From contig NC_135813.1 in NCBI RefSeq assembly GCF_964213995.1, positions 60,946,001-61,010,000 on the forward strand: a DNA stretch of 64,000 nucleotides, in the 5' to 3' direction. Positions 1 through 64,000 of the stretch are shown here, in pieces. The notes beneath the pieces were generated by a model, which saw only the letters and a program-made list of their open reading frames with translations, ran no database searches and was not told where the DNA came from. Position 1 is the first letter of the stretch. Each line of letters starts with the position of its first letter. A program made the translations under genes and the position numbers. The stretch is from Mustelus asterias. Its lineage: Eukaryota.

Positions 1-372
1 ACACTCCTTGAATGGTATAGTGAGATGGCTGTCTCCAGTTCTGTGGAAGTAGGTTGTTACGTTCGCGCTGTAATTCACGGTCAGCAGTAATAGCTACTTA
101 GGAAGAATAATTTTCGCAACCGCCGTCTTTCAGGCAAATTGCCAACGCGATTTAATTAACCCCCAAGTATTGCGTTGGTTACTATGACGCCAACATCAAA
201 ATCAGCTTCCCAAAATGCAAAGAACAATTTGATCGAAATCTAGAAGCCTCACTAAGAACATTGCAACTTGATGTATCCCCGTTGCATTCTATCATAGACG
301 CTAAAATTACAGGAACATTCTAGACACATGTCGGGAAAAATGGAATGACAGGGATTTGCAAACTTGACAAAT

Positions 373-655
373 GGGCGGCAGGGTAGCCCAGTGGTTAGCA
401 CTGCTGCCTCACAGCGCCAGGGACCCGGGTTCGATTCCCGATTTGGGTCATTGCCTGTGTGGAGTCTGCACGTTCTCCCCGTGTTTGCGTGGGTTTTTTC
501 CAGGTGCTCTGGTGTCCTCCCACATTCTGAAAGATGTGCTGGTTAAGTGCATTAACCCGAACAGGCGCCGGAGTGTGGCGACTAGAGGAATTTTGCAGTA
601 ACTTCATTGCAATGTTAATGTAAGCCTTACTTGTGACTAATAAATGAACTTTACT
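373..655 (+). mobile_element. tRNA-derived shark SINE (HE1-like head, non-HE1 tail)
   Basis: A-box TAGCCCAGTGG and B-box GGTTCGATTCC; head GGGCGGCA..GTGGTTAGCACTGCTGCCTCACAGCGCCAGGGACCC recurs many times in the window; tail ends GTGACTAATAAA. Confidence 0.85.
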
Positions 656-2210
656 TTACAAAAGGTGCAGTTTGGTAAAGGAATCCCTGGAATCTCGAAG
701 AAATACTGCTCGCCTCTCATTTGATATACACCTTGAGTGAATTGAATTTGTGTGGAATATAACAGCGGGACCGCTGGAAATCTCACATAACGACATCTCT
801 GTTTTAGTCGTCGGATTCTAGACGACTTGGTCATAATATAGCAAAACAGCTCATTTAAAATGCGGGACAGAATATCTTTAGTGATGTGACTGGTATTTTC
901 CTAACGTGTACATTGCATTGGAGTAAGCAGAACTACAGAATAAACTATCTAAGCAATCATCTATATACGGCAAGGAGATATGATAACATAATTCAAGGCG
1001 TTATTTATAAAAAATATATCGAATTGGTAAGCAGGGAAAAGGATTAAGGATGTTAGGTATCTTCATCAGAAAACTAGCATAAGTTTATAAAACACGAATA
1101 TATCCAATTTCCCTACAGATGCTGCAGGAACAGTTAAGAGTTTCCAGCAATTTCTATTGGTATTTAATATTTCTAATTTTAAACATTATTTTGTTTTTTT
1201 GGATTTAAATTTAAAGCTCTGTGTGGTATTAAAATATATACACCGTAACATCGCAGGTTATCACACGGTACACAACTCGATAATCTCATTTGGAATAGAT
1301 GGCAATCTCTTCAACCTGAGACAACTGAAATACTCACCTGAAGTTTCATAGGTGATGATAATGGAATTGCTATTTACCGATGTTTGTGCCCTTGTGCCCT
1401 ACTTTGAGCATGGCCTCAAATCATAGATTGTTTTTCAAAAACAACTGACGGCCATAGTCTAATCGTCGCCTTACGGAAGGCAGAGATACTCCACCAACCA
1501 CTGCCACCTCTGACTATCCACCAGCTAATCTGTCAATGACACAACTCTGAAGGTTCAGATAACTTTACCTTTCTCGGAAGCACAATCCCCAGAGATTGCT
1601 GCATTGACAGTGAGGTGGCAAATAATTACTGGTTAGTAATGCTGCAACTGCATGTTTATTATAAACATCGTGGGTTAATGTGAATTGTCGGCTGCGAATC
1701 GTGTACTCTATTGGACGCCCATGCTTGATTTAGAGTCGAATTGATCATAGTTGCTGTGTATCCTACTTGCACGGCTGGATGCCAGGGTAAATTGCTCCCC
1801 GGAGTCGGAAGCCGACTCGATTTTAGGCCGATTGATTAATTTGGGAATTTGCACTTTATATTTTAAATCCTCTCAGCATGGGGGCAAACGACACGGGAGC
1901 AAGTCAATCCAAACAAAGAGGCCCACACGCTTCTCTTTGTGTTAGGATCCATCGTAAGTACTGACTGATGCTGATTAGCGAGCAAATTGTTTTTGCGTCT
2001 GAAGTAAGTGCACTTATTTAACCTTTCCAAAATCTACCCAATCTTCCAAACAGTACAGTTCTCAAGTTCAATTTCATCTAAGCCATTCGGCGGAAATGTG
2101 GGAGTAGAACAAACTAGACAGAGTTAGACGATAAAGCTTTCCTGCCTGATATTGAAAGAAGAATCGAAACCGGAATATCACTTGATTGGCATCGCAAATA
2201 ATTTACTTAC

Positions 2211-2540
2211 TGCCCAGATTCAGCCTGGTCCCTTTACCAAAAGTATTAGCACCACAACAGTAATAATCAGTCGCATCCTCAGCTTGTACTTTTGTGATGG
2301 TTAAATGCATCTTGTTGCTCGATGTATCCTCAGAACCCATGAATCGATCAGGGATATTCGAAGGTTTACCGTTGTATTCACTCCAGATAAGCACAGGGAC
2401 GCTGCCAGGTTTCTGCCTGTACCAGCTCGTGTGCCAACTGTTCATGCTGCCACCGGACATGGAACAAGTGATCTTGACGTTTTCCCCCGGGGAGGTTGAG
2501 ATGGAGGCCGGCTGTGTCAGGACAACATCCGCGTTGGTAC
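2211..2540 (-). CDS. IGLV: Ig lambda-type light chain germline-joined VJ exon, cluster 1
   Basis: Acceptor TTTTCCAG at 2541, donor GTAAGT at 2210; 330 nt open frame DVVLTQPAS..ITC..WYRQKPG..DYYC-CGANT-FGKGTRLNLG; no RSS between V and J. Confidence 0.93.
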
Positions 2541-2679
2541 CTGGAAAATTAACATTATTTTTGTTCACGCACATTCGTTGCAACTGCGAGAATTAATTGT
2601 AATTCTGAACCGCCCCACCCGAGTGAGCAATAAGACAATGCAATATTGCAGACAGCATGTTGACTTCCGGTGTACTTAC

Positions 2680-2728
2680 TGCGGAGACAGAGCGCCAGCA
2701 CGGCGAGAAATCCAACCCAGGCAGTCAT
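2680..2728 (-). CDS. IGLV: IgL leader exon, cluster 1 (MTAWVGFLAVLALCLR)
   Basis: ATG at 2728, 49 nt, hydrophobic signal peptide, phase-1 GTAAGT donor splicing in frame to the VJ exon. Confidence 0.9.
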
Positions 2729-2849
2729 TGTGGAAGTCTTGCTGGAGATCAGGAGTAAAATGGTTCCTGGTTGTCAGCTGCCTGGGTTCTTTCTGAACCT
2801 CACTTTAAGAAGTGTCAGGTATTGCGCTGCCAGATTGCAATAAGTATTT

Positions 2850-2869
2850 ATGCAAATATCCTACACGTG
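2850..2869 (-). promoter_or_regulatory. Ig V promoter: octamer ATTTGCAT (2850-2857) and CACGTG E-box (2864-2869)
   Basis: Perfect octamer in light-chain orientation about 120 nt upstream of ATG; TTAAA TATA-like element near 2804-2808. Confidence 0.85.
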
Positions 2870-4136
2870 ACACCCGATTGCTGGCCTTGTGATGACTGAC
2901 TTTTCCGCAACGCCCCTTCAAACCCATTCTTCAATCTGAGAAGACAGGAGAGTCGAAGACTAAAATGGGACACCAGGAATAGGAGATGAATAAACGTTAA
3001 GCTAAATCAGCGTCAATGAGACAGAAAATATTGTAAATACCATTCTGCTGAAAGCTCATTGATCTGAAATGTTAGTTCTGTTTCTCTTCCCACACACACC
3101 TGCTGAAAATATCCTGTACATTCTGCGTTATTTCAGATTTCCAGCATCCGCAGTATTTTACTCCGTATCAGTAAGTAACACTGATCCAATCCTCCCTGAA
3201 GATTGTAAGGATGAAATTGAGGTGAGGGATATAACGAGTTCCACAACTTCAACTTCAATACAAAAATGAATTGGAATGGGGGAACTATACTATAGGTGCT
3301 GATTTTTACAAAATGGGGATGCGTTGACGCAAAAGGTGAGTTGTGTTCAGGGTTTAGGCGAAAATAACAGGCAGTTTTCGAGGAACAATTTGCCCATCTC
3401 TGTTAATACGGGAAAGTTCTCGATGGACCAAGATAGGGAGAGACGTTAGAAACAGGATTAGACCATTCCGGCCCTCTAACCATCTACGCTCTTGAAATTA
3501 AATATCATTGATCTGTATCTCAATTCAGCCTCGTTAGGCGGATGATAGACTCGTGTGAACGAGCAGCCCGCAGGCTGTTTGTTGTACTCGGCCGTGGGGT
3601 AAGAATGAGGAACCCGAATTTGTTCTTCATATTAAAAAGGACATACTATTCCACTGGGGTTGTGGAACATATGGAATTTTGACTAACACATCAAAACAAT
3701 TGCAATGCATTTTGAGGCTTCACAGATAACATTAATTGTGAATATAATGAATTTATATGTTGTCTGCGAAGCGACGACTTTACCACCGCGAGGTGAAATA
3801 TTAGGATTCTTCCCAAGGAGACATCACTCAGTTAAAAATAAAACATTTTTATGATGGTTGTTGAATCCCAGCGACTTGTAGGGAAAGTACTTGTAAAGCA
3901 TTGCAAGGAATATGGTGACAGATTTCGCATTTATGTTATGTGTAGTGAAATCGCGATGCTGATCTTAAATAGCTACATACACCTCGCCGAGAGGGAATCT
4001 CCTCTCCCCTCCCTTCACGGTCGGTGATTCAACATGATGGCGATTTGTGTAATTTGAGGGCCTGTAACATGCTTTGCCTTGTGATAAATTTAAAGTGATT
4101 TTTCAAGCGAGTCACACAGTTCGAGAAGTAGCAAGT

Positions 4137-4294
4137 AGGGGTTAGGTTGATTGGCCATGCTAAATTGCCCCTTAGTGTCAGGGGAGTTAGCAGAGTAAAT
4201 ACGTGGGGTTACAGGGATAGGGCCTTGGGTGGGATTGTTTTCGGTGCATGTCCGATGGGCCAAATAGCCTCATCTGCACTGTAGGGATTCTATG
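4137..4294 (+). mobile_element. HE1-type SINE 3' fragment
   Basis: GGTTAGGTTGATTGGCCATGCTAAATTGCCCCTTAG...GATGGGCC..CTGCACTGTAGGGATTCTATG tail. Confidence 0.75.
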
Positions 4295-5134
4295 ATCACT
4301 CGGAGCAATTCCCTCCCCCGCCCCAAACACTCTGATGTGGCTCACTATCCCCTGCATTCCACAGACAATGCTCCCCACTTCCTACCCTCCGACAATCACT
4401 CCCGCTACCTCTGACAGTCAGGCTAAGGAGCCAGGGATTCCGGATAGTGAACGGGAGCAGTTCGGGAGGGGGATGGACATTGCTGGGGTTGCAATGAGTA
4501 ATGCTGAGCGTGTAATCAGGGTGAGAAGTAGAGGGGTACAGGTGGCTGAGCATTGTCGAGAGCGGCTGATCAATGTCGGGAGGGAGTGAGCACTGTCGGG
4601 TTGGGGTTTCTGCGCAGTGTCAGGTGGAGCGAGCAGTGGTGGGTTGGGTACAGGAGTCTGTGAGAAGTGCGGTGGCTTGAACTGTATCTGGAGGAGGGTG
4701 AGCAGTATAGGGGCTTAGCAGTGCCGGGGCGGGGAGTTAGCAGTGCCGGGGCGGGGATTGGGGAAGGGGTGTGGTGTGTGCCTGGTGGTGGGGGCGGGGG
4801 GGGGGGGGGGGTAGGGAGTCGATGGCCAGTACCAGAAGTGGGTGAGCTGGGTTGAAGGGGTGAGGGCAAAAGTGGGGAGGTGTGAGGGAGGGCGGGGTGA
4901 GCTGTGTTGGGGAATGGACGAATTCTGTCAGCTGTGTGGAGGGTGAGAAATGACGGGAGCTGCGCAGTATTGCGGGGGTGAGCGCATGGGGGCTGGTTGG
5001 GGTGAAACTGGCCTGGTGTCTGGGTGGCGTGAAATCTGTAGGGACAACCTTACCCGTACCAAGGTTGCCTTTGTAGCTGGAGAGCTTTGATGGGCCATCT
5101 GATTTACTTAGAGCTGCACTCCTGCGCAAATTTT

Positions 5135-6030
5135 GCACATGTAGATAAACGCATGAAGCGTGGTGAATAAGATTGGTGTGCTGCAAACAGAAAGAGCAAT
5201 GTGGGAATATAGCGTTGTGGCTATAATGGAAAAGTGGCTGAAAAGTTGAGAGGTCCGTGGGCATTTAATATACCGAGATAGTAAGTGTTCAGAAAAGGAC
5301 AAAATGGGAAGTGGGGTGGCAGCACTGATTGACATTGCGGTGCTGGGAGAGAGGATTTATTGAGGGGCCAAGACAGAGTCCATTTAGTTAGAGTTGAGAA
5401 GCAGAAGATGTAAAGTTTCAAGGATATTCTGTATGCCTTCGAACAGAGTCAGAGATATAGAGGAACAAATTTGCAGGCCAAATCACAGAGACATGCAACA
5501 ATTATAGAGTGATGCTAGGGTACTTCAATTACTCCGGTATCAATTGGTATAATTTCGGAGTGAAGGGTAAGGAATGGGCAGGTGTTTTTTTTAGTCTGTT
5601 TTTACAAACAACTTTGTTGATCAGTATTTTCTCACCCAACTGGAAAGGAGGCATTGTTGGCTCGGGGCTGAGAAATGAACTGTACCAAGCGGATGTTGGG
5701 GGACATTTGGGGAAAAGTGATCATCTTATAATAAGGGTAGGTTAGTAATGGAGAAGAGGAAGGTAAAATCCGGTATAAAACTTTCAACTTGGAAGAGGGC
5801 TCATTTCAATGTGATCAGAAGAAATTTAATGATGGTAAAATGGAAGCAGAGACTGACAGAAAAAACTATAATGGCACAATGAGTGACATTTAAGGAAGAG
5901 TTTATTTGAGGTACAGGCTAGGTACATTACATCAAGGGCAATAGGTTAATGAGCCACAAACAGGGCTCCTTGGAGGCCAAGGACAGTAGAGATTACAATT
6001 AATCAAAATGTAAGGGTGGCTAATGCAAGT
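5135..6030 (+). mobile_element. Degenerate CR1 LINE ORF2 endonuclease-region fragment
   Basis: Decayed motifs resembling NARS..NK, GDFNY..INW and HLGKSDH with stops and frameshifts. Confidence 0.6.
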
Positions 6031-6050
6031 TTGATGATATTGCACTATTC

Positions 6051-6714
6051 TGTTACGTTTTCTGTCTAAGGTGGGATTGCTTTAAGAGGCAGTGTTTTGT
6101 TACAATAGTCCACTTGTCTGGCAAACATGCAGCAGATGCTAAGACTGCAGGTTAATAATTGATTTTTTAGCAAGAAATGTGTTTTGTTGTAGAGTTAATG
6201 GACCTTTTGTTTATTTAGGTTTTCCTGGGATTCCAGACTAGGTATACAGAGTCATGTGGTCAATGGGATGAGCTAAGCTTGCAGGGAAGAAGTACCGTTT
6301 CAGTTTCATTTAAAAATACACACAATTTGCTGTCTGGACTGCCAAAAAGTAGTCCCTCTCTCTGAAAATGCCTCTCTGATGGCTCCAGGGCTGGTAAACT
6401 AAGTCACATAGGTAGGCTTGAGTTTTGCTGACTACTTTTAAAGAGGGGAATATCATAGGGATAGGTGAGCAGTTAAGTACTGTATCTTGTCATGTTTAAG
6501 TAATATTTAATTGTTAAATGTTTAAGCTAATTCATTTGTTATAGTGAAACTGTGTTGTTAAGTAAAATTTGTTTGATATAAGTTTCCCAGTGTATCAGTG
6601 GAAACATGCTTGGAGTGAAACATCATATCCACACATTAATGCCAAAATAGCATATTGTTGGGGTCTAGTCTGACATCATGAAATACCTTGTGGTTTCTAA
6701 TCTGGTATCTTAAC
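6051..6714 (+). mobile_element. Possible solo LTR
   Basis: Begins TGTTA and ends TAACA, about 660 bp, interrupts CR1-like sequence; no target-site duplication seen. Confidence 0.3.
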
Positions 6715-9117
6715 AGAAGACAGGCGAGTTATTCAAGTGAAAGCTCGGTCAAATACAATAGATTGTGAGGAGAGTTTTAAAGGACTGGCAATGAGATAGC
6801 ATAGGGAGCGACGATTGCATAGTGGTATTGTTATAAGACCAGAAAATCAGGGTAATCGTTGAATTCCAATAAAGCAGTTGGTAAAATTTAAATTCCGTCA
6901 GAAATATGGAATGAAATGTCTGATAGTGACCATTAAAGGATTATCAATAAAAGCTCAGCTAATTTGCTAATATGAGGGAAAGGAAACTAAAATAGTAAAG
7001 AGGCATTAAGAATTGAAATGCATCGGAATAGGGTGAATTGAAGCTCTGATTTATGATTCATAGGCCCAAAATAGATGGCTTCATGCTTTGAATTTGTCTG
7101 TCATTTGCCTTGGTCAATGTAACTGCCATCGCAGATCAAAGCTGGTGAGATCTGCAAACATGCACATACAACTCTCTACGCCTTCATTTTAGTCCTTAAA
7201 AGATGTGTCAAAAATTTGAAGTCCGGAACTCGTCCCGCAGGGGAACAAGTTGTCCTATTAAGAAAAACAACGAATGGACGATTCACTGCTACAGTCTCCT
7301 ATTTCCCGATATATTACAAACCCATATTTTCGATTGCATTATTTGATCTGGGGGTAGTTAGCTTACATTCTGCGCCAAACCAGGATTTAACCGTGCGAGA
7401 AACGCCATGTCAGTGTCCAGACGGTAGAAATATCTCCTCCAAATAAATTGTTGGGTGGGTGGGGCAGTTCGCCTTATTTTTAAACAGTGACTCCTAGTTC
7501 TAGTTTATCTCACAAGAAGAAACATCCCCTGCAGATCCATCCTGTCAATACCACTCAGCTTCTTATGTGTTTCAATAAAGGACTTGAACGCGGATCTTCT
7601 GGCCTCGAGGCAAGGACACGCTTAGCAGAGGAACGCTTTGGAGCAAAATTAACTTAATCATATCTTGGTATTTAGACAGAAGTGCGTTTCTATTTTGTTT
7701 GCCAAATGCTCCAGAAAATGGCACACAAAAATAGCAATGGGATGGAAGATGTTCTAAAATCTTCAGAAATCTTTTAGGGGGACCCAGGGTGTAATTGAAC
7801 TTGTTCCGGTTTAATTACAAATATTTGTCGTGAATCTGCATGATTTGGTTTTGAAAATATCTGGATACCTGTGATTAACTCAATTCCGCGCCTTCCGCCC
7901 AGCTAGAAAAACGCATTAAAGCGAAAATATGAACGTGAAATAGTTTATACTTCTCCAACTTGATGGCATTGAATGGTACAAATCAGTGTGCACTTGCCAG
8001 GAACATTTACTGCCCTTTAAACTCTGCGGAAATGGTTCAGTTAGTGCGACATTTTCGACATCGTGGTTCATGTTAGTTGCCTACTCGTAACTTCACCGGT
8101 AAGCAATGAATAACAATAATGCGCCGGTTAGTTTCGACATGTTAATATAAACTGTACATTTTAAAAAGTTGATGTTCATTTTGGAGATGGGGTATTGAAA
8201 TCATCAGCGATAAAATGGAAATAGTGGTTTGTTGCCTTACGGGGACGTTATGGATGGAGACTGATTCCTGCTTAATGTAGTTCAACATCTTGAAGGAAAC
8301 GAGAAAATATTAAGGGGGAGAGATTAGTTGCATTCGATTGCATTAGACTTCATGGGTAATTATAATCTCCGGGTGCTTGATTGATCACCGTCAAGAACTC
8401 CGGAAAGATAGTTCCTCAATTAGACACGATATTCTCTTTTGTGTTCCCTAAGGAGATTGAGGTATAGGAAGGTGTAAAGCTGAAACTCCTCTGCAGTTAA
8501 CGGTTGGATTCTCCGTTTCCCATCTTTCTCCTGTAGGCTTATAGCATTGTAAGAAATACCAGGCGTTGATCCCGCGTAGAGGTTACAACCACTGACAGAT
8601 TCGACCCTTCGATTCGGCTAATTTTATATGAATACTACCGTTGGGTCAGTATTCAAATTAATGCTCCTATTTGTAAAATGTATTCATTTCTGAGGAGAAA
8701 AAAAGTAACCCAGAACGAGGGGACACAGACGGCACTTTTTAATGGAATATTTGAATATTATGATAAATTGACTCTTCCATGTTGACTTTGTGGCAAGTAA
8801 CATTTTAAAAACGACTTGAATAGTTATTAGATTCCACCTTCAAACTATTTACTCGTTTGGCTCTTCGTTTTTATCAGTTGACAACTTTCTTACGTTCGAT
8901 CATCAAGAGGATATGTTAGAACAGGAATAGGGGCTCATTCAGCCGGTTCCGCCATTCTAATGGACCACCAAAATGAGGCTACCTGATACGCTGCAGGAAA
9001 GGATCTCCCAAGGCATGGTACATTGGCGAGAACATGCAGACGCTACGACAACGGATGAATGGACATCCGTCGACAATCACCAGGCAGGAGTGTTCCCTTC
9101 CTATCGGGGAACACTTC

Positions 9118-9257
9118 GTGATGTGGAAATGCCGGCGTTGGACGGAGTCTAACAACACCAGGTTAAAGTCCAACAGGTTTATGTGGTAGCAAACGCCACT
9201 AGCTTTCGGAGCGCTGCTCCTTCCTCAGATGGAGTGGAAATCTGCTCTCAAACAGCT
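9118..9257 (-). mobile_element. Inverted Penelope pLTR fragment inserted into the Penelope element
   Basis: Flanked by 12-bp direct repeat GGGGAACACTTC (9106-9117, 9258-9269); reverse complement of the pLTR end. Confidence 0.85.
9193..9235 (-). ncRNA. Minimal type I hammerhead ribozyme (Penelope-associated)
   Basis: Minus strand CCAU-CUGAGGA-A-GGAGC(AGC)GCUCC-GAA-AGCU-A-GUGG: core boxes, stem II, palindromic AGCU stem III, stem I CCAU/GUGG. Confidence 0.75.
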
Positions 9258-9644
9258 GGGGAACACTTCTGCAGTCAAGAGCATTCAGCCTCTGATCTTC
9301 GGGTAAGCGTTCTCCAGTGCGGCCTTCAGGACACACGACAACGCAGAATCGCTGAGCAGAAACTGATAGCCAGGTTCCGCACACATGAGGACGGCCTCAA
9401 CCGGGATCTTGGGTTCAAGTCACACTATCTGTAACCCCCACAACTTGCCTGGGCTTGCAAAATCTCACTAACTGTCCTGGCTGGAGACAATACACATCTC
9501 TTCAACCGATGCTTAACCCTCTCTCCACTCACATTGTCTGCACCTGTAAAGACTTGATTACCTGTTAAGACTCGCATTCCAACCATTATCTTGTAATTGA
9601 GTTTGCGTCTATATATGCCCTGCTTGTGAACTCAACTCTTCACT

Positions 9645-9676
9645 CACCTGAAGGGGCAACGCTCCGAAAGCTCGTG
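9645..9676 (+). ncRNA. Degenerate hammerhead ribozyme in Penelope pLTR
   Basis: CAC-CTGA-AGGGGC(AAC)GCTCC-GAAAGCT-C-GTG; CUGANGA box lacks 3 nt relative to the copy at 9193-9235. Confidence 0.55.
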
Positions 9677-10024
9677 CTATCAAATAAACCCGTTGGACTT
9701 TAACCGGGTGTTGTGAGACTACTTACTGTTGATTGTAGTAATCCAACAAAGGCTGTCGCCGCTGAGCGATATTAAATTTACATCGCAATCCGCGCAATTA
9801 GTTTGCAATCAGCATGAAAGGAAAATGGAAAGAAAACAAAATTGCGATCTTCAGGATTTAATGTAAATAAGAACGAATAATCTGTTTCATTGTACGAAAT
9901 GCAAGTTACCCTCGCATTGTATTGCATATGTTACATAGTTTTCTAGATCGACGGACTCTGTGTGATTTGTTAAGGTCCATTATGAAGCTGACGTTATACA
10001 ACATAGAACTTGCAACGTTATCAG

Positions 10025-11555
10025 TGTAGTGTTGAACTTGCAGGGGCCCTGGCAGACATATTTAAAATGTCAGTATTCACGGGGGAGGTGCCGGATGATT
10101 GGAGGGTGGCTCATGTTGTTCCGTTGTTTAAAAAAGGTTCCAAAAGAAATCCGAGAAATTATCGGCCAGTACGTTTGACGTCAGTGGTGGGCAAGTTATT
10201 GGAAGGTGTGATAAGGGATAGGATCTACAAATATTTGGATAGACAGGGACTTATTAGGGAGAGTCAACATGGCTTTGTGCGTGGTAGATCATGTTTGACC
10301 AATCTATTAGAGTTTTTCGAGGAGGTACCAGGAAAGTGGATGAAGGGAAGGCGGTGGATGTTGTCTACCTGGATTTCAGCAAGGCCTTTGACAAGGTCCC
10401 TCATGGGAGGTTAGTTAGGAAGGTTCAGTCGCTAGGTATACATGGGGAGGTAGTAAATTGGATAAGACACTGGCTCAATGGAAGAAGCCAGAGAGTGGTT
10501 GTGGAGGATTGCTTCTCTGAGTGGTGGCCTGTGACTAGTGGTGTGCCGCAGGAATCGGTGTTGGGTCCATTGTTGTTTGTCATCTATATCAATGATCTGG
10601 ATGATAATGTGGTAAATTGGATCAGCAAGTTTGCTGATGATACAAAGATTGGAGGTGTAGTGGACAGTGAGGAAGGTTTTCAAAGTTGCAGAGGGATTTG
10701 GACCAACTAGAAAAATGGGCTGAAAAATGGCAAATGGAGTTTAACGCGGACAAGTGTGAGATATTGCACTTTGGAGGGACAAACCAAAGAAGAACGTATA
10801 GGGTAAATGGTAGGACTCTGAAGAGTGCAGTTGAACAGAGGGATCTGGGAATACAGGTACAGAATTCCCTAAAAGTGACGTCACAGGTGGATAGGGTCGT
10901 AAAGAGTGCCTTTGGTACATTGGCCTTTATAAATCGGAGTCTCGAGTATAAAAGTTGGAGTGTTATGGTAAGGTTATATAAGGCATTGGTGAGGCCGAAT
11001 TTGGAGTATTGTGTACAGTTTTGGTCACCTAGTTACAGGAAGGATGTAAATAAGGTTGAAAGAGTGCAGAGAAGGTTCACAAGGATGTTGCCGGGACTTG
11101 AGAAGCTGAGTTACAGAGAGAGATTGAATAGGTTGGGACTTTATTCCCTGGAGCGTAGAAGATTGAGGGGAGATTTGATAGAGGTGTATAAGATTTTGAT
11201 GGGTATAGATAGAGTGAATGCAAGCAGGCTTTTTCCGCTGAGGCTAGGGGAGAAAAAAACCAGAGGGCATGGGTTAAGGGTGAAAGGAGAAAAGTTTAAA
11301 GGGAATATTAGGGGGGGCTTCTTCACGCAGAGAGTGGTGGGAGTGTGGAATGAGCTGCCGGATAAAGTGGTAAATGCAGGGTCACTTTTAACATTTAAGA
11401 AAAACTTGGACGGGTTCATGGATGAGAGGGGTGTGGAGGGATATGGTCCAAGTGCAGGTCAGTGGGACTAGGCATAAAATGGTTCGGCACAGACAAGAAG
11501 GGCCAAAAGGCTTGTTTCTGAGCTGTAATTTTCTATGGTTCTATGGTTCTATGGT
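10025..11555 (+). mobile_element. 5'-truncated CR1 LINE (RT domain, two frameshifts)
   Basis: [27 protein letters not shown] and KFADDTK across ORFs 10010-11471; tail (TTCTATGG)n. Confidence 0.95.
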
Positions 11556-11657
11556 TAGAAAGAAGACAATACATTGAATATGTAAATCGTCAAAGTTCGA
11601 CTGTTTGCATCTAATGCGCAGTAGATTTTCACACGTTGTTTCTACTTTTCTTTCCTG

Positions 11658-11980
11658 AGCCGCGAGCCCCTTCTGTGTTCGTCCTTCCGCCTTCATCGGA
11701 TCGAGCCAAAGAAAAGGGCAAGGTCACCCTGGTGCGTTTTATTAACGGCTTCAACCCGGGAGCTGCGGAGACTGAATGGACTGTAGATGGCAGCGTCAGA
11801 GGGAATGGGGTTGAGACCAGTCGGGTCCAGCAGGAGGCGGACAACACGTTCAGTGTGAGCAGTTATCTGACTCTGTCAGCCTCAGGGTGGAACTCACACG
11901 AATTTTACTCCTGTGTGGTTAAACGCGAGGCTCTAGCAAACCTACTTATGACAAACATAGAGAGGTCTAACTGCATCTGA
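11658..11980 (+). pseudogene. IGLC: Ig light-chain C exon pseudogene, orphan and inverted relative to the other clusters
   Basis: 323 nt like the other C exons; acceptor AG>TG at 11656-11657; first canonical Cys>Arg (CGT 11735-11737); KH>KR; no V/J recognised upstream on + strand. Confidence 0.88.
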
Positions 11981-12439
11981 TGCAAGAACCTTGGGTACTC
12001 TTCGTTGATACCATTAGTAAACTTCAATTGAGCAAATTTGAACTTAAAGGATAGACTTTATCAATTTTAGTTGCTCTACTTGAAATTATAAGAACAATGC
12101 CCAGCTCGTTTGTTTGTTTGATGCCATTGGGTTTACCTTGAAAATGTGCTGACTCTGCAGCCATTTCCTTTTCTTTCTGACATTGCACAGCAATACAAAT
12201 ATTGTTTCATTGTCTCAGTCGATGCTATTTTTTTGCTTTAATTATTATCGAATTGTTGATCGGTTTTAAACGTCCAAATCGCGAGGTTCTATTCTTTGTA
12301 ACCTTTTTTAAAGTTACAGAAAACCGTCAAACACTTGGTAGAAATTAGGATTTTATAAAATGGGTTCGCAATCACCTGGTAATGATATCACGTATCAAAA
12401 GCTGACGTGGATAAATTAGGTTTCTATATTGATTGAAGG

Positions 12440-12570
12440 TGGGGAAATTTTCCGATCCCGCTCGCCACGGGAACGGTCGCGGGCGGGAGGGACAACGCAA
12501 ATAACCATTAAAGGTTCATTGCCTCCTGGCGTGAATTTCCGGTCCCTAAGTGGGCGGGACCGGTAAATCA
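12440..12570. mobile_element. Short GC-rich MITE-like repeat (related copies near 20769-20895 and 40061-40186)
   Basis: Shared internal TTGACCTC..GCG.GAATTTCCGGT-like motif and imperfect inverted ends. Confidence 0.4.
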
Positions 12571-12894
12571 GTCTACATTGATTATTGGCCCTGGTTCTAC
12601 GTGGGCTCGGTGAGAAACTATATTAACGCCAATTAACGTTGCATTTGGCGCGTTGTAAAATATAAATCTTAATCATAAATCCAATTGAATGAGAATGTCA
12701 GCTGAAATGAAGCAATACTCATAGGACGTTTCCGCATAAAAATCCATCCGCTTTGGGCCTTTTGATAGATATTTCCAAATTGTGCTGATCCTCTGCTCTT
12801 TACCTTGGCATTGCAATGTTTTCCCATTCAAGTGTTGAATGGTTGCCCGAAATTTCATGCTCGGTGGTTACAATTCCCAATTCTTCGTCAGAAC

Positions 12895-13211
12895 AGATCA
12901 TACAATCCCTACAGTGCAGAAGGAGGCCATTCGGCCCACCGAGCCGGCATCGACAACGATCCCACCCTATCCCTGTAACCCCATGTATTTACCCTGCTAA
13001 TCCCCCTGAAACTAGTGGACAATTTAGCAATGCCAATCCACCTAACCCGCACATCTTTAGACTGTGGAAGGAAACCAGAGCACCCGGAGGAAACCCATGC
13101 AGACGCGGGAAGAACGTGCAAACTCCAGACAGACAGTCAACCAAGCCGGGAATCGAACCTGGGTCCCTGGCGCTGTGAGCAGTGCTAACAACTGTGCCAC
13201 CGTGCCGCCCC
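12895..13211 (-). mobile_element. Full-length HE1-type SINE
   Basis: Reverse complement of tRNA-like head (A/B boxes) through GGGCCGAATGGCCTCCTTCTGCACTGTAGGGATT tail. Confidence 0.9.
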
Positions 13212-13989
13212 TCAACAGAGGCATACGAATACGAACAGTGCAAGTATTATTTTCTTGCACATGAAGCTATATGAAGCAAAGGGATTGCGAAACAAAGAAT
13301 TCTGCGTGCTAACTTGGAGAACATGACTTGAGGAGAATGCATTATGAGCAGATGGTTTGGGAAATATCAATGTTATTTGGGGAAACTAGTTCAGGGATAG
13401 CAGAAAGCGCATGAATGATCGAATTGAAACCATTTTTAAAAAGGACTTGAATCAAATGATCTGGAACTGTCTGGTATATAGGAAGTTAGCAAAAAGGATA
13501 ACAAACAACAATTGAGAGGGAGCTTCAAGTGCAGACCGATTTCAACCCAGTTCAAATACGTCCAGTTCAGTGATCGGGTGAAAGATGACGATTTTAAACT
13601 TTGGTTCTGTTTGTCTCTCCAAAGATGCTGCTCGCCTTGCTGCTTGCTTTTGGATTTTATTTCAGTTCAGCAGTCCTTGTTTGCAAATCTGGACAATTCT
13701 GAATGATTACTGTCACAGTTTAGTCTTAGCTCTGAAAACAGTCATGGGTTCTATCGGTTGTACACCGCCAATCAGTATTCTATTTTTGTTTTTGTAAACG
13801 AAAAGTATTTGCTTGTCTTCTGACTGCACTCTCAATATCAATGAACATCTGCCAACGTATCAATTACACATATATATTAGAATCGGTCAACTATTTTTGA
13901 AAGGAGCGTTTTGGTAAGCTATAGCAAGTCCTAAACAGTGGATATTTAACCAGCGATTCCGAAGCTGACCACCCATGAGAAGATGGGAT

Positions 13990-14255
13990 TTTAAATAATT
14001 AATTTCAGGGACGTGAGTGTCTCTGGCTGGACCAGCATTATTGCCCATCGCTAGTTGTCCTTCAGAACTGACTTCTTGAACCGCTGCAGTCCCCGAGGTG
14101 CAGTACACCCACGATGCTATCAGGGAGGGAATTCCAGGATTTTAAACCAATGACAGTGAAAGAACGGCACAAATTCTCAAATCAGCATGGTGATGTTCCC
14201 ATCTATTTGCTGCTCTTGTCTTTCTAGATTGTATTGGCTGTGGGTGTGGAAGGGT
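13990..14255 (-). mobile_element. 3' fragment of a second non-LTR family (same tail as 33640-33690)
   Basis: Reverse complement of GGGCAATAA.TGCTGG.CCAGCCAG..AC..CAC.TCCC tail. Confidence 0.55.
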
Positions 14256-14289
14256 TTAGGTGCAGGAATTGAAGGCAATTTTAAGAACA

Positions 14290-16166
14290 TGTAGAAATTT
14301 TAAGAAATGCTTGCTGAAGTATAGGTCTGAGGTATTCAATTTAGGCGACTCTGACCTATACAAGAAAGCTAGATATGATTTAAGGAGATCCACCAAAGAT
14401 GCCAAAAGACAGAACTGGACCAAGCTAGAGCCCCAGGCGAGCCTCACGGACCCCCACTGTCTATGGAAAGGTCCCTAAGACAAAACCGGCTACAAGATGA
14501 AGGCATGCAAAATCGCCGGCACCAACGCACCCCTCCCTGATGAGCTGAATGCATTCTACGCCCGTTTTGAGCAAGAGATCAGCGAGAGCACGCCCTCCAT
14601 CCCGGAAGCCTCGGATGAACCTCTTTCTGAGGTCACCATTGCAGACGTCAGAGCAGCTTTCTCGAAAGTCAACCACAGAAAGCAACAGGCCCGGATGGGG
14701 TACTCGGCTGAGCACTCAGATCCTGCGCGGATCAGCTGGCAGGGGTATTCACAAACATATTCAACCTCTCGTTACAGCAATCTGAGGTCCATATCTACTC
14801 CAACAAGACGACTATTATCCCAGTGCCAAAGAAAAGCCAAGCAGAGTGCATTAAAGACTATCATCCGGTGGCTCTGACATCCATCATTATGAAATATTTT
14901 GAAAGGTTAGTTATGGCATGAATCAATTCCTGATTCTCAGATTGCCTAGATCCACTACAGTTCACCTACTGCCGCAACAGGCGCCATCGCCCGGGCCTTG
15001 CATTCAACCCTGGAACACCTAGATAACAAAGACGCCCATGTCAGACTCCTATTTATTGACTGCAGCGCTGCCTTCAGCACCATTGTACCTCCGAACCACA
15101 TCTCCAAACTCCGTGGCCTGGGGCTCATCTCCTCTCTCTGTGACTGGATCCTGAACTTCCTAACTCACAGACAACAATCAGTAAGGATAGGCAACAACAC
15201 TTCCTCCACGATCATTCTCAACACCAGTGCCCCACAACGCGGTGTCCTCAGCCCCCTACTATACTCCTTATACACTTACGACTGTATGGCCAAATTCCCC
15301 TCCAACTCAATTTTCAAGTTTGCTGGTGACACCACCTGAGTGGGTGGAATCTCAGACAATGACGAGACAGAGTACAGGAATGAGATAGAGAATCTGGTGA
15401 ACTGGTGCAACGGCAATAATCACTCCTTTCATGTCAACAAAATAAAGGATGTAGTCATCGACTTCAGGAAGCGTAGTGGAGAACATGCCTCTGTCTACAT
15501 CAATGGGGACGAAGCAGATATGGTCGAAAGCTTCACGTTCTTAGGTATACAGATCACCAACGACCTCTGCTGGTCTCCCCCATGCCGACACTAAAGTTAA
15601 GAAAGCCCAACAACGCTTCTACTTTCTCAGAAGTAGAAGGAAATTTGGCATGTCCGCTACGACCCTTACCAACGTTTTCTCATGCACCATAGAAAACATT
15701 TTTCTTGGTTGTATCACAGCTTGGTATGGCTCCTGCTTTGTCCAAGACCGCAAGAAACTACAAAGATTCGTGAATGAAGCCCAGTCCATCACACAAACCA
15801 GCCTCCCATCCATTTACTCTGTCTACACTTCGTGGTGCCTCGGAAAAGCAACCAGCATAATTAAGGACCCTGCGTCCCTGGACATACTATCTTCCACCTT
15901 CCTCCGTCGGGAAAAAGATACAAAAGTCTGAAGACAGGTACCAACCAACTTAAGAACTTATTCCCTGTTGCCCTCAGACTTTTGAATGGACCTACCTCTC
16001 ATTAAGTTGATATTTCTCGACACCCTAGCTATGACTGTAACATTACATTCTGCACTCTCTCCTTTCCTTTTCTATGAATGATATGCTTTGTCAGCCTAGC
16101 ATGCAGTGTAATGTATTTCAATGTATACTATTATATAAGACAATAATAAATCAAATCAAATCAAAA
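14290..16166 (+). mobile_element. Rex1/Babar-like (L2/CR1 group) LINE, degenerate, 5'-truncated
   Basis: [55 protein letters not shown] and KFA.DTT motifs; (TCAAA)n tail. Confidence 0.8.
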
Positions 16167-16594
16167 ACGTTGATGTATTAAGGGAATTGTTCCTTTTACC
16201 TACTCTCTGTTTCCTGCTCGGTAGCAAATTTTCTGTCCAAGCCCCCACACCATGAACTCTCATTTTCCGCAATACCTTTGCTGTGACATCTTATTAAATG
16301 CTTACTGAAAATCACAATACATCAACTTGCTCCCCTTTATCCACAGCACGTTACTTCTTCAAATCACTCCAGTAAATTGGCTGAACATGATTTCCCTTTG
16401 ACAAAACTGTGTTGGCTCTATCTGATTGCCGTGATTTTTCTTAAGTGCCCTGCAATCAATCTTTAATAACCGCTGCTAACATTTTCCTGATATGTCACAT
16501 GTTCAGCTAACTGTGTTGTTCAGCTAACGTGTTGTTTCCTGCTATATGTCTCTTTTTCCTATTGCATTAAAGTGCTACATTCGCTGCTACATAC

Positions 16595-16865
16595 ACTGCA
16601 ACTAAATTACTGAGAAATTACTGAGAAATCCCCCAGTCCCACACTCCGGCACCTGTCCGGATAAACTGAGAGAGAATTTAGCACGGCTAGTGCACTTAAC
16701 CAGCACGTCTTTCGGACTGTGGGGGGAAACCGGAGCACCCGGTGGAAACCCACGCAGACAGGGGGAGAACCTGCAGACTCTGCACAGGCAGTGACCTAAA
16801 CCGGGAATCGAACTCGGATCCCTGGGGCTGTGAGGTAGCAATGCCAACCACTGTGCCACCGTGCC
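16595..16865 (-). mobile_element. tRNA-derived SINE (same family as 373-655)
   Basis: Reverse complement of head and GGAGTGTGG.ACT.GGGGATTT tail; internally deleted orthologues at about 36400-36540 and 59300-59440. Confidence 0.85.
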
Positions 16866-18226
16866 AAAGGCAAGACAAAATGAAATATAACAGCATTCGG
16901 GAAACAACTCAACTGTTCTGCAAGCATCTGTGGAGACAGAAACAGTGAAAATTGCGCCTCCAAAGGTACTAGACGAAAACAAATGCGATCAGTTTTGTTC
17001 ACCTGAAATTCACTGAAAGAATACAGGAAACAGATCCAATTATAACTTCAAGATGAAAATTGGATAGATTCATGAAACCGATGTCTGCATGAAATGTTAA
17101 TCGAGCACTGGAGTGCGATTACTTGGATAGCTCTTTCAAAGAGCACAGTGGGTCAATGGCATTTTTGTGTTGCATTCTTCTGTGAAGTGGTTGGGAACTG
17201 ACCTCAATATAAGGTTGCTCAGTCATCTTTTCAATTTGTGTTTCCCTTTGGAGGGAGCCAGATGCTTCACCATTCTATGCACACATATTTTTCTTTAGCT
17301 GGCGACATAAATTTACATAGCCAGTTGTTATGATCAGGAATGCAAGTGTTTAAGTGATGATGGAGCAGATTCAGAAGTCTCTGTTAAAAGTCAATAGAAC
17401 TTACATGTGAAGCTCACAGCAATTGAAGGATTATGGCGAAAAAATGTCTTCGATTAATTGGCCATCATTACTTCTCTTTGTATCCGTCCTAAACAATTGA
17501 CCACTAGTCCTGAGTCTAAGCCCCCGTGTTCTGGATTTCACAGCCAGGGCAACATCAGCTGGACTCTTCTGTTGCAAGGACAGGGTCTTTCGGATAGTCG
17601 GTTTATCTGCCCCGCCAACTCTCCTCCCCGCTCATGCTGTCCGCTCCGCAGCCATTGGACGTATGGTGGTGACAGAAATCGGGCAAAGGCAAGACGTGCG
17701 CATCCTTCTGCGGAGGAGTTACCACCTTAGAGGACTGACGGCCAACCGTTTGTGCAGCAACTCTGTAGGGTCGAGCGGTGGCGACAGTTCGGAGTACAAC
17801 CGGTTTCCAAAAACGAAATCTAATGTAGGCCAAATGAGGTAGGTCCTTGGAGCTTTGGTGGGCCGAGTTGCAAACCTCACCGAGGGAAGTGAGGGGAGGG
17901 GTTGTACACCATGCCCGACACCAACACTCAGCTCCGGCTGTTAGATTAGTGTCTTGACATAGTCCGGTCCCAGCCAGGGGAATAATTTCTGATCATCGCA
18001 GTAGAACAGATCTGTGAGGCGATGGTGAATTAGAGCTATGTGCTTTCAGAGTGCATAAAGACCTTGATGTGCCTTGAGATGATGCCTACAAGGGGGAGTA
18101 TGTAGATGGGAAAAAGAAGGGTGGCCAGGGACATATTGTTGAGTTGCTAGCATGGGAGCAGGAAGAGAAGCCATTGCAGGTAACTCTGTGGATATTAGTT
18201 TACAAAAAGTAGCCAGATCAGGAGAA

Positions 18227-19340
18227 TAAGAACATAAGAACTAGGAGCAGGAGTAGGCCATCTGGCCCCTCGTGCTTGCTCTGCCATTCAATAAGATCAT
18301 GGCTGATCTTTTCGTGGACTCACCTCCAGTTACCCGCCCACTCACCATAACCCTTAATTCCTTTACTGTTCAAAAATTTATCTATCCTTGCCTTAAACAC
18401 ATTCAATGAGGTAGCCTCAACTGCTTAACTGGACGGGAACTCCACAGATTCACAACCCTTCGTGTGAAGAAGTTCCTTCTTTACTCAGTCCTAGATCTGT
18501 TCCTCCTTATTTTGAGGCCATGCCCCCTAGTTCTAGTTTCACCCGCCAGTGGAAACAACTTCCCTGCTTCTATCTGATCTATTCCATTCATAATCTTATA
18601 TGTTTCTATAAGATCGCCCCTCATTCTTCGGAATTCCAATGAGTATAGCTCCAGTCTACTCTGTCTCTCCTCATAAGCCAACCCTCTCAACTCCCGAATC
18701 AACCTAGTGAATCTCCTCTGCAGCTCCCCCCCCCCCTCCCCCAGGGCCAGTATATCCTTTCTCAAGTAAGGAGACCAAAACTGTACACCATACTCCAGGT
18801 GTGGCCTCACCAGCACCTATACAGCTGCAACATAACCTCGCTGTTTTTAAACTCTATCTCTTTAGTAATGAAGGACAAAATTCCATTTGCCTTCTTAATT
18901 ACCTGCTGCACCTGCAAACCAACGTCTTGCACAAGGACACCCAGGTCCCTTTGCACAACAGCATACTGCAATTTTTTACCATTCGTTAGAAGTCCATTTT
19001 GCTGTTATTCCTACCAGAATGGATGGCCTCACATTTACCAACATTGTACTCCATCTGCCAAGCCTGGCCCATTCACTTAGACTATCTATATCCCTTTGCA
19101 AACATTCAGCGTCCTCTGCACACTTTGCTCTGTCACTCATCTTAGTGTCATCTGCGAATTTTGACACATTACACTTGGTCCCCAACTCCAAATCATCGAT
19201 GTAAATCGTAAACATTTGCGGTCCCAACACTGATCCCTGAGGCACACCACTAGTCACTGACCGCCAGCCAGAAATATATCCATTTACACCCATTCTTTGC
19301 TTTCTGTTAGTTAACCAATCCTCTATCCTCTACATTATCC
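18227..19340 (-). mobile_element. 5'-truncated CR1 LINE, specific to copy A
   Basis: GVPQGSVLGP, KFADDTK and LVRPHLEY..QFWSP motifs; (TTCTTATG) tail; absent at the orthologous sites in copies B and C. Confidence 0.92.
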
Positions 19341-20229
19341 GTTTGATGGTAATTGGTGTGAAAGTAAGAACAGTACCTGAGGAGAGATAGCAGTTAATGA
19401 TATCAACGAAAGTGGGGGCAAAAAAAGAACGTTGGATGGTCAGTAATTTAGTGGAAACCTGGTCAACATGGGTCTAATAGAGAAAATGAGTTGTGAAAGC
19501 GAATGAGGAGAAAAAGAAGGAAAAAAATCGATTCAACTATGATGCATGCGAAGTAGTGCTTCCTCAATTTACTCTTAAATAGCCACGCTCTAATAAAAGA
19601 GTGTGCCCCATTTTTCCTGGATTGTGTTATTAGTGGAAATAATTTCTCTGGACCTATCATATCACACTCGTTGATCATTTCAAATACTTCGATCAGGTGG
19701 ATAGAGTGCAAGGGAAGCCAACAATGAGTTGCCTTGTGTGATTTAGCACAAAAATGTTACTATTCCAATCTATATTCTCATTAAGGGTTTTAACTGCCTT
19801 CACTATAAGCACTCGGTTTAGCAAAGCCACACAAATTGTTGCTTCAGCCATAGCCTCATATCAATCAAGAAACAAGAGATCCTGAAACATTTTCGACCAC
19901 TTTTGTACAAAATACCAGTGTTGGAAACTCATGCCTTCTCAACTAGATGGTGCCACTGGCCGTCTGTGCAGAAGGCAGTTCCAAGCAAGGACAAAGTTCA
20001 ACATTTCTTGCTGAGCCAGTGTTCCTCCAGCTTATATTGGTATTAAGTATGCTTCCATTATGCAGCATGGTCCAAATAGTCAGAAATGCTCTTGACTCCA
20101 TCTATCCTCAGGTGCACTATTTTAAGATACTGCTTCCACAATCCTTGCTAAAATAAAAGTGCTTTTTAAAAATTACTGGATTGTAACTTTGGAAATATCT
20201 GAGTTTCTTTTAGTGTCTGAGTCAGGCAC

Positions 20230-20640
20230 TCTCATAGGAGATTCACTAGGATGTTCCCTGGGCTGTGGTTATTTTTCGTAAAGCAGAGAAAGCTGAGGTG
20301 TTATCTCATCGAGGTGCACAAAATTATGAACGATATAGATAGGAAGAAACCTTTCGCCTCAGTAGAGGGGTCAACAACCAGGGGACATGGATTTAAGGTA
20401 AGCAGCAGCAGATTTAGAGGAGATTTGAAGAAATTCTTCTTCAGCCAGAGGGTGATGGGATTCTGGAACTCCCTGTCTGCAAGGGTGGTGGAGGAAGGAA
20501 CCCTCACGGCATTTAATAATATCTTGATGAGGAACTGAAAAGTCATTGCATACAGGGCTACGGGCCAAGTGCTGGAAATTGAATCAGAATAGATAGGTTT
20601 TGGTGGTCGGCATAGACGGGAAGGGCCTCGTTGTGGGCTG
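20230..20640 (+). mobile_element. Old CR1 3' fragment (paralogue about 39520-39930)
   Basis: LIEV.KIM..IDR, TRGH.FK and FFSQRV..WNSL motifs. Confidence 0.75.
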
Positions 20641-22449
20641 GTTTCGCCCCTCCAGCTTCAAAGGGCAACACATAGCACGTTTAAGGAATCGCTCTTCAAA
20701 ATTGAACCCTTCAGCAATTGCTTCACCCTGATGAATCAGCCCGGTATCCTTTCATGATAAGAATATATCCGCGGCAATTGTACCGCCCCGTCCGCCACGG
20801 AATCAGAGGGAACGAGGGGCGGACAACGGAAATGTCCCTTGACCTCGCGCGGGAACTTCCGGTCTCGATCGAGCGAGGCAGTAAGAATGCCGCAGCACAG
20901 TGTGAGAACCTAAGTGCAGCACTCCAGATGTGATCTGATCAAGGCTGTAGACAACAGAAAGCATTATTTCATCACTTTTTAATTTCAATGCCCTTGTGAT
21001 AAAGGCAGGCATTCTGTTTGAGCTCTAATTTACCTTCTGATCATGAAGTTTTTAGTGACTTATGTACAGGAACACCCAAATCGCTTTGTTCATTCAAAAC
21101 ATCTCGCCTCTTAGCGTTAGGTAAACATTTCGAGCTGCTTGCTATCATATTTTGGTCACAGAATCACAGAATTCACTGGTCCATTCACTTAGTTTATCAA
21201 TGAAATTCTACCGAAGAGTCAGCCAGCTTTCGGTGCCTCCTTAACTTAAGCTGATCTACCAATGTGTTTATGAAGCTCTCTAACCCTCAATTTGATCGGC
21301 AAAATGATCTCGTTCCAGAAATGATCCTCAGGAACCTGTATTTGTCACATCCAGCCAATCAGAGAACAAAACCTTGATTAGTACTTTCTCTCTCCGACAC
21401 ATAACCAATTCCCGTGCTATACGTTCAATTAAATTATTTATTCGTTCTGTCGCTGGGTCTTTTTTATGTCTCCCTGTTTCGGACTCACTCACGGTGGAAA
21501 ATCTTTCTCTGCGTTCCCGTATCACACATTTTCCTAACATTAAAGCCGCCTATTACACCTCCTCATCCTCTCCTCAGAGAAAAGAGCGCAACATATTCAT
21601 TTTCCTGATAGGTACATCGTCCCAATTCCCGTAAAAATCTGGCAAGTAAGTTTCTGCACTTTCTCATGTCCTACAATATTATTTTTGAGGTATGTAGACC
21701 ATGGATGAGTACAATTCTCTAAAAGTCTAATAAACCCCCAGATGTTTTGTTTTGTTCTTCTGGAAGTGCACCAGCACCTTGTTTGCACTTTTTACCAACT
21801 GCCCAACTTCTTGCTATCTATAGCAATTTATGTCTTGCAAGCCCAAATCTAACTGAAGAAATAAAACAATAATATATCAAAGGGATGTCCTGTCGACTTT
21901 GTGATTCGTGTGAAGATGAAGTTTTTTTAAAAAACAGACTATGTTCTGAGCTGGTTTAAGTCAATGCCTCACTGAAAATGCATCTTGGCAAGTTGACTTG
22001 TTATTAAAGCGTCTGCTTCAGTATAATGATTACAGGGCCAATTAAAGCAATCGGATAGTTTATTTAAAAAATGACTTGCAGTACCAGAACCTGCATTACA
22101 TCTGGTGCATTAAAAAATGAGGCAGTGACAGAGTTTGTCCTGAATATTTGCAATCAGGTGGTTTAGAAATGTCTGCCCGTTTAATGTATTTTTGTAAATC
22201 TCGAGACGCAGTTCAGCCCTTTCATTACAATGGCAAAATGCAACTAGGTCCATTTTAAAAAAAATGTTGCCATATTACTTCATGGTGTTAATTTAATGTC
22301 ATCGATCGTCTCTTTGTTGCGCCTGGATATCATTGGCTTTAAATAAAATGTGCAGAATATCACAATGATATAGTCTCACTATTTAATTCAGTTTAGAATG
22401 TTGCCAGAGAGAGAACAACAGAACAACGGTCGACATACGGTACAATGAT

Positions 22450-22455
22450 TTTATT
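22450..22455 (-). terminator. Candidate polyadenylation signal AATAAA for cluster 2 (another at 22591-22596)
   Basis: AATAAA about 200 nt after the C stop; present in copy B near 41754. Confidence 0.5.
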
Positions 22456-22649
22456 ACACAGCGGTATCAATGACATTACACTGAAGCTTTGAACCATTCA
22501 GGGTGAACACAGTTAAATTGAAACTAAGGGAGTCAGCCGATCTGCTACAAACTTTGATGAAATGTTTGAAATGTTCCACTATTTGCGGATTTTATTTTGA
22601 AATGACATTTTACTAACGACAGAATACAAGAATGCATTAGATGCATGAA

Positions 22650-22972
22650 TCAGATACAGTTGGATCTCGAGATGCTTGTTTGAAGCGGGTTTGCTTGAGT
22701 CTCGTGTTTGACCAGACAGGAGTAAACCTCGTGTGAGTTCCACTCTGAGGCTGACAGAGTCAGATAACTGCTCACACTGAACGTGTTGTCCGCCTCCTGC
22801 TGGATCCGACTGGTCTCAACCGCATTTCCTCTGACGCTGCCATCTACAGTCCATTCAATCTCCGCAGCTCCTGGGTTAAAACCGCTCACCAAACACACCA
22901 GGGTCGCCATGTTCTTCGCTGTGATTTGATCCGATGAAGGCGGAAGGACAGACACAATGGGGCTCCGTGGAT
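22650..22972 (-). CDS. IGLC: Ig lambda-type light chain constant exon, cluster 2 (exon itself intact)
   Basis: Acceptor TTTTCCAG; PRSPIVSVLPPSSDQ..ATLVCLVSGF.P..W..FSVSSYLTL..W..HEVYSCLVKH..RSNCI-stop with both canonical Cys and penultimate Cys. Confidence 0.95.
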
Positions 22973-23122
22973 CTGGAAAATAGAGACAAATGATTGCACA
23001 TCCATTAAGAATCGGCATAAATGACTGAATCGTTGTTTCACCTTCTTCAAATTATTTTTGAAAATCGGTATTATTCTACAAGAATGTATAGATTTTATAT
23101 AGTTGGGTCTGATTGATGCCAA

Positions 23123-23290
23123 ATGCAAAAAGGCCGGGACTCTCGTTTCTGGAACACATACAACCTGAGAAGGTTTTCCTTTTTTCCCTGCACGGACAGG
23201 AACATGCAAATAAAATCTAATCTAAAGGAAATAGTGGACTTTGAAATATTAAAGTGAAAAATAAGACGGGAGGTTTATTGCATCCAGATG
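23123..23290. promoter_or_regulatory. Candidate J-C intronic enhancer, cluster 2
   Basis: ATGCAAAT 23204-23211, ATGCAAAA 23123-23130, kB-like GGGACTCTCG 23136-23145, CAGATG 23285-23290. Confidence 0.4.
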
Positions 23291-24859
23291 TAATCTGAGG
23301 CAACGCTGTCCGAGCCAACGCGACGTCGCGACCGCCGAGAATTTCAGAATAACGCCAATCACTCAGAATCTGGGTCAATATTGGAACGGATGCTGACCGC
23401 AACATTTCTATATTTTGCAACTCAAAAAACTCGATTCTAAACAATGAAATCGATTGTTTGCTTCTGTCACCATTTACACGTCTTTGACGCAAGTCCTCCA
23501 TACTGGACTGATATTTGGATTTGTGTACATTCTTTGCCACGGGTTCGCACGTTGCCCCGCCGAGCATAAATCTTAACAAATAACTCTCTGTCGCAATGGA
23601 AATATTAGGAGACATTTTTTGCGAGTGGAGTGTCACAAAAGATTTGCTACAGCAAAGAGGAAGAGCTTCTCACAAATATTGTAAACAATTCTAGCATATG
23701 ACAACATAACGTAACGAAACCCTTAAAAGGCCAGTAATAAAGCAAACATGTCCACATAATTATTTATCTCTCACACCTTGTCGCCAAAGCAGATGGACAG
23801 TGAGATCTTACTGTGCTGAGATAGGGAGCCATGATTCTGACATTTGAAGAATGATTCTACTTCACAAGCACTTAATTGTCAGGATGTTCTGAGGTCGTGG
23901 TCGGCGCCAAATCAATGCATGTTCGCATTTTCTTTCCTTTGTCATGAGTAGATATTCGCAAAGCTGAAAGGGCGTTGTATCAGAATCTTGTCTCTTTAAG
24001 TCACTTGTACCACTTAAGTTACCATCTATCACAGTCAATGGGGAAATGCTCAGTAAATACGTTGAGATATTGTAAGGTATCGAAGAAAGGGTTCAAATAT
24101 GAATATCCATTTCAAACTAAAAGGATAAGGCTGACCTTTTACAATTCGCCCTGACATTGAGGTGTTATGTCGGCTACAACAAGTGTGAGGTTTGTCGCTG
24201 TCGGTGCAAAAATCGATTGTCTTTGGAGCTATAAATTCGTCTTGTTTTTTTTGGAACGTAATTTGAATGTTGAAACTGAGTCGGCAGACAAATGCCGCCA
24301 GCCCTTATTTCAATGTTGGTATCGTCTTCCGGCGGCACCGAGAGTTTCGCTGAATAATCTCAAATGTCTGCACCGATGAGCAGGTGTGACGCTCAACTTC
24401 TATTTAAACGGAAGCGTACTTAAGTGAATTATTTTTACACCGGCATTTTCACCAGATGTGATTTCTTAAAGCAACAACTAAAATATTCAAGAGCATTTTT
24501 CTCCTTTTTGCCTCATGCTGGCTCATTTCACCGTAACATGGTCCAATAAACAAATGACTTGAAGAAGAAAATAAAAAATAAAGGAAAGGAAGATTGAGAA
24601 GGGAAGAGACCCTGACCACAATTTTCTAATCGTGTCGAGAGCGGGTTTGGCTCTCGGAGACAGGAAGACAGATGAAATTGTGAAAGGGCGAAAGGGGGGC
24701 AGCATAGTGATAGACCAGTGAGCCTAACCTCACTAAAGGGAGAACTAATGGAATAAACGCTTCAAAATCAAATACAGCGGTCACTGCTTTGCTAGCGGAA
24801 TATGTTACCCCGCGGCATGAATTGGTATTTTTGAGCGGGTTGCATGAGCGGTGAATGAC

Positions 24860-25740
24860 GGCAATATTTTTGGTAAAGTCTACATCGATTTTAGCAAGGC
24901 TCTTGTTAAGTTCACACATAGGTATGAACAGGTTGGATCTGAAATTGGCTCAGAGGCAGGAAGCAAAGGGTCCGTATATCAATGAGTGCTTCCATGATTG
25001 TTGTTAGATGATACACATTTGGCAATGTGTTTTGTGAACGAAGAAAGGTGGATAATGCAGGAAGACAACAATGGACTAGTCAGATAAGTGCAACTGCGGC
25101 AAATGGAATTAAATGCGGAAAAGTGTGAGGAACTGTATTTCAGGAAGGTCAACAAGACATGCGAGTACACTGTATAAATGGGACAATGCCGAGAAATGTA
25201 GAGAAACCGAGTGAACTAAAAATGCATTTCCACAGATCCTGAAGGCAGCTGAGCAACTGGATGTGGTCGCAAAGAAGGCATGTGAGGCAGTTACATTTAT
25301 AAGCTGAGGTATAGATTGTTAGAACTTGGTTATGCTGAAACTGTTGGAAATGAGCGTAGGAAAAATGTAATTGTACCAGAGCGAGTTCAGGGGAGATCGA
25401 GAGGGGTGTCGGCCGAAATGGAATATTTAGTTATAACTAAGTGTTGAATTGACCAGCGTTCTTTTCTTTGGAACAGACGAGGCTGAAGGGAGATCTAATT
25501 GAAGGCATAATATTCTGAGGTGTCTGGGCAGAATGGATAGGATAACAGTATTGCCAATGGTTGAGGAGTCGGTAAGAACGAGACTTGGATTTAGCATTAG
25601 AAGTAGAAGGTTTAGCGGAGACCCGAAGAGAATAGTTTCACCCAGAGGGTTTAGGGGATGTGGAACCTACTGCCGGAAAGGCTGTTAGTGGCAAATTAAT
25701 GGACAGTTAAACGCACATACAATGTGTAATCGAAAGGCTA
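24860..25740 (+). mobile_element. Old degenerate CR1 fragment in the J-C intron (paralogue about 44160-45040)
   Basis: GTCTACAT.GATTTTAGCAAGGC, CAAATGGAATT.AATGCGGAAAAGTGTGAG and AGGCTGA.GGGAGATCTAAT motifs. Confidence 0.7.
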
Positions 25741-27312
25741 ATGAATAAATGTTAGATTGTTCCTTGTGAACCAGTGCAGACACGATTGACCAAGTAGACT
25801 GTAATGATGTTGCAAAGATATATCATTCGATGATTCTGCGAATATATTATATTGCTTTCCTCCCTCACTGACGCACAGGGGCTACAATGTGCATATTTAT
25901 AAGGAACACTGCCGCAACTCCGGCAAGAACTTCCAAACCAGCCATGTCTCCCACTGGATGAACACACGGGCAGCAGATGCACGGCAGCACCACCAGTTGG
26001 TAAATCCCCATCAAGCCACACAGCATACCAAAGTAGAACTGTTTCGCCTTTCCTTCAATGTCGCTTGGCAAAAAATCTTAACTCCCTCCCTAACAACTCT
26101 GCGGTTTACCTATGACACATGGACGACATCGGTTTGAGAATGCGGCTCACCATCACCTTATCCATGGATATTTCGCGGGGGGCAATGAATGTTAGCTTTC
26201 TGATCACATCCCATGAATCAATAAAAATGGCAGTAATCCCCATGTTTTGTTCTATTCCTACTCACTGACAATCACAGAACCAGCAGCAGAGCTGAACGAG
26301 TCCACACCAATACTCAAAAACCTGACAACCTATTCCGAAACATTCCAAAGCAACTGGTGGGATAGGAAGAAAATGAACCGGAATTCCCGAGGGAAGCAAA
26401 CATTCGGCGCATCATTGACGTTTGTTACTATGTTATCCAGTAACAATCAGGATCGATTATTACTGGCGGAGTTCCCACAACAGTGTGGTTATTTTGGTCA
26501 TTTGTGATTAATGCGAAATGCTAGGTTGAGAATCTTGTACTGAACGGTTTTCAGTGAGTTTGGGAGTGAGTCGCACCCAGTCACCACACTATCCTTCCGC
26601 AGGCTGAATGCAAGAAAGATCTTAAAACACAATGTTGCTTTCAGTGGAATAAAGCAGCCTGGTGAGAACGTTTTGTATGTAATTCCAGCCTTCAATACCA
26701 GACTACAAGGGCAGTGTGTGAAACAGCCTGAACCACTATGTGGCTTTCCTACAATCATGGAATTATAGAGCACACAAGGTGGACGATCGTAGCTTGTAAA
26801 AAAACCTGCCCACATAGCTCATTTCCATGCCTGTTTTTTTCACTTTTGAAATGTTGAATATCGTCTTGCTAATTATAGTTCCGCTCGCGGTGTTCATACA
26901 GCTAGGGCACTCCACTCCCAAAACTGGCTGGGCGAAGGAAAACATCCCATCTTTTGAGCAATCCGCATTCAAATCATCTCCTTGCGCTGCCGACTGGATC
27001 AGATGGCTCAAACTTCTGGAAAGTCCCAGCAGATCAGACCGTAAGCTTCCAGTGAAATGAGCTTCACTCGTAATAAAATTGCTCCTTTACCCGATCCTAT
27101 AACTGCACACACTCCAGAAAATCGCCGAAGTTCTGAGCCCAGCTATCACTGCAATATCATTGGTTGCTGAATCAAAGATCCCCATAATAATAGTTTAGGA
27201 GCAATCAATTTGATTTGCCCTAATTCAATCCACCTATCCGACCGTTTCGAAGTACATTTCGTTATTTAGATAGCGTCACAAATGCTAGAGGACATTTAAG
27301 TGATGTACTTAC

Positions 27313-27659
27313 TGCCCAGGGTCAACTTAGTTCCTCTCCCGAAAATGAATCTATATGGACTGCTGAGCGTAGCACCACAGGAATAATCTGCAGCGTCTTC
27401 CGATTGCACGTTGGTGATGGTTAAATGCACCTTGTTACTCGATGGGTCCACAGACCCGGTGAATCGATCTGGAATACCCGAAGCTGTACCAGAGTACTGG
27501 TACCAAACAAGCACAGGGGCGCTGTCGGGTTTCTGCCAGTACCAGCTCGTGTAGGAGCTGCTAATGATGCCTCCGGACATGGTGCAAGTGATGGTGACGG
27601 TCTCTCCCGGTGAGGACGAAATGGACCCTGGTTGGGTCAGGACAGATCCGCAATTGTAC
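27313..27659 (-). pseudogene. IGLV: Germline-joined IgL VJ exon, cluster 2, frameshifted
   Basis: 347 nt; GATCTGTCC versus GATCCTGTCC in cluster 3 (1-nt loss near 27645) gives S-T-I-A-D-L-S-stop after splicing; YYC>YSC; downstream frame reads ..C-GATLSSPYRFI-FGRGTKLTLG. Confidence 0.87.
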
Positions 27660-27799
27660 CTGGTGAAATGCAAAGTATTGTTCGTCACACACTGTGAAAT
27701 GTTGAATATAGCTTACAATTCTGGTTCGTTAAAACACAAGCGGAAAAGCAGATAATGTGAAAAAAATGAGCATTACTTCTTGTTGACGCCCGTACTTAC

Positions 27800-27848
27800 T
27801 GTGAAAAGAGAGTATCAGTGCGGCGAGCACTCCAATCGATTGTGTCAT
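27800..27848 (-). CDS. IGLV: IgL leader exon, cluster 2 (MTQSIGVLAALILSFH)
   Basis: 49 nt, ATG at 27848, GTAAGT donor; belongs to the frameshifted gene. Confidence 0.88.
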
Positions 27849-27969
27849 GGAGAAGGTTTGGGGAGAGGAAGAAGGAAAATAAATCCTGATACGAATGCGC
27901 TTCTGAGTCCATTCCAACATCTCCTTAAAAAGATTCAAACACCGCAGGGCGAATGAATATTAACTACGT

Positions 27970-27977
27970 GTGCAAAT
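27970..27977 (-). promoter_or_regulatory. Mutated promoter octamer (ATTTGCAC), cluster 2
   Basis: Plus strand GTGCAAAT at the position where cluster 3 has ATGCAAAT. Confidence 0.8.
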
Positions 27978-28344
27978 TTTCTGTCACGTGATATTAGGCT
28001 GAAGATCTCCATTTCGGTATTGTCTGATATTTGCAGAATGCACACGTCAGCCATTTTGGAAAATAAGAAATATAAATCTCCCAAACCACACAATAGCATG
28101 CAAAATGGCTCAATACTCCCTCAAAAAAAGCAAACGGTGCGGTGAAACATAAAGTGATTAAATGGATCGTGGCTTGATCTCTGGAAGTCTGCAGATTACA
28201 ATAAATAAATGTTGAGGACAGCAAGCTGTTTAGTAGGTGTATCGTTCCTGGTGAATAAATTAGAGACTAAAAATGTGAGTTGAGATTTCATGTGCACATA
28301 GAGAGATGTAAGGGAATTGAGCACACGCATTATTGGCTTCTTGG

Positions 28345-28445
28345 TAGATAGATAGATATGTGGAAATGGGTGAACAGAAACAGAGATAGATAGATATAGG
28401 GATAGATAGACATAGATAGATAGACAGATAGATAGATAGAGACAG

Positions 28446-28486
<41 letters not shown>
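28345..28486. repeat. (GATA)n/(GACA) microsatellite
   Basis: Directly visible tandem repeat. Confidence 0.95.
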
Positions 28487-28829
28487 TCTGAAGTGAGTGA
28501 ATGATGGACAAGCCCCGAAGAACATTTTATTACCAACCTGGAATATGATTGAGGTGTCAAAACTGTCCACTCAACACTATTCAAGTGTTGGAAACCAATG
28601 GCATCCACAGTGAGTTAAGCCTTGGCAAAATGAAATGCTCTAGGAAACAGAGCTTTTCGCATGATTTTCGTTGTTGGATTTGAGGGGTACATTTGCTGTC
28701 ACGGGAAAGAATGAGTTTGAGAATGTCAATGCATTGGCCGACGGAGGAATGAGCTGAAAGTAGCAGTTTTTAAAAATCAGATTTCTGATGGCAGGTGACT
28801 CTCCCCCCAACAACGCTGGCCTCCCATCA

Positions 28830-28976
28830 CACAGTAAGAAGCCTCACAACACCAGGTTAAAGTCCAACAGGTTTACTTGTATTTGCTACCAAATAAACCT
28901 GTTGGACTTTAACCTGGTGTTGTGAGACTTCTTACTGTGCTTACCCCAGTCCAACGCCGGCATCTCCACATCATGA
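28830..28976. mobile_element. Penelope pLTR-derived palindromic insertion, specific to copy A
   Basis: 46-bp arms 28830-28875 and 28894-28939 with one mismatch; flanking repeat CTCCCATCRCAC; absent in copy B near 48120. Confidence 0.88.
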
Positions 28977-30289
28977 CTCCCATCGCACGACAGTATTGGA
29001 GAAGCCATCGTACAATGTTCCATTGCCCCCTCATTTGAAAAATTAAACAAAATCGGGCAAGCATTTTAAATGTTGATAACGTTAGCTTGTCACACACCAT
29101 CCCTCCATGTGTCCTTGAACAATTGTGAGAAGTAACATTTTGGTTATGCAGCTGAGGCGCACAGAGGACAACGAGAAGAAATAAACTAATTACTTCGCCT
29201 GGAGAGCTGACTGTCGCGGCTGCAGGTGCAGTTGCGTCAATATAAAGAATTCGAGAAGGTACATCGCAGAAGGCGGGCAATCAGCCCATCGCATCCATGT
29301 CGGTTCTGTAAAGGAGCGACCGAACTGGAATTTCTGCCTTGATCTTACTCCAGTTTTCGACATATTTTCCATCTTTTTGACGGTGATTGTTAAATCCTCT
29401 TCCGCTAGCCTTTGATCCAGTAGTCTCCAGATCATTAAGAGTCGGAACATATTTACCCACCACCACCCATCTTCTGTTCCTGTTCCCGGGTTATTTCAAA
29501 TGTTTGCCTTCCGGTGATCAAAGTTCCCGACATTTGAATCAGCTTCTACTTTCTCTAACCAACACCTTTAAGAACATCTTTATCAAACCTATTGTGCGGC
29601 TCTGAAGAGAACAACTTCAGGTTCTCTCGACTTTACACCTAACTGAAGACTTTTATCGCTGGAAACATGCTAATACACCTTCTGGCACATTCTCCAAGGC
29701 CTTGAAATACATTCCAAGAGTATTGTCAAGAACTGGACTCAATACTCTAACTAGGGTCGAACAACGATCAAAGGGTTCACATATTTGCTTGCATTTGTAC
29801 TCGGTTGTTGGAATTTTACTGACCCTCCTGTCGCTCGAGCGAAGGGTGGGGAAGGAATATTAAAATTGCTCCACACCGGGAAAATTTCCAAGCGGCGGTC
29901 AGGTAGAGGGATCAGGAACAGGTAATTAAAGTTGTTAGGTTGAAAGATATCGCAGGGTATTTACTGAAAGGATATGTCTCAGGTCCACGTCATGCAGTGC
30001 ATTCAGTACCCGGGGAGTGAGAGGCTTTAGGCCTTGCCTGTGGGTGGAATGTACAGAGTTGAGATCTGCAGTGTGGAGAGAGGGAGAGAGACAGATGCTA
30101 GTTCAGTTTAATGCAGCAAGACAGCAGGAGCGAGAGAAGAACCACCCTCATGGCATGTCAGCGGAATCGGAAAATGATTCGCACAGGGCCAAGAATGTAG
30201 GTTAAAGTTGACTGAAGACGGGACACAGCTGAAATAACAGACAGAAAGCGGGCCTACGTCATGGGGATGTTGAAGTCTCAATCGCTCCA

Positions 30290-32010
30290 ATGATTGCGTC
30301 CGACTGGAAGCAAAACTTTGCGATTAGTGACAGAGCTGAAGATTGGGAAGAATATAAAAACCGAAAAGGAATGACTAATAAAGTAATGACGAAGGAGAAT
30401 TTGGAGTATGAGAGAATGTTAGCTAGACATATTAAAATAATGTAGGAATTTCTATATGCTTTTAAAAAAGAAAATGCTCACTAAAATAAGTGTGGTTACT
30501 CTGGAGAAGGAGTATCGGAAATTCATAATACGAAATGAGGAAATGGCGGCAGAATTGATATATTTTCTCTGCCTCGCTGTAGAATACATAAATAATATCC
30601 CAGAAATATGTGCAGGTGAAGAGGTAGAAGGGAGCGAGGAACATAAAGCAATTACAACCACCAGGTCACTGCTACTGAGAAAACAATCAGAACTAAAGGC
30701 TGTCAAGTCGTTCGGACATGTTGGAGCTGAGTGGATGCAGAGGCGATGGGCCGATTGGCCTCCTTCTGCATTGTAATGATTTTATAATTCCATGAGATCG
30801 GGAAATAGCATATCTAACTCCTCTATTCAAGAAAGGAAAGGCAGAAAACATGTAACTACAAGCCAATTAGCCTAACATCTGTCAAAAGTTAAATGCTAGA
30901 ATCTATTATTAGAAGGTTATAGCATGACACTTGCAATTATGCAGAGCCAACATAGTTTTGTATAATTGAAGCCATACTTTACGAATTTGTTATACTTACT
31001 TGAGCAACTTATTAGTGGCGTGGATAAAGAGGAACCTGTAGACTTGGATTTCCAAAAAGTATTTCATAAGATACCGCTTCAAAGGTGCATTATGCAAAGC
31101 CTAATAGGAGCTTATCAAGTATGGGGGAACATTTATCACGAATCGAGGACTGGTTGGCTTACAGAAACAGAGAGGTAGGGTAATTGACCATTTTTTGAGG
31201 GAGGGGGGAGGGAACTGTAGCTGATGGTATATCACACAGATTACATCTGGGGCCTCAACTATTTTCAATTTATGGAAATGACATGGATGATGGGACGGAT
31301 TGATTCCAAATTTTTCTCACGACATTAATACAGGGGGAAAAGTAAATTGTGATGTTAGCATAAATGGTATACAAAGGGATTTAGATAAGTTACTGAGTGG
31401 TAAAAAGAAACAGGTGGAGTACAATGTGGTGAAATGCGAATTCGTCCACTTTGGCTGGAAAAATGGAACGCAGCAAATTGTTCACACGGAGATGAGAATG
31501 CAAAGATCTGGAGCACTGGGGGATCTGGGTGTCCTGGCACGTGATTCACGAAACTTTAGCATGAAGCTGTAAGTGACTCGGAAAGCAAATGCAATGTTGT
31601 CACCTATTGCAAGTGGGATGGAATATAAAAGTAGAGAAGATTCGCTGCAAATTTGTCGTGCTTTGGTGAGAACCCATCTGAAGTACTTTCCTGTTGGCCC
31701 AGAACGGACACAATAGCACCAGCAACAGTTCGGAGAAAGGTGCACCCATCAGATGAAAGGGATATCATTTAAGGAAAGGTTGGACAGGTTGGACCTGTAC
31801 CCATTAGAGTTTAGAAGAATTAGAGGTGATTCTGCTGAAACACATACTACCCTGAGGGGAATTGAGATGGTGAATGCTGAGGAAGTGCCTCCCCTCTAAA
31901 GAGACTAGAAGGAGGGGACATGAATTAAAATAAGAGGTTTTCCAATTGAGATGGAGATCAAGAGAATTTCATTCTCTGTGAGAGCCATTAGCCTGTGGAA
32001 CTCTCTTTAC
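30290..32010 (+). mobile_element. Old degenerate CR1 LINE (paralogue about 49430-54730, interrupted there)
   Basis: AACTACAAGCCAATTAGCCTAACATC, DLDFQK.F.KIP, YNVVKCEFVHFG and TTTAGAAGAAT.AGAGGTGAT motifs. Confidence 0.8.
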
Positions 32011-32014
32011 CAGG

Positions 32015-33690
32015 AATATTCCATCGTGAATGTTGGTGGATAATTAAACAACTCACTGGAGGAGAAGACATCGCAAATGTCCCCATCCTCAATGATCAGT
32101 GAAAAAGATAAGGTTAAAGCCTTTGAAACAATCTTCTGTCACATGTGCCAAGTGGATGATCTATCTTGGCTTTCTGCAAAAATGGTCAGCATCACGGATC
32201 TCAATCTTCAGCCAATTCAATTCGCTCCACGTGATATTAAGAAACGGCCGACGGTGTTGGATATTGCAAAGGCTTTGGGCCCTAACAATATTCTGTCGAC
32301 AGTCCTGAAGACTTGTGCTCCAGACCATGCGGCCCCGCCAGTCAAGTTGTTCCAGTACATCTACAACACGAGCATCGACCCGGCATTGCATAAAATTGCC
32401 CAGTTATGTCCTCTACGAAAAACGAAGGCCAGCTCCAACTTTATTCATTAGCCATCAGGCCACTCAAGATCGTCAGTAAATTAATGGAAGGTTTCATTAG
32501 CAGCGCAATCAAACGGCAGGAACTCAGCAGGAACCTACTCATCGACAGATAGTTTGGATTCCGCTAGTCACTCAGCGCCTGACTTCATTACAGCCTTGGG
32601 TCAAACATGGAGAAGAGTGAGTGTGAGATGTGAAGTGACTGCGTTTGACGTCAAGGCAGCACGTGTGGAATTAAGGAGCCCGAGCAATAATGAAGTCAAT
32701 TAGAATTAGAGAGAAAACTCTACGCTAGTTGGAGTCATACATACCTGGCACAGAGTAAGAGTGTTGAGGTGGTTGGAGTCCAATTATCTAATTTGCAAAC
32801 TTCACTGCAGGAGTTTCTCAAGATGGTGTCCTAGGCCCAACCATCTTCAGCTGCTCTATGAATGATCTTCCTTGCATCATAATGTCAGCAGTGGGGATGA
32901 TCGCACAGTGGACAGTACCATTCCCGCATCCTCAGAGACTGAAGCCGTCCATGTCCAAATGCAGTAAGTCCTGGACAATATCCAAGATTGGGTTGACAAG
33001 TGGCAAGTAACCTTCGTGACAAAGTAGTGTCAGGAAATGACCATCTCCAACAACAGAGAATCTAACCATTGTCCCTTGACATTCAATGGTATTGCCATTA
33101 CTGTCGATACCCTGAGAGCGACCATTGACCAGAAATTGAACTGGTCTTGACATTTAAATATGGTGGCTACAACAGCAGGTCAGAGGGTATGAATCCTGTG
33201 GCAAGCATCTCACTTCCTTACTCGCCAAGCCTGTCCGCCATCTGCGAGGCACAAGTCAGGAGTGTGATGGAATACCTTGCACGAGCCAGGAGAGCGCAGC
33301 TTCTATAACTTTCAAGCTCACACCATCCAGGACAAAACCTGGCTGGCACCGCTTCCACAAACTCCCTCCGCCACGATGAACAGTGGCAGCAGTGTGTACC
33401 ATCTGCAAGATGCACTGCAAAAACCCATCCTGTCTCCATAGGCAGCATCTTACAAAATCACATCGCTACCGACCAGAAGGACAAAGGCAGCAGACACATG
33501 GGGACACCACTACCTTAGCGCTCCCCTCCAAGTCATTCGCAATCTGACCTGTGGATATATTGCTTACCTAGACCACAGGGACTGCGCTGATTCAACAAAG
33601 CAGTTCACCACCACGATCTCGAGGGTAATTAGCGGTGAGGAATAAATGCTGGTCCAGCCAGCAATGCCCACATCCACGTAAAAAAATACA
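32015..33690 (+). mobile_element. Degenerate non-LTR retrotransposon of a second CR1/L2-type family (paralogue about 54735-56730)
   Basis: KALGP.NI...VLKTCAP, AGV.Q.GVLGP.IFSC..NDLP remnants; tail AATAAATGCTGGTCCAGCCAGCAATGCCCACATCC. Confidence 0.75.
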
Positions 33691-34732
33691 GAATTCGATA
33701 AATTCCTGATTGAAAATGGATCCAAAGAGTATAGGGGTAGACAGGAATGTGGGGTCGAGCCCACGATCACATCAGCCACGACCTTAGGCCTAATCTTCGT
33801 TCCAATTCATATGATCGTATGATTCGTATTTCCGCCCTTTTTGTCTAATTTTATCCTATCAAATGTCTGAACTTTCGGATCCATTAATGTGGCACTGACA
33901 GCATTATCTTTAGTGAATGACGCAGGAAAGGAAGTGATAGTAAAACATTTAGTGACACTGGATTCTTACTGCTTCGAAGCATTCGGATTTTCTGATATTA
34001 TGGACATTCACCACTGAAAAGGGGAACTCATTAAACATCCGAATTAATTGACAATACCTTCAGAGAATATGCTGAAAACGGCTTTCATGTCCGAATCCCT
34101 ATTTTCGAAGTATCCACGTATTGTGCCAGGAATTGATATTTTGAGATATTTTAACCGCAAATACACGTCGTGGAATAACACGGTCCTTGGTCTAACAAGT
34201 GCAATATTGCCATCAGCTGGTTCAGCGCAAAAAGCGCACAGGTTCATTGGGATTCGTTCTGGACATCTTTCATCTATTGTGCGTAGTCCAATAGAAAGCA
34301 GGGGGAATGAAATGACAATTATAACATAAAATTCTGGATAAATTCAGGAGATCTGGTAACACTTGTGAAGAGCGCAACGCAAATTGTGTCCAGTCTCTAA
34401 TAAATTAAGCGTAAATCTCATCAGTACTTTTATCATGCATTTCAAACGTTTCGAAGGCAGGCGCAGGCGCAGCCTCAAACAAGGGAGCAGGAACTAACAC
34501 TGTAAAGCATGGCGGACGCTGCCGTCCGGCGACTAATTACCGGATTAGTATTGCAGAGTCCTGGAACAAGCAATGATTCTAAATCCCACCATGGTATCTG
34601 GCAATAAATCTTGAACAAAAATAGTTAGAATGATGTTAACCATGAAACTAATGAATTGCTGAAAAAAACATTCGCTTGATTAACATCATTCCGGGCAGGA
34701 AATCTGCCATTCTTACTGAGTACATCTGTGAC

Positions 34733-35016
34733 TCCACTTTTGCCGTCACGAAAAAGATACAGAAGTCTGAGGACACGTACCAAGCAACTTGAGAACAGTT
34801 TCTTCCCTAATTCCCTCAGACTTCTGAATGGACCTACCTCGCATTTAGTTGATGTTTCTCTACACCCTGGCTATGACTGTAGCATCACATTCGGCACTCC
34901 CTCCTTTCCTTCTCTATGAACGGTATGCTTTGTCGGTATAGCATGTAAGAAACAATACTTGTCACTGTATGCTAATATGTAAGACAAGAACAAATCAAAT
35001 AAAATCAAATCAAAAA
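34733..35016 (+). mobile_element. 3' stub of the Rex1/Babar-like LINE at the array junction (also 57813-58102)
   Basis: Matches 15893-16166 including (TCAAA)n tail and immediate 3' flank. Confidence 0.8.
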
Positions 35017-35779
35017 CATTTGTGCTGTGAGGGAAACATGTACACAATACATGACAAGCCACGTTGGTGACACGCTGTTAGCAGTGGTATTGATGATGAA
35101 CCTCCTGATCAGATTGGTTTACGTGTTACAGAAATAGCCTGTTCAGCTGAAATGATTCTAAAAGTAACGGCAAAGTAAGGCCAAAGCGGTAGTGGCGGAA
35201 GTTTTGGTTTCAATTGCGGAGGTAGTTACAGATGAGAATTCGAGGCCAGGAGTGAAGGAGTTTGGGGGAGGGAGAGGCGAACATCAGTGCGGATGTATAA
35301 CCCAGCAGAAAGCAAGAGCACAACTGGTGCCATGCTGAAAACATGCTATTATTTATATAAATTGTAAAGAGTTGCGGCCACAGCACTCATCACTGTAGCA
35401 CGCCACCCCTTGCACCTTGCCAATCAGAAAATTGTCCCTTTTGCCGACTCTCTGTTTCCTGTTCGCTGGCAAATTTTCTGTCCATGCCCCCACACGATAA
35501 ACTCTCATTTTCCGCAATACCCTTTGCTGAGACATCTTATTAAATGCTTACTGAAAATCACAGTCCATCCACCTGCTCCCCTTTATCCACAGCACGTTAC
35601 TTCTTCAAATCACCCCAGTAAATTGGCTAAACATGATTTTCCTTTGACAAAACTGTGTTGGCTCTATCTGATTACGGTGACCTTACTTATGTGCCCTGCA
35701 ATCAAATCTTTAATAACCGCTGCTATCATTTTCCTGATATGTCACATGTTCAGCTAACTGGTGTTGTTCAGCTAACATG

Positions 35780-35950
35780 TTAGGTTGATTGGCCAGGTTA
35801 AAAATTGCCCCTTAGAATCCTGGGATGCGTAGATTAGTGGGTAAATATGTGGGGGTAGGGCCTGGGTGGGATTGTGGTCGGTGCAGACTCGATGGGCCGA
35901 ATGGCCTCCTTCTGCACTGTAGGGTTTCTATGGTTTCTATGATTCTATGA
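35780..35950 (+). mobile_element. HE1-type SINE 3' half, specific to copy B
   Basis: HE1 tail with (TTCTATG)n; empty site in copies A (about 16530) and C (about 58850). Confidence 0.85.
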
Positions 35951-38109
35951 TGTGTTGTTTCCTGCGATAGGTCTCTTTATCCTATTGCATTAAAGTGCTA
36001 CATTCGCTGTTTTCCAACCTAGTGGGCGCTTCCCAGAAACTGTGGAATTTTGGAAAATTAAAAGCAACCCATCAATTGTCCCTTTTGCCACTTCTTTTAA
36101 GACCTTCGGGTGAAATCCATCAGGACCTCGGGATTTATCAATACACATCTTCAACAACTTTCTTAATGTCATTTCCCTGACGATTCTAATTTTCTTGAGT
36201 CCTTCTCTTCCATTTCCTGCTCTACAGCTATTTCTGTGAAACAACTTGAATCCTCCACAGTGAAGACGAAAGCAAAATGCCTGTTCTCTTCATCTGTAAT
36301 CTTTTTGTTTGCTACAAATTCCCCAGACTCAGTTTCTATCGACCTGTCGCCCAGTCGATTAACGGTTTTGTTTTTTTATCGTTTAACTTTACAATTTTAA
36401 GTTGATTTATTAGTGTCACGAGTCGGCGTACAATAACACTGCAATAAATGACGATGAAATCCCCCAGTCGCCACACTCCGGCACCTGTTCAGGTACACTG
36501 AGGGAGAATTAGCAATGCTAAGCACTGTGCCACAGTGCCAAAGGCAAGAAATAACTGAAAAAACCCCAGAGCATTCGGGAAACGAATCAGCTGGTCTGGA
36601 AGCATCTGTGGATCAGAAACAGAGTGAAAATTGCGCCTCCAAATGTGCCAGATGAAAATACATGCGATGAGTTTTGTTGACCTGAAATTCACTGAAAGAG
36701 TACAGGAAACCGATCCAATTAAAACTTCAAGATGAAAATTGGATTGTTTCATGAAACCGATGTCTGCATGAAATGCTATTCGAGCACTGGAGTGCGATTA
36801 CTTGGATAGCTCTTTCAAAGAGTACAGTGGGTCAATGGCATTTTTGTGTTGTATTCTTCTGGGAAATGGTTGGGAACTGAGCTCAATATAAGGGTACTAA
36901 GTCATTTTTCAGTTATGTTTCCCTTTGGAGGGAACCAGATGTTTATCCATTCTATGTACACACATTTCTCTTTAGCTGGTGACATAAAGTTGCATCGCCA
37001 GTTGTAATGATCAGGAATGCAAGAGCTAAAATGATGACGGAGCAGATTCAGAAGTCTCTTCTAAAAGTCAATAGAACTTACATGTGAAACGAAGAACAAT
37101 TGAAAGATTATGGCGAGAGAACGTCATGGATTAACTGGCCATCGCCACTTCTCTTTGCTTCTATTCTAAACAATTGTCCACTGATCCTGAGTCTAAGCCC
37201 CCATGTTCTGAATTTCACAGCCAGGGCAAACCTCCGGCAGGACTCTTCAGTTGCAAAGACAGGGTCTTTCGGATAGTCGGTTTGTCTGCTCCGCCAACTC
37301 ACCTTCCCGCTGATGCTGTCTGCTCCGCAGCCATTGGACATATGGTGGAGACAGAAATCGGGCAAAGGCAAGACATGCACACGCTTCTGCGGAGGAGGTA
37401 CCACTTTAGAGGACTGACGGCCAACCGTTTGTGCAGCAACTCTGTCGGTTCGAGCGATGGCGACACTTCAGATTACAACCGGTCTCTAATGACGAAATCT
37501 ACTGTCGGCCAAATGAGGGAGGTCGTTGGAGCTTTGGTGGGGCCAAGTTGGCAAACCACATCGAGGGAAGTGAGGGGAGGGGGTGCACCAACACTCAGCT
37601 ACGGCTGTTAGATTAGTGTTTTGACATAGTCCGGTCCCAGCCAGGGGAATAACTGTAGAGCGGACAGGATGAAGCACCTGAGTGACTCTTAATATGTCAC
37701 TTAAGGGCCTCAATAGGCTCAAAGGTGCGCGTGCCGCAGAACGAATTTGTTCCTCCCAATAGTTGGAGGAGATTTCCAATCATCACAGTAGAACAGTTCA
37801 GTGAGACGATGGTCAGATAGAGCTTCGTGCTTTCAGAGTGCACAAAGAGCCTGATGTGCTTTCAGATGATGCATACAAGGGGGAGCATGTGGATGGGAAA
37901 AAGAATGGGGGCCAGGGACATATTGTTGAGTTGCAAGCATGGGAGCAGGAAGTGAAGCCATTGCAGGCAAATCTGTGGATATTATTTGATAAATAATGGT
38001 GGATCAGATCACGAGAATAGGCCCAAGCAACTGATCAACGGTGGAGATTTTTTGGATCGTGAGTTGAGTCGTGTCAACGACAGACGCCATTCCGAAAAGT
38101 ATGAGCAGT

Positions 38110-38430
38110 AGGGCGGCACGGTGGCACAGTGGTTAGCACTGCTACCTCACAGCGCCAGGGACCCGGTTTCAATTTCCAGCTTGGGTCACTGCCTGTGCGG
38201 TGTCTGCACGTTCTTCCCGTGTCTGCGTGGATTTTCTCCGCATGCTTCGGTTTTCTCCCACAGTCCGAAAGACGTGCTGATTAGATGCATTGGCCATGCC
38301 AAATTCTCTCTCAGTGTACCCGTACTGGCGCCGGAGTGTGGCGACAAGGGGATTTTCACAGTAACTTCATTGCAGTAATTGCAGTTTGGATTACAACCGG
38401 TAGTTGTCAGTCTACTTGTGACTAAAAATA
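38110..38430 (+). mobile_element. tRNA-derived SINE (orthologue starts at 63920; deleted in copy A)
   Basis: Head GGGCGGCACGGTGGCACAGTGGTTAGCACTGC; tail as in 373-655. Confidence 0.88.
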
Positions 38431-41400
38431 AAGGAACTGTAAAATACTTTAAAACTTAAAAAAACTGGAATAGGTTGCTATCGTTACAATTGAATAGAAT
38501 GTAACTATGATCAGAGTCGTATTAGTATTGTGGCAGAAGCAGAAACGCGATTGTGGGAATTCAGTGCTGGAGTTGTTGGAACGATAGTATGGATTTGGGG
38601 TTGGCAGTATTTTCTAATGGTTTAGAGAGGAAATGTTAACTGAAGATCGGCAGTAGTTTACAAGGACAGAGGAACAAGGCTGTTTTCAAGGAGAAGTTTG
38701 ATGGTAATCGGTGTGGAAATATAACAGTATCTGAGGAGAGATAGCAGTTCATGATATCAACGAAAGTGGGGGCCAGAAAAGAAAGTTGGATGGTCAGTAA
38801 TTTAGCGGAAACATGGTCAACATGGGTCTAACGGAAAAAATGAGTTGCGAAAGCGAATGAAGGGATATATAAGAAAGAAAATCCGATTCAACTCTGATGC
38901 ATGGGAAGTAGTGCTTCCTCATTTCACTCCTAAATAGCTTTGCTCTAATGAAAGAGTGTGCCCTATTTTTCCTGCATTGTGTTATTAGTGGAAATGATTT
39001 CTCTGGACGTATCCTGTCACACTCGCTGATCATTTTAAATACGTCGATTAGGTATAGGGTGCTATGCCTATATATAGGGTGCAGGGGAAGGCAGACAGTG
39101 AGTTGCCTTGAGTGATTTAGCACAAAAATGATGCTATTCCAGTCTGTATACGCATTAAGGGTTTTAACTCTCTTCATGATAAGCATTCGGTTTAGCAAAG
39201 CCACGCAAATTGTTGCTTCAGCCATAGCCTCACATCAACCAAGAAACAAGAGATCCTGAAACATTTTCAACCACTTTTGTGCAAAATGCCAGTGTTGGAA
39301 AGTCATACGTTCCTCCTGCTTATATTGGTATTAAGTATGCTTCCATTATGCAGCATGGTCCAAATTGTCAAAACATGCTCTTGACTCCATCTATTCTCAG
39401 TTGCACTCTTTTAAGATACTGCTTCCGCAATCCTTGCAGAAATAAAAGTGTTTATTTTTTTATTACTGGATTGTAACTCAGGAAATGTCTGAATCTCTTT
39501 TAGTGTGTGAGGTGAGGCGCTCTCATCGGAGATTCACCTGGATGCTGCCTGGGCTGTGGTTATTTTTCGTAGAGCAGAGAAAGCTGAGGTGTTAGCACAT
39601 CGAGGTGCAAATAATCATGAACGGTATAGATAGGAAGAAACCTTTCGCCTCAGTAGGGGGGTCAATAATCAGGGGGCATAGATTTAAGGTAAGGAGAAGG
39701 AGATTTAGAGGAGATTTGAAGAAATTCTTCTTCAGCCAGAGGGTGCTGGGAATCTGGAACTCGCTGTCTGCAAGGGTGGTGGAGGAAGGAACCCTCACGA
39801 CATTTAAGAAACATGTTGATGAGGAATTGAAAAGTCATTGCATACAGGGCTACGGGTCAAGTGCTGGTAATTGAATTAGAATAGATATGTTTTTGGTGGT
39901 CGGCACAGACGCGAAGGGCCTCATTCTGAGCTGGATTCCCCCGTCCAGCTTTAAAGGGCAATACACAGCACGTTTAGGCAATCGGTCTTCAAAATTGAAC
40001 CCTTCAGCAATTACTTCACCCTGACGAATCAGCCCTGTACCCATTCATGATACGAATATATCCGCGGCAATTGTACCGCCCCGCCCGCCACGGAATCAGA
40101 GCGGACGAGGCCGACAACGGAAATGTCCCTTGATCTCGGGCGGGAATTTCCGGTGTCGATCGAGCGAGGACGTAAAATTTCCGCAGCTCAGTGTGAAAAT
40201 CTAAATCCAGCACTCCAGATCTGATCTTATCAAGGCTGTAGACAACACAAAGCATTACTTCCCTACTTTTTAGTTTCAATGCCTTTGTGATAAAGGCAGA
40301 CATTCTGTTCGATTTCTCATTTACCTTGTGATCATGAAGTTTTTAGCGATTTATGTGCAGGAACACCTCAATCCCTTTGTTTATCCAAAGCATCTCGCCG
40401 CTTAGCTTTAGGTAAATATTTCGAGCTGCTCGCTATCATATTTTGGTCACAGAATCACAGAATTCACTGGTCCACTCACTTAGTTTATCAATGAAATTCT
40501 ACCGAAGAATTAGCCAGCTTTCGGTGCCTACTTAAATTAATCTGATCTACCGATTTATGAAACTCTCTAACCCTCAATTTGAATGGCAAAATGATCTCGT
40601 TTCAGAAATGATCCTCAGGAAACTGCATTTGTCACATCCAGCCAATCAGGGAACAAATCCTTGATTTGTACTTTCTCTCTCCTACCCATAATCAATTCCC
40701 TACCTATCCGTTCAAATAAACTAAATAAATTCCTTCTGCCGCTGAGTCTATTTTATGTCTCCCTGTTTCGGACTCACTCACGGTGGAAAATCTTTCGCTG
40801 TGTTCCGGTATCACACCTTTCCCTAACATTGTAGCCTCCTATTACATCTCCGCACCCTCTCCTCAGAGAAAAGAGCCCAACATATTCATTTTCCTGATAG
40901 GTACATCGTCCCAATTCCAGTAAAAATCTGACAAATAGTTTTTGCACATTCTCATGTCCGACAACACAATTTTTCAGGTATGGAGGCCATAGATGAGTAC
41001 GACTCTATAAAACGCTAATAAATCCCCGGATGTTTTGTTTTCTTCTTCTGTAAGTGCACCAGCACCTTGTTTGCACTTGTTACCAACTGCGCAGCTTCTT
41101 GCTACTTTTAACAATTTATGTCTTGCAAGCCCAAATCGAACTGAAGAAAAAAAACACTAACGTATCAAAGGGATGTCCTGTCTACTGTGTGATTCGTGTG
41201 AAGATGAAGTTTAAAAAAACAGACTTTGTTCTTCGCTGGTTTGAGTCAATGCCTGACTGAAAATGCATCTGGGCAAGTTGACATGTTTGGAAAGCGCCTG
41301 CTTCAGTATAATCATTACAGGGCCAATTAAAGCAATCGGATAGTTTATTTAAAATGATTTGCAGTACCAGATCCTGCATTGTATCGGGTGTATTACAAAA

Positions 41401-41953
41401 TGAGGCAGTGACAGAGTTTGTCCTGAATATTTGTAACCAGGTGGTTTAGAATTGTCTGCCCGTTTAATGTATTTTTGTAAATCTCAAGACGCAGTTCAGC
41501 CCTTTCATTACAATGGCAGAGTGTAACTAGGTCCATTTTTAAAACAATGTTGCAATTTTATTTCATGGTGTTAATTTAATGTCATCGAGCGTCTCCTTGT
41601 TGCGCCTGGATGTCATTGGCTTTAAATAAAATGTGCAGAATATCACAATGATATAATCTCACGATTTAAGTCCCTTTAGAATGTTGCCATTAATTGTTTT
41701 TGAGGGAAAGAGAGAGAACAACAGAACAACGGTCGAGATAACGGTATAATGATTTTATTACGCAGCGGTATCAATGACATGACACTGAAGCTTTGAACCA
41801 TTCAGGGTGAACACAGTTAAATTGAAACTAAGGGAGTCAGCCGATCTGCTACAAACTGTGATGAAATGTTTGAAATGTTCCACTATTTGCGGAATTTATT
41901 TTGAATTGGCACTTTACTAACGGCAGAATATAAGAATGCATTAGATGCATGAA

Positions 41954-42276
41954 TCAGATACAGTTGGATCTCGAGATGCTTGTTTGAAGCGGGTTTGCTT
42001 GAGTCTCGTGTTTGACCATACAGGAGTAAACCTCGTGTGAGTTCCACTCTGAGGCTGACAGAGTTAGATAACTGCTCACACTGAACGTGTTGTCCGCCTC
42101 TTGCTGGATCCGACTGGTCTCAACCCCATTCCCTCTGACGATGCCATCTACAGTCCATTCAATCTCCGCAGCTCCTGGGTTAAAACCACTCACCAAACAC
42201 ACCAGGGTCGCCATGTTCTTCGCTGTGATTTGATCCGATGAAGGCGGAAGGACAGACACAACGGGGCTCTGTGGAT
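41954..42276 (-). CDS. IGLC: Ig lambda-type light chain constant exon, cluster 3
   Basis: Acceptor TTTCCAG; 323 nt; PQSPVVSVLPPSSDQ..LVC..YSCMVKH..RSNCI-stop. Confidence 0.95.
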
Positions 42277-42426
42277 CTGGAAAGTAGAGACAAATGAGTG
42301 CACATCATTAAGAATCGGCATAAATGACTGAATCGTTGTTTCGCCTTCTTCATATTGTTTTTGAAAATCTGTATTATTCTACAAGTAATGTATAGATTTT
42401 ATGTAATGGAGTCTTATTGATGCCAA

Positions 42427-42594
42427 ATGCAAAAAGGCCGGGACTCTCTTTTCTGGAACACATACAACCTGCGAATGTTTTCCTTCTTTCCCTGCACGGA
42501 CAGGAACATGCAAATAAAATCTGATCTGAAGGAAATAGTGGAGTTTGAAATATTAAAGAGAAAAATTAGACGGGAGGTTTATTGCATCCAGATG
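42427..42594. promoter_or_regulatory. Candidate J-C intronic enhancer, cluster 3
   Basis: ATGCAAAT 42508-42515, ATGCAAAA 42427-42434, GGGACTCTCT 42440-42449, CAGATG 42589-42594. Confidence 0.4.
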
Positions 42595-45500
42595 TGATCT
42601 GAGGCAACGCTGTCCTAGCCAGCGTCGCGAGCACCGAGAATTCCAGAATAACGCCAATCACTCAGAATTTGGGGTCCATATTGGAACTTATGCTGACCGC
42701 AACATTTTTATATTTTGCAACTCAAAAAACTCGATTCTAAGCAATGAAATCGATTGTTTGCTTCTGTCACCATTTACACTTCTTTGACGCAAAGAAGTGG
42801 ACTGATATTTGGATTTGTGTACATTCTTTGCCACGGCTTCACAAGGTGTCCCGCCCAGACCAACAGTAACGATGCAGCGTAAATCTTAACACATAATTCC
42901 TGTCGCAATGGAAATTTTTGGAGACATTTTTTGCGAGTGGAATGTCACAAAAGAGTTGTTACAACAAAGAGGAAGCGTTTCTCAGAAATATTGCAATCAA
43001 ATCTAGCTATATAACAACATAACATAACGACACCTTCAAAAGGCCAGTAATAAACCAAACATGTCCTCATAATTATTTATCTCTCACACCTTGTCGCCAA
43101 AGCAGATGGACTGCGAGATCTTACTGTGCTTAGATGGGAGCCATGATTCTGACATTTGAAGAATGATTCTACTTCACAAGCACGTAATTGTGAGGATGTT
43201 CTGAGGTCGTGGGCGGCGCTAAATCAATGCATGTTTGCATTTTCTTCCCTTTGTCATGAGTAGATATTCGCAAAGCTGAAAGGGCGTTGTCTCAGAATCT
43301 TGTCTCTTGAAGTCACCATTTACCACTTAAGTTACCATTTATCACAGTCAATGGGGAAACGCTCAGTAAATAAGTTAAGATATTGCAAGGCATGAAAGAA
43401 AGTATTCAAATATGAATATCCATTTCAACCTAAGCGGATAAGGTTAACCTTTTACAATTCGCCCTGACATTGAGGTATTATGTCGGCTACAACAACAGTG
43501 TGAGGTTTGTCGCTATCGGTGTAAAACTCGATCGGCTTTGGAGCTACAAATTCGTCTTGTTTCTTTTTTGGAATGTAATTTGGATGTTGAAACTGAGTCG
43601 TCAGACAAATGCCGCCAGCCCTTATTTCAATGTTGCTATCGTCTTCCTGCGCAACCGAGAGTTTCGCTGAATAATCTCAAATGTCTGCATCGATGGGCAG
43701 GTGTGACGATCAACTTCTATTTAAACGGAAGCGTACTTAAGTGAATTATTTTTACACCGGCATTTTCACCAGATATGAATTCTTAAAGCAACAACTAAAA
43801 TATTCAATACCATTTTTCTCCTTTTTGCCTCATGTTGGTCCATTTCACCGTACCATAGTCCAATAAGCAAATGACTTGAAGAAGAAAATAAAAAATAAAG
43901 AAAAGGAAGATTGAAGAAACCCTGACCACAATTTCCAATCGTGTCTGGAGCAGGCTTGGCTCTCGGAGACAGGAAGATAGATGAAATTGTGAAAGGGCGA
44001 AAGGGTGATAGCATAGTTTTAGACCAGTGAACCTAACCTCACTAAAGAGAGAAGTATTGGAATAAACGCGGCATAATCAAATACAGCGATCACGGATATA
44101 CTAGCGGAATATCTTACCCCACAGTGTGAATTGGTATTTTTGAGCAGGTAGCATGAGCGATGAATGACGGCAACATTTTTGGTATAGTCTACATGGATTT
44201 CCTCAAGGTTCCTGTTAAGTTCACACATAGGTATGAACAGGTTGGATCCGAAATTGACTCAGAGGCAGGGCGCAAAGGGTCTGTATATCAATGAGTGTCT
44301 CTATGATTGTTGTCAGATGATACAACTTTGGCAATGTGGTTGCTGACGAAGAAAGCTGGATAATGCAGGAAGACAACAATGGACGAGTCAGATAAGTGCA
44401 ACAGCGGCAAATTGAATTAAATGCGGAAAAGTGTGAGGAACTGTATTTCAGGAAGGTCAACAAGACAAGCGAGTACGCTGTATACATGGGACAATGCCGA
44501 GAAATGTAGAGAAACTGAGTGAACTAAAAATACATGTCCACGGATCCTGAAGGCGGCTGAGCAAGTGGATATGGTAGCAAAGAAGGCATGTGAGGCAGTT
44601 ACATTTATAAGCTGAGGTATAGATTGTTAGAACTTGGAGGTTATGCTGAAACTGTTGGAAAGGTGCGTAGGAAAAATGTAATTGTATGAGAGCGAGTACA
44701 GGGGAGATCGAGAGGGGGATGTCGGCTGAAATTGAATATTTAGTTATAACTAAGTGTTGAATTGACCAGCGTTCTTTTCTTTGGAACAGACGAGGCTGAA
44801 GGGAGATCTAATTGAAGGCATAATATTCTGAGGTGTCTGGGCAGAATGGATAGGAAAACAGTATTGCCAATGGTTGAGGGGTCGATAAGAACGGGACTTG
44901 GATTTTGCGTTAGAAGTAGAAGGTTTAGCGGAGATTCGAAGGATCACCCAGAGGATTGAGGGGATGCGGAAGCTACTGTCGGAAAGGCTGTTAGTGGCAA
45001 ATTAATGGACACTTAAACGCACATACAATGTGTAATCGAAAGGCTAATAATAAATGTTAGATTGTTCCTTGTGAACCAGTGCAGGCACGATTGAGCAAGT
45101 GGGTTGTAACAATGTTGCAAAGATATATCATTCGATGATTCTGCGAATATATTATATTGCCTTCCCCCCTCACTGACGCACAGGGGCTACAGTGTGCATA
45201 TTGATAAGGTACACTGCCGCAACTCCGACAAGAGCTTCCAAACCAGCCATGTCTTCCACTGGACGAACACACGGGCAGCAGATGCACGGCAGCACCACCA
45301 GTTGTTAAATCCCCATCAAGCCACACAGCATACCAAAGTAGAACTCTGCCGCCTTTCCTTCACTATCTCTTGGCCAAAAACTCTTAAATCCCTCCCTAAG
45401 AGCTCTGAGATATACCTATGAAACATGGACGACATCGGTTTGAGAATGCGGCTCACCATCACTTTATCCATGGATATTTGGCGGGGCGCAATGAATGTTA

Positions 45501-46610
45501 GCTTTCTGATCACATCCCATGAATGAATAGAAATGGCAGTAATCCCCATGTTTTGTTCTATTCCTACTCACTGACAATCACAGAACCATCAGCAGAGCTG
45601 AACGAGTCCACACCAATACTCAAAAACCTGACAACCTATTCCGAGACATTCCAAAGCAACTGATTGGATAGGAAGAAAATGAACCGGAATTTCCGAAGGA
45701 AGCAAACATTCTGCGTATCATTGATGTTTGTTACTGTGTTATCCAGTTACAATCAGTTTCGATTATTACTGGCGGAATTCTCGCAGAAGTATGGTTATTT
45801 TGGTCACCTGTGATTAATGCGAAATATTAGGCTGAGAATCTTGTACTGAACGGTGTTCAGTGAGTTTGGGGGCCAGTGGGAGTGACCACACTATCCTTCC
45901 GCAGTCTCAATGCGAGAAAGATCTTAAAACACAATGTTGCTTTAAGTGGAACAAAGTAACCTGATGTGAACGTTTTGACTGTAATTCTAGCCTTTTAAAC
46001 CAGACTACAAGGGCGGCGTGTGAAACAGCCTGAACCACTATGTGGCTTTCATACAATCATGGAATTATAGAGCACACAAGGGGGCCGATCGTAACTTGTA
46101 AAAAACCTGCCCACTTAGCTTATTTCCATGCCTGTTTTCTTCACTTTTGAAATGTTTATCGTCTTGCTAATTATAGTTCCGCTCGCAGTGTTCATACAGC
46201 TAGGGCACTCCACTCCAACACTCGCTGAGCGAAGGAAAACATCCCATCTTTCTAGCAATCGGCATTCAAATCATCTCCTCGCGCTGCCGCCTGGATCAGA
46301 TGGCTCAAACTTCTGGACAGCCCCAGCAGATGAGACCCTAAGCTTCCAGTGAAATGAATTTCACTCGTAATTAAATTTTCCCTTAACACTATCCCATACT
46401 TAGACACACTCAAGAAAATCGCCGAAGTTCTGAGCCCAGCTATCGCTGCAATATCATTGGCTGCTGAATCAAAGATCCTCCATAAAAATATTTTAGGAGC
46501 AATCATTTTAATTTGCACCAGTTCAATCCACCGATCCGACTGTTTCGAAGTACATTTTGTTATTTAGATAGCGTCCTAAATGTTAGAGGACATTTAAGTG
46601 ATTTACTTAC

Positions 46611-46955
46611 TGCCCAGATTCAACTTAGTTCCTCTGCCGAAAATGAATCTATATGGACTGGTGAGCCAATCACTACAGTAATAATCTGCCGCGTCCTCCG
46701 ATTGCACGTTGGTGATGGTTAAATGCATCTTGTTACTCGATGAGTCCACAGACCAGGTGAATCGATTTGGAATACCCGAAGCTGCACCAGAGTACTGGGA
46801 CCAAACAAGCACAGGGGCGCTGCCGGGTTTCTGCCAGTACCAGCTCGGGTAGCTGCTTAAGCGGCCTCCGGATATGGTGCAAGTGATGATGACGGTCTCT
46901 CCCGGTGAGGACGAAATGGACCCTGGTTGGGTCAGGACAGGATCCGCAATTGTAC
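46611..46955 (-). CDS. IGLV: Ig lambda-type germline-joined VJ exon, cluster 3 (apparently functional)
   Basis: 345 nt in frame, AG/GT sites intact; DPVLTQPGS..ITC..WYWQKPG..DYYC-SDWLTSPYRFI-FGRGTKLNLG; splices phase 1 to C at 42276. Confidence 0.94.
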
Positions 46956-47094
46956 CTGGTGAAATGCAAAGCATTGTCAGTCACACACTGTGAAATGTTG
47001 AATATAGCTTACAAATCAGGTTCGTTAAAACACAAGCGCAAAAGCAGATGATGTGAAAAAAATGAGATTATTTCATGCTGACGGCCGTACTTAC

Positions 47095-47143
47095 TGTGGA
47101 AAGCGAGTATCAGTGCGGCGAGAACTCCAATCGATTGTGTCAT
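47095..47143 (-). CDS. IGLV: IgL leader exon, cluster 3 (MTQSIGVLAALILAFH)
   Basis: 49 nt, ATG at 47143, GTAAGT donor. Confidence 0.92.
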
Positions 47144-47265
47144 GGTGAAGGTTTGGGGAGAGGAAGAAGGAAAATAAATCCTGACACGAATGCGCTTCTG
47201 AGTCCATTCCAACCTCTCCTTAAAAAAGATTCAAACACCGGAGGGCGAATGAATATTAATTACGT

Positions 47266-47273
47266 ATGCAAAT
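47266..47273 (-). promoter_or_regulatory. Ig promoter octamer ATTTGCAT, cluster 3
   Basis: Perfect octamer about 120 nt upstream of ATG, same spacing as cluster 1. Confidence 0.88.
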
Positions 47274-47643
47274 TTCCTGTCGCGTGATATTAGGCCAAAA
47301 ATCTCCATTTCGGTATTTTCTGATATTTGCAGAATGCGCACGTCAGCCATTTTGGAAAAGAAGTAGTATAAATCTCCCAAGCCACAGAATAGCATGCAAA
47401 ATGGTTCAATGCCCCCCTAAAAAAACAAACGGTGCGGTGAAACATAGAGAGATTAAATGGATCGTGGCTTGATCTCTGGAAGCCTGCAGATTACAATAAA
47501 TAAATGTTGCGGACAGTAAGCTGTTCAATAGGCGTAGCGTCCCTGGTGAATAAATTAGGGACGAAAAATGTGAGTTGAGATTTCATGTGCACATAGAGAG
47601 GTGTAAGGCAATTGACCACACTCCTTATTGCCTTTTCGGGATA

Positions 47644-47708
47644 CATAGATAGATATGTAGAGATGGATAGAAATAGAGATAGATAGATATAGGGATAGAT
47701 TGATTTAC

Positions 47709-47778
<70 letters not shown>

Positions 47779-47791
47779 CGAAAGATAGATA
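47644..47791. repeat. (GATA)n microsatellite
   Basis: Directly visible; paralogous to 28345-28486 with a longer pure run. Confidence 0.95.
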
Positions 47792-50700
47792 TCTGAAGTG
47801 AGTGAATGATAGACAAGCCCCGAAGAACATTTTATTACCTACTGGAATGTGATTGAGGTGACAAAACTGTCCACTATTCAAGTGTAGGAAACCGACGGCA
47901 TCCAAAGTGAGTTAAGCCTTGGCAAAATGAAAGGCTCCAGGAAACAGAGCTTTTCGCATGATTTTTGTTGTTCGGATTTGAGGGGTACAATTGCTGTCAT
48001 GGGAAAGAATGAGTTTGAGAGTGTTAATGCATTGGCCGACTGAGGAATGAGTTGAAAATAGCTATTTTTTAAATTCAGATTTCTGATGGCAGGTGACCCT
48101 CTCCCCAACAGTACCCTCGCCTCTCGCCGCACGACAGTATTGCAGAAGCCATCGTACAATGTTCCATTGCCCCCTCATTTGAAAAATTAAACAAAATCAG
48201 GCAAGCACTTCAAATGTTGATAACGTTATCTTGTCACACACCTTCACCCCAAGTGTCCTTGAACAATTGTGAGAAGTAACATTTTGGTTATGCAGCTGAG
48301 GCGCACAGAGGAGAACGAGAAGAAATGAATGAATTACTTCGCCCAGAGAGATGACGGTCGCGGCTGCAGGTGCAGTTGCGTCAGGAAAATGAATTCGAGA
48401 AGGTTCATCGCAGAAAGAGGGCAATCAGTCCATCGCATCCATGCCGGTTCTGGAAAGGAAGGATGGAACTGGAATTTCTGTCTTGATCTTACTCCAGTGT
48501 TCGACATATTTTCCACCTTTTTGACAGTGATTGTTAAATCCTCTTCCGCTAGCCTTTGATCCAGTTGTCTCCAGATCATTAAGAGTCGGAACATATCTGC
48601 CCACCACCAGCCCTCTTCTGTTCCTGTTCCAGGGTTATTTCAAATAAATGCCTTCCGGTGATCAAAGTTTCCGACATTTGAAGCAGCTTCTACTTTCTTT
48701 ATCCAACACCTTTAAGAACATCTTTATCAAATCTAATGTGCGGCTCTAAGGGAGGACAACTCCAGATTCTCTGGTCTTTCCATCTAACTGAGGGCTTTTA
48801 TCGCTGGAAACATGCTAATACACCTTCTTGCACCCTCTCCAAGGCCTTGAAATACATTCGAAGAATATTGTCAAGAACTGGACTCATTACTGTAGCTAGG
48901 GTCAAACAAAGATAAAAGGGTTCACATATTTGAATGCATTTGTACTCGGTTGTTGGAATTTTACTGACCCTCCAGTCGCTAGAGCGAAGGGTGGGGAAGG
49001 AATATTAAAATTGCTCCACCACTGGGAAAATTCCCAAGCGGCGGCCAGATAGAGGGATCAGGACCAGGTAATTAAAGTTGTTAGGCTGAAAGATATCGCA
49101 GGGTATTTACTGAAAGAATATGTCTCAGGTCCATGCAGTGCAGTCAGTACCCGGGGAGTGAGAGGCTTAAGGCCTTGCCTGTGGGTGGAATGTACAGAGT
49201 TGAGATCTGCAGTGTGGAGAGAGGCAGAGAGACAGATAATAGTTCAGTTAATGCAACAAGACAGCAAGAGCGAGAGAAGAACCACCCTCATGGCATGTAA
49301 GCGGGATCGGAAAACGATTGGCATGAGGCCAGGAATGTAGGTTAAAGTTGACTGAAGACGGGACGCAGCTGAAATAACAGACAGAGAGTCGGCCTACTTC
49401 ATGGAGATGTTGAATATCTCGAATGATTGCGTCCGACTGCAAGCAAAAGAATAAAACTCTGCGATTAGTGGGAGAGCTGAGGATTGGGAAGAATATAAAA
49501 ACCGACAAGGAATGACTAATAAAGTAATGACGAGGGAGAATTTAGAATATGAGAGAATGTTAGCTCGACGTATTAAAATATTGTAAGAATTTCTACATGC
49601 TTTTAAAAAGGAAAATGCTCACTAAAATAATTGTGGTTACTCTGGAGAATGAGTATCGGAAATTCAAAATACGAAATGAGGACATGGAAGCAGAATTGCT
49701 ATATTTTTTCTCTGCCTCCCTGTAGAATACATAAATAATATCCCAGAAATACTTGCAGGTGAAGAGGTAGAAGGGAGCGAGGAACATAAAGCAATTGCAA
49801 CCACCAGGTCAATTCCACTGAGAAAACGATCTGAACTAAAGGCTGTCAAGTCGTTAGGACATGATGGAGCTGGGTAAGATACCCTTACGGAGAATGGATG
49901 CAGAGGCGATGGGCCGATTGGCCTCCTTCTGCATTGTAGTGATTTTATAATTCCATGAGATCGGGAAATAGCATATCTAACTCCTCTATTCAAGAAAGGA
50001 AAGAGACAGAAAACATGTAACCAGAAGCCAATTAGCCTAACATCTGTCAAAAGTTAAATGCTAGAATCTATTATTAGAAGGTTATAGCATAGCACTTGCA
50101 ATTATGCAGAACCAACATGGTTTTATATAACTGAAGCCATACTTAACTAATTTGTTATACTTACTTGAGCAATTTATTAGTGACGTGGATAAAGAAGAAT
50201 CTGTAGACTTGGATTTCCAAAACGTATTTCATAAGATACCGCTTCAAAGATACATTATGCAAAGCCAAATAGGAGCTTATCATGTATGGGGTAATATTTA
50301 TCACGAATCGAGGACTGGTTACAGAAACAGAGAGGTGGGGTAATTGAGCCATTTCTTGCGGGGGCGGGGTGGGGCAAACTGTAGCTGATGGTATATCACA
50401 CAGATTACATCTGGGGCCTCAACTATTTCCAATTTATATAAATGACATGGATGATGGGACGGACTGATTGCAAACTTTTCTCACGACATTAATACAGGGG
50501 GCAAAGTAAATTGTGAGGTTAGCATAAATAGTATACAAAGGGATTTAGATAGGCAACGTGAGTGGTAAAAAGAAACAGGTGCAGTACAATGTGGTGAAAT
50601 GCGAATTCGTCCACTTTGGCAGGAAGAATGGAACGCAGCAAATTATTCACACGGAGATGAGAGTGCAAAGATCTGCAGCACTGGGGAATCTGGGTGTCCT

Positions 50701-50973
50701 GGAACGTGATTCACAAAACTTGAGCATGAAGCTGTATGTGATTAGGAAAGCAAATGCAATGTTGTCACCTATTACAAGTGGGATGGAAGATATAAAAGTA
50801 GGGAAGATTCGCTGCAAATGTGTCGTGTTTTGGTGAGAGCACATCTGAAGTCCTTTCCCATTGGCCCGCGTACCTCAGAACGGATACAATAGCACCAGCA
50901 ACAGTTCGGAGAAAGGTGCCCCCATCAGATATCATATCGGGAAATGTTGGACCGGTTGGACCTGTACCCATTA

Positions 50974-53900
50974 TTGACTGGAAAAGCTATAGTTCGAGTA
51001 CTTTAGATGGGTCAGCTTTTGTCCAATGTGTGCAGGAAGGTTTCCTGACACAGTATGTAGATAGGCCAACAAGAGGCGAGGCCACATTGGATTTGGTACT
51101 GGGTAATGAACCAGACCAGGTGTTAGATTTGGAGGTAGGGGAGCACTTTGTGACAGTGACCACAATTCGGTTACGTTTACTTTAGCAATGGAAAGGAATA
51201 GGTATACACCGAATGGCAAGAGTTATAGCTGGGGGAAAGGAAATTATGATGCGATTAGGCGAGATTTAGGATGCATAGGTCGGGGAAGGAAACTGCAGGG
51301 GATGGGCACAATTGAAATGTGGAGCTTGTTCAAGGAACAGCAACTGCGTGTCCTTGATAAGTATGTACCTGTCAGGCAGGGAGGAAGTGGTCGAGTGAGG
51401 GAACTGTGGTTTACTAAAGAAGTTGAATCTCTTGTGAAGAGGAAGCAGACTTATGTAAAGATGAGACGTGAAGGCTCAGTTAGGGCGCTTGAGAGTTACA
51501 AGTTAGCCAGGAAGGACCTAAAGAGAGAGTTAAGAAGAGTCAGGAGGGGACATGAGAAATCTTTGGCAGGTAGGATCAAGGAAAACCCTAAATCCTTCTA
51601 TAGGCATGTCAGGAATAAAAGAACGACTAGGGTAAGATTAGGGCCAGTCAAGGACAGTAGTGGGAAGTTGTGCGTGGAGCCTGAAGAGATAGGAGAGGCG
51701 CTAAATAAATATTTTTCGTCAGTATTCACGCAGGACAAAGACAATGTTGTCGAGGAGAATACTGAGATACAGGCTATTGGACTAGACGGGATTGAGGTTA
51801 TTAAGGAGGAGGTGTTAGCAATTCTGGAAAGTGTGAAAATAGGTAAGTCCCCTGGGCGGGATGGGATTTATCCCAGGATTCTCTTGGAGGCAAGGGAGGA
51901 GATTGCAGAACCTTTGGCTTTGATCTTTATGTCGTCATTGTCTACAGGAATAGTGCCAGAAGACTGGAGGATAACAAATGTTGTCCCCTTGTTCAAGTAG
52001 GGGAGAAGAGACAACCCTGGTAATTATAGACCGGTGAGCCTTACTTCTGTTGTGGGCAAAGTTTTGGAAAGGATTATAAGTGATAGGATTTATAATCACC
52101 TAGAAAGGAATAATTTGATTCGGGATAGTCAACACGGTTTTGTGAAGGGTAGGAGGTGCCTCACAAACCTTATTGAGTTCTTTGAGAAGGTGACCAAAGA
52201 GGTGGATGAGGGTAAAGCAGTTGATGTGGTGTATATGGATTTCAGTAAAGCGTTTGATAAGGTTCCCCACGTAAGCTATTGCAGAAGATACGGAGGCATG
52301 GGATTGAGGGTGATTTAGTGGTTTGGATTAGGAATTGGCGAGCTGTAAGAAGACAGAGGGTGGTGGTTGATGGGAAATGTTCATCCTGGAGTTCAGTGAC
52401 TAGTGGTGTCCCGCAAGGATCTCTTTTGGGGCCACTGCTGTTCGTCATTTTAATAAATGACCTGGATGAGGGCATAGAAGGATGGATTAGTAAATTTGCG
52501 GATGACACTAAAGTCGGTGGAGTTGTGGACATTGCGGAAGGTTGTTGCAGGGTTACAGAGGGACATAGATAAGCTGCAGAGCTGGGCTGAGAGGTGGCAA
52601 ATGGAGTTTACATAGAACATAGAACATAGAGCAATACAGCACAGAACAGGCCCTTCGGCCCACGATGTTGTGCCGAGCTTTATCTGAAACCAAGATCAAG
52701 CTATCCCACTCCCTATCATCCTGGTGTGCTCCATGTGCCTATCCAATAAGAGCTTAAATGTTCCTAAAGTGTCTGACTCCACTATCACTGCAGGCAGTCC
52801 ATTCCACACCACAACCACTCTCTGCGTAAAGAACCTACCTCTGATATCCTTCCTATATCTCCCACCCTGAACCCTATAGTTATGCGCCCTTGTAATAGCT
52901 CCATCCACCCGAGGAAATAGTCTTTGAACGTTCACTCTATCTATCCCCTTCATCATTTTATAAAACTCTATTAAGTCTCCCCTCAGCCTCCTCTGCTCCA
53001 GAGAGAACAGCCCTAGCTCCCTCAACCTTTCCTCATAAGACCAACCCTCCAAACCAGGCAGCATCCTGGTTAATCTCCTCTGCACTTTTTCCGGCGCTTC
53101 CACATCCTTCTTATAGTGAGGTGACCAGAACTGCACACAATATTCCAAATGTGGTCTCACCAAGGTCCTGTACAGTTGCAGCATAACCCCACGGCTCTTA
53201 AACTCCAACCCCCTGTTAACAAAAGCTAACACACTATAGGCCTTCTTCACAGCTCTATCCACTTGAGTGGCAACCTTTAGAGATCTGTGGATATGGACCA
53301 CAAGATCTCTCTGTTCCTCCACAGTCTTCAGAACCCTACCTTTGACCCTGTAATCCACATTTAAATTAGTCCCATCAAAATGAATCACCTCACATTTATC
53401 AGGGTTAAAATCCATTGGCCATTTTTCAGCCCAGCTTTGCATCCCATCTATGTCTCTTTGCAGCCTACAACAGCCCTCCACCTCATCCACTACTCCACCA
53501 ATCTTGGTGTCATCAGCAAATTTACTGATCCACCCTTCAGCCCCCTCCTCTAAGTCATTAATAAAAATCACAAAGAGCAGAGGACCCAGCACTGATCCCT
53601 GTGGCACTCCGCTAGCAACCTGCCTCCAGTCCAAAGATTTTCCATCCACCACCACCCTCTGTCTTCGATCAGATAGCCAGTTACCTATCCAATCGGCCAA
53701 CTTTCCCTCTATCCCACACCTCCTTACTTTCATCATAAGATGCGGAAAAGTGTGAGGTGATTCACTTTGGAAGGAGTAACAGGATTGCAGAGTACTGGGC
53801 TAATGGTAAGATACTTGGTCGTGTGGATGAACAGAGAGATCTCGGTGTCCATGTGCATAGATCCCTGAACGTTGGCACTCAGGTTGATCGGGTTGTAAAG

Positions 53901-54525
53901 AAGGCGTACGGAGTGTTAGCTTATATTGGTAGAGGGATTGAGTTTCGGAGCCAGGAGGTCATGTTGCAGCTGTACAAAACTCTGTTGCGGCCGCAGTTGG
54001 AGTATTGTGTACAGTTCTGGTCATCGCATTATAGGAAGGATGTGGAAGCATTGGAAAGGGTGCAGAGGAGATTTACTGGGGTGTTGCCTGGTATGGTGGG
54101 AAGGTCTTATGAGGAAAGGCTGAGGGACTTGAGGTTGTTTTCGTTAGAGAGAAGAAGGTTAAGAGGTGACTTAATAGAGGCATACAAGATGATCAGAGGA
54201 TTAGATAGGGTGGATAGTGAGAGCCTTTTTCCTCGGATGGTGATAGCTAGCACGAGGGGACATAGCTTTAAATTGAGGGGTGATAGATATAGGACAGATG
54301 TCAGAGGTAGGTTCTTCACTCAGAGAGTAGTAAGGGCGTGGAATGCCCTGCCTGCAGCAGTCGTGGACTCGCCAACATTAAGGGCAGTTAAATGGTCATT
54401 GGATAAACATATGGATGATATTGGAATAGTGTAGGTTACTTGGGCTTTAGATTGGTTTCACTGGTCGGCACAATATGGAGGGCCGAAGGGCCTGTACTGC
54501 GCTTTCATGTTCTATGTTCTATGTT
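50974..54525 (+). mobile_element. CR1 LINE specific to copy B, itself interrupted at 52611-53739
   Basis: ORF2 fragments 50820-52572 and 53757-54434; (TTCTATG)n tail; CATTA repeat at 50969-50973 and 54526-54530; empty site in copy A near 31803. Confidence 0.93.
52611..53739 (-). mobile_element. Young 5'-truncated CR1 inserted antisense into another CR1
   Basis: Uninterrupted 346-aa RT C-terminal ORF 52696-53736; splits host sequence GAGTTTA|ATGCGG; (TTCTATG)n tail. Confidence 0.95.
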
Positions 54526-55430
54526 CATTAGAGTTTCGAAGAATTAGAGGTGATCCTGCTGAAACACCTAGTATCCTGCGGGGAATTGAGATGGTGAATG
54601 CTGAAGAAGTGCCTCCTCGCTAGAGACTAGAAGTAGGGGACATGAATTAAAATAAGGGGTTTTCCACTTGAGATAGAGATAAAAAGAATTTCATTCGCTG
54701 TGAGAGCCATTAGGCTGTGGAACTCTCTTTACCAGGAATATTCCATCGTGAATGGTGGTGAATAATTAAACAACTCACTGGAGGAGAAGGCATCGCAAAT
54801 TTCCCCATCCTCAATGATCAGTGAAAATGATAAGGCTGAAGCCTTCGTAACAATCTTCTGTCACATGTGTCAAGTGGATGATCCATCTTGACCTTCGACA
54901 AACATGGTCAGCATAACGGATGTCAAGGTTCAGCCAATTCAATTCGCTTCACGTGATATCAAGAAATGGCCGAACGCCTTGGATACTGCAAAGGCTTTGA
55001 GCCCTAACAATATTCTGTCGACAGTCCTGAAAACTTGTGCTCCCGACCATGCGGCCCCGCCAGTCAAGTTGTTTCAGTACTACTGCAACACTGGCATCTA
55101 CCCGCCATTGCAGAAAATTGCCCAGTTATGTCCTCTACGCAAAAAGAAGAGCAACTCCAACATTATTCAGTCGCCATCAGGCCACTCCAGGTCATCAGCA
55201 AATTGATGGAACGGGTCATTAACAGCGTAATCAAACGGCAGGAACATAGCAGGAACCTATTCACCGACACATAGTTTGGATTCCGCTCGTCACTCAGTGC
55301 CTCACTTCATTACAGCCTTGGGTCAAACATGGACAAGAGTAATTGAATATGAGATGTGAAGTGACTGCCTTTGACGTCAAGGCAGCACGTGTGGAATTAA
55401 GGAGCCCGAGCAATACTGGAATCAATACTG

Positions 55431-55780
55431 GGGCGGCACGGTAGCACAGTGGTTAGCACTGCTGCTTCACAGCTCCAGGGACCTGGGTTCGATTCCCGGC
55501 TTGGGTCACTAGCTGTGTGGAGTTTGCGCATTTTCCTCGTGTCTGCGTGGGTTTCCTCCGGGTGCTCCGGTTTCCTCCCACAGTCCAAAGATGTGCGGGT
55601 TAGGTTGATTGGTCTTGCTAAAAATTGCCCCTTAGGGTCCTGAGATGTGTAGGTTTGAGGGATTAGCGGGTAAATATGTAGGGATATGGGGGTAGGGTCT
55701 GGGTGGGATTGTGGTCGGTGCAGACTCGATGGGCCGAATGGCCTCCTTCTGCACTGTAGGGCTTCTATGGCTTCTTCTAT
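55431..55780 (+). mobile_element. Full-length HE1-type SINE, specific to copy B
   Basis: A/B boxes and HE1 tail; empty site in copy A near 32700. Confidence 0.92.
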
Positions 55781-58700
55781 AATTAGAATCAGAGGGAAAA
55801 CTCTCCGATGGTTGGAGTCATACCTGGCACAGAGGAAGAGTGTTGCGGTGGTTGGAGTTCAATCATCTAATTTGAAGACTACACTGCAGGAGTTTCTCAA
55901 GATGGTGTCCTGGGCCCAACCATCTTCAGCTGCTCTATCAATGACCTTCCTTGCATCATAATGTCAGCAGTCGGGATGGTCGCACAGTGTACAGTACCAT
56001 TCCCGCATCCTCAGAGACTGAGGCCGTCCATATCCAAATGCAGTACGTCCTGTCCTGGACAATATGGAAGCTTGGGTAGGCAAGTGGCAAGTAGTGCCAG
56101 GAAATGACCATCTCCAACAACAGAGAATCTAACCATTGTCCCTTGACAGTCAATGGTATTGCCATCAATGTCGACATCCTGAGGGCGACCATTGACCAGA
56201 AACTGAAGTGGTCTTGACATTTAAATATGGTGGCTACAACAGCAGGTCAGAGGGTATGAATCCTGTGGCAAGTATCTCACTTCCTGACTAGCCAAACCTG
56301 TCCACCATCTGCGAGGCACAAGTCAGGAGTGTGATGGAATACTTTACACTAGCCAGGAGAATGCAGCTTCTGTAACTTTCAAGAAGCTCACACCATCCAG
56401 GACAACACTTGACTGGCACCGCTTCCACAAACTCCCTCCGCCACGATGAACAGTGGCAGCAGTGTGTACCATCTGCAAGATGCACTGCAAAAACGCATCC
56501 AGGCTCCATGGGAAGCATGGACAAAGGCAGCAGACACATGGGAACACCAATGCCTTAGCGCTTTCCTCCAAGTCATTCGCAATCTGACATGGGGATGTAT
56601 TGCTTACCTAGACCACAGGGACTGCGCTGATTCAGCAAAGCAGTTCACCACCATCATCTCGAGGGCAATTAGCGGTGAGGAATAAATGCTGGTCTAGTCA
56701 GCGATGCCCACATCCACGTAAAAAAATGCAGAATTCGATAGATTCCTGGTTGAAAAGAGAGCCAAAGAGTATAAGGGTGGACAAGAATGTCGGGTCGAGC
56801 CCACGATCACATCAGCCACGACCTTAGGCCTAATCTTCGTTCCAATTCTTATGATCGTATGATTCGCATTTGCGCCCTTTTTGACTACTTTTATCCGATC
56901 AAATTTCTGAACCTTCGGATCCATTAATGTGGCACTGGCAGCATTATCTTTAGTGAATGAGGCAGGAAAGAAAGTGATAGTAAAACATTCAGTGACACTG
57001 GGTTCTTACTGCTTCTAATCATTCGGATTCCCTGATATTATGGACATTCACCACTGAAAAGGGGAACTCATTAAACATCCGAATTAATTGACAATACCTG
57101 AAGAGAATATTCTGAAAACGACTTTCATGTCCGAATCCCTATTTTCCAAGTGTCCACGTATTTTGCAAGGAATTGATATTTTGAGATATTTTAACGGCAA
57201 ATACACTTCATGTAATACCACGATCCTTGGTATACCAAGTGCAATATTGCCATCTGCTGGTTCAGCCGGAAAAAGCACACAGGTTCACAGGGATTCGTTC
57301 TGGACTTTTTTCATCTATTGTGCGTAGTGCAATAGAAAGCAGGGAGAATGAAATGACAATTATGACATGAAATTTTGGATAAAGTCAGGAGATCTGGTAG
57401 CACTTGTGAGGAGAGAAACACAATTTCTGTAGAAGGGTAATTCGCACTTCCGTGTTCGGTGAACCAGTGTTCAGTCTCTAATAAATTAAGCGTAAATCTC
57501 ATCAGTACTTTTATCATGCATTTCAAACGTTTCGAAGACAGGTGCAGGCGCAGCGTCAAACAAGGGAGCAGGAACCAACACTGTAAAGCATGGCGGACGC
57601 TGTAGTCCGGCGACGAATTACCGGATTAGCATTGCAGAGTCCTGGAACAAGCAATGATTCTCAATCCCACCATGGTATCTGGCAATAAGTCTTGAACAAA
57701 TTACTTATAATAATGTTAACCATGAAACCACTGAATTGCTGAAAAAAACATTCGCTTCATTAACGTGATTCCGGGCAGGAAATCTGCCATCCTTACTGAG
57801 TACATCTGTGATTCCACGTTTTCCGTCGCGAAAAAGATACAGAAGTCTGAGGACACGTACCAACCAACTTAAGAACAGCTTCTTACCTGCTGCCCTCAGA
57901 CTTTTGAATGGACCTGCCTCGCATTAAGTTGATGTTTCTCTGCACCCTAGTTATAACTGCAACACTACATTTTGCACTCTCTCCTTTCCTTCTCTATGAA
58001 CGGTATGCTTTGTCGGTATAGCATGTAAGAAACAACACTTGTCACTGTATACTAATACTAATATATAAGACAATAATACATCAAATCAAATCAAATCAAA
58101 AACATTTGTGCTATTAGGGAAACATGTGCACAATACATGGCCAGCCATGTTAGCAGTGGCATTGATAATGAACCTCCTGATCCGATTGGTTTACGTGTTA
58201 CAGAAAGAGCCCGTTCACCTGAGATGATTCTAAAAATAACAGCAAAGTAAGGCCAAAGCGGCAGTGGCGCAAGTTTTGTTTTCAATTATGGAGGTAGTTA
58301 CAGATGAGAATTAGAGGCCAGGAGTGAATGAGTTTGGGGGAGGGAGAGGCGAACATCAGAGCGCATGTACAACCGAGCAGAGAGCAAGAACACAACTGGT
58401 GCCATGCTGAAAACATACTATTATTTATATAAATTGTAAAGAGTTGAGGCCACAGCACTGATCATTGTGGCACACCACCCCTTATACCTTGCCAATCACA
58501 AAATTGTCCCTTTTGCCTATTCTCTGTTTCCTGTTCGCTCGCAAATTTTCTGTCCATGACCCCACACGATAAACTCTCCTTTTCCGCAATACCCTTTGCT
58601 TTGACATCTTATTAAATGCTTACTGAAAATCACAGTACATCCACCTACTCACCTTTATCCACAGCACGCTACTTCTTCAAATCACTCCAGTAAATTGGCT

Positions 58701-60460
58701 GAACATGAATTCCCTTTGACAAAACTGTGTTGGCTCTATCTGATGACCGTGATTTTACTTATGTGTCCTGCTATCAAATCTTTAATAACCGCTGCTACCA
58801 TTTTCCTTATATGTCATGCGGTGTGCCATCTGGTGTTGTTCAGCTGACATGTGTTGTTTCCTGCTATAGGTCTCTTTTTCCTATTGCATTAAAGTGCTAC
58901 ATTCGCTGTTTTCCAATCAAATGCACACTTCCCAGAAACTGGGGAATTTTGGAAAATTAAACCAACCCATAAATTGTCCCTTTTGTCACTTCTTTTAACA
59001 CCTTCGGGTGAAATCCATCAGGACCTGAGGACTTATCAGCCCACATCTTCAACAACTTTCTTAATGTCATTTCCCTGACGATTCTAATTTTCTTGAGCCC
59101 TTCTCTTCCATTTCCTGCTCTCCAGCTATTTCTATGATACAACTTGTATCCACCATAGTGAAGACTGAAAGCAAAATGCCTGTTCTCGTCATCTGCAATC
59201 TTTTTGTTTGCGACAAATTTGCCAGACTCAATTTCTATCGAACTGTCGCCCACTCTATGAAGGGTTTTCTTTTTTTATCGTTTAACTTTACAATTTTACG
59301 TTGATTTATTAGTGTCACGAGTAGGCGTACATTAACGTTGCAATAAATGACCATGAAATCCCCCAGTCGCCACACTCCGGCACCAGTTCGGGTACACTGA
59401 GGGAGAATTAGCAATGCTAAGCACTGTGCCACAGTGCCAAAGGCAAGAAATAAGTGAAAAACCCCCAGAGTATTCGGGAAGCAAATCAGCTGGTCGGGCA
59501 GCATCTGTGGAGACAGAAACAGAGGGAAAATTGTGCCTCCAAAGGTGCCAGATGTAAATACATAAAATACATGTGATGAGTTTTGTTGACCTCAAATTCA
59601 CTGAAAGAGTACAGGAAACCGATCCAATTAAAACTTCAAGATGAAAATTAGATAGATTCATGAAACCGATGTCTGCATGAAATGCTAATCGAGCACTGGA
59701 GTGCGATTACTTGGATAGCTCTTTCAAAGAGTACAGTGGGTCAATGGCATTTTTGTGTTGTATTCTTTTGTGAAATGGTTGGAAACTGAGCTCAATATAA
59801 GGGTACTAAGTCATTTTTCAGTTGTGTTTCCCTTTGCAGGGAACCAGATGTTTATCCATTCTATGTACACACATTTTTCTTTCGCTGGTGACATAAAGTT
59901 GCGTAGCCAGTTGTAATGATCAGGGATGCAAGAACTTAAATGATGACGGAGCAGATTCCGAAGTCTCTTGTAAAAGTCAATAGAACTTACATGTGAAACG
60001 AATAACAATTGAAAGATTATGGCGAGAGAATGTCTTGGATTAACTGGCCATCGTCACTTCTCTTTGCTTCTATTCTAAACAATTGTCCACTAATCCTGAG
60101 TCTGAGCCCCCATGTTCTGGATTTCACAGCCAGGGCAAACATCCGGCTGTACTCTTCAGTTGCAAGGACAGGGTCTTCGGATAGACGGTTTGCCTGCGCC
60201 GCCAACTCACCTCCCCGCTCATGCTGTCCGCTTTGCAGCCATTGGACATGTGGTGGAGACAGAAATCGGGCAAAGGCAAGACATGCACATCCTTCTGCGG
60301 AGGAGTTACCACCTGAGAGGACTGACGGCCAAACCGTTTGTGCAGCAACTCTGTAGGTTCGAGTACTGGCGGCAATTCGTATTACAACCGGTCTCCAATG
60401 ACGAAATCTAATGTCGGCCAAATGAGGAAGATCCTTGGAGCTTTGGTGGGGCCGAGGGAA

Positions 60461-63356
60461 CAAAGAACAAGAACAAAGAACAAAGAACAATACAGCACAG
60501 GAACAGGCCCTTCGGCCCTCCAAGCCCGCGCCGCTCCCCGGTCCAGGATTGAATCCTGAATCCAGGATCCCCGCCCAATTTTCCAGCCTATCTACATCCT
60601 AATATCCTATCCACCGAGCTGTCCCTCACAGCTACGATGCTTTGTTCATCACAACCTATTTACTCACCCCCACCCCCCCATTCCAGACCATGTGATCTCC
60701 AGGGAGAGGCGAAAACCCAGAGTGAAAACCCCAGGGCCAATATGGGGAAAATAAATCTGGGAAATTCCTCTCCGACCCCCTGAGGCGATCGAAACGAGTC
60801 CAGGAGATCACACTGGCCCTGATCAGAAAATGCTTCCCAACCCTATTCATTTCCACTTCTGCTTTACGAACTGAATTCCCTGCCCCCGAGACAGGTTCCC
60901 AACTATCCGCAGTCTCGCTCTGTACTGGCACCAGCAAGATGATCATAGAATGAAGCCTTGAAACGAGAAACAAAGAACAATTAGCCCGCGCCGCTCCCTG
61001 GTCCAAACTAGACCACTCTTTTGTATCCCTCCATTCCCACTCCGTTCATATAGCTGTCTAGATAAGTCTTAAACGTTCCCAGTGTGTCCGCCTCCGCCAC
61101 CTTGCCCGGCAACACATTCCAGGCCCCCACGACCCTCTGTGTAAAATATGTCCTTCTGATATCTGTGTTAAACCTCCCCCCCTTCACCTTGAACCTATGA
61201 CCCCTCGTGAACGTCACCACCGACCCGGGGAAAAGCTTCCCACCGTTCACCCTATCTATGCCTTTCATAATTTTATACACCTCTATTAAGTCTCCCCTCA
61301 TCCTCCGTCTTTCCAAGGAGAACAACCCCAGCTTCCCCAATCTCTCCTCATAACCAAGCCCCTCCATACCAGGCAACATCCTGGTAAACCTCCTCTGTAC
61401 TCTCTCCAAAGCCTCCACGTCCTTCTGGTAGTGTGGCGACCAGAACTGGACGCAGTGTTCCAAATGCGGCCGAACCAACGTTCTATACATCTGCAACATC
61501 AGACCCCAACTTTTATACTCTATGCCCCGTCCTATAAAGGCAAGCATGCCATATGCCTTCTTCACCACCTTCTCCACCTGTGACGCCACCTTCAAAGATC
61601 TGTGGACTTGCACACCCAGGTCCCTCTGCGTCTCTACACCCTTTATGGTTCTTCCATTTATCGTGTAGCTCCTCCCTACATTATTCCCACCAAAATGCAT
61701 CACTTCGCATTTATCAGGATTGAACTCCATCTGCCATTTCTTTGCCCAAATTTCCAGCCTATCTATATCCTTCTGTAGCCTCTGACAATGTTCCTCACTA
61801 TCTGCAAGTCCTGCCAGTTTTGTGTCGTCCGCAAACTTACTGATCACCCCAGTTACTCCTTCTTCCAGATCATTTATATAAATCACAAACAGCAGAGGTC
61901 ACAATACAGAGCCCTGCGGAACACCACTAGTCACAGGCCTCCAGCCGGAAAAAGACCCTTCCACTACCACCCTCTGTCTTCTATTACCAAGCCAGTTCTC
62001 CACCCATCTAGCCACCTCCCCCTTTATCCCATGAGATCCAACTTTTTTCACTAGCCGACCATGAGGGACTTTGTCAAACGCTTTACTAAAGTCCATATAG
62101 ACCACATCCACGGCCCTTCCTTCGTCAACCATTCTGGTCACTTCTTCAAAAAACACCACCAGGTTAGTGGGGCATGACCTCCCTCTCACAAAACCATGCT
62201 GACTATCGTTAATGAGTTTATTCCTTTCTAAATGCGCATACATCCTATCTCTAAGAATCTTCTCCAACAACTTCCCCACCAGGGACGTCAAGCTCACCGG
62301 CCTATAATTACCCGGGTTATCCTTCCTACCCTTCTTAAATAACGGGACCACATTAGCTATCCTCCAATCCTCTGGGACCTCACCTGCGTCCAGTGACGAG
62401 ACAAAGATTTGCGTCAGAGGCCCAACGATTTCCCCTCTCGTCTCCCTGAGCAGCCTTGGATAGATTCCATCAGGCCCTGGGGATTTGTCAGTCTTTACAT
62501 TCTCTAACAAACCTAACACTTCCTCCTTTGTAATGGAGATTTTCCCCAACGGTTCAACACTCCCCTCCGAGACACTCCCAGTCAACACATCCCTCTCCTT
62601 TGTGAATACCGACGCAAAGTATTCATTTAGGATCTCCCCTACTTCTTTGGGCTCCAAGCATAAGTCCCCACTTTTGTCCCTGAGAGGTCCGATTTTTTCC
62701 CTAACAACCCTTTTGTTCCTAACGTATGAATAAAATGCCTTGGGATTCTCCTTAATCCTGTCTGCCAAGAACAATTCGTGACCCCTTTTTGCTCTTCTAA
62801 TTCCCCGTTTGAGTACTTTCCTACTTTCTTTGTACTCCTCCAGAGCTCCCTCCGTTTTTAGCTGCTTGGACCTAACATACGCCTCTCTTTTCTTTTTGAC
62901 CAGTCCCTCAATTTCCCTGGTTATCCACGGTTCTCTAATCCTACCCTTCCTATCCTTCTTTTTTACAGGCACATGCTTGTCCTGTAGCCCTAACAACCGT
63001 TCCTTAAAAGACTGCCACATATCAGATGTGGATTTACCCTCAAACAGCCTCACCCAATCAAGAGCTGCCAATTTCTGCCTGATCCCACTAAAGTTAGCCT
63101 TCCCCCAATCCAACACCTTACCCTTGGGACACCACTCATCCTTTTCCATCACTATCCTAAAGCTAACAGAATTGTGGTCACTATTTGCCACATGTTCCCC
63201 TACCAAAACTTTGAAGACCTGACCGGGCTCATTCCCCAGTACCAGGTCCAGTATAGCCCCCTCTCTAGTCGGGCTGTCTACATATTGTTCCAACGAACCC
63301 TCCTGTACACATTTTACAAATTCCTCCCCATCCAGAGTCCCTGTCCTCAGCGATTT
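60461..63356 (-). mobile_element. Young CR1 LINE specific to copy C, with extended 3' UTR
   Basis: ORF2 open for about 2.35 kb except one in-frame GGA>TGA at 61899-61901; stop at 61008; (TTCTTTG)n tail; possible GGAA target duplication. Confidence 0.95.
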
Positions 63357-63919
63357 CCAGGAAGTGAGGGGAGGGGGGTGTTCCCCTTGCCGACACCAAC
63401 ACTCAGCTCCGGCTGTTAGATTAGTGTCTTGACATAGTCCGGTCCCAGCCAGGGGAATAATTGTAGTGCGGACAGGATGAAGCCCCTGAGTGACTCTTAA
63501 TAGGTCACTTAAGGGCCTCAATAGGCTCAAAGGTGCGCGTGCCACAGAACGAATTTGTTCTTCCCAATAGTTGGAGGAGATTTCTAATCATCACTGTAGA
63601 ACAGTTCAGTGAGGCGATGGTGAGATAGAGCTTCGTGCTTTTCGAGTGCATAAAGAGCCTGATGTGCTTTCAGATGATGCCTACAAGGGGGAGCATGCGG
63701 ATGGGAAAAAGAATGGGGGCCAGGGACATATTGTTGAGTTGCTAGCATGGGAGCAGGAAGAGAAGCCATTGCAGACAAATCTGTGGATATTATTTGATAA
63801 ATAATGATGGAGCCAGATCACGAGAATAGGCCCAAGCAACTGACAAACGGTGGAGATTTTTTGGATCGTGTGTTGAATCGTGTCAAAGACCGACGCCAGT
63901 CCGAAAACAGCGAGCAGTC

Positions 63920-64000
63920 GGGCGGCACGGTGGCACAGTGGTTAGCACTGATCCGTCACAGCGCCAGGGACCCGGTTTCACTTTGCAGCTTGAGCCACTG
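63920..64000 (+). mobile_element. tRNA-derived SINE head (truncated by window end)
   Basis: GGGCGGCACGGTGGCACAGTGGTTAGCACTG. Confidence 0.85.

What the first reader, a model, noticed from the sequence alone, without database searches (positions are those of the whole stretch)
11759..11901. 143-nt near-identical patch inside otherwise diverged C exons (gene conversion or nucleotide-level constraint)
Manual alignment of the pseudo-C with the cluster 2 C gave about 29/101 differences in the 5' part, 5/143 in the central block (GAAE..SHE) and about 19/79 in the 3' part. Synonymous sites in the block are almost invariant but differ freely outside it. Protein selection alone does not explain this in a pseudogene. 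Inference: inter-cluster conversion homogenises the C core, or the block is a cis-element embedded in the exon.
Basis: partly seen in the sequence, partly recalled or inferred. Interest (0 to 1): 0.7.

Follow-up and report, generated by a model that had tools for sequence, protein, structure and literature searches.

The report
Gene-conversion patch in shark antibody pseudogene
A dead shark antibody light-chain exon matches one gene subfamily at both ends and another in its middle, likely because a neighbouring gene's sequence was copied over it by gene conversion, a known process that likely keeps the middle of these exons alike across the whole family.

Summary
In detail: the pseudo-C exon (11658-11981) differs from the cluster-2 C exon at 29/101, 5/143 and 19/80 sites. 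It is an orphan shark Ig lambda constant exon with no V-J, a dead acceptor, Cys>Arg and a LINE in its intron. Among 28 related exons in G000, its ends and non-coding flanks belong to subfamily A and its middle to the non-A genes. Diagnostic sites read A10-B7-A5 (p=1.2e-4), and read-derived contigs support both junctions. A cis-element is not supported: synonymous variants are as common in the block as outside it (1.19 vs 1.32 and 1.44 per site, 24 paralogues). Only fixed between-subfamily differences are depleted (p about 0.03). Across 116 chondrichthyan lambda proteins, V families cross species while C tends to group by species. Best reading: ectopic gene conversion, part of concerted evolution of lambda C exons. 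Caveats: one tree test does not reject a basal-A placement, and donor and timing relative to inactivation are unresolved. The process is known from TCR C-beta and shark UrIg2.

The parts
11759..11901 (+). Non-A-type patch (likely conversion tract). Informative core 11763-11829; outer limits 11759-11933; encodes GAAE..SHE of the C1-set domain
11658..11981 (+). Orphan pseudo-C exon of Ig lambda (L001); frame open, subfamily-A type at 11658-11758 and 11934-11981
   Evidence: Pfam C1-set E=4.5e-19
11656..11657 (+). Splice acceptor reads TG instead of AG; the orthologous stretch in organism B has the A
11735..11737 (+). First domain cysteine replaced by Arg, 24 nt left of the tract, not overwritten
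10078..11553 (+). LINE fragment in the J-C intron, ending in TTCTATGG repeats (CR1-type 3' end; that label is recalled)
   Evidence: weak RVT_1 hit E=2.2e-4, below Pfam cut-off; many copies end here in reads; A-intron homology on both sides
7908..10013 (+). Remnants of a subfamily-A J-C intron (7908-8692, 9726-10013; 67-76% identity); V and J absent
11982..12437 (+). Subfamily-A type 3' non-coding flank (p-distance 0.31-0.35 to A, 0.54-0.62 to others over 450 nt)
22649..22972 (-).
41953..42276 (-). C exon of cluster 3 (L013, subfamily B)
2209..2728 (-). Leader and joined VJ of the neighbouring cluster whose C exon (L019, just left of the window) is the best-fitting donor type

Best explanation
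The exon is a mosaic, with subfamily-A ends around a non-A middle, likely made by germline ectopic gene conversion in which a 70-175 nt tract was copied from a non-A lambda C gene. Shown: the mosaic, its presence in reads, and normal synonymous mutability of the block. Inferred: because protein selection keeps the C exon as the only highly similar stretch between clusters whose introns, 3' flanks and V genes have diverged, recombinational repair can start in the exon core and stop where similarity falls. Repeated rounds erase fixed differences there. Inferred: the donor was of the L019 type (13 kb away, opposite strand) or the ancestor of the B array. The patch has no function in this dead exon; it is a record of a locus-wide process.
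For: 22 A/non-A diagnostic sites read AAAAAAAAAA BBBBBBB AAAAA, permutation p=1.2e-4. Flank tree puts L001 inside A (UFBoot 100; with L006/L007, 92), block tree puts it with non-A (93). Block data reject the flank-derived clade L001+L006+L007, p-AU 9e-6; flank data reject L001 with non-A, p-AU 0.024. The block is 3 of 143 from the non-A majority while the 3' flank is 0.31-0.35 from its nearest kin. At 11766 L001 has the derived Ala, found in 17 of 19 carcharhiniform and 1 of 97 other proteins; the 2 exceptions are A-type genes matching G000. Family-wide: fixed synonymous A/non-A differences 2 of 14 in the block vs singletons 23 of 46, Fisher p=0.028. Further tracts L014-L019 and L019-L024; 77-nt perfect identity between L009 and L014, whose 3' flanks differ by 0.62. 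C core is closer to same-species genes of the other V family in 68 of 88 proteins, V in 0 of 88. Contigs of run X1 cover 11530-11782 (2 other letters) and 11856-12200 (0).
Against: The block does not reject L001 as sister to all A genes (p-AU 0.15; 0.545 for the longer block). With strict A-vs-B sites the run test weakens to p=0.015 because 11825 is A-like. The non-coding tree leaves L001's place within A open. Most non-A states in the block are ancestral rather than shared-derived. No extant gene is a perfect donor (best 5 of 143). The pair scan's floor (p=2e-4; 14 of 285 pairs, 12 with L001) is just above a Bonferroni threshold and ignores rate variation. No contig spans 11783-11855 in phase. 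Protein-level grouping by species is as strong in the C flanks (81 of 88) as in the core, and could reflect selection.
Confidence: 0.85

Rival explanations
1. Retention: L001 is the earliest A branch and kept an older shared core, while the other six A genes gained the V/I-V-E-V and V-L-Q changes later and shared them. Conversion is still needed, but older and not aimed at L001.
For: p-AU 0.15 for L001+A in the block. A-type genes of other sharks carry the common core (P0042, P0045, P0048). No VLQ alleles at 11824-11829 in organism B contigs (0 of depth 87 in X4; single contig in X5).
Against: The G000 A genes hold the ancestral Val at 11766 and L001 the derived Ala. L001-A synonymous distance in the block is 0.20 but L001-B only 0.08, about the B-B value of 0.07, so L001's block shared an ancestor with B long after it left A. 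Exon flanks nest it with L006/L007.
Confidence: 0.08
2. The block is a nucleotide-level cis-element (splicing enhancer, RNA structure or DNA element) under purifying selection.
For: Other sharks' contigs are close to the block: organism B 2 differences in 125 nt, organism G few. These runs were found by shared words, so the closeness is partly selected. Synonymous distance to distant paralogues dips mildly in 11831-11932 (0.46-0.56 vs 0.61-0.91).
Against: Synonymous variants per site 1.19 in the block vs 1.32 and 1.44; singletons 0.72 vs 0.47 and 0.66; no invariant run of 8 nt in 24 or 28 exons. pS 0.54-0.58 to L026-L028 and 0.33 between A and E. A cis-element would not switch L001 to subfamily-specific non-A states.
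Confidence: 0.03
3. Assembly chimera between an A-type and a B-type copy.
For: The middle 11783-11855 is collapsed with paralogues in short-read contigs; X1 may be the assembly's own sample.
Against: The block matches no assembled gene better than 138 of 143 and has a private base at 11886. X1 contigs cover both junctions; a second sample, X3, matches 11879-12100 with 0 and 11562-11721 with 2 differences.
Confidence: 0.02
4. Protein-level purifying selection on the conserved strands before inactivation, plus chance.
For: Non-synonymous distance is lower in 11831-11932 in most between-group comparisons.
Against: A-B pairs under the same constraint differ at 16-24 of 143; synonymous diagnostic sites 11824 and 11827 switch too.
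Confidence: 0.02

Closest known systems
Exon-limited gene conversion of TCR C-beta1/C-beta2 (PMC2188480, abstract read; PMC2685407, passages read, citing Rudikoff 1992 by title)
   Same: Constant-region exon homogenised within a species by conversion between paralogues.
   Different: Here about 25 dispersed miniclusters, a sub-exon tract, a pseudogene recipient and V families shared by sharks and rays.
Within-species gene conversion of shark UrIg2 C domains (PMC12227049, passages read)
   Same: Shark Ig-type C1 domains homogenised by conversion, grouping by species.
   Different: UrIg2 repeats are tandem exons of one gene; this is between separate lambda clusters up to about 1 Mb apart and on both strands.
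Cartilaginous-fish IgL lambda (type II, NS3), germline-joined VJ-C clusters (PMC4279169, passages read)
   Same: The host family: joined VJ then one C exon; best named protein hits are shark lambda chains at 92-95%.
   Different: This copy has lost V-J and its acceptor; the passages read mention conversion only for V regions.
Protocadherin cluster gene conversion (Noonan 2004; title seen in a reference list, text not held; content recalled)
   Same: Part of an exon homogenised among paralogues, the rest divergent.
   Different: Different family; not an antigen receptor.

Membership tests
Ectopic gene-conversion tract | Internal segment of a paralogue's type between flanks of own type | tested here: met
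   A10-B7-A5, p=1.2e-4; flanks A-type on both sides
Ectopic gene-conversion tract | Incongruent trees for tract and flanks | tested here: inconclusive
   Nested placement rejected, p-AU 9e-6; basal-A placement not rejected, p-AU 0.15
Ectopic gene-conversion tract | Synonymous sites switch with non-synonymous ones | tested here: met
   11824, 11827 (and 11932) switch; pS 0.08 vs 0.34-0.38
Ectopic gene-conversion tract | Non-reciprocal transfer with an identifiable donor | tested here: inconclusive
   No reciprocal product among 28 exons; no perfect donor, L019 alone fits both 11809 and 11825; a short double crossover gives the same product
Ectopic gene-conversion tract | Present in the DNA, not an assembly join | tested here: met
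   Contigs at both junctions in X1, right side also in X3; middle unphased
Exonic cis-element under nucleotide constraint | Reduced synonymous variation across paralogues | tested here: not met
Exonic cis-element under nucleotide constraint | Invariance across distant species | tested here: inconclusive
   Only runs sharing exact words could be laid; amino-acid changes in the core exist across orders
Shark IgL lambda (type II) C exon | C1-set domain closest to lambda chains | tested here: met
Shark IgL lambda (type II) C exon | Germline-joined VJ upstream and intact splice acceptor | tested here: not met
   Lost in this copy; joined VJ seen in A relatives L029-L032, so it is a pseudogene of the family

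The most novel reading that the evidence does not exclude
Chondrichthyan lambda loci run a long-lived, locus-wide conversion system that sweeps lineage-specific C-exon cores across V families older than the shark-ray split, keeping one heavy-chain-pairing surface for all lambda chains. In this lineage the six A clusters have partly escaped the sweeps and are diverging into a distinct C-lambda subtype, and the pseudogene records where the tracts start and stop.
Probability: 0.35. Interest if true: 0.55.

Novelty: new member of a known kind. Interest (0 to 1): 0.32.

Why it matters
The patch itself is functionless. It matters as a clean marker that shark light-chain miniclusters, usually treated as independent units, likely exchange C-exon sequence in the germline. 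C-based trees would then understate the age of lambda subfamilies, and species-specific C clades need not mean species-specific expansions. The partial escape of subfamily A gives a testable case of a C subtype forming.

Tried and rejected
Cis-element, assembly chimera and protein selection alone were tested and rejected. AU test with all A genes as the held clade gave no rejection. Timing of conversion against inactivation: private changes 2/143 in the block vs 10/181 in flanks, p=0.07; suggestive only, and organism B's orthologue could not be phased across 11703-11903. GC content does not single out the block (0.54 vs 0.54 and 0.45). No RNA holder was listed for the pseudogene stretch; this says nothing on expression. 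Search for V/J remnants upstream found none. Five paper look-ups were not held, among them the shark IgM isotype paper (Lee 2008) and the four-isotype IgL paper (Criscitiello 2007), which may already discuss C-exon exchange. PMC2192082 held only a stub; passages of PMC2193156 and PMC2435157 did not address C-exon conversion. No supplements were read. No structure prediction was run, so the pairing-surface idea is untested.

Full report
Setting. The window lies in a shark Ig lambda locus. It holds joined VJ exons at about 2209-2538, 27311-27673 and 46609-46960 (all minus strand) and three C exons: 11658-11981 (+), 22649-22972 (-), 41953-42276 (-). The cluster-2 C is a C1-set domain whose best named matches are shark lambda chains at 92-95%. 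A search of G000 gave 28 related exons, all on contig C13: 25 close ones and 3 distant ones (L026-L028). A review states that shark lambda genes are germline-joined V-J-C clusters (PMC4279169, passages).

Observation. This is far beyond chance, also with a sliding window (0 of 200,000). The + strand exon (L001) is a pseudogene. Its acceptor reads TG, its first Cys is Arg and a conserved His is Arg. A LINE fragment sits about 100 nt upstream. No V or J remains, although J-C intron homology does.

L001's flanks belong to a subfamily, A (L002-L007, + strand, 61.17-61.32 Mb), with its own V type. Its intron remnants are 67-76% identical to A introns. Its 3' flank is 0.31-0.35 from A and 0.54-0.62 from the rest, and the non-coding tree (10 of 28 loci) puts it in A with 100/99 support, without resolving its place inside A. 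In the exon, 22 sites separate A (at least 5 of 6) from non-A (at least 15 of 18). L001 reads ten A, seven non-A, five A (p=1.2e-4). With A versus the ten B genes only, the pattern has one interruption at 11825 and p=0.015. The left edge lies between 11758 and 11763. The right edge is loose, 11830-11933, because A and non-A have no fixed differences there.

Trees. L001 nests in A in the flank tree and joins non-A in the block tree. The block rejects the flank-derived nesting (p-AU 9e-6 and 0.003 for two clades), and the flanks reject a non-A placement (0.024). The block does not reject L001 as sister to all A (0.15). That leaves a retention reading open on topology alone. Distances argue against it: synonymous distance in the block is 0.08 to B, equal to B-B (0.07), but 0.20 to A. 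Polarity at 11766 also argues against it: the Ala is found in 17 of 19 carcharhiniform proteins and 1 of 97 others, the two exceptions are A-type, and L001 has the Ala. Six of those 19 proteins match G000's own genes closely, so they are not independent.

Cis-element test. Among the 24 other close exons, synonymous variants per site are 1.32, 1.19 and 1.44 (5', block, 3'), singletons 0.47, 0.72 and 0.66, and no invariant run reaches 8 nt. Fixed synonymous A/non-A differences are 7, 2 and 5; against singletons, Fisher p=0.028. New mutations arise normally while fixed differences are scarce, which is what repeated exchange gives and constraint does not. This family-wide signal is modest, and the block was chosen beforehand from one pair.

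Beyond the pseudogene. A GENECONV-like scan of 285 of 300 pairs (15 with under 8 differences skipped) put 14 at the permutation floor; 12 involve L001, the others are L014-L019 and L019-L024. L009 and L014, 0.86 Mb apart with 3' flanks 0.62 apart, share 77 identical nt. Among 116 lambda proteins, two V families about 49% apart occur in both sharks and rays. For 88 testable proteins, V was closer to the same family in another order in 88; the C core was closer to the other family in the same species in 68, the C flanks in 81. So concerted evolution affects the whole C at protein level over deep time; this part could include selection and was not tested on DNA.

Reads. X1 has contigs at 11530-11782 (2 other letters) and 11856-12200 (0). 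X3, a second sample, has 11562-11721 (2) and 11879-12100 (0). The left contig reaches only 24 nt past the junction, under the tool's 31-nt rule, but with one difference at 11612 at most one of three non-A states can differ; its end point suggests the second is 11772 (inference). Organism B has an orthologous stretch with the acceptor A (11554-11702, 7 differences; 11904-12200, 12). Its core is collapsed into one contig, 11773-11897, depth 81 against 5-6 for single-copy pieces, 2 differences from L001 (similar in X5). No VLQ alleles appeared in those runs, but absence in contigs proves nothing.

Mechanism. Shown: mosaic, real in DNA, no synonymous constraint. Inferred: germline ectopic conversion seeded in the conserved exon core. 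L001's block differs from the non-A majority only at 11772, 11825 and 11886; L019, the neighbour 13 kb away on the other strand, alone matches both 11809 and 11825 but has three differences of its own. The donor is therefore an L019-like or ancestral B gene. Whether L001 was alive then is open (p=0.07).

Known cases. Conversion of TCR C-beta exon 1 in mice (PMC2188480, abstract; PMC2685407, passages) and of UrIg2 C domains within shark species (PMC12227049, passages) are the same kind. Seven searches (listings only) showed no paper on shark lambda C conversion, but two likely papers were not held and no supplements were read. The scan had no note near this place; one note on the same genome concerns L026-L028.

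Verdict. Real, explained, a new instance of a known process. Interest 0.32, mostly for the locus-wide pattern and the partial escape of subfamily A.

Noticed in passing
window about 27640 (-), V exon of cluster 2: One base fewer than cluster 3 at the start of V shifts the frame after the leader intron, and the YYC motif reads YSC. Cluster 2 may itself be a pseudogene, or this is an assembly slip in a short run.
   Followed up: partly
window 2209-2538 (-): Intact-looking joined VJ of the L019 cluster with a very short junction and an extra Cys after YYC.
   Followed up: no
L047 (G000:C13 about 61410460-61411050) with C exon L027: A lambda-like cluster with V and J apart and a 12-spacer RSS beside J, although the review read says all lambda genes are joined. 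An earlier scan note reports the same.
   Followed up: partly
window 20021-31806 vs 39309-50973; G000:C13 60.97-61.16 Mb: Tandem array of about ten 19.5-kb B clusters at about 90% identity, which separates L001 from the other A genes.
   Followed up: partly
L002-L007 C exons: Subfamily A has a distinct C (KEK-KATLVCF, V-L-Q) whose core is not seen in A-type genes of other sharks in the protein set.
   Followed up: partly
L005, L014, L022, L023, L025 C exons; V in L032, L033, L039, L044: Several other clusters look broken: frameshifts or a stop in C; stops, truncation or a 1.5-kb interruption in V.
   Followed up: no
L014 vs L020-L022, around window-equivalent 11926-11934: L014 has the B-type T-Q where its close relatives have A-L, a possible further small conversion patch.
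   Followed up: no
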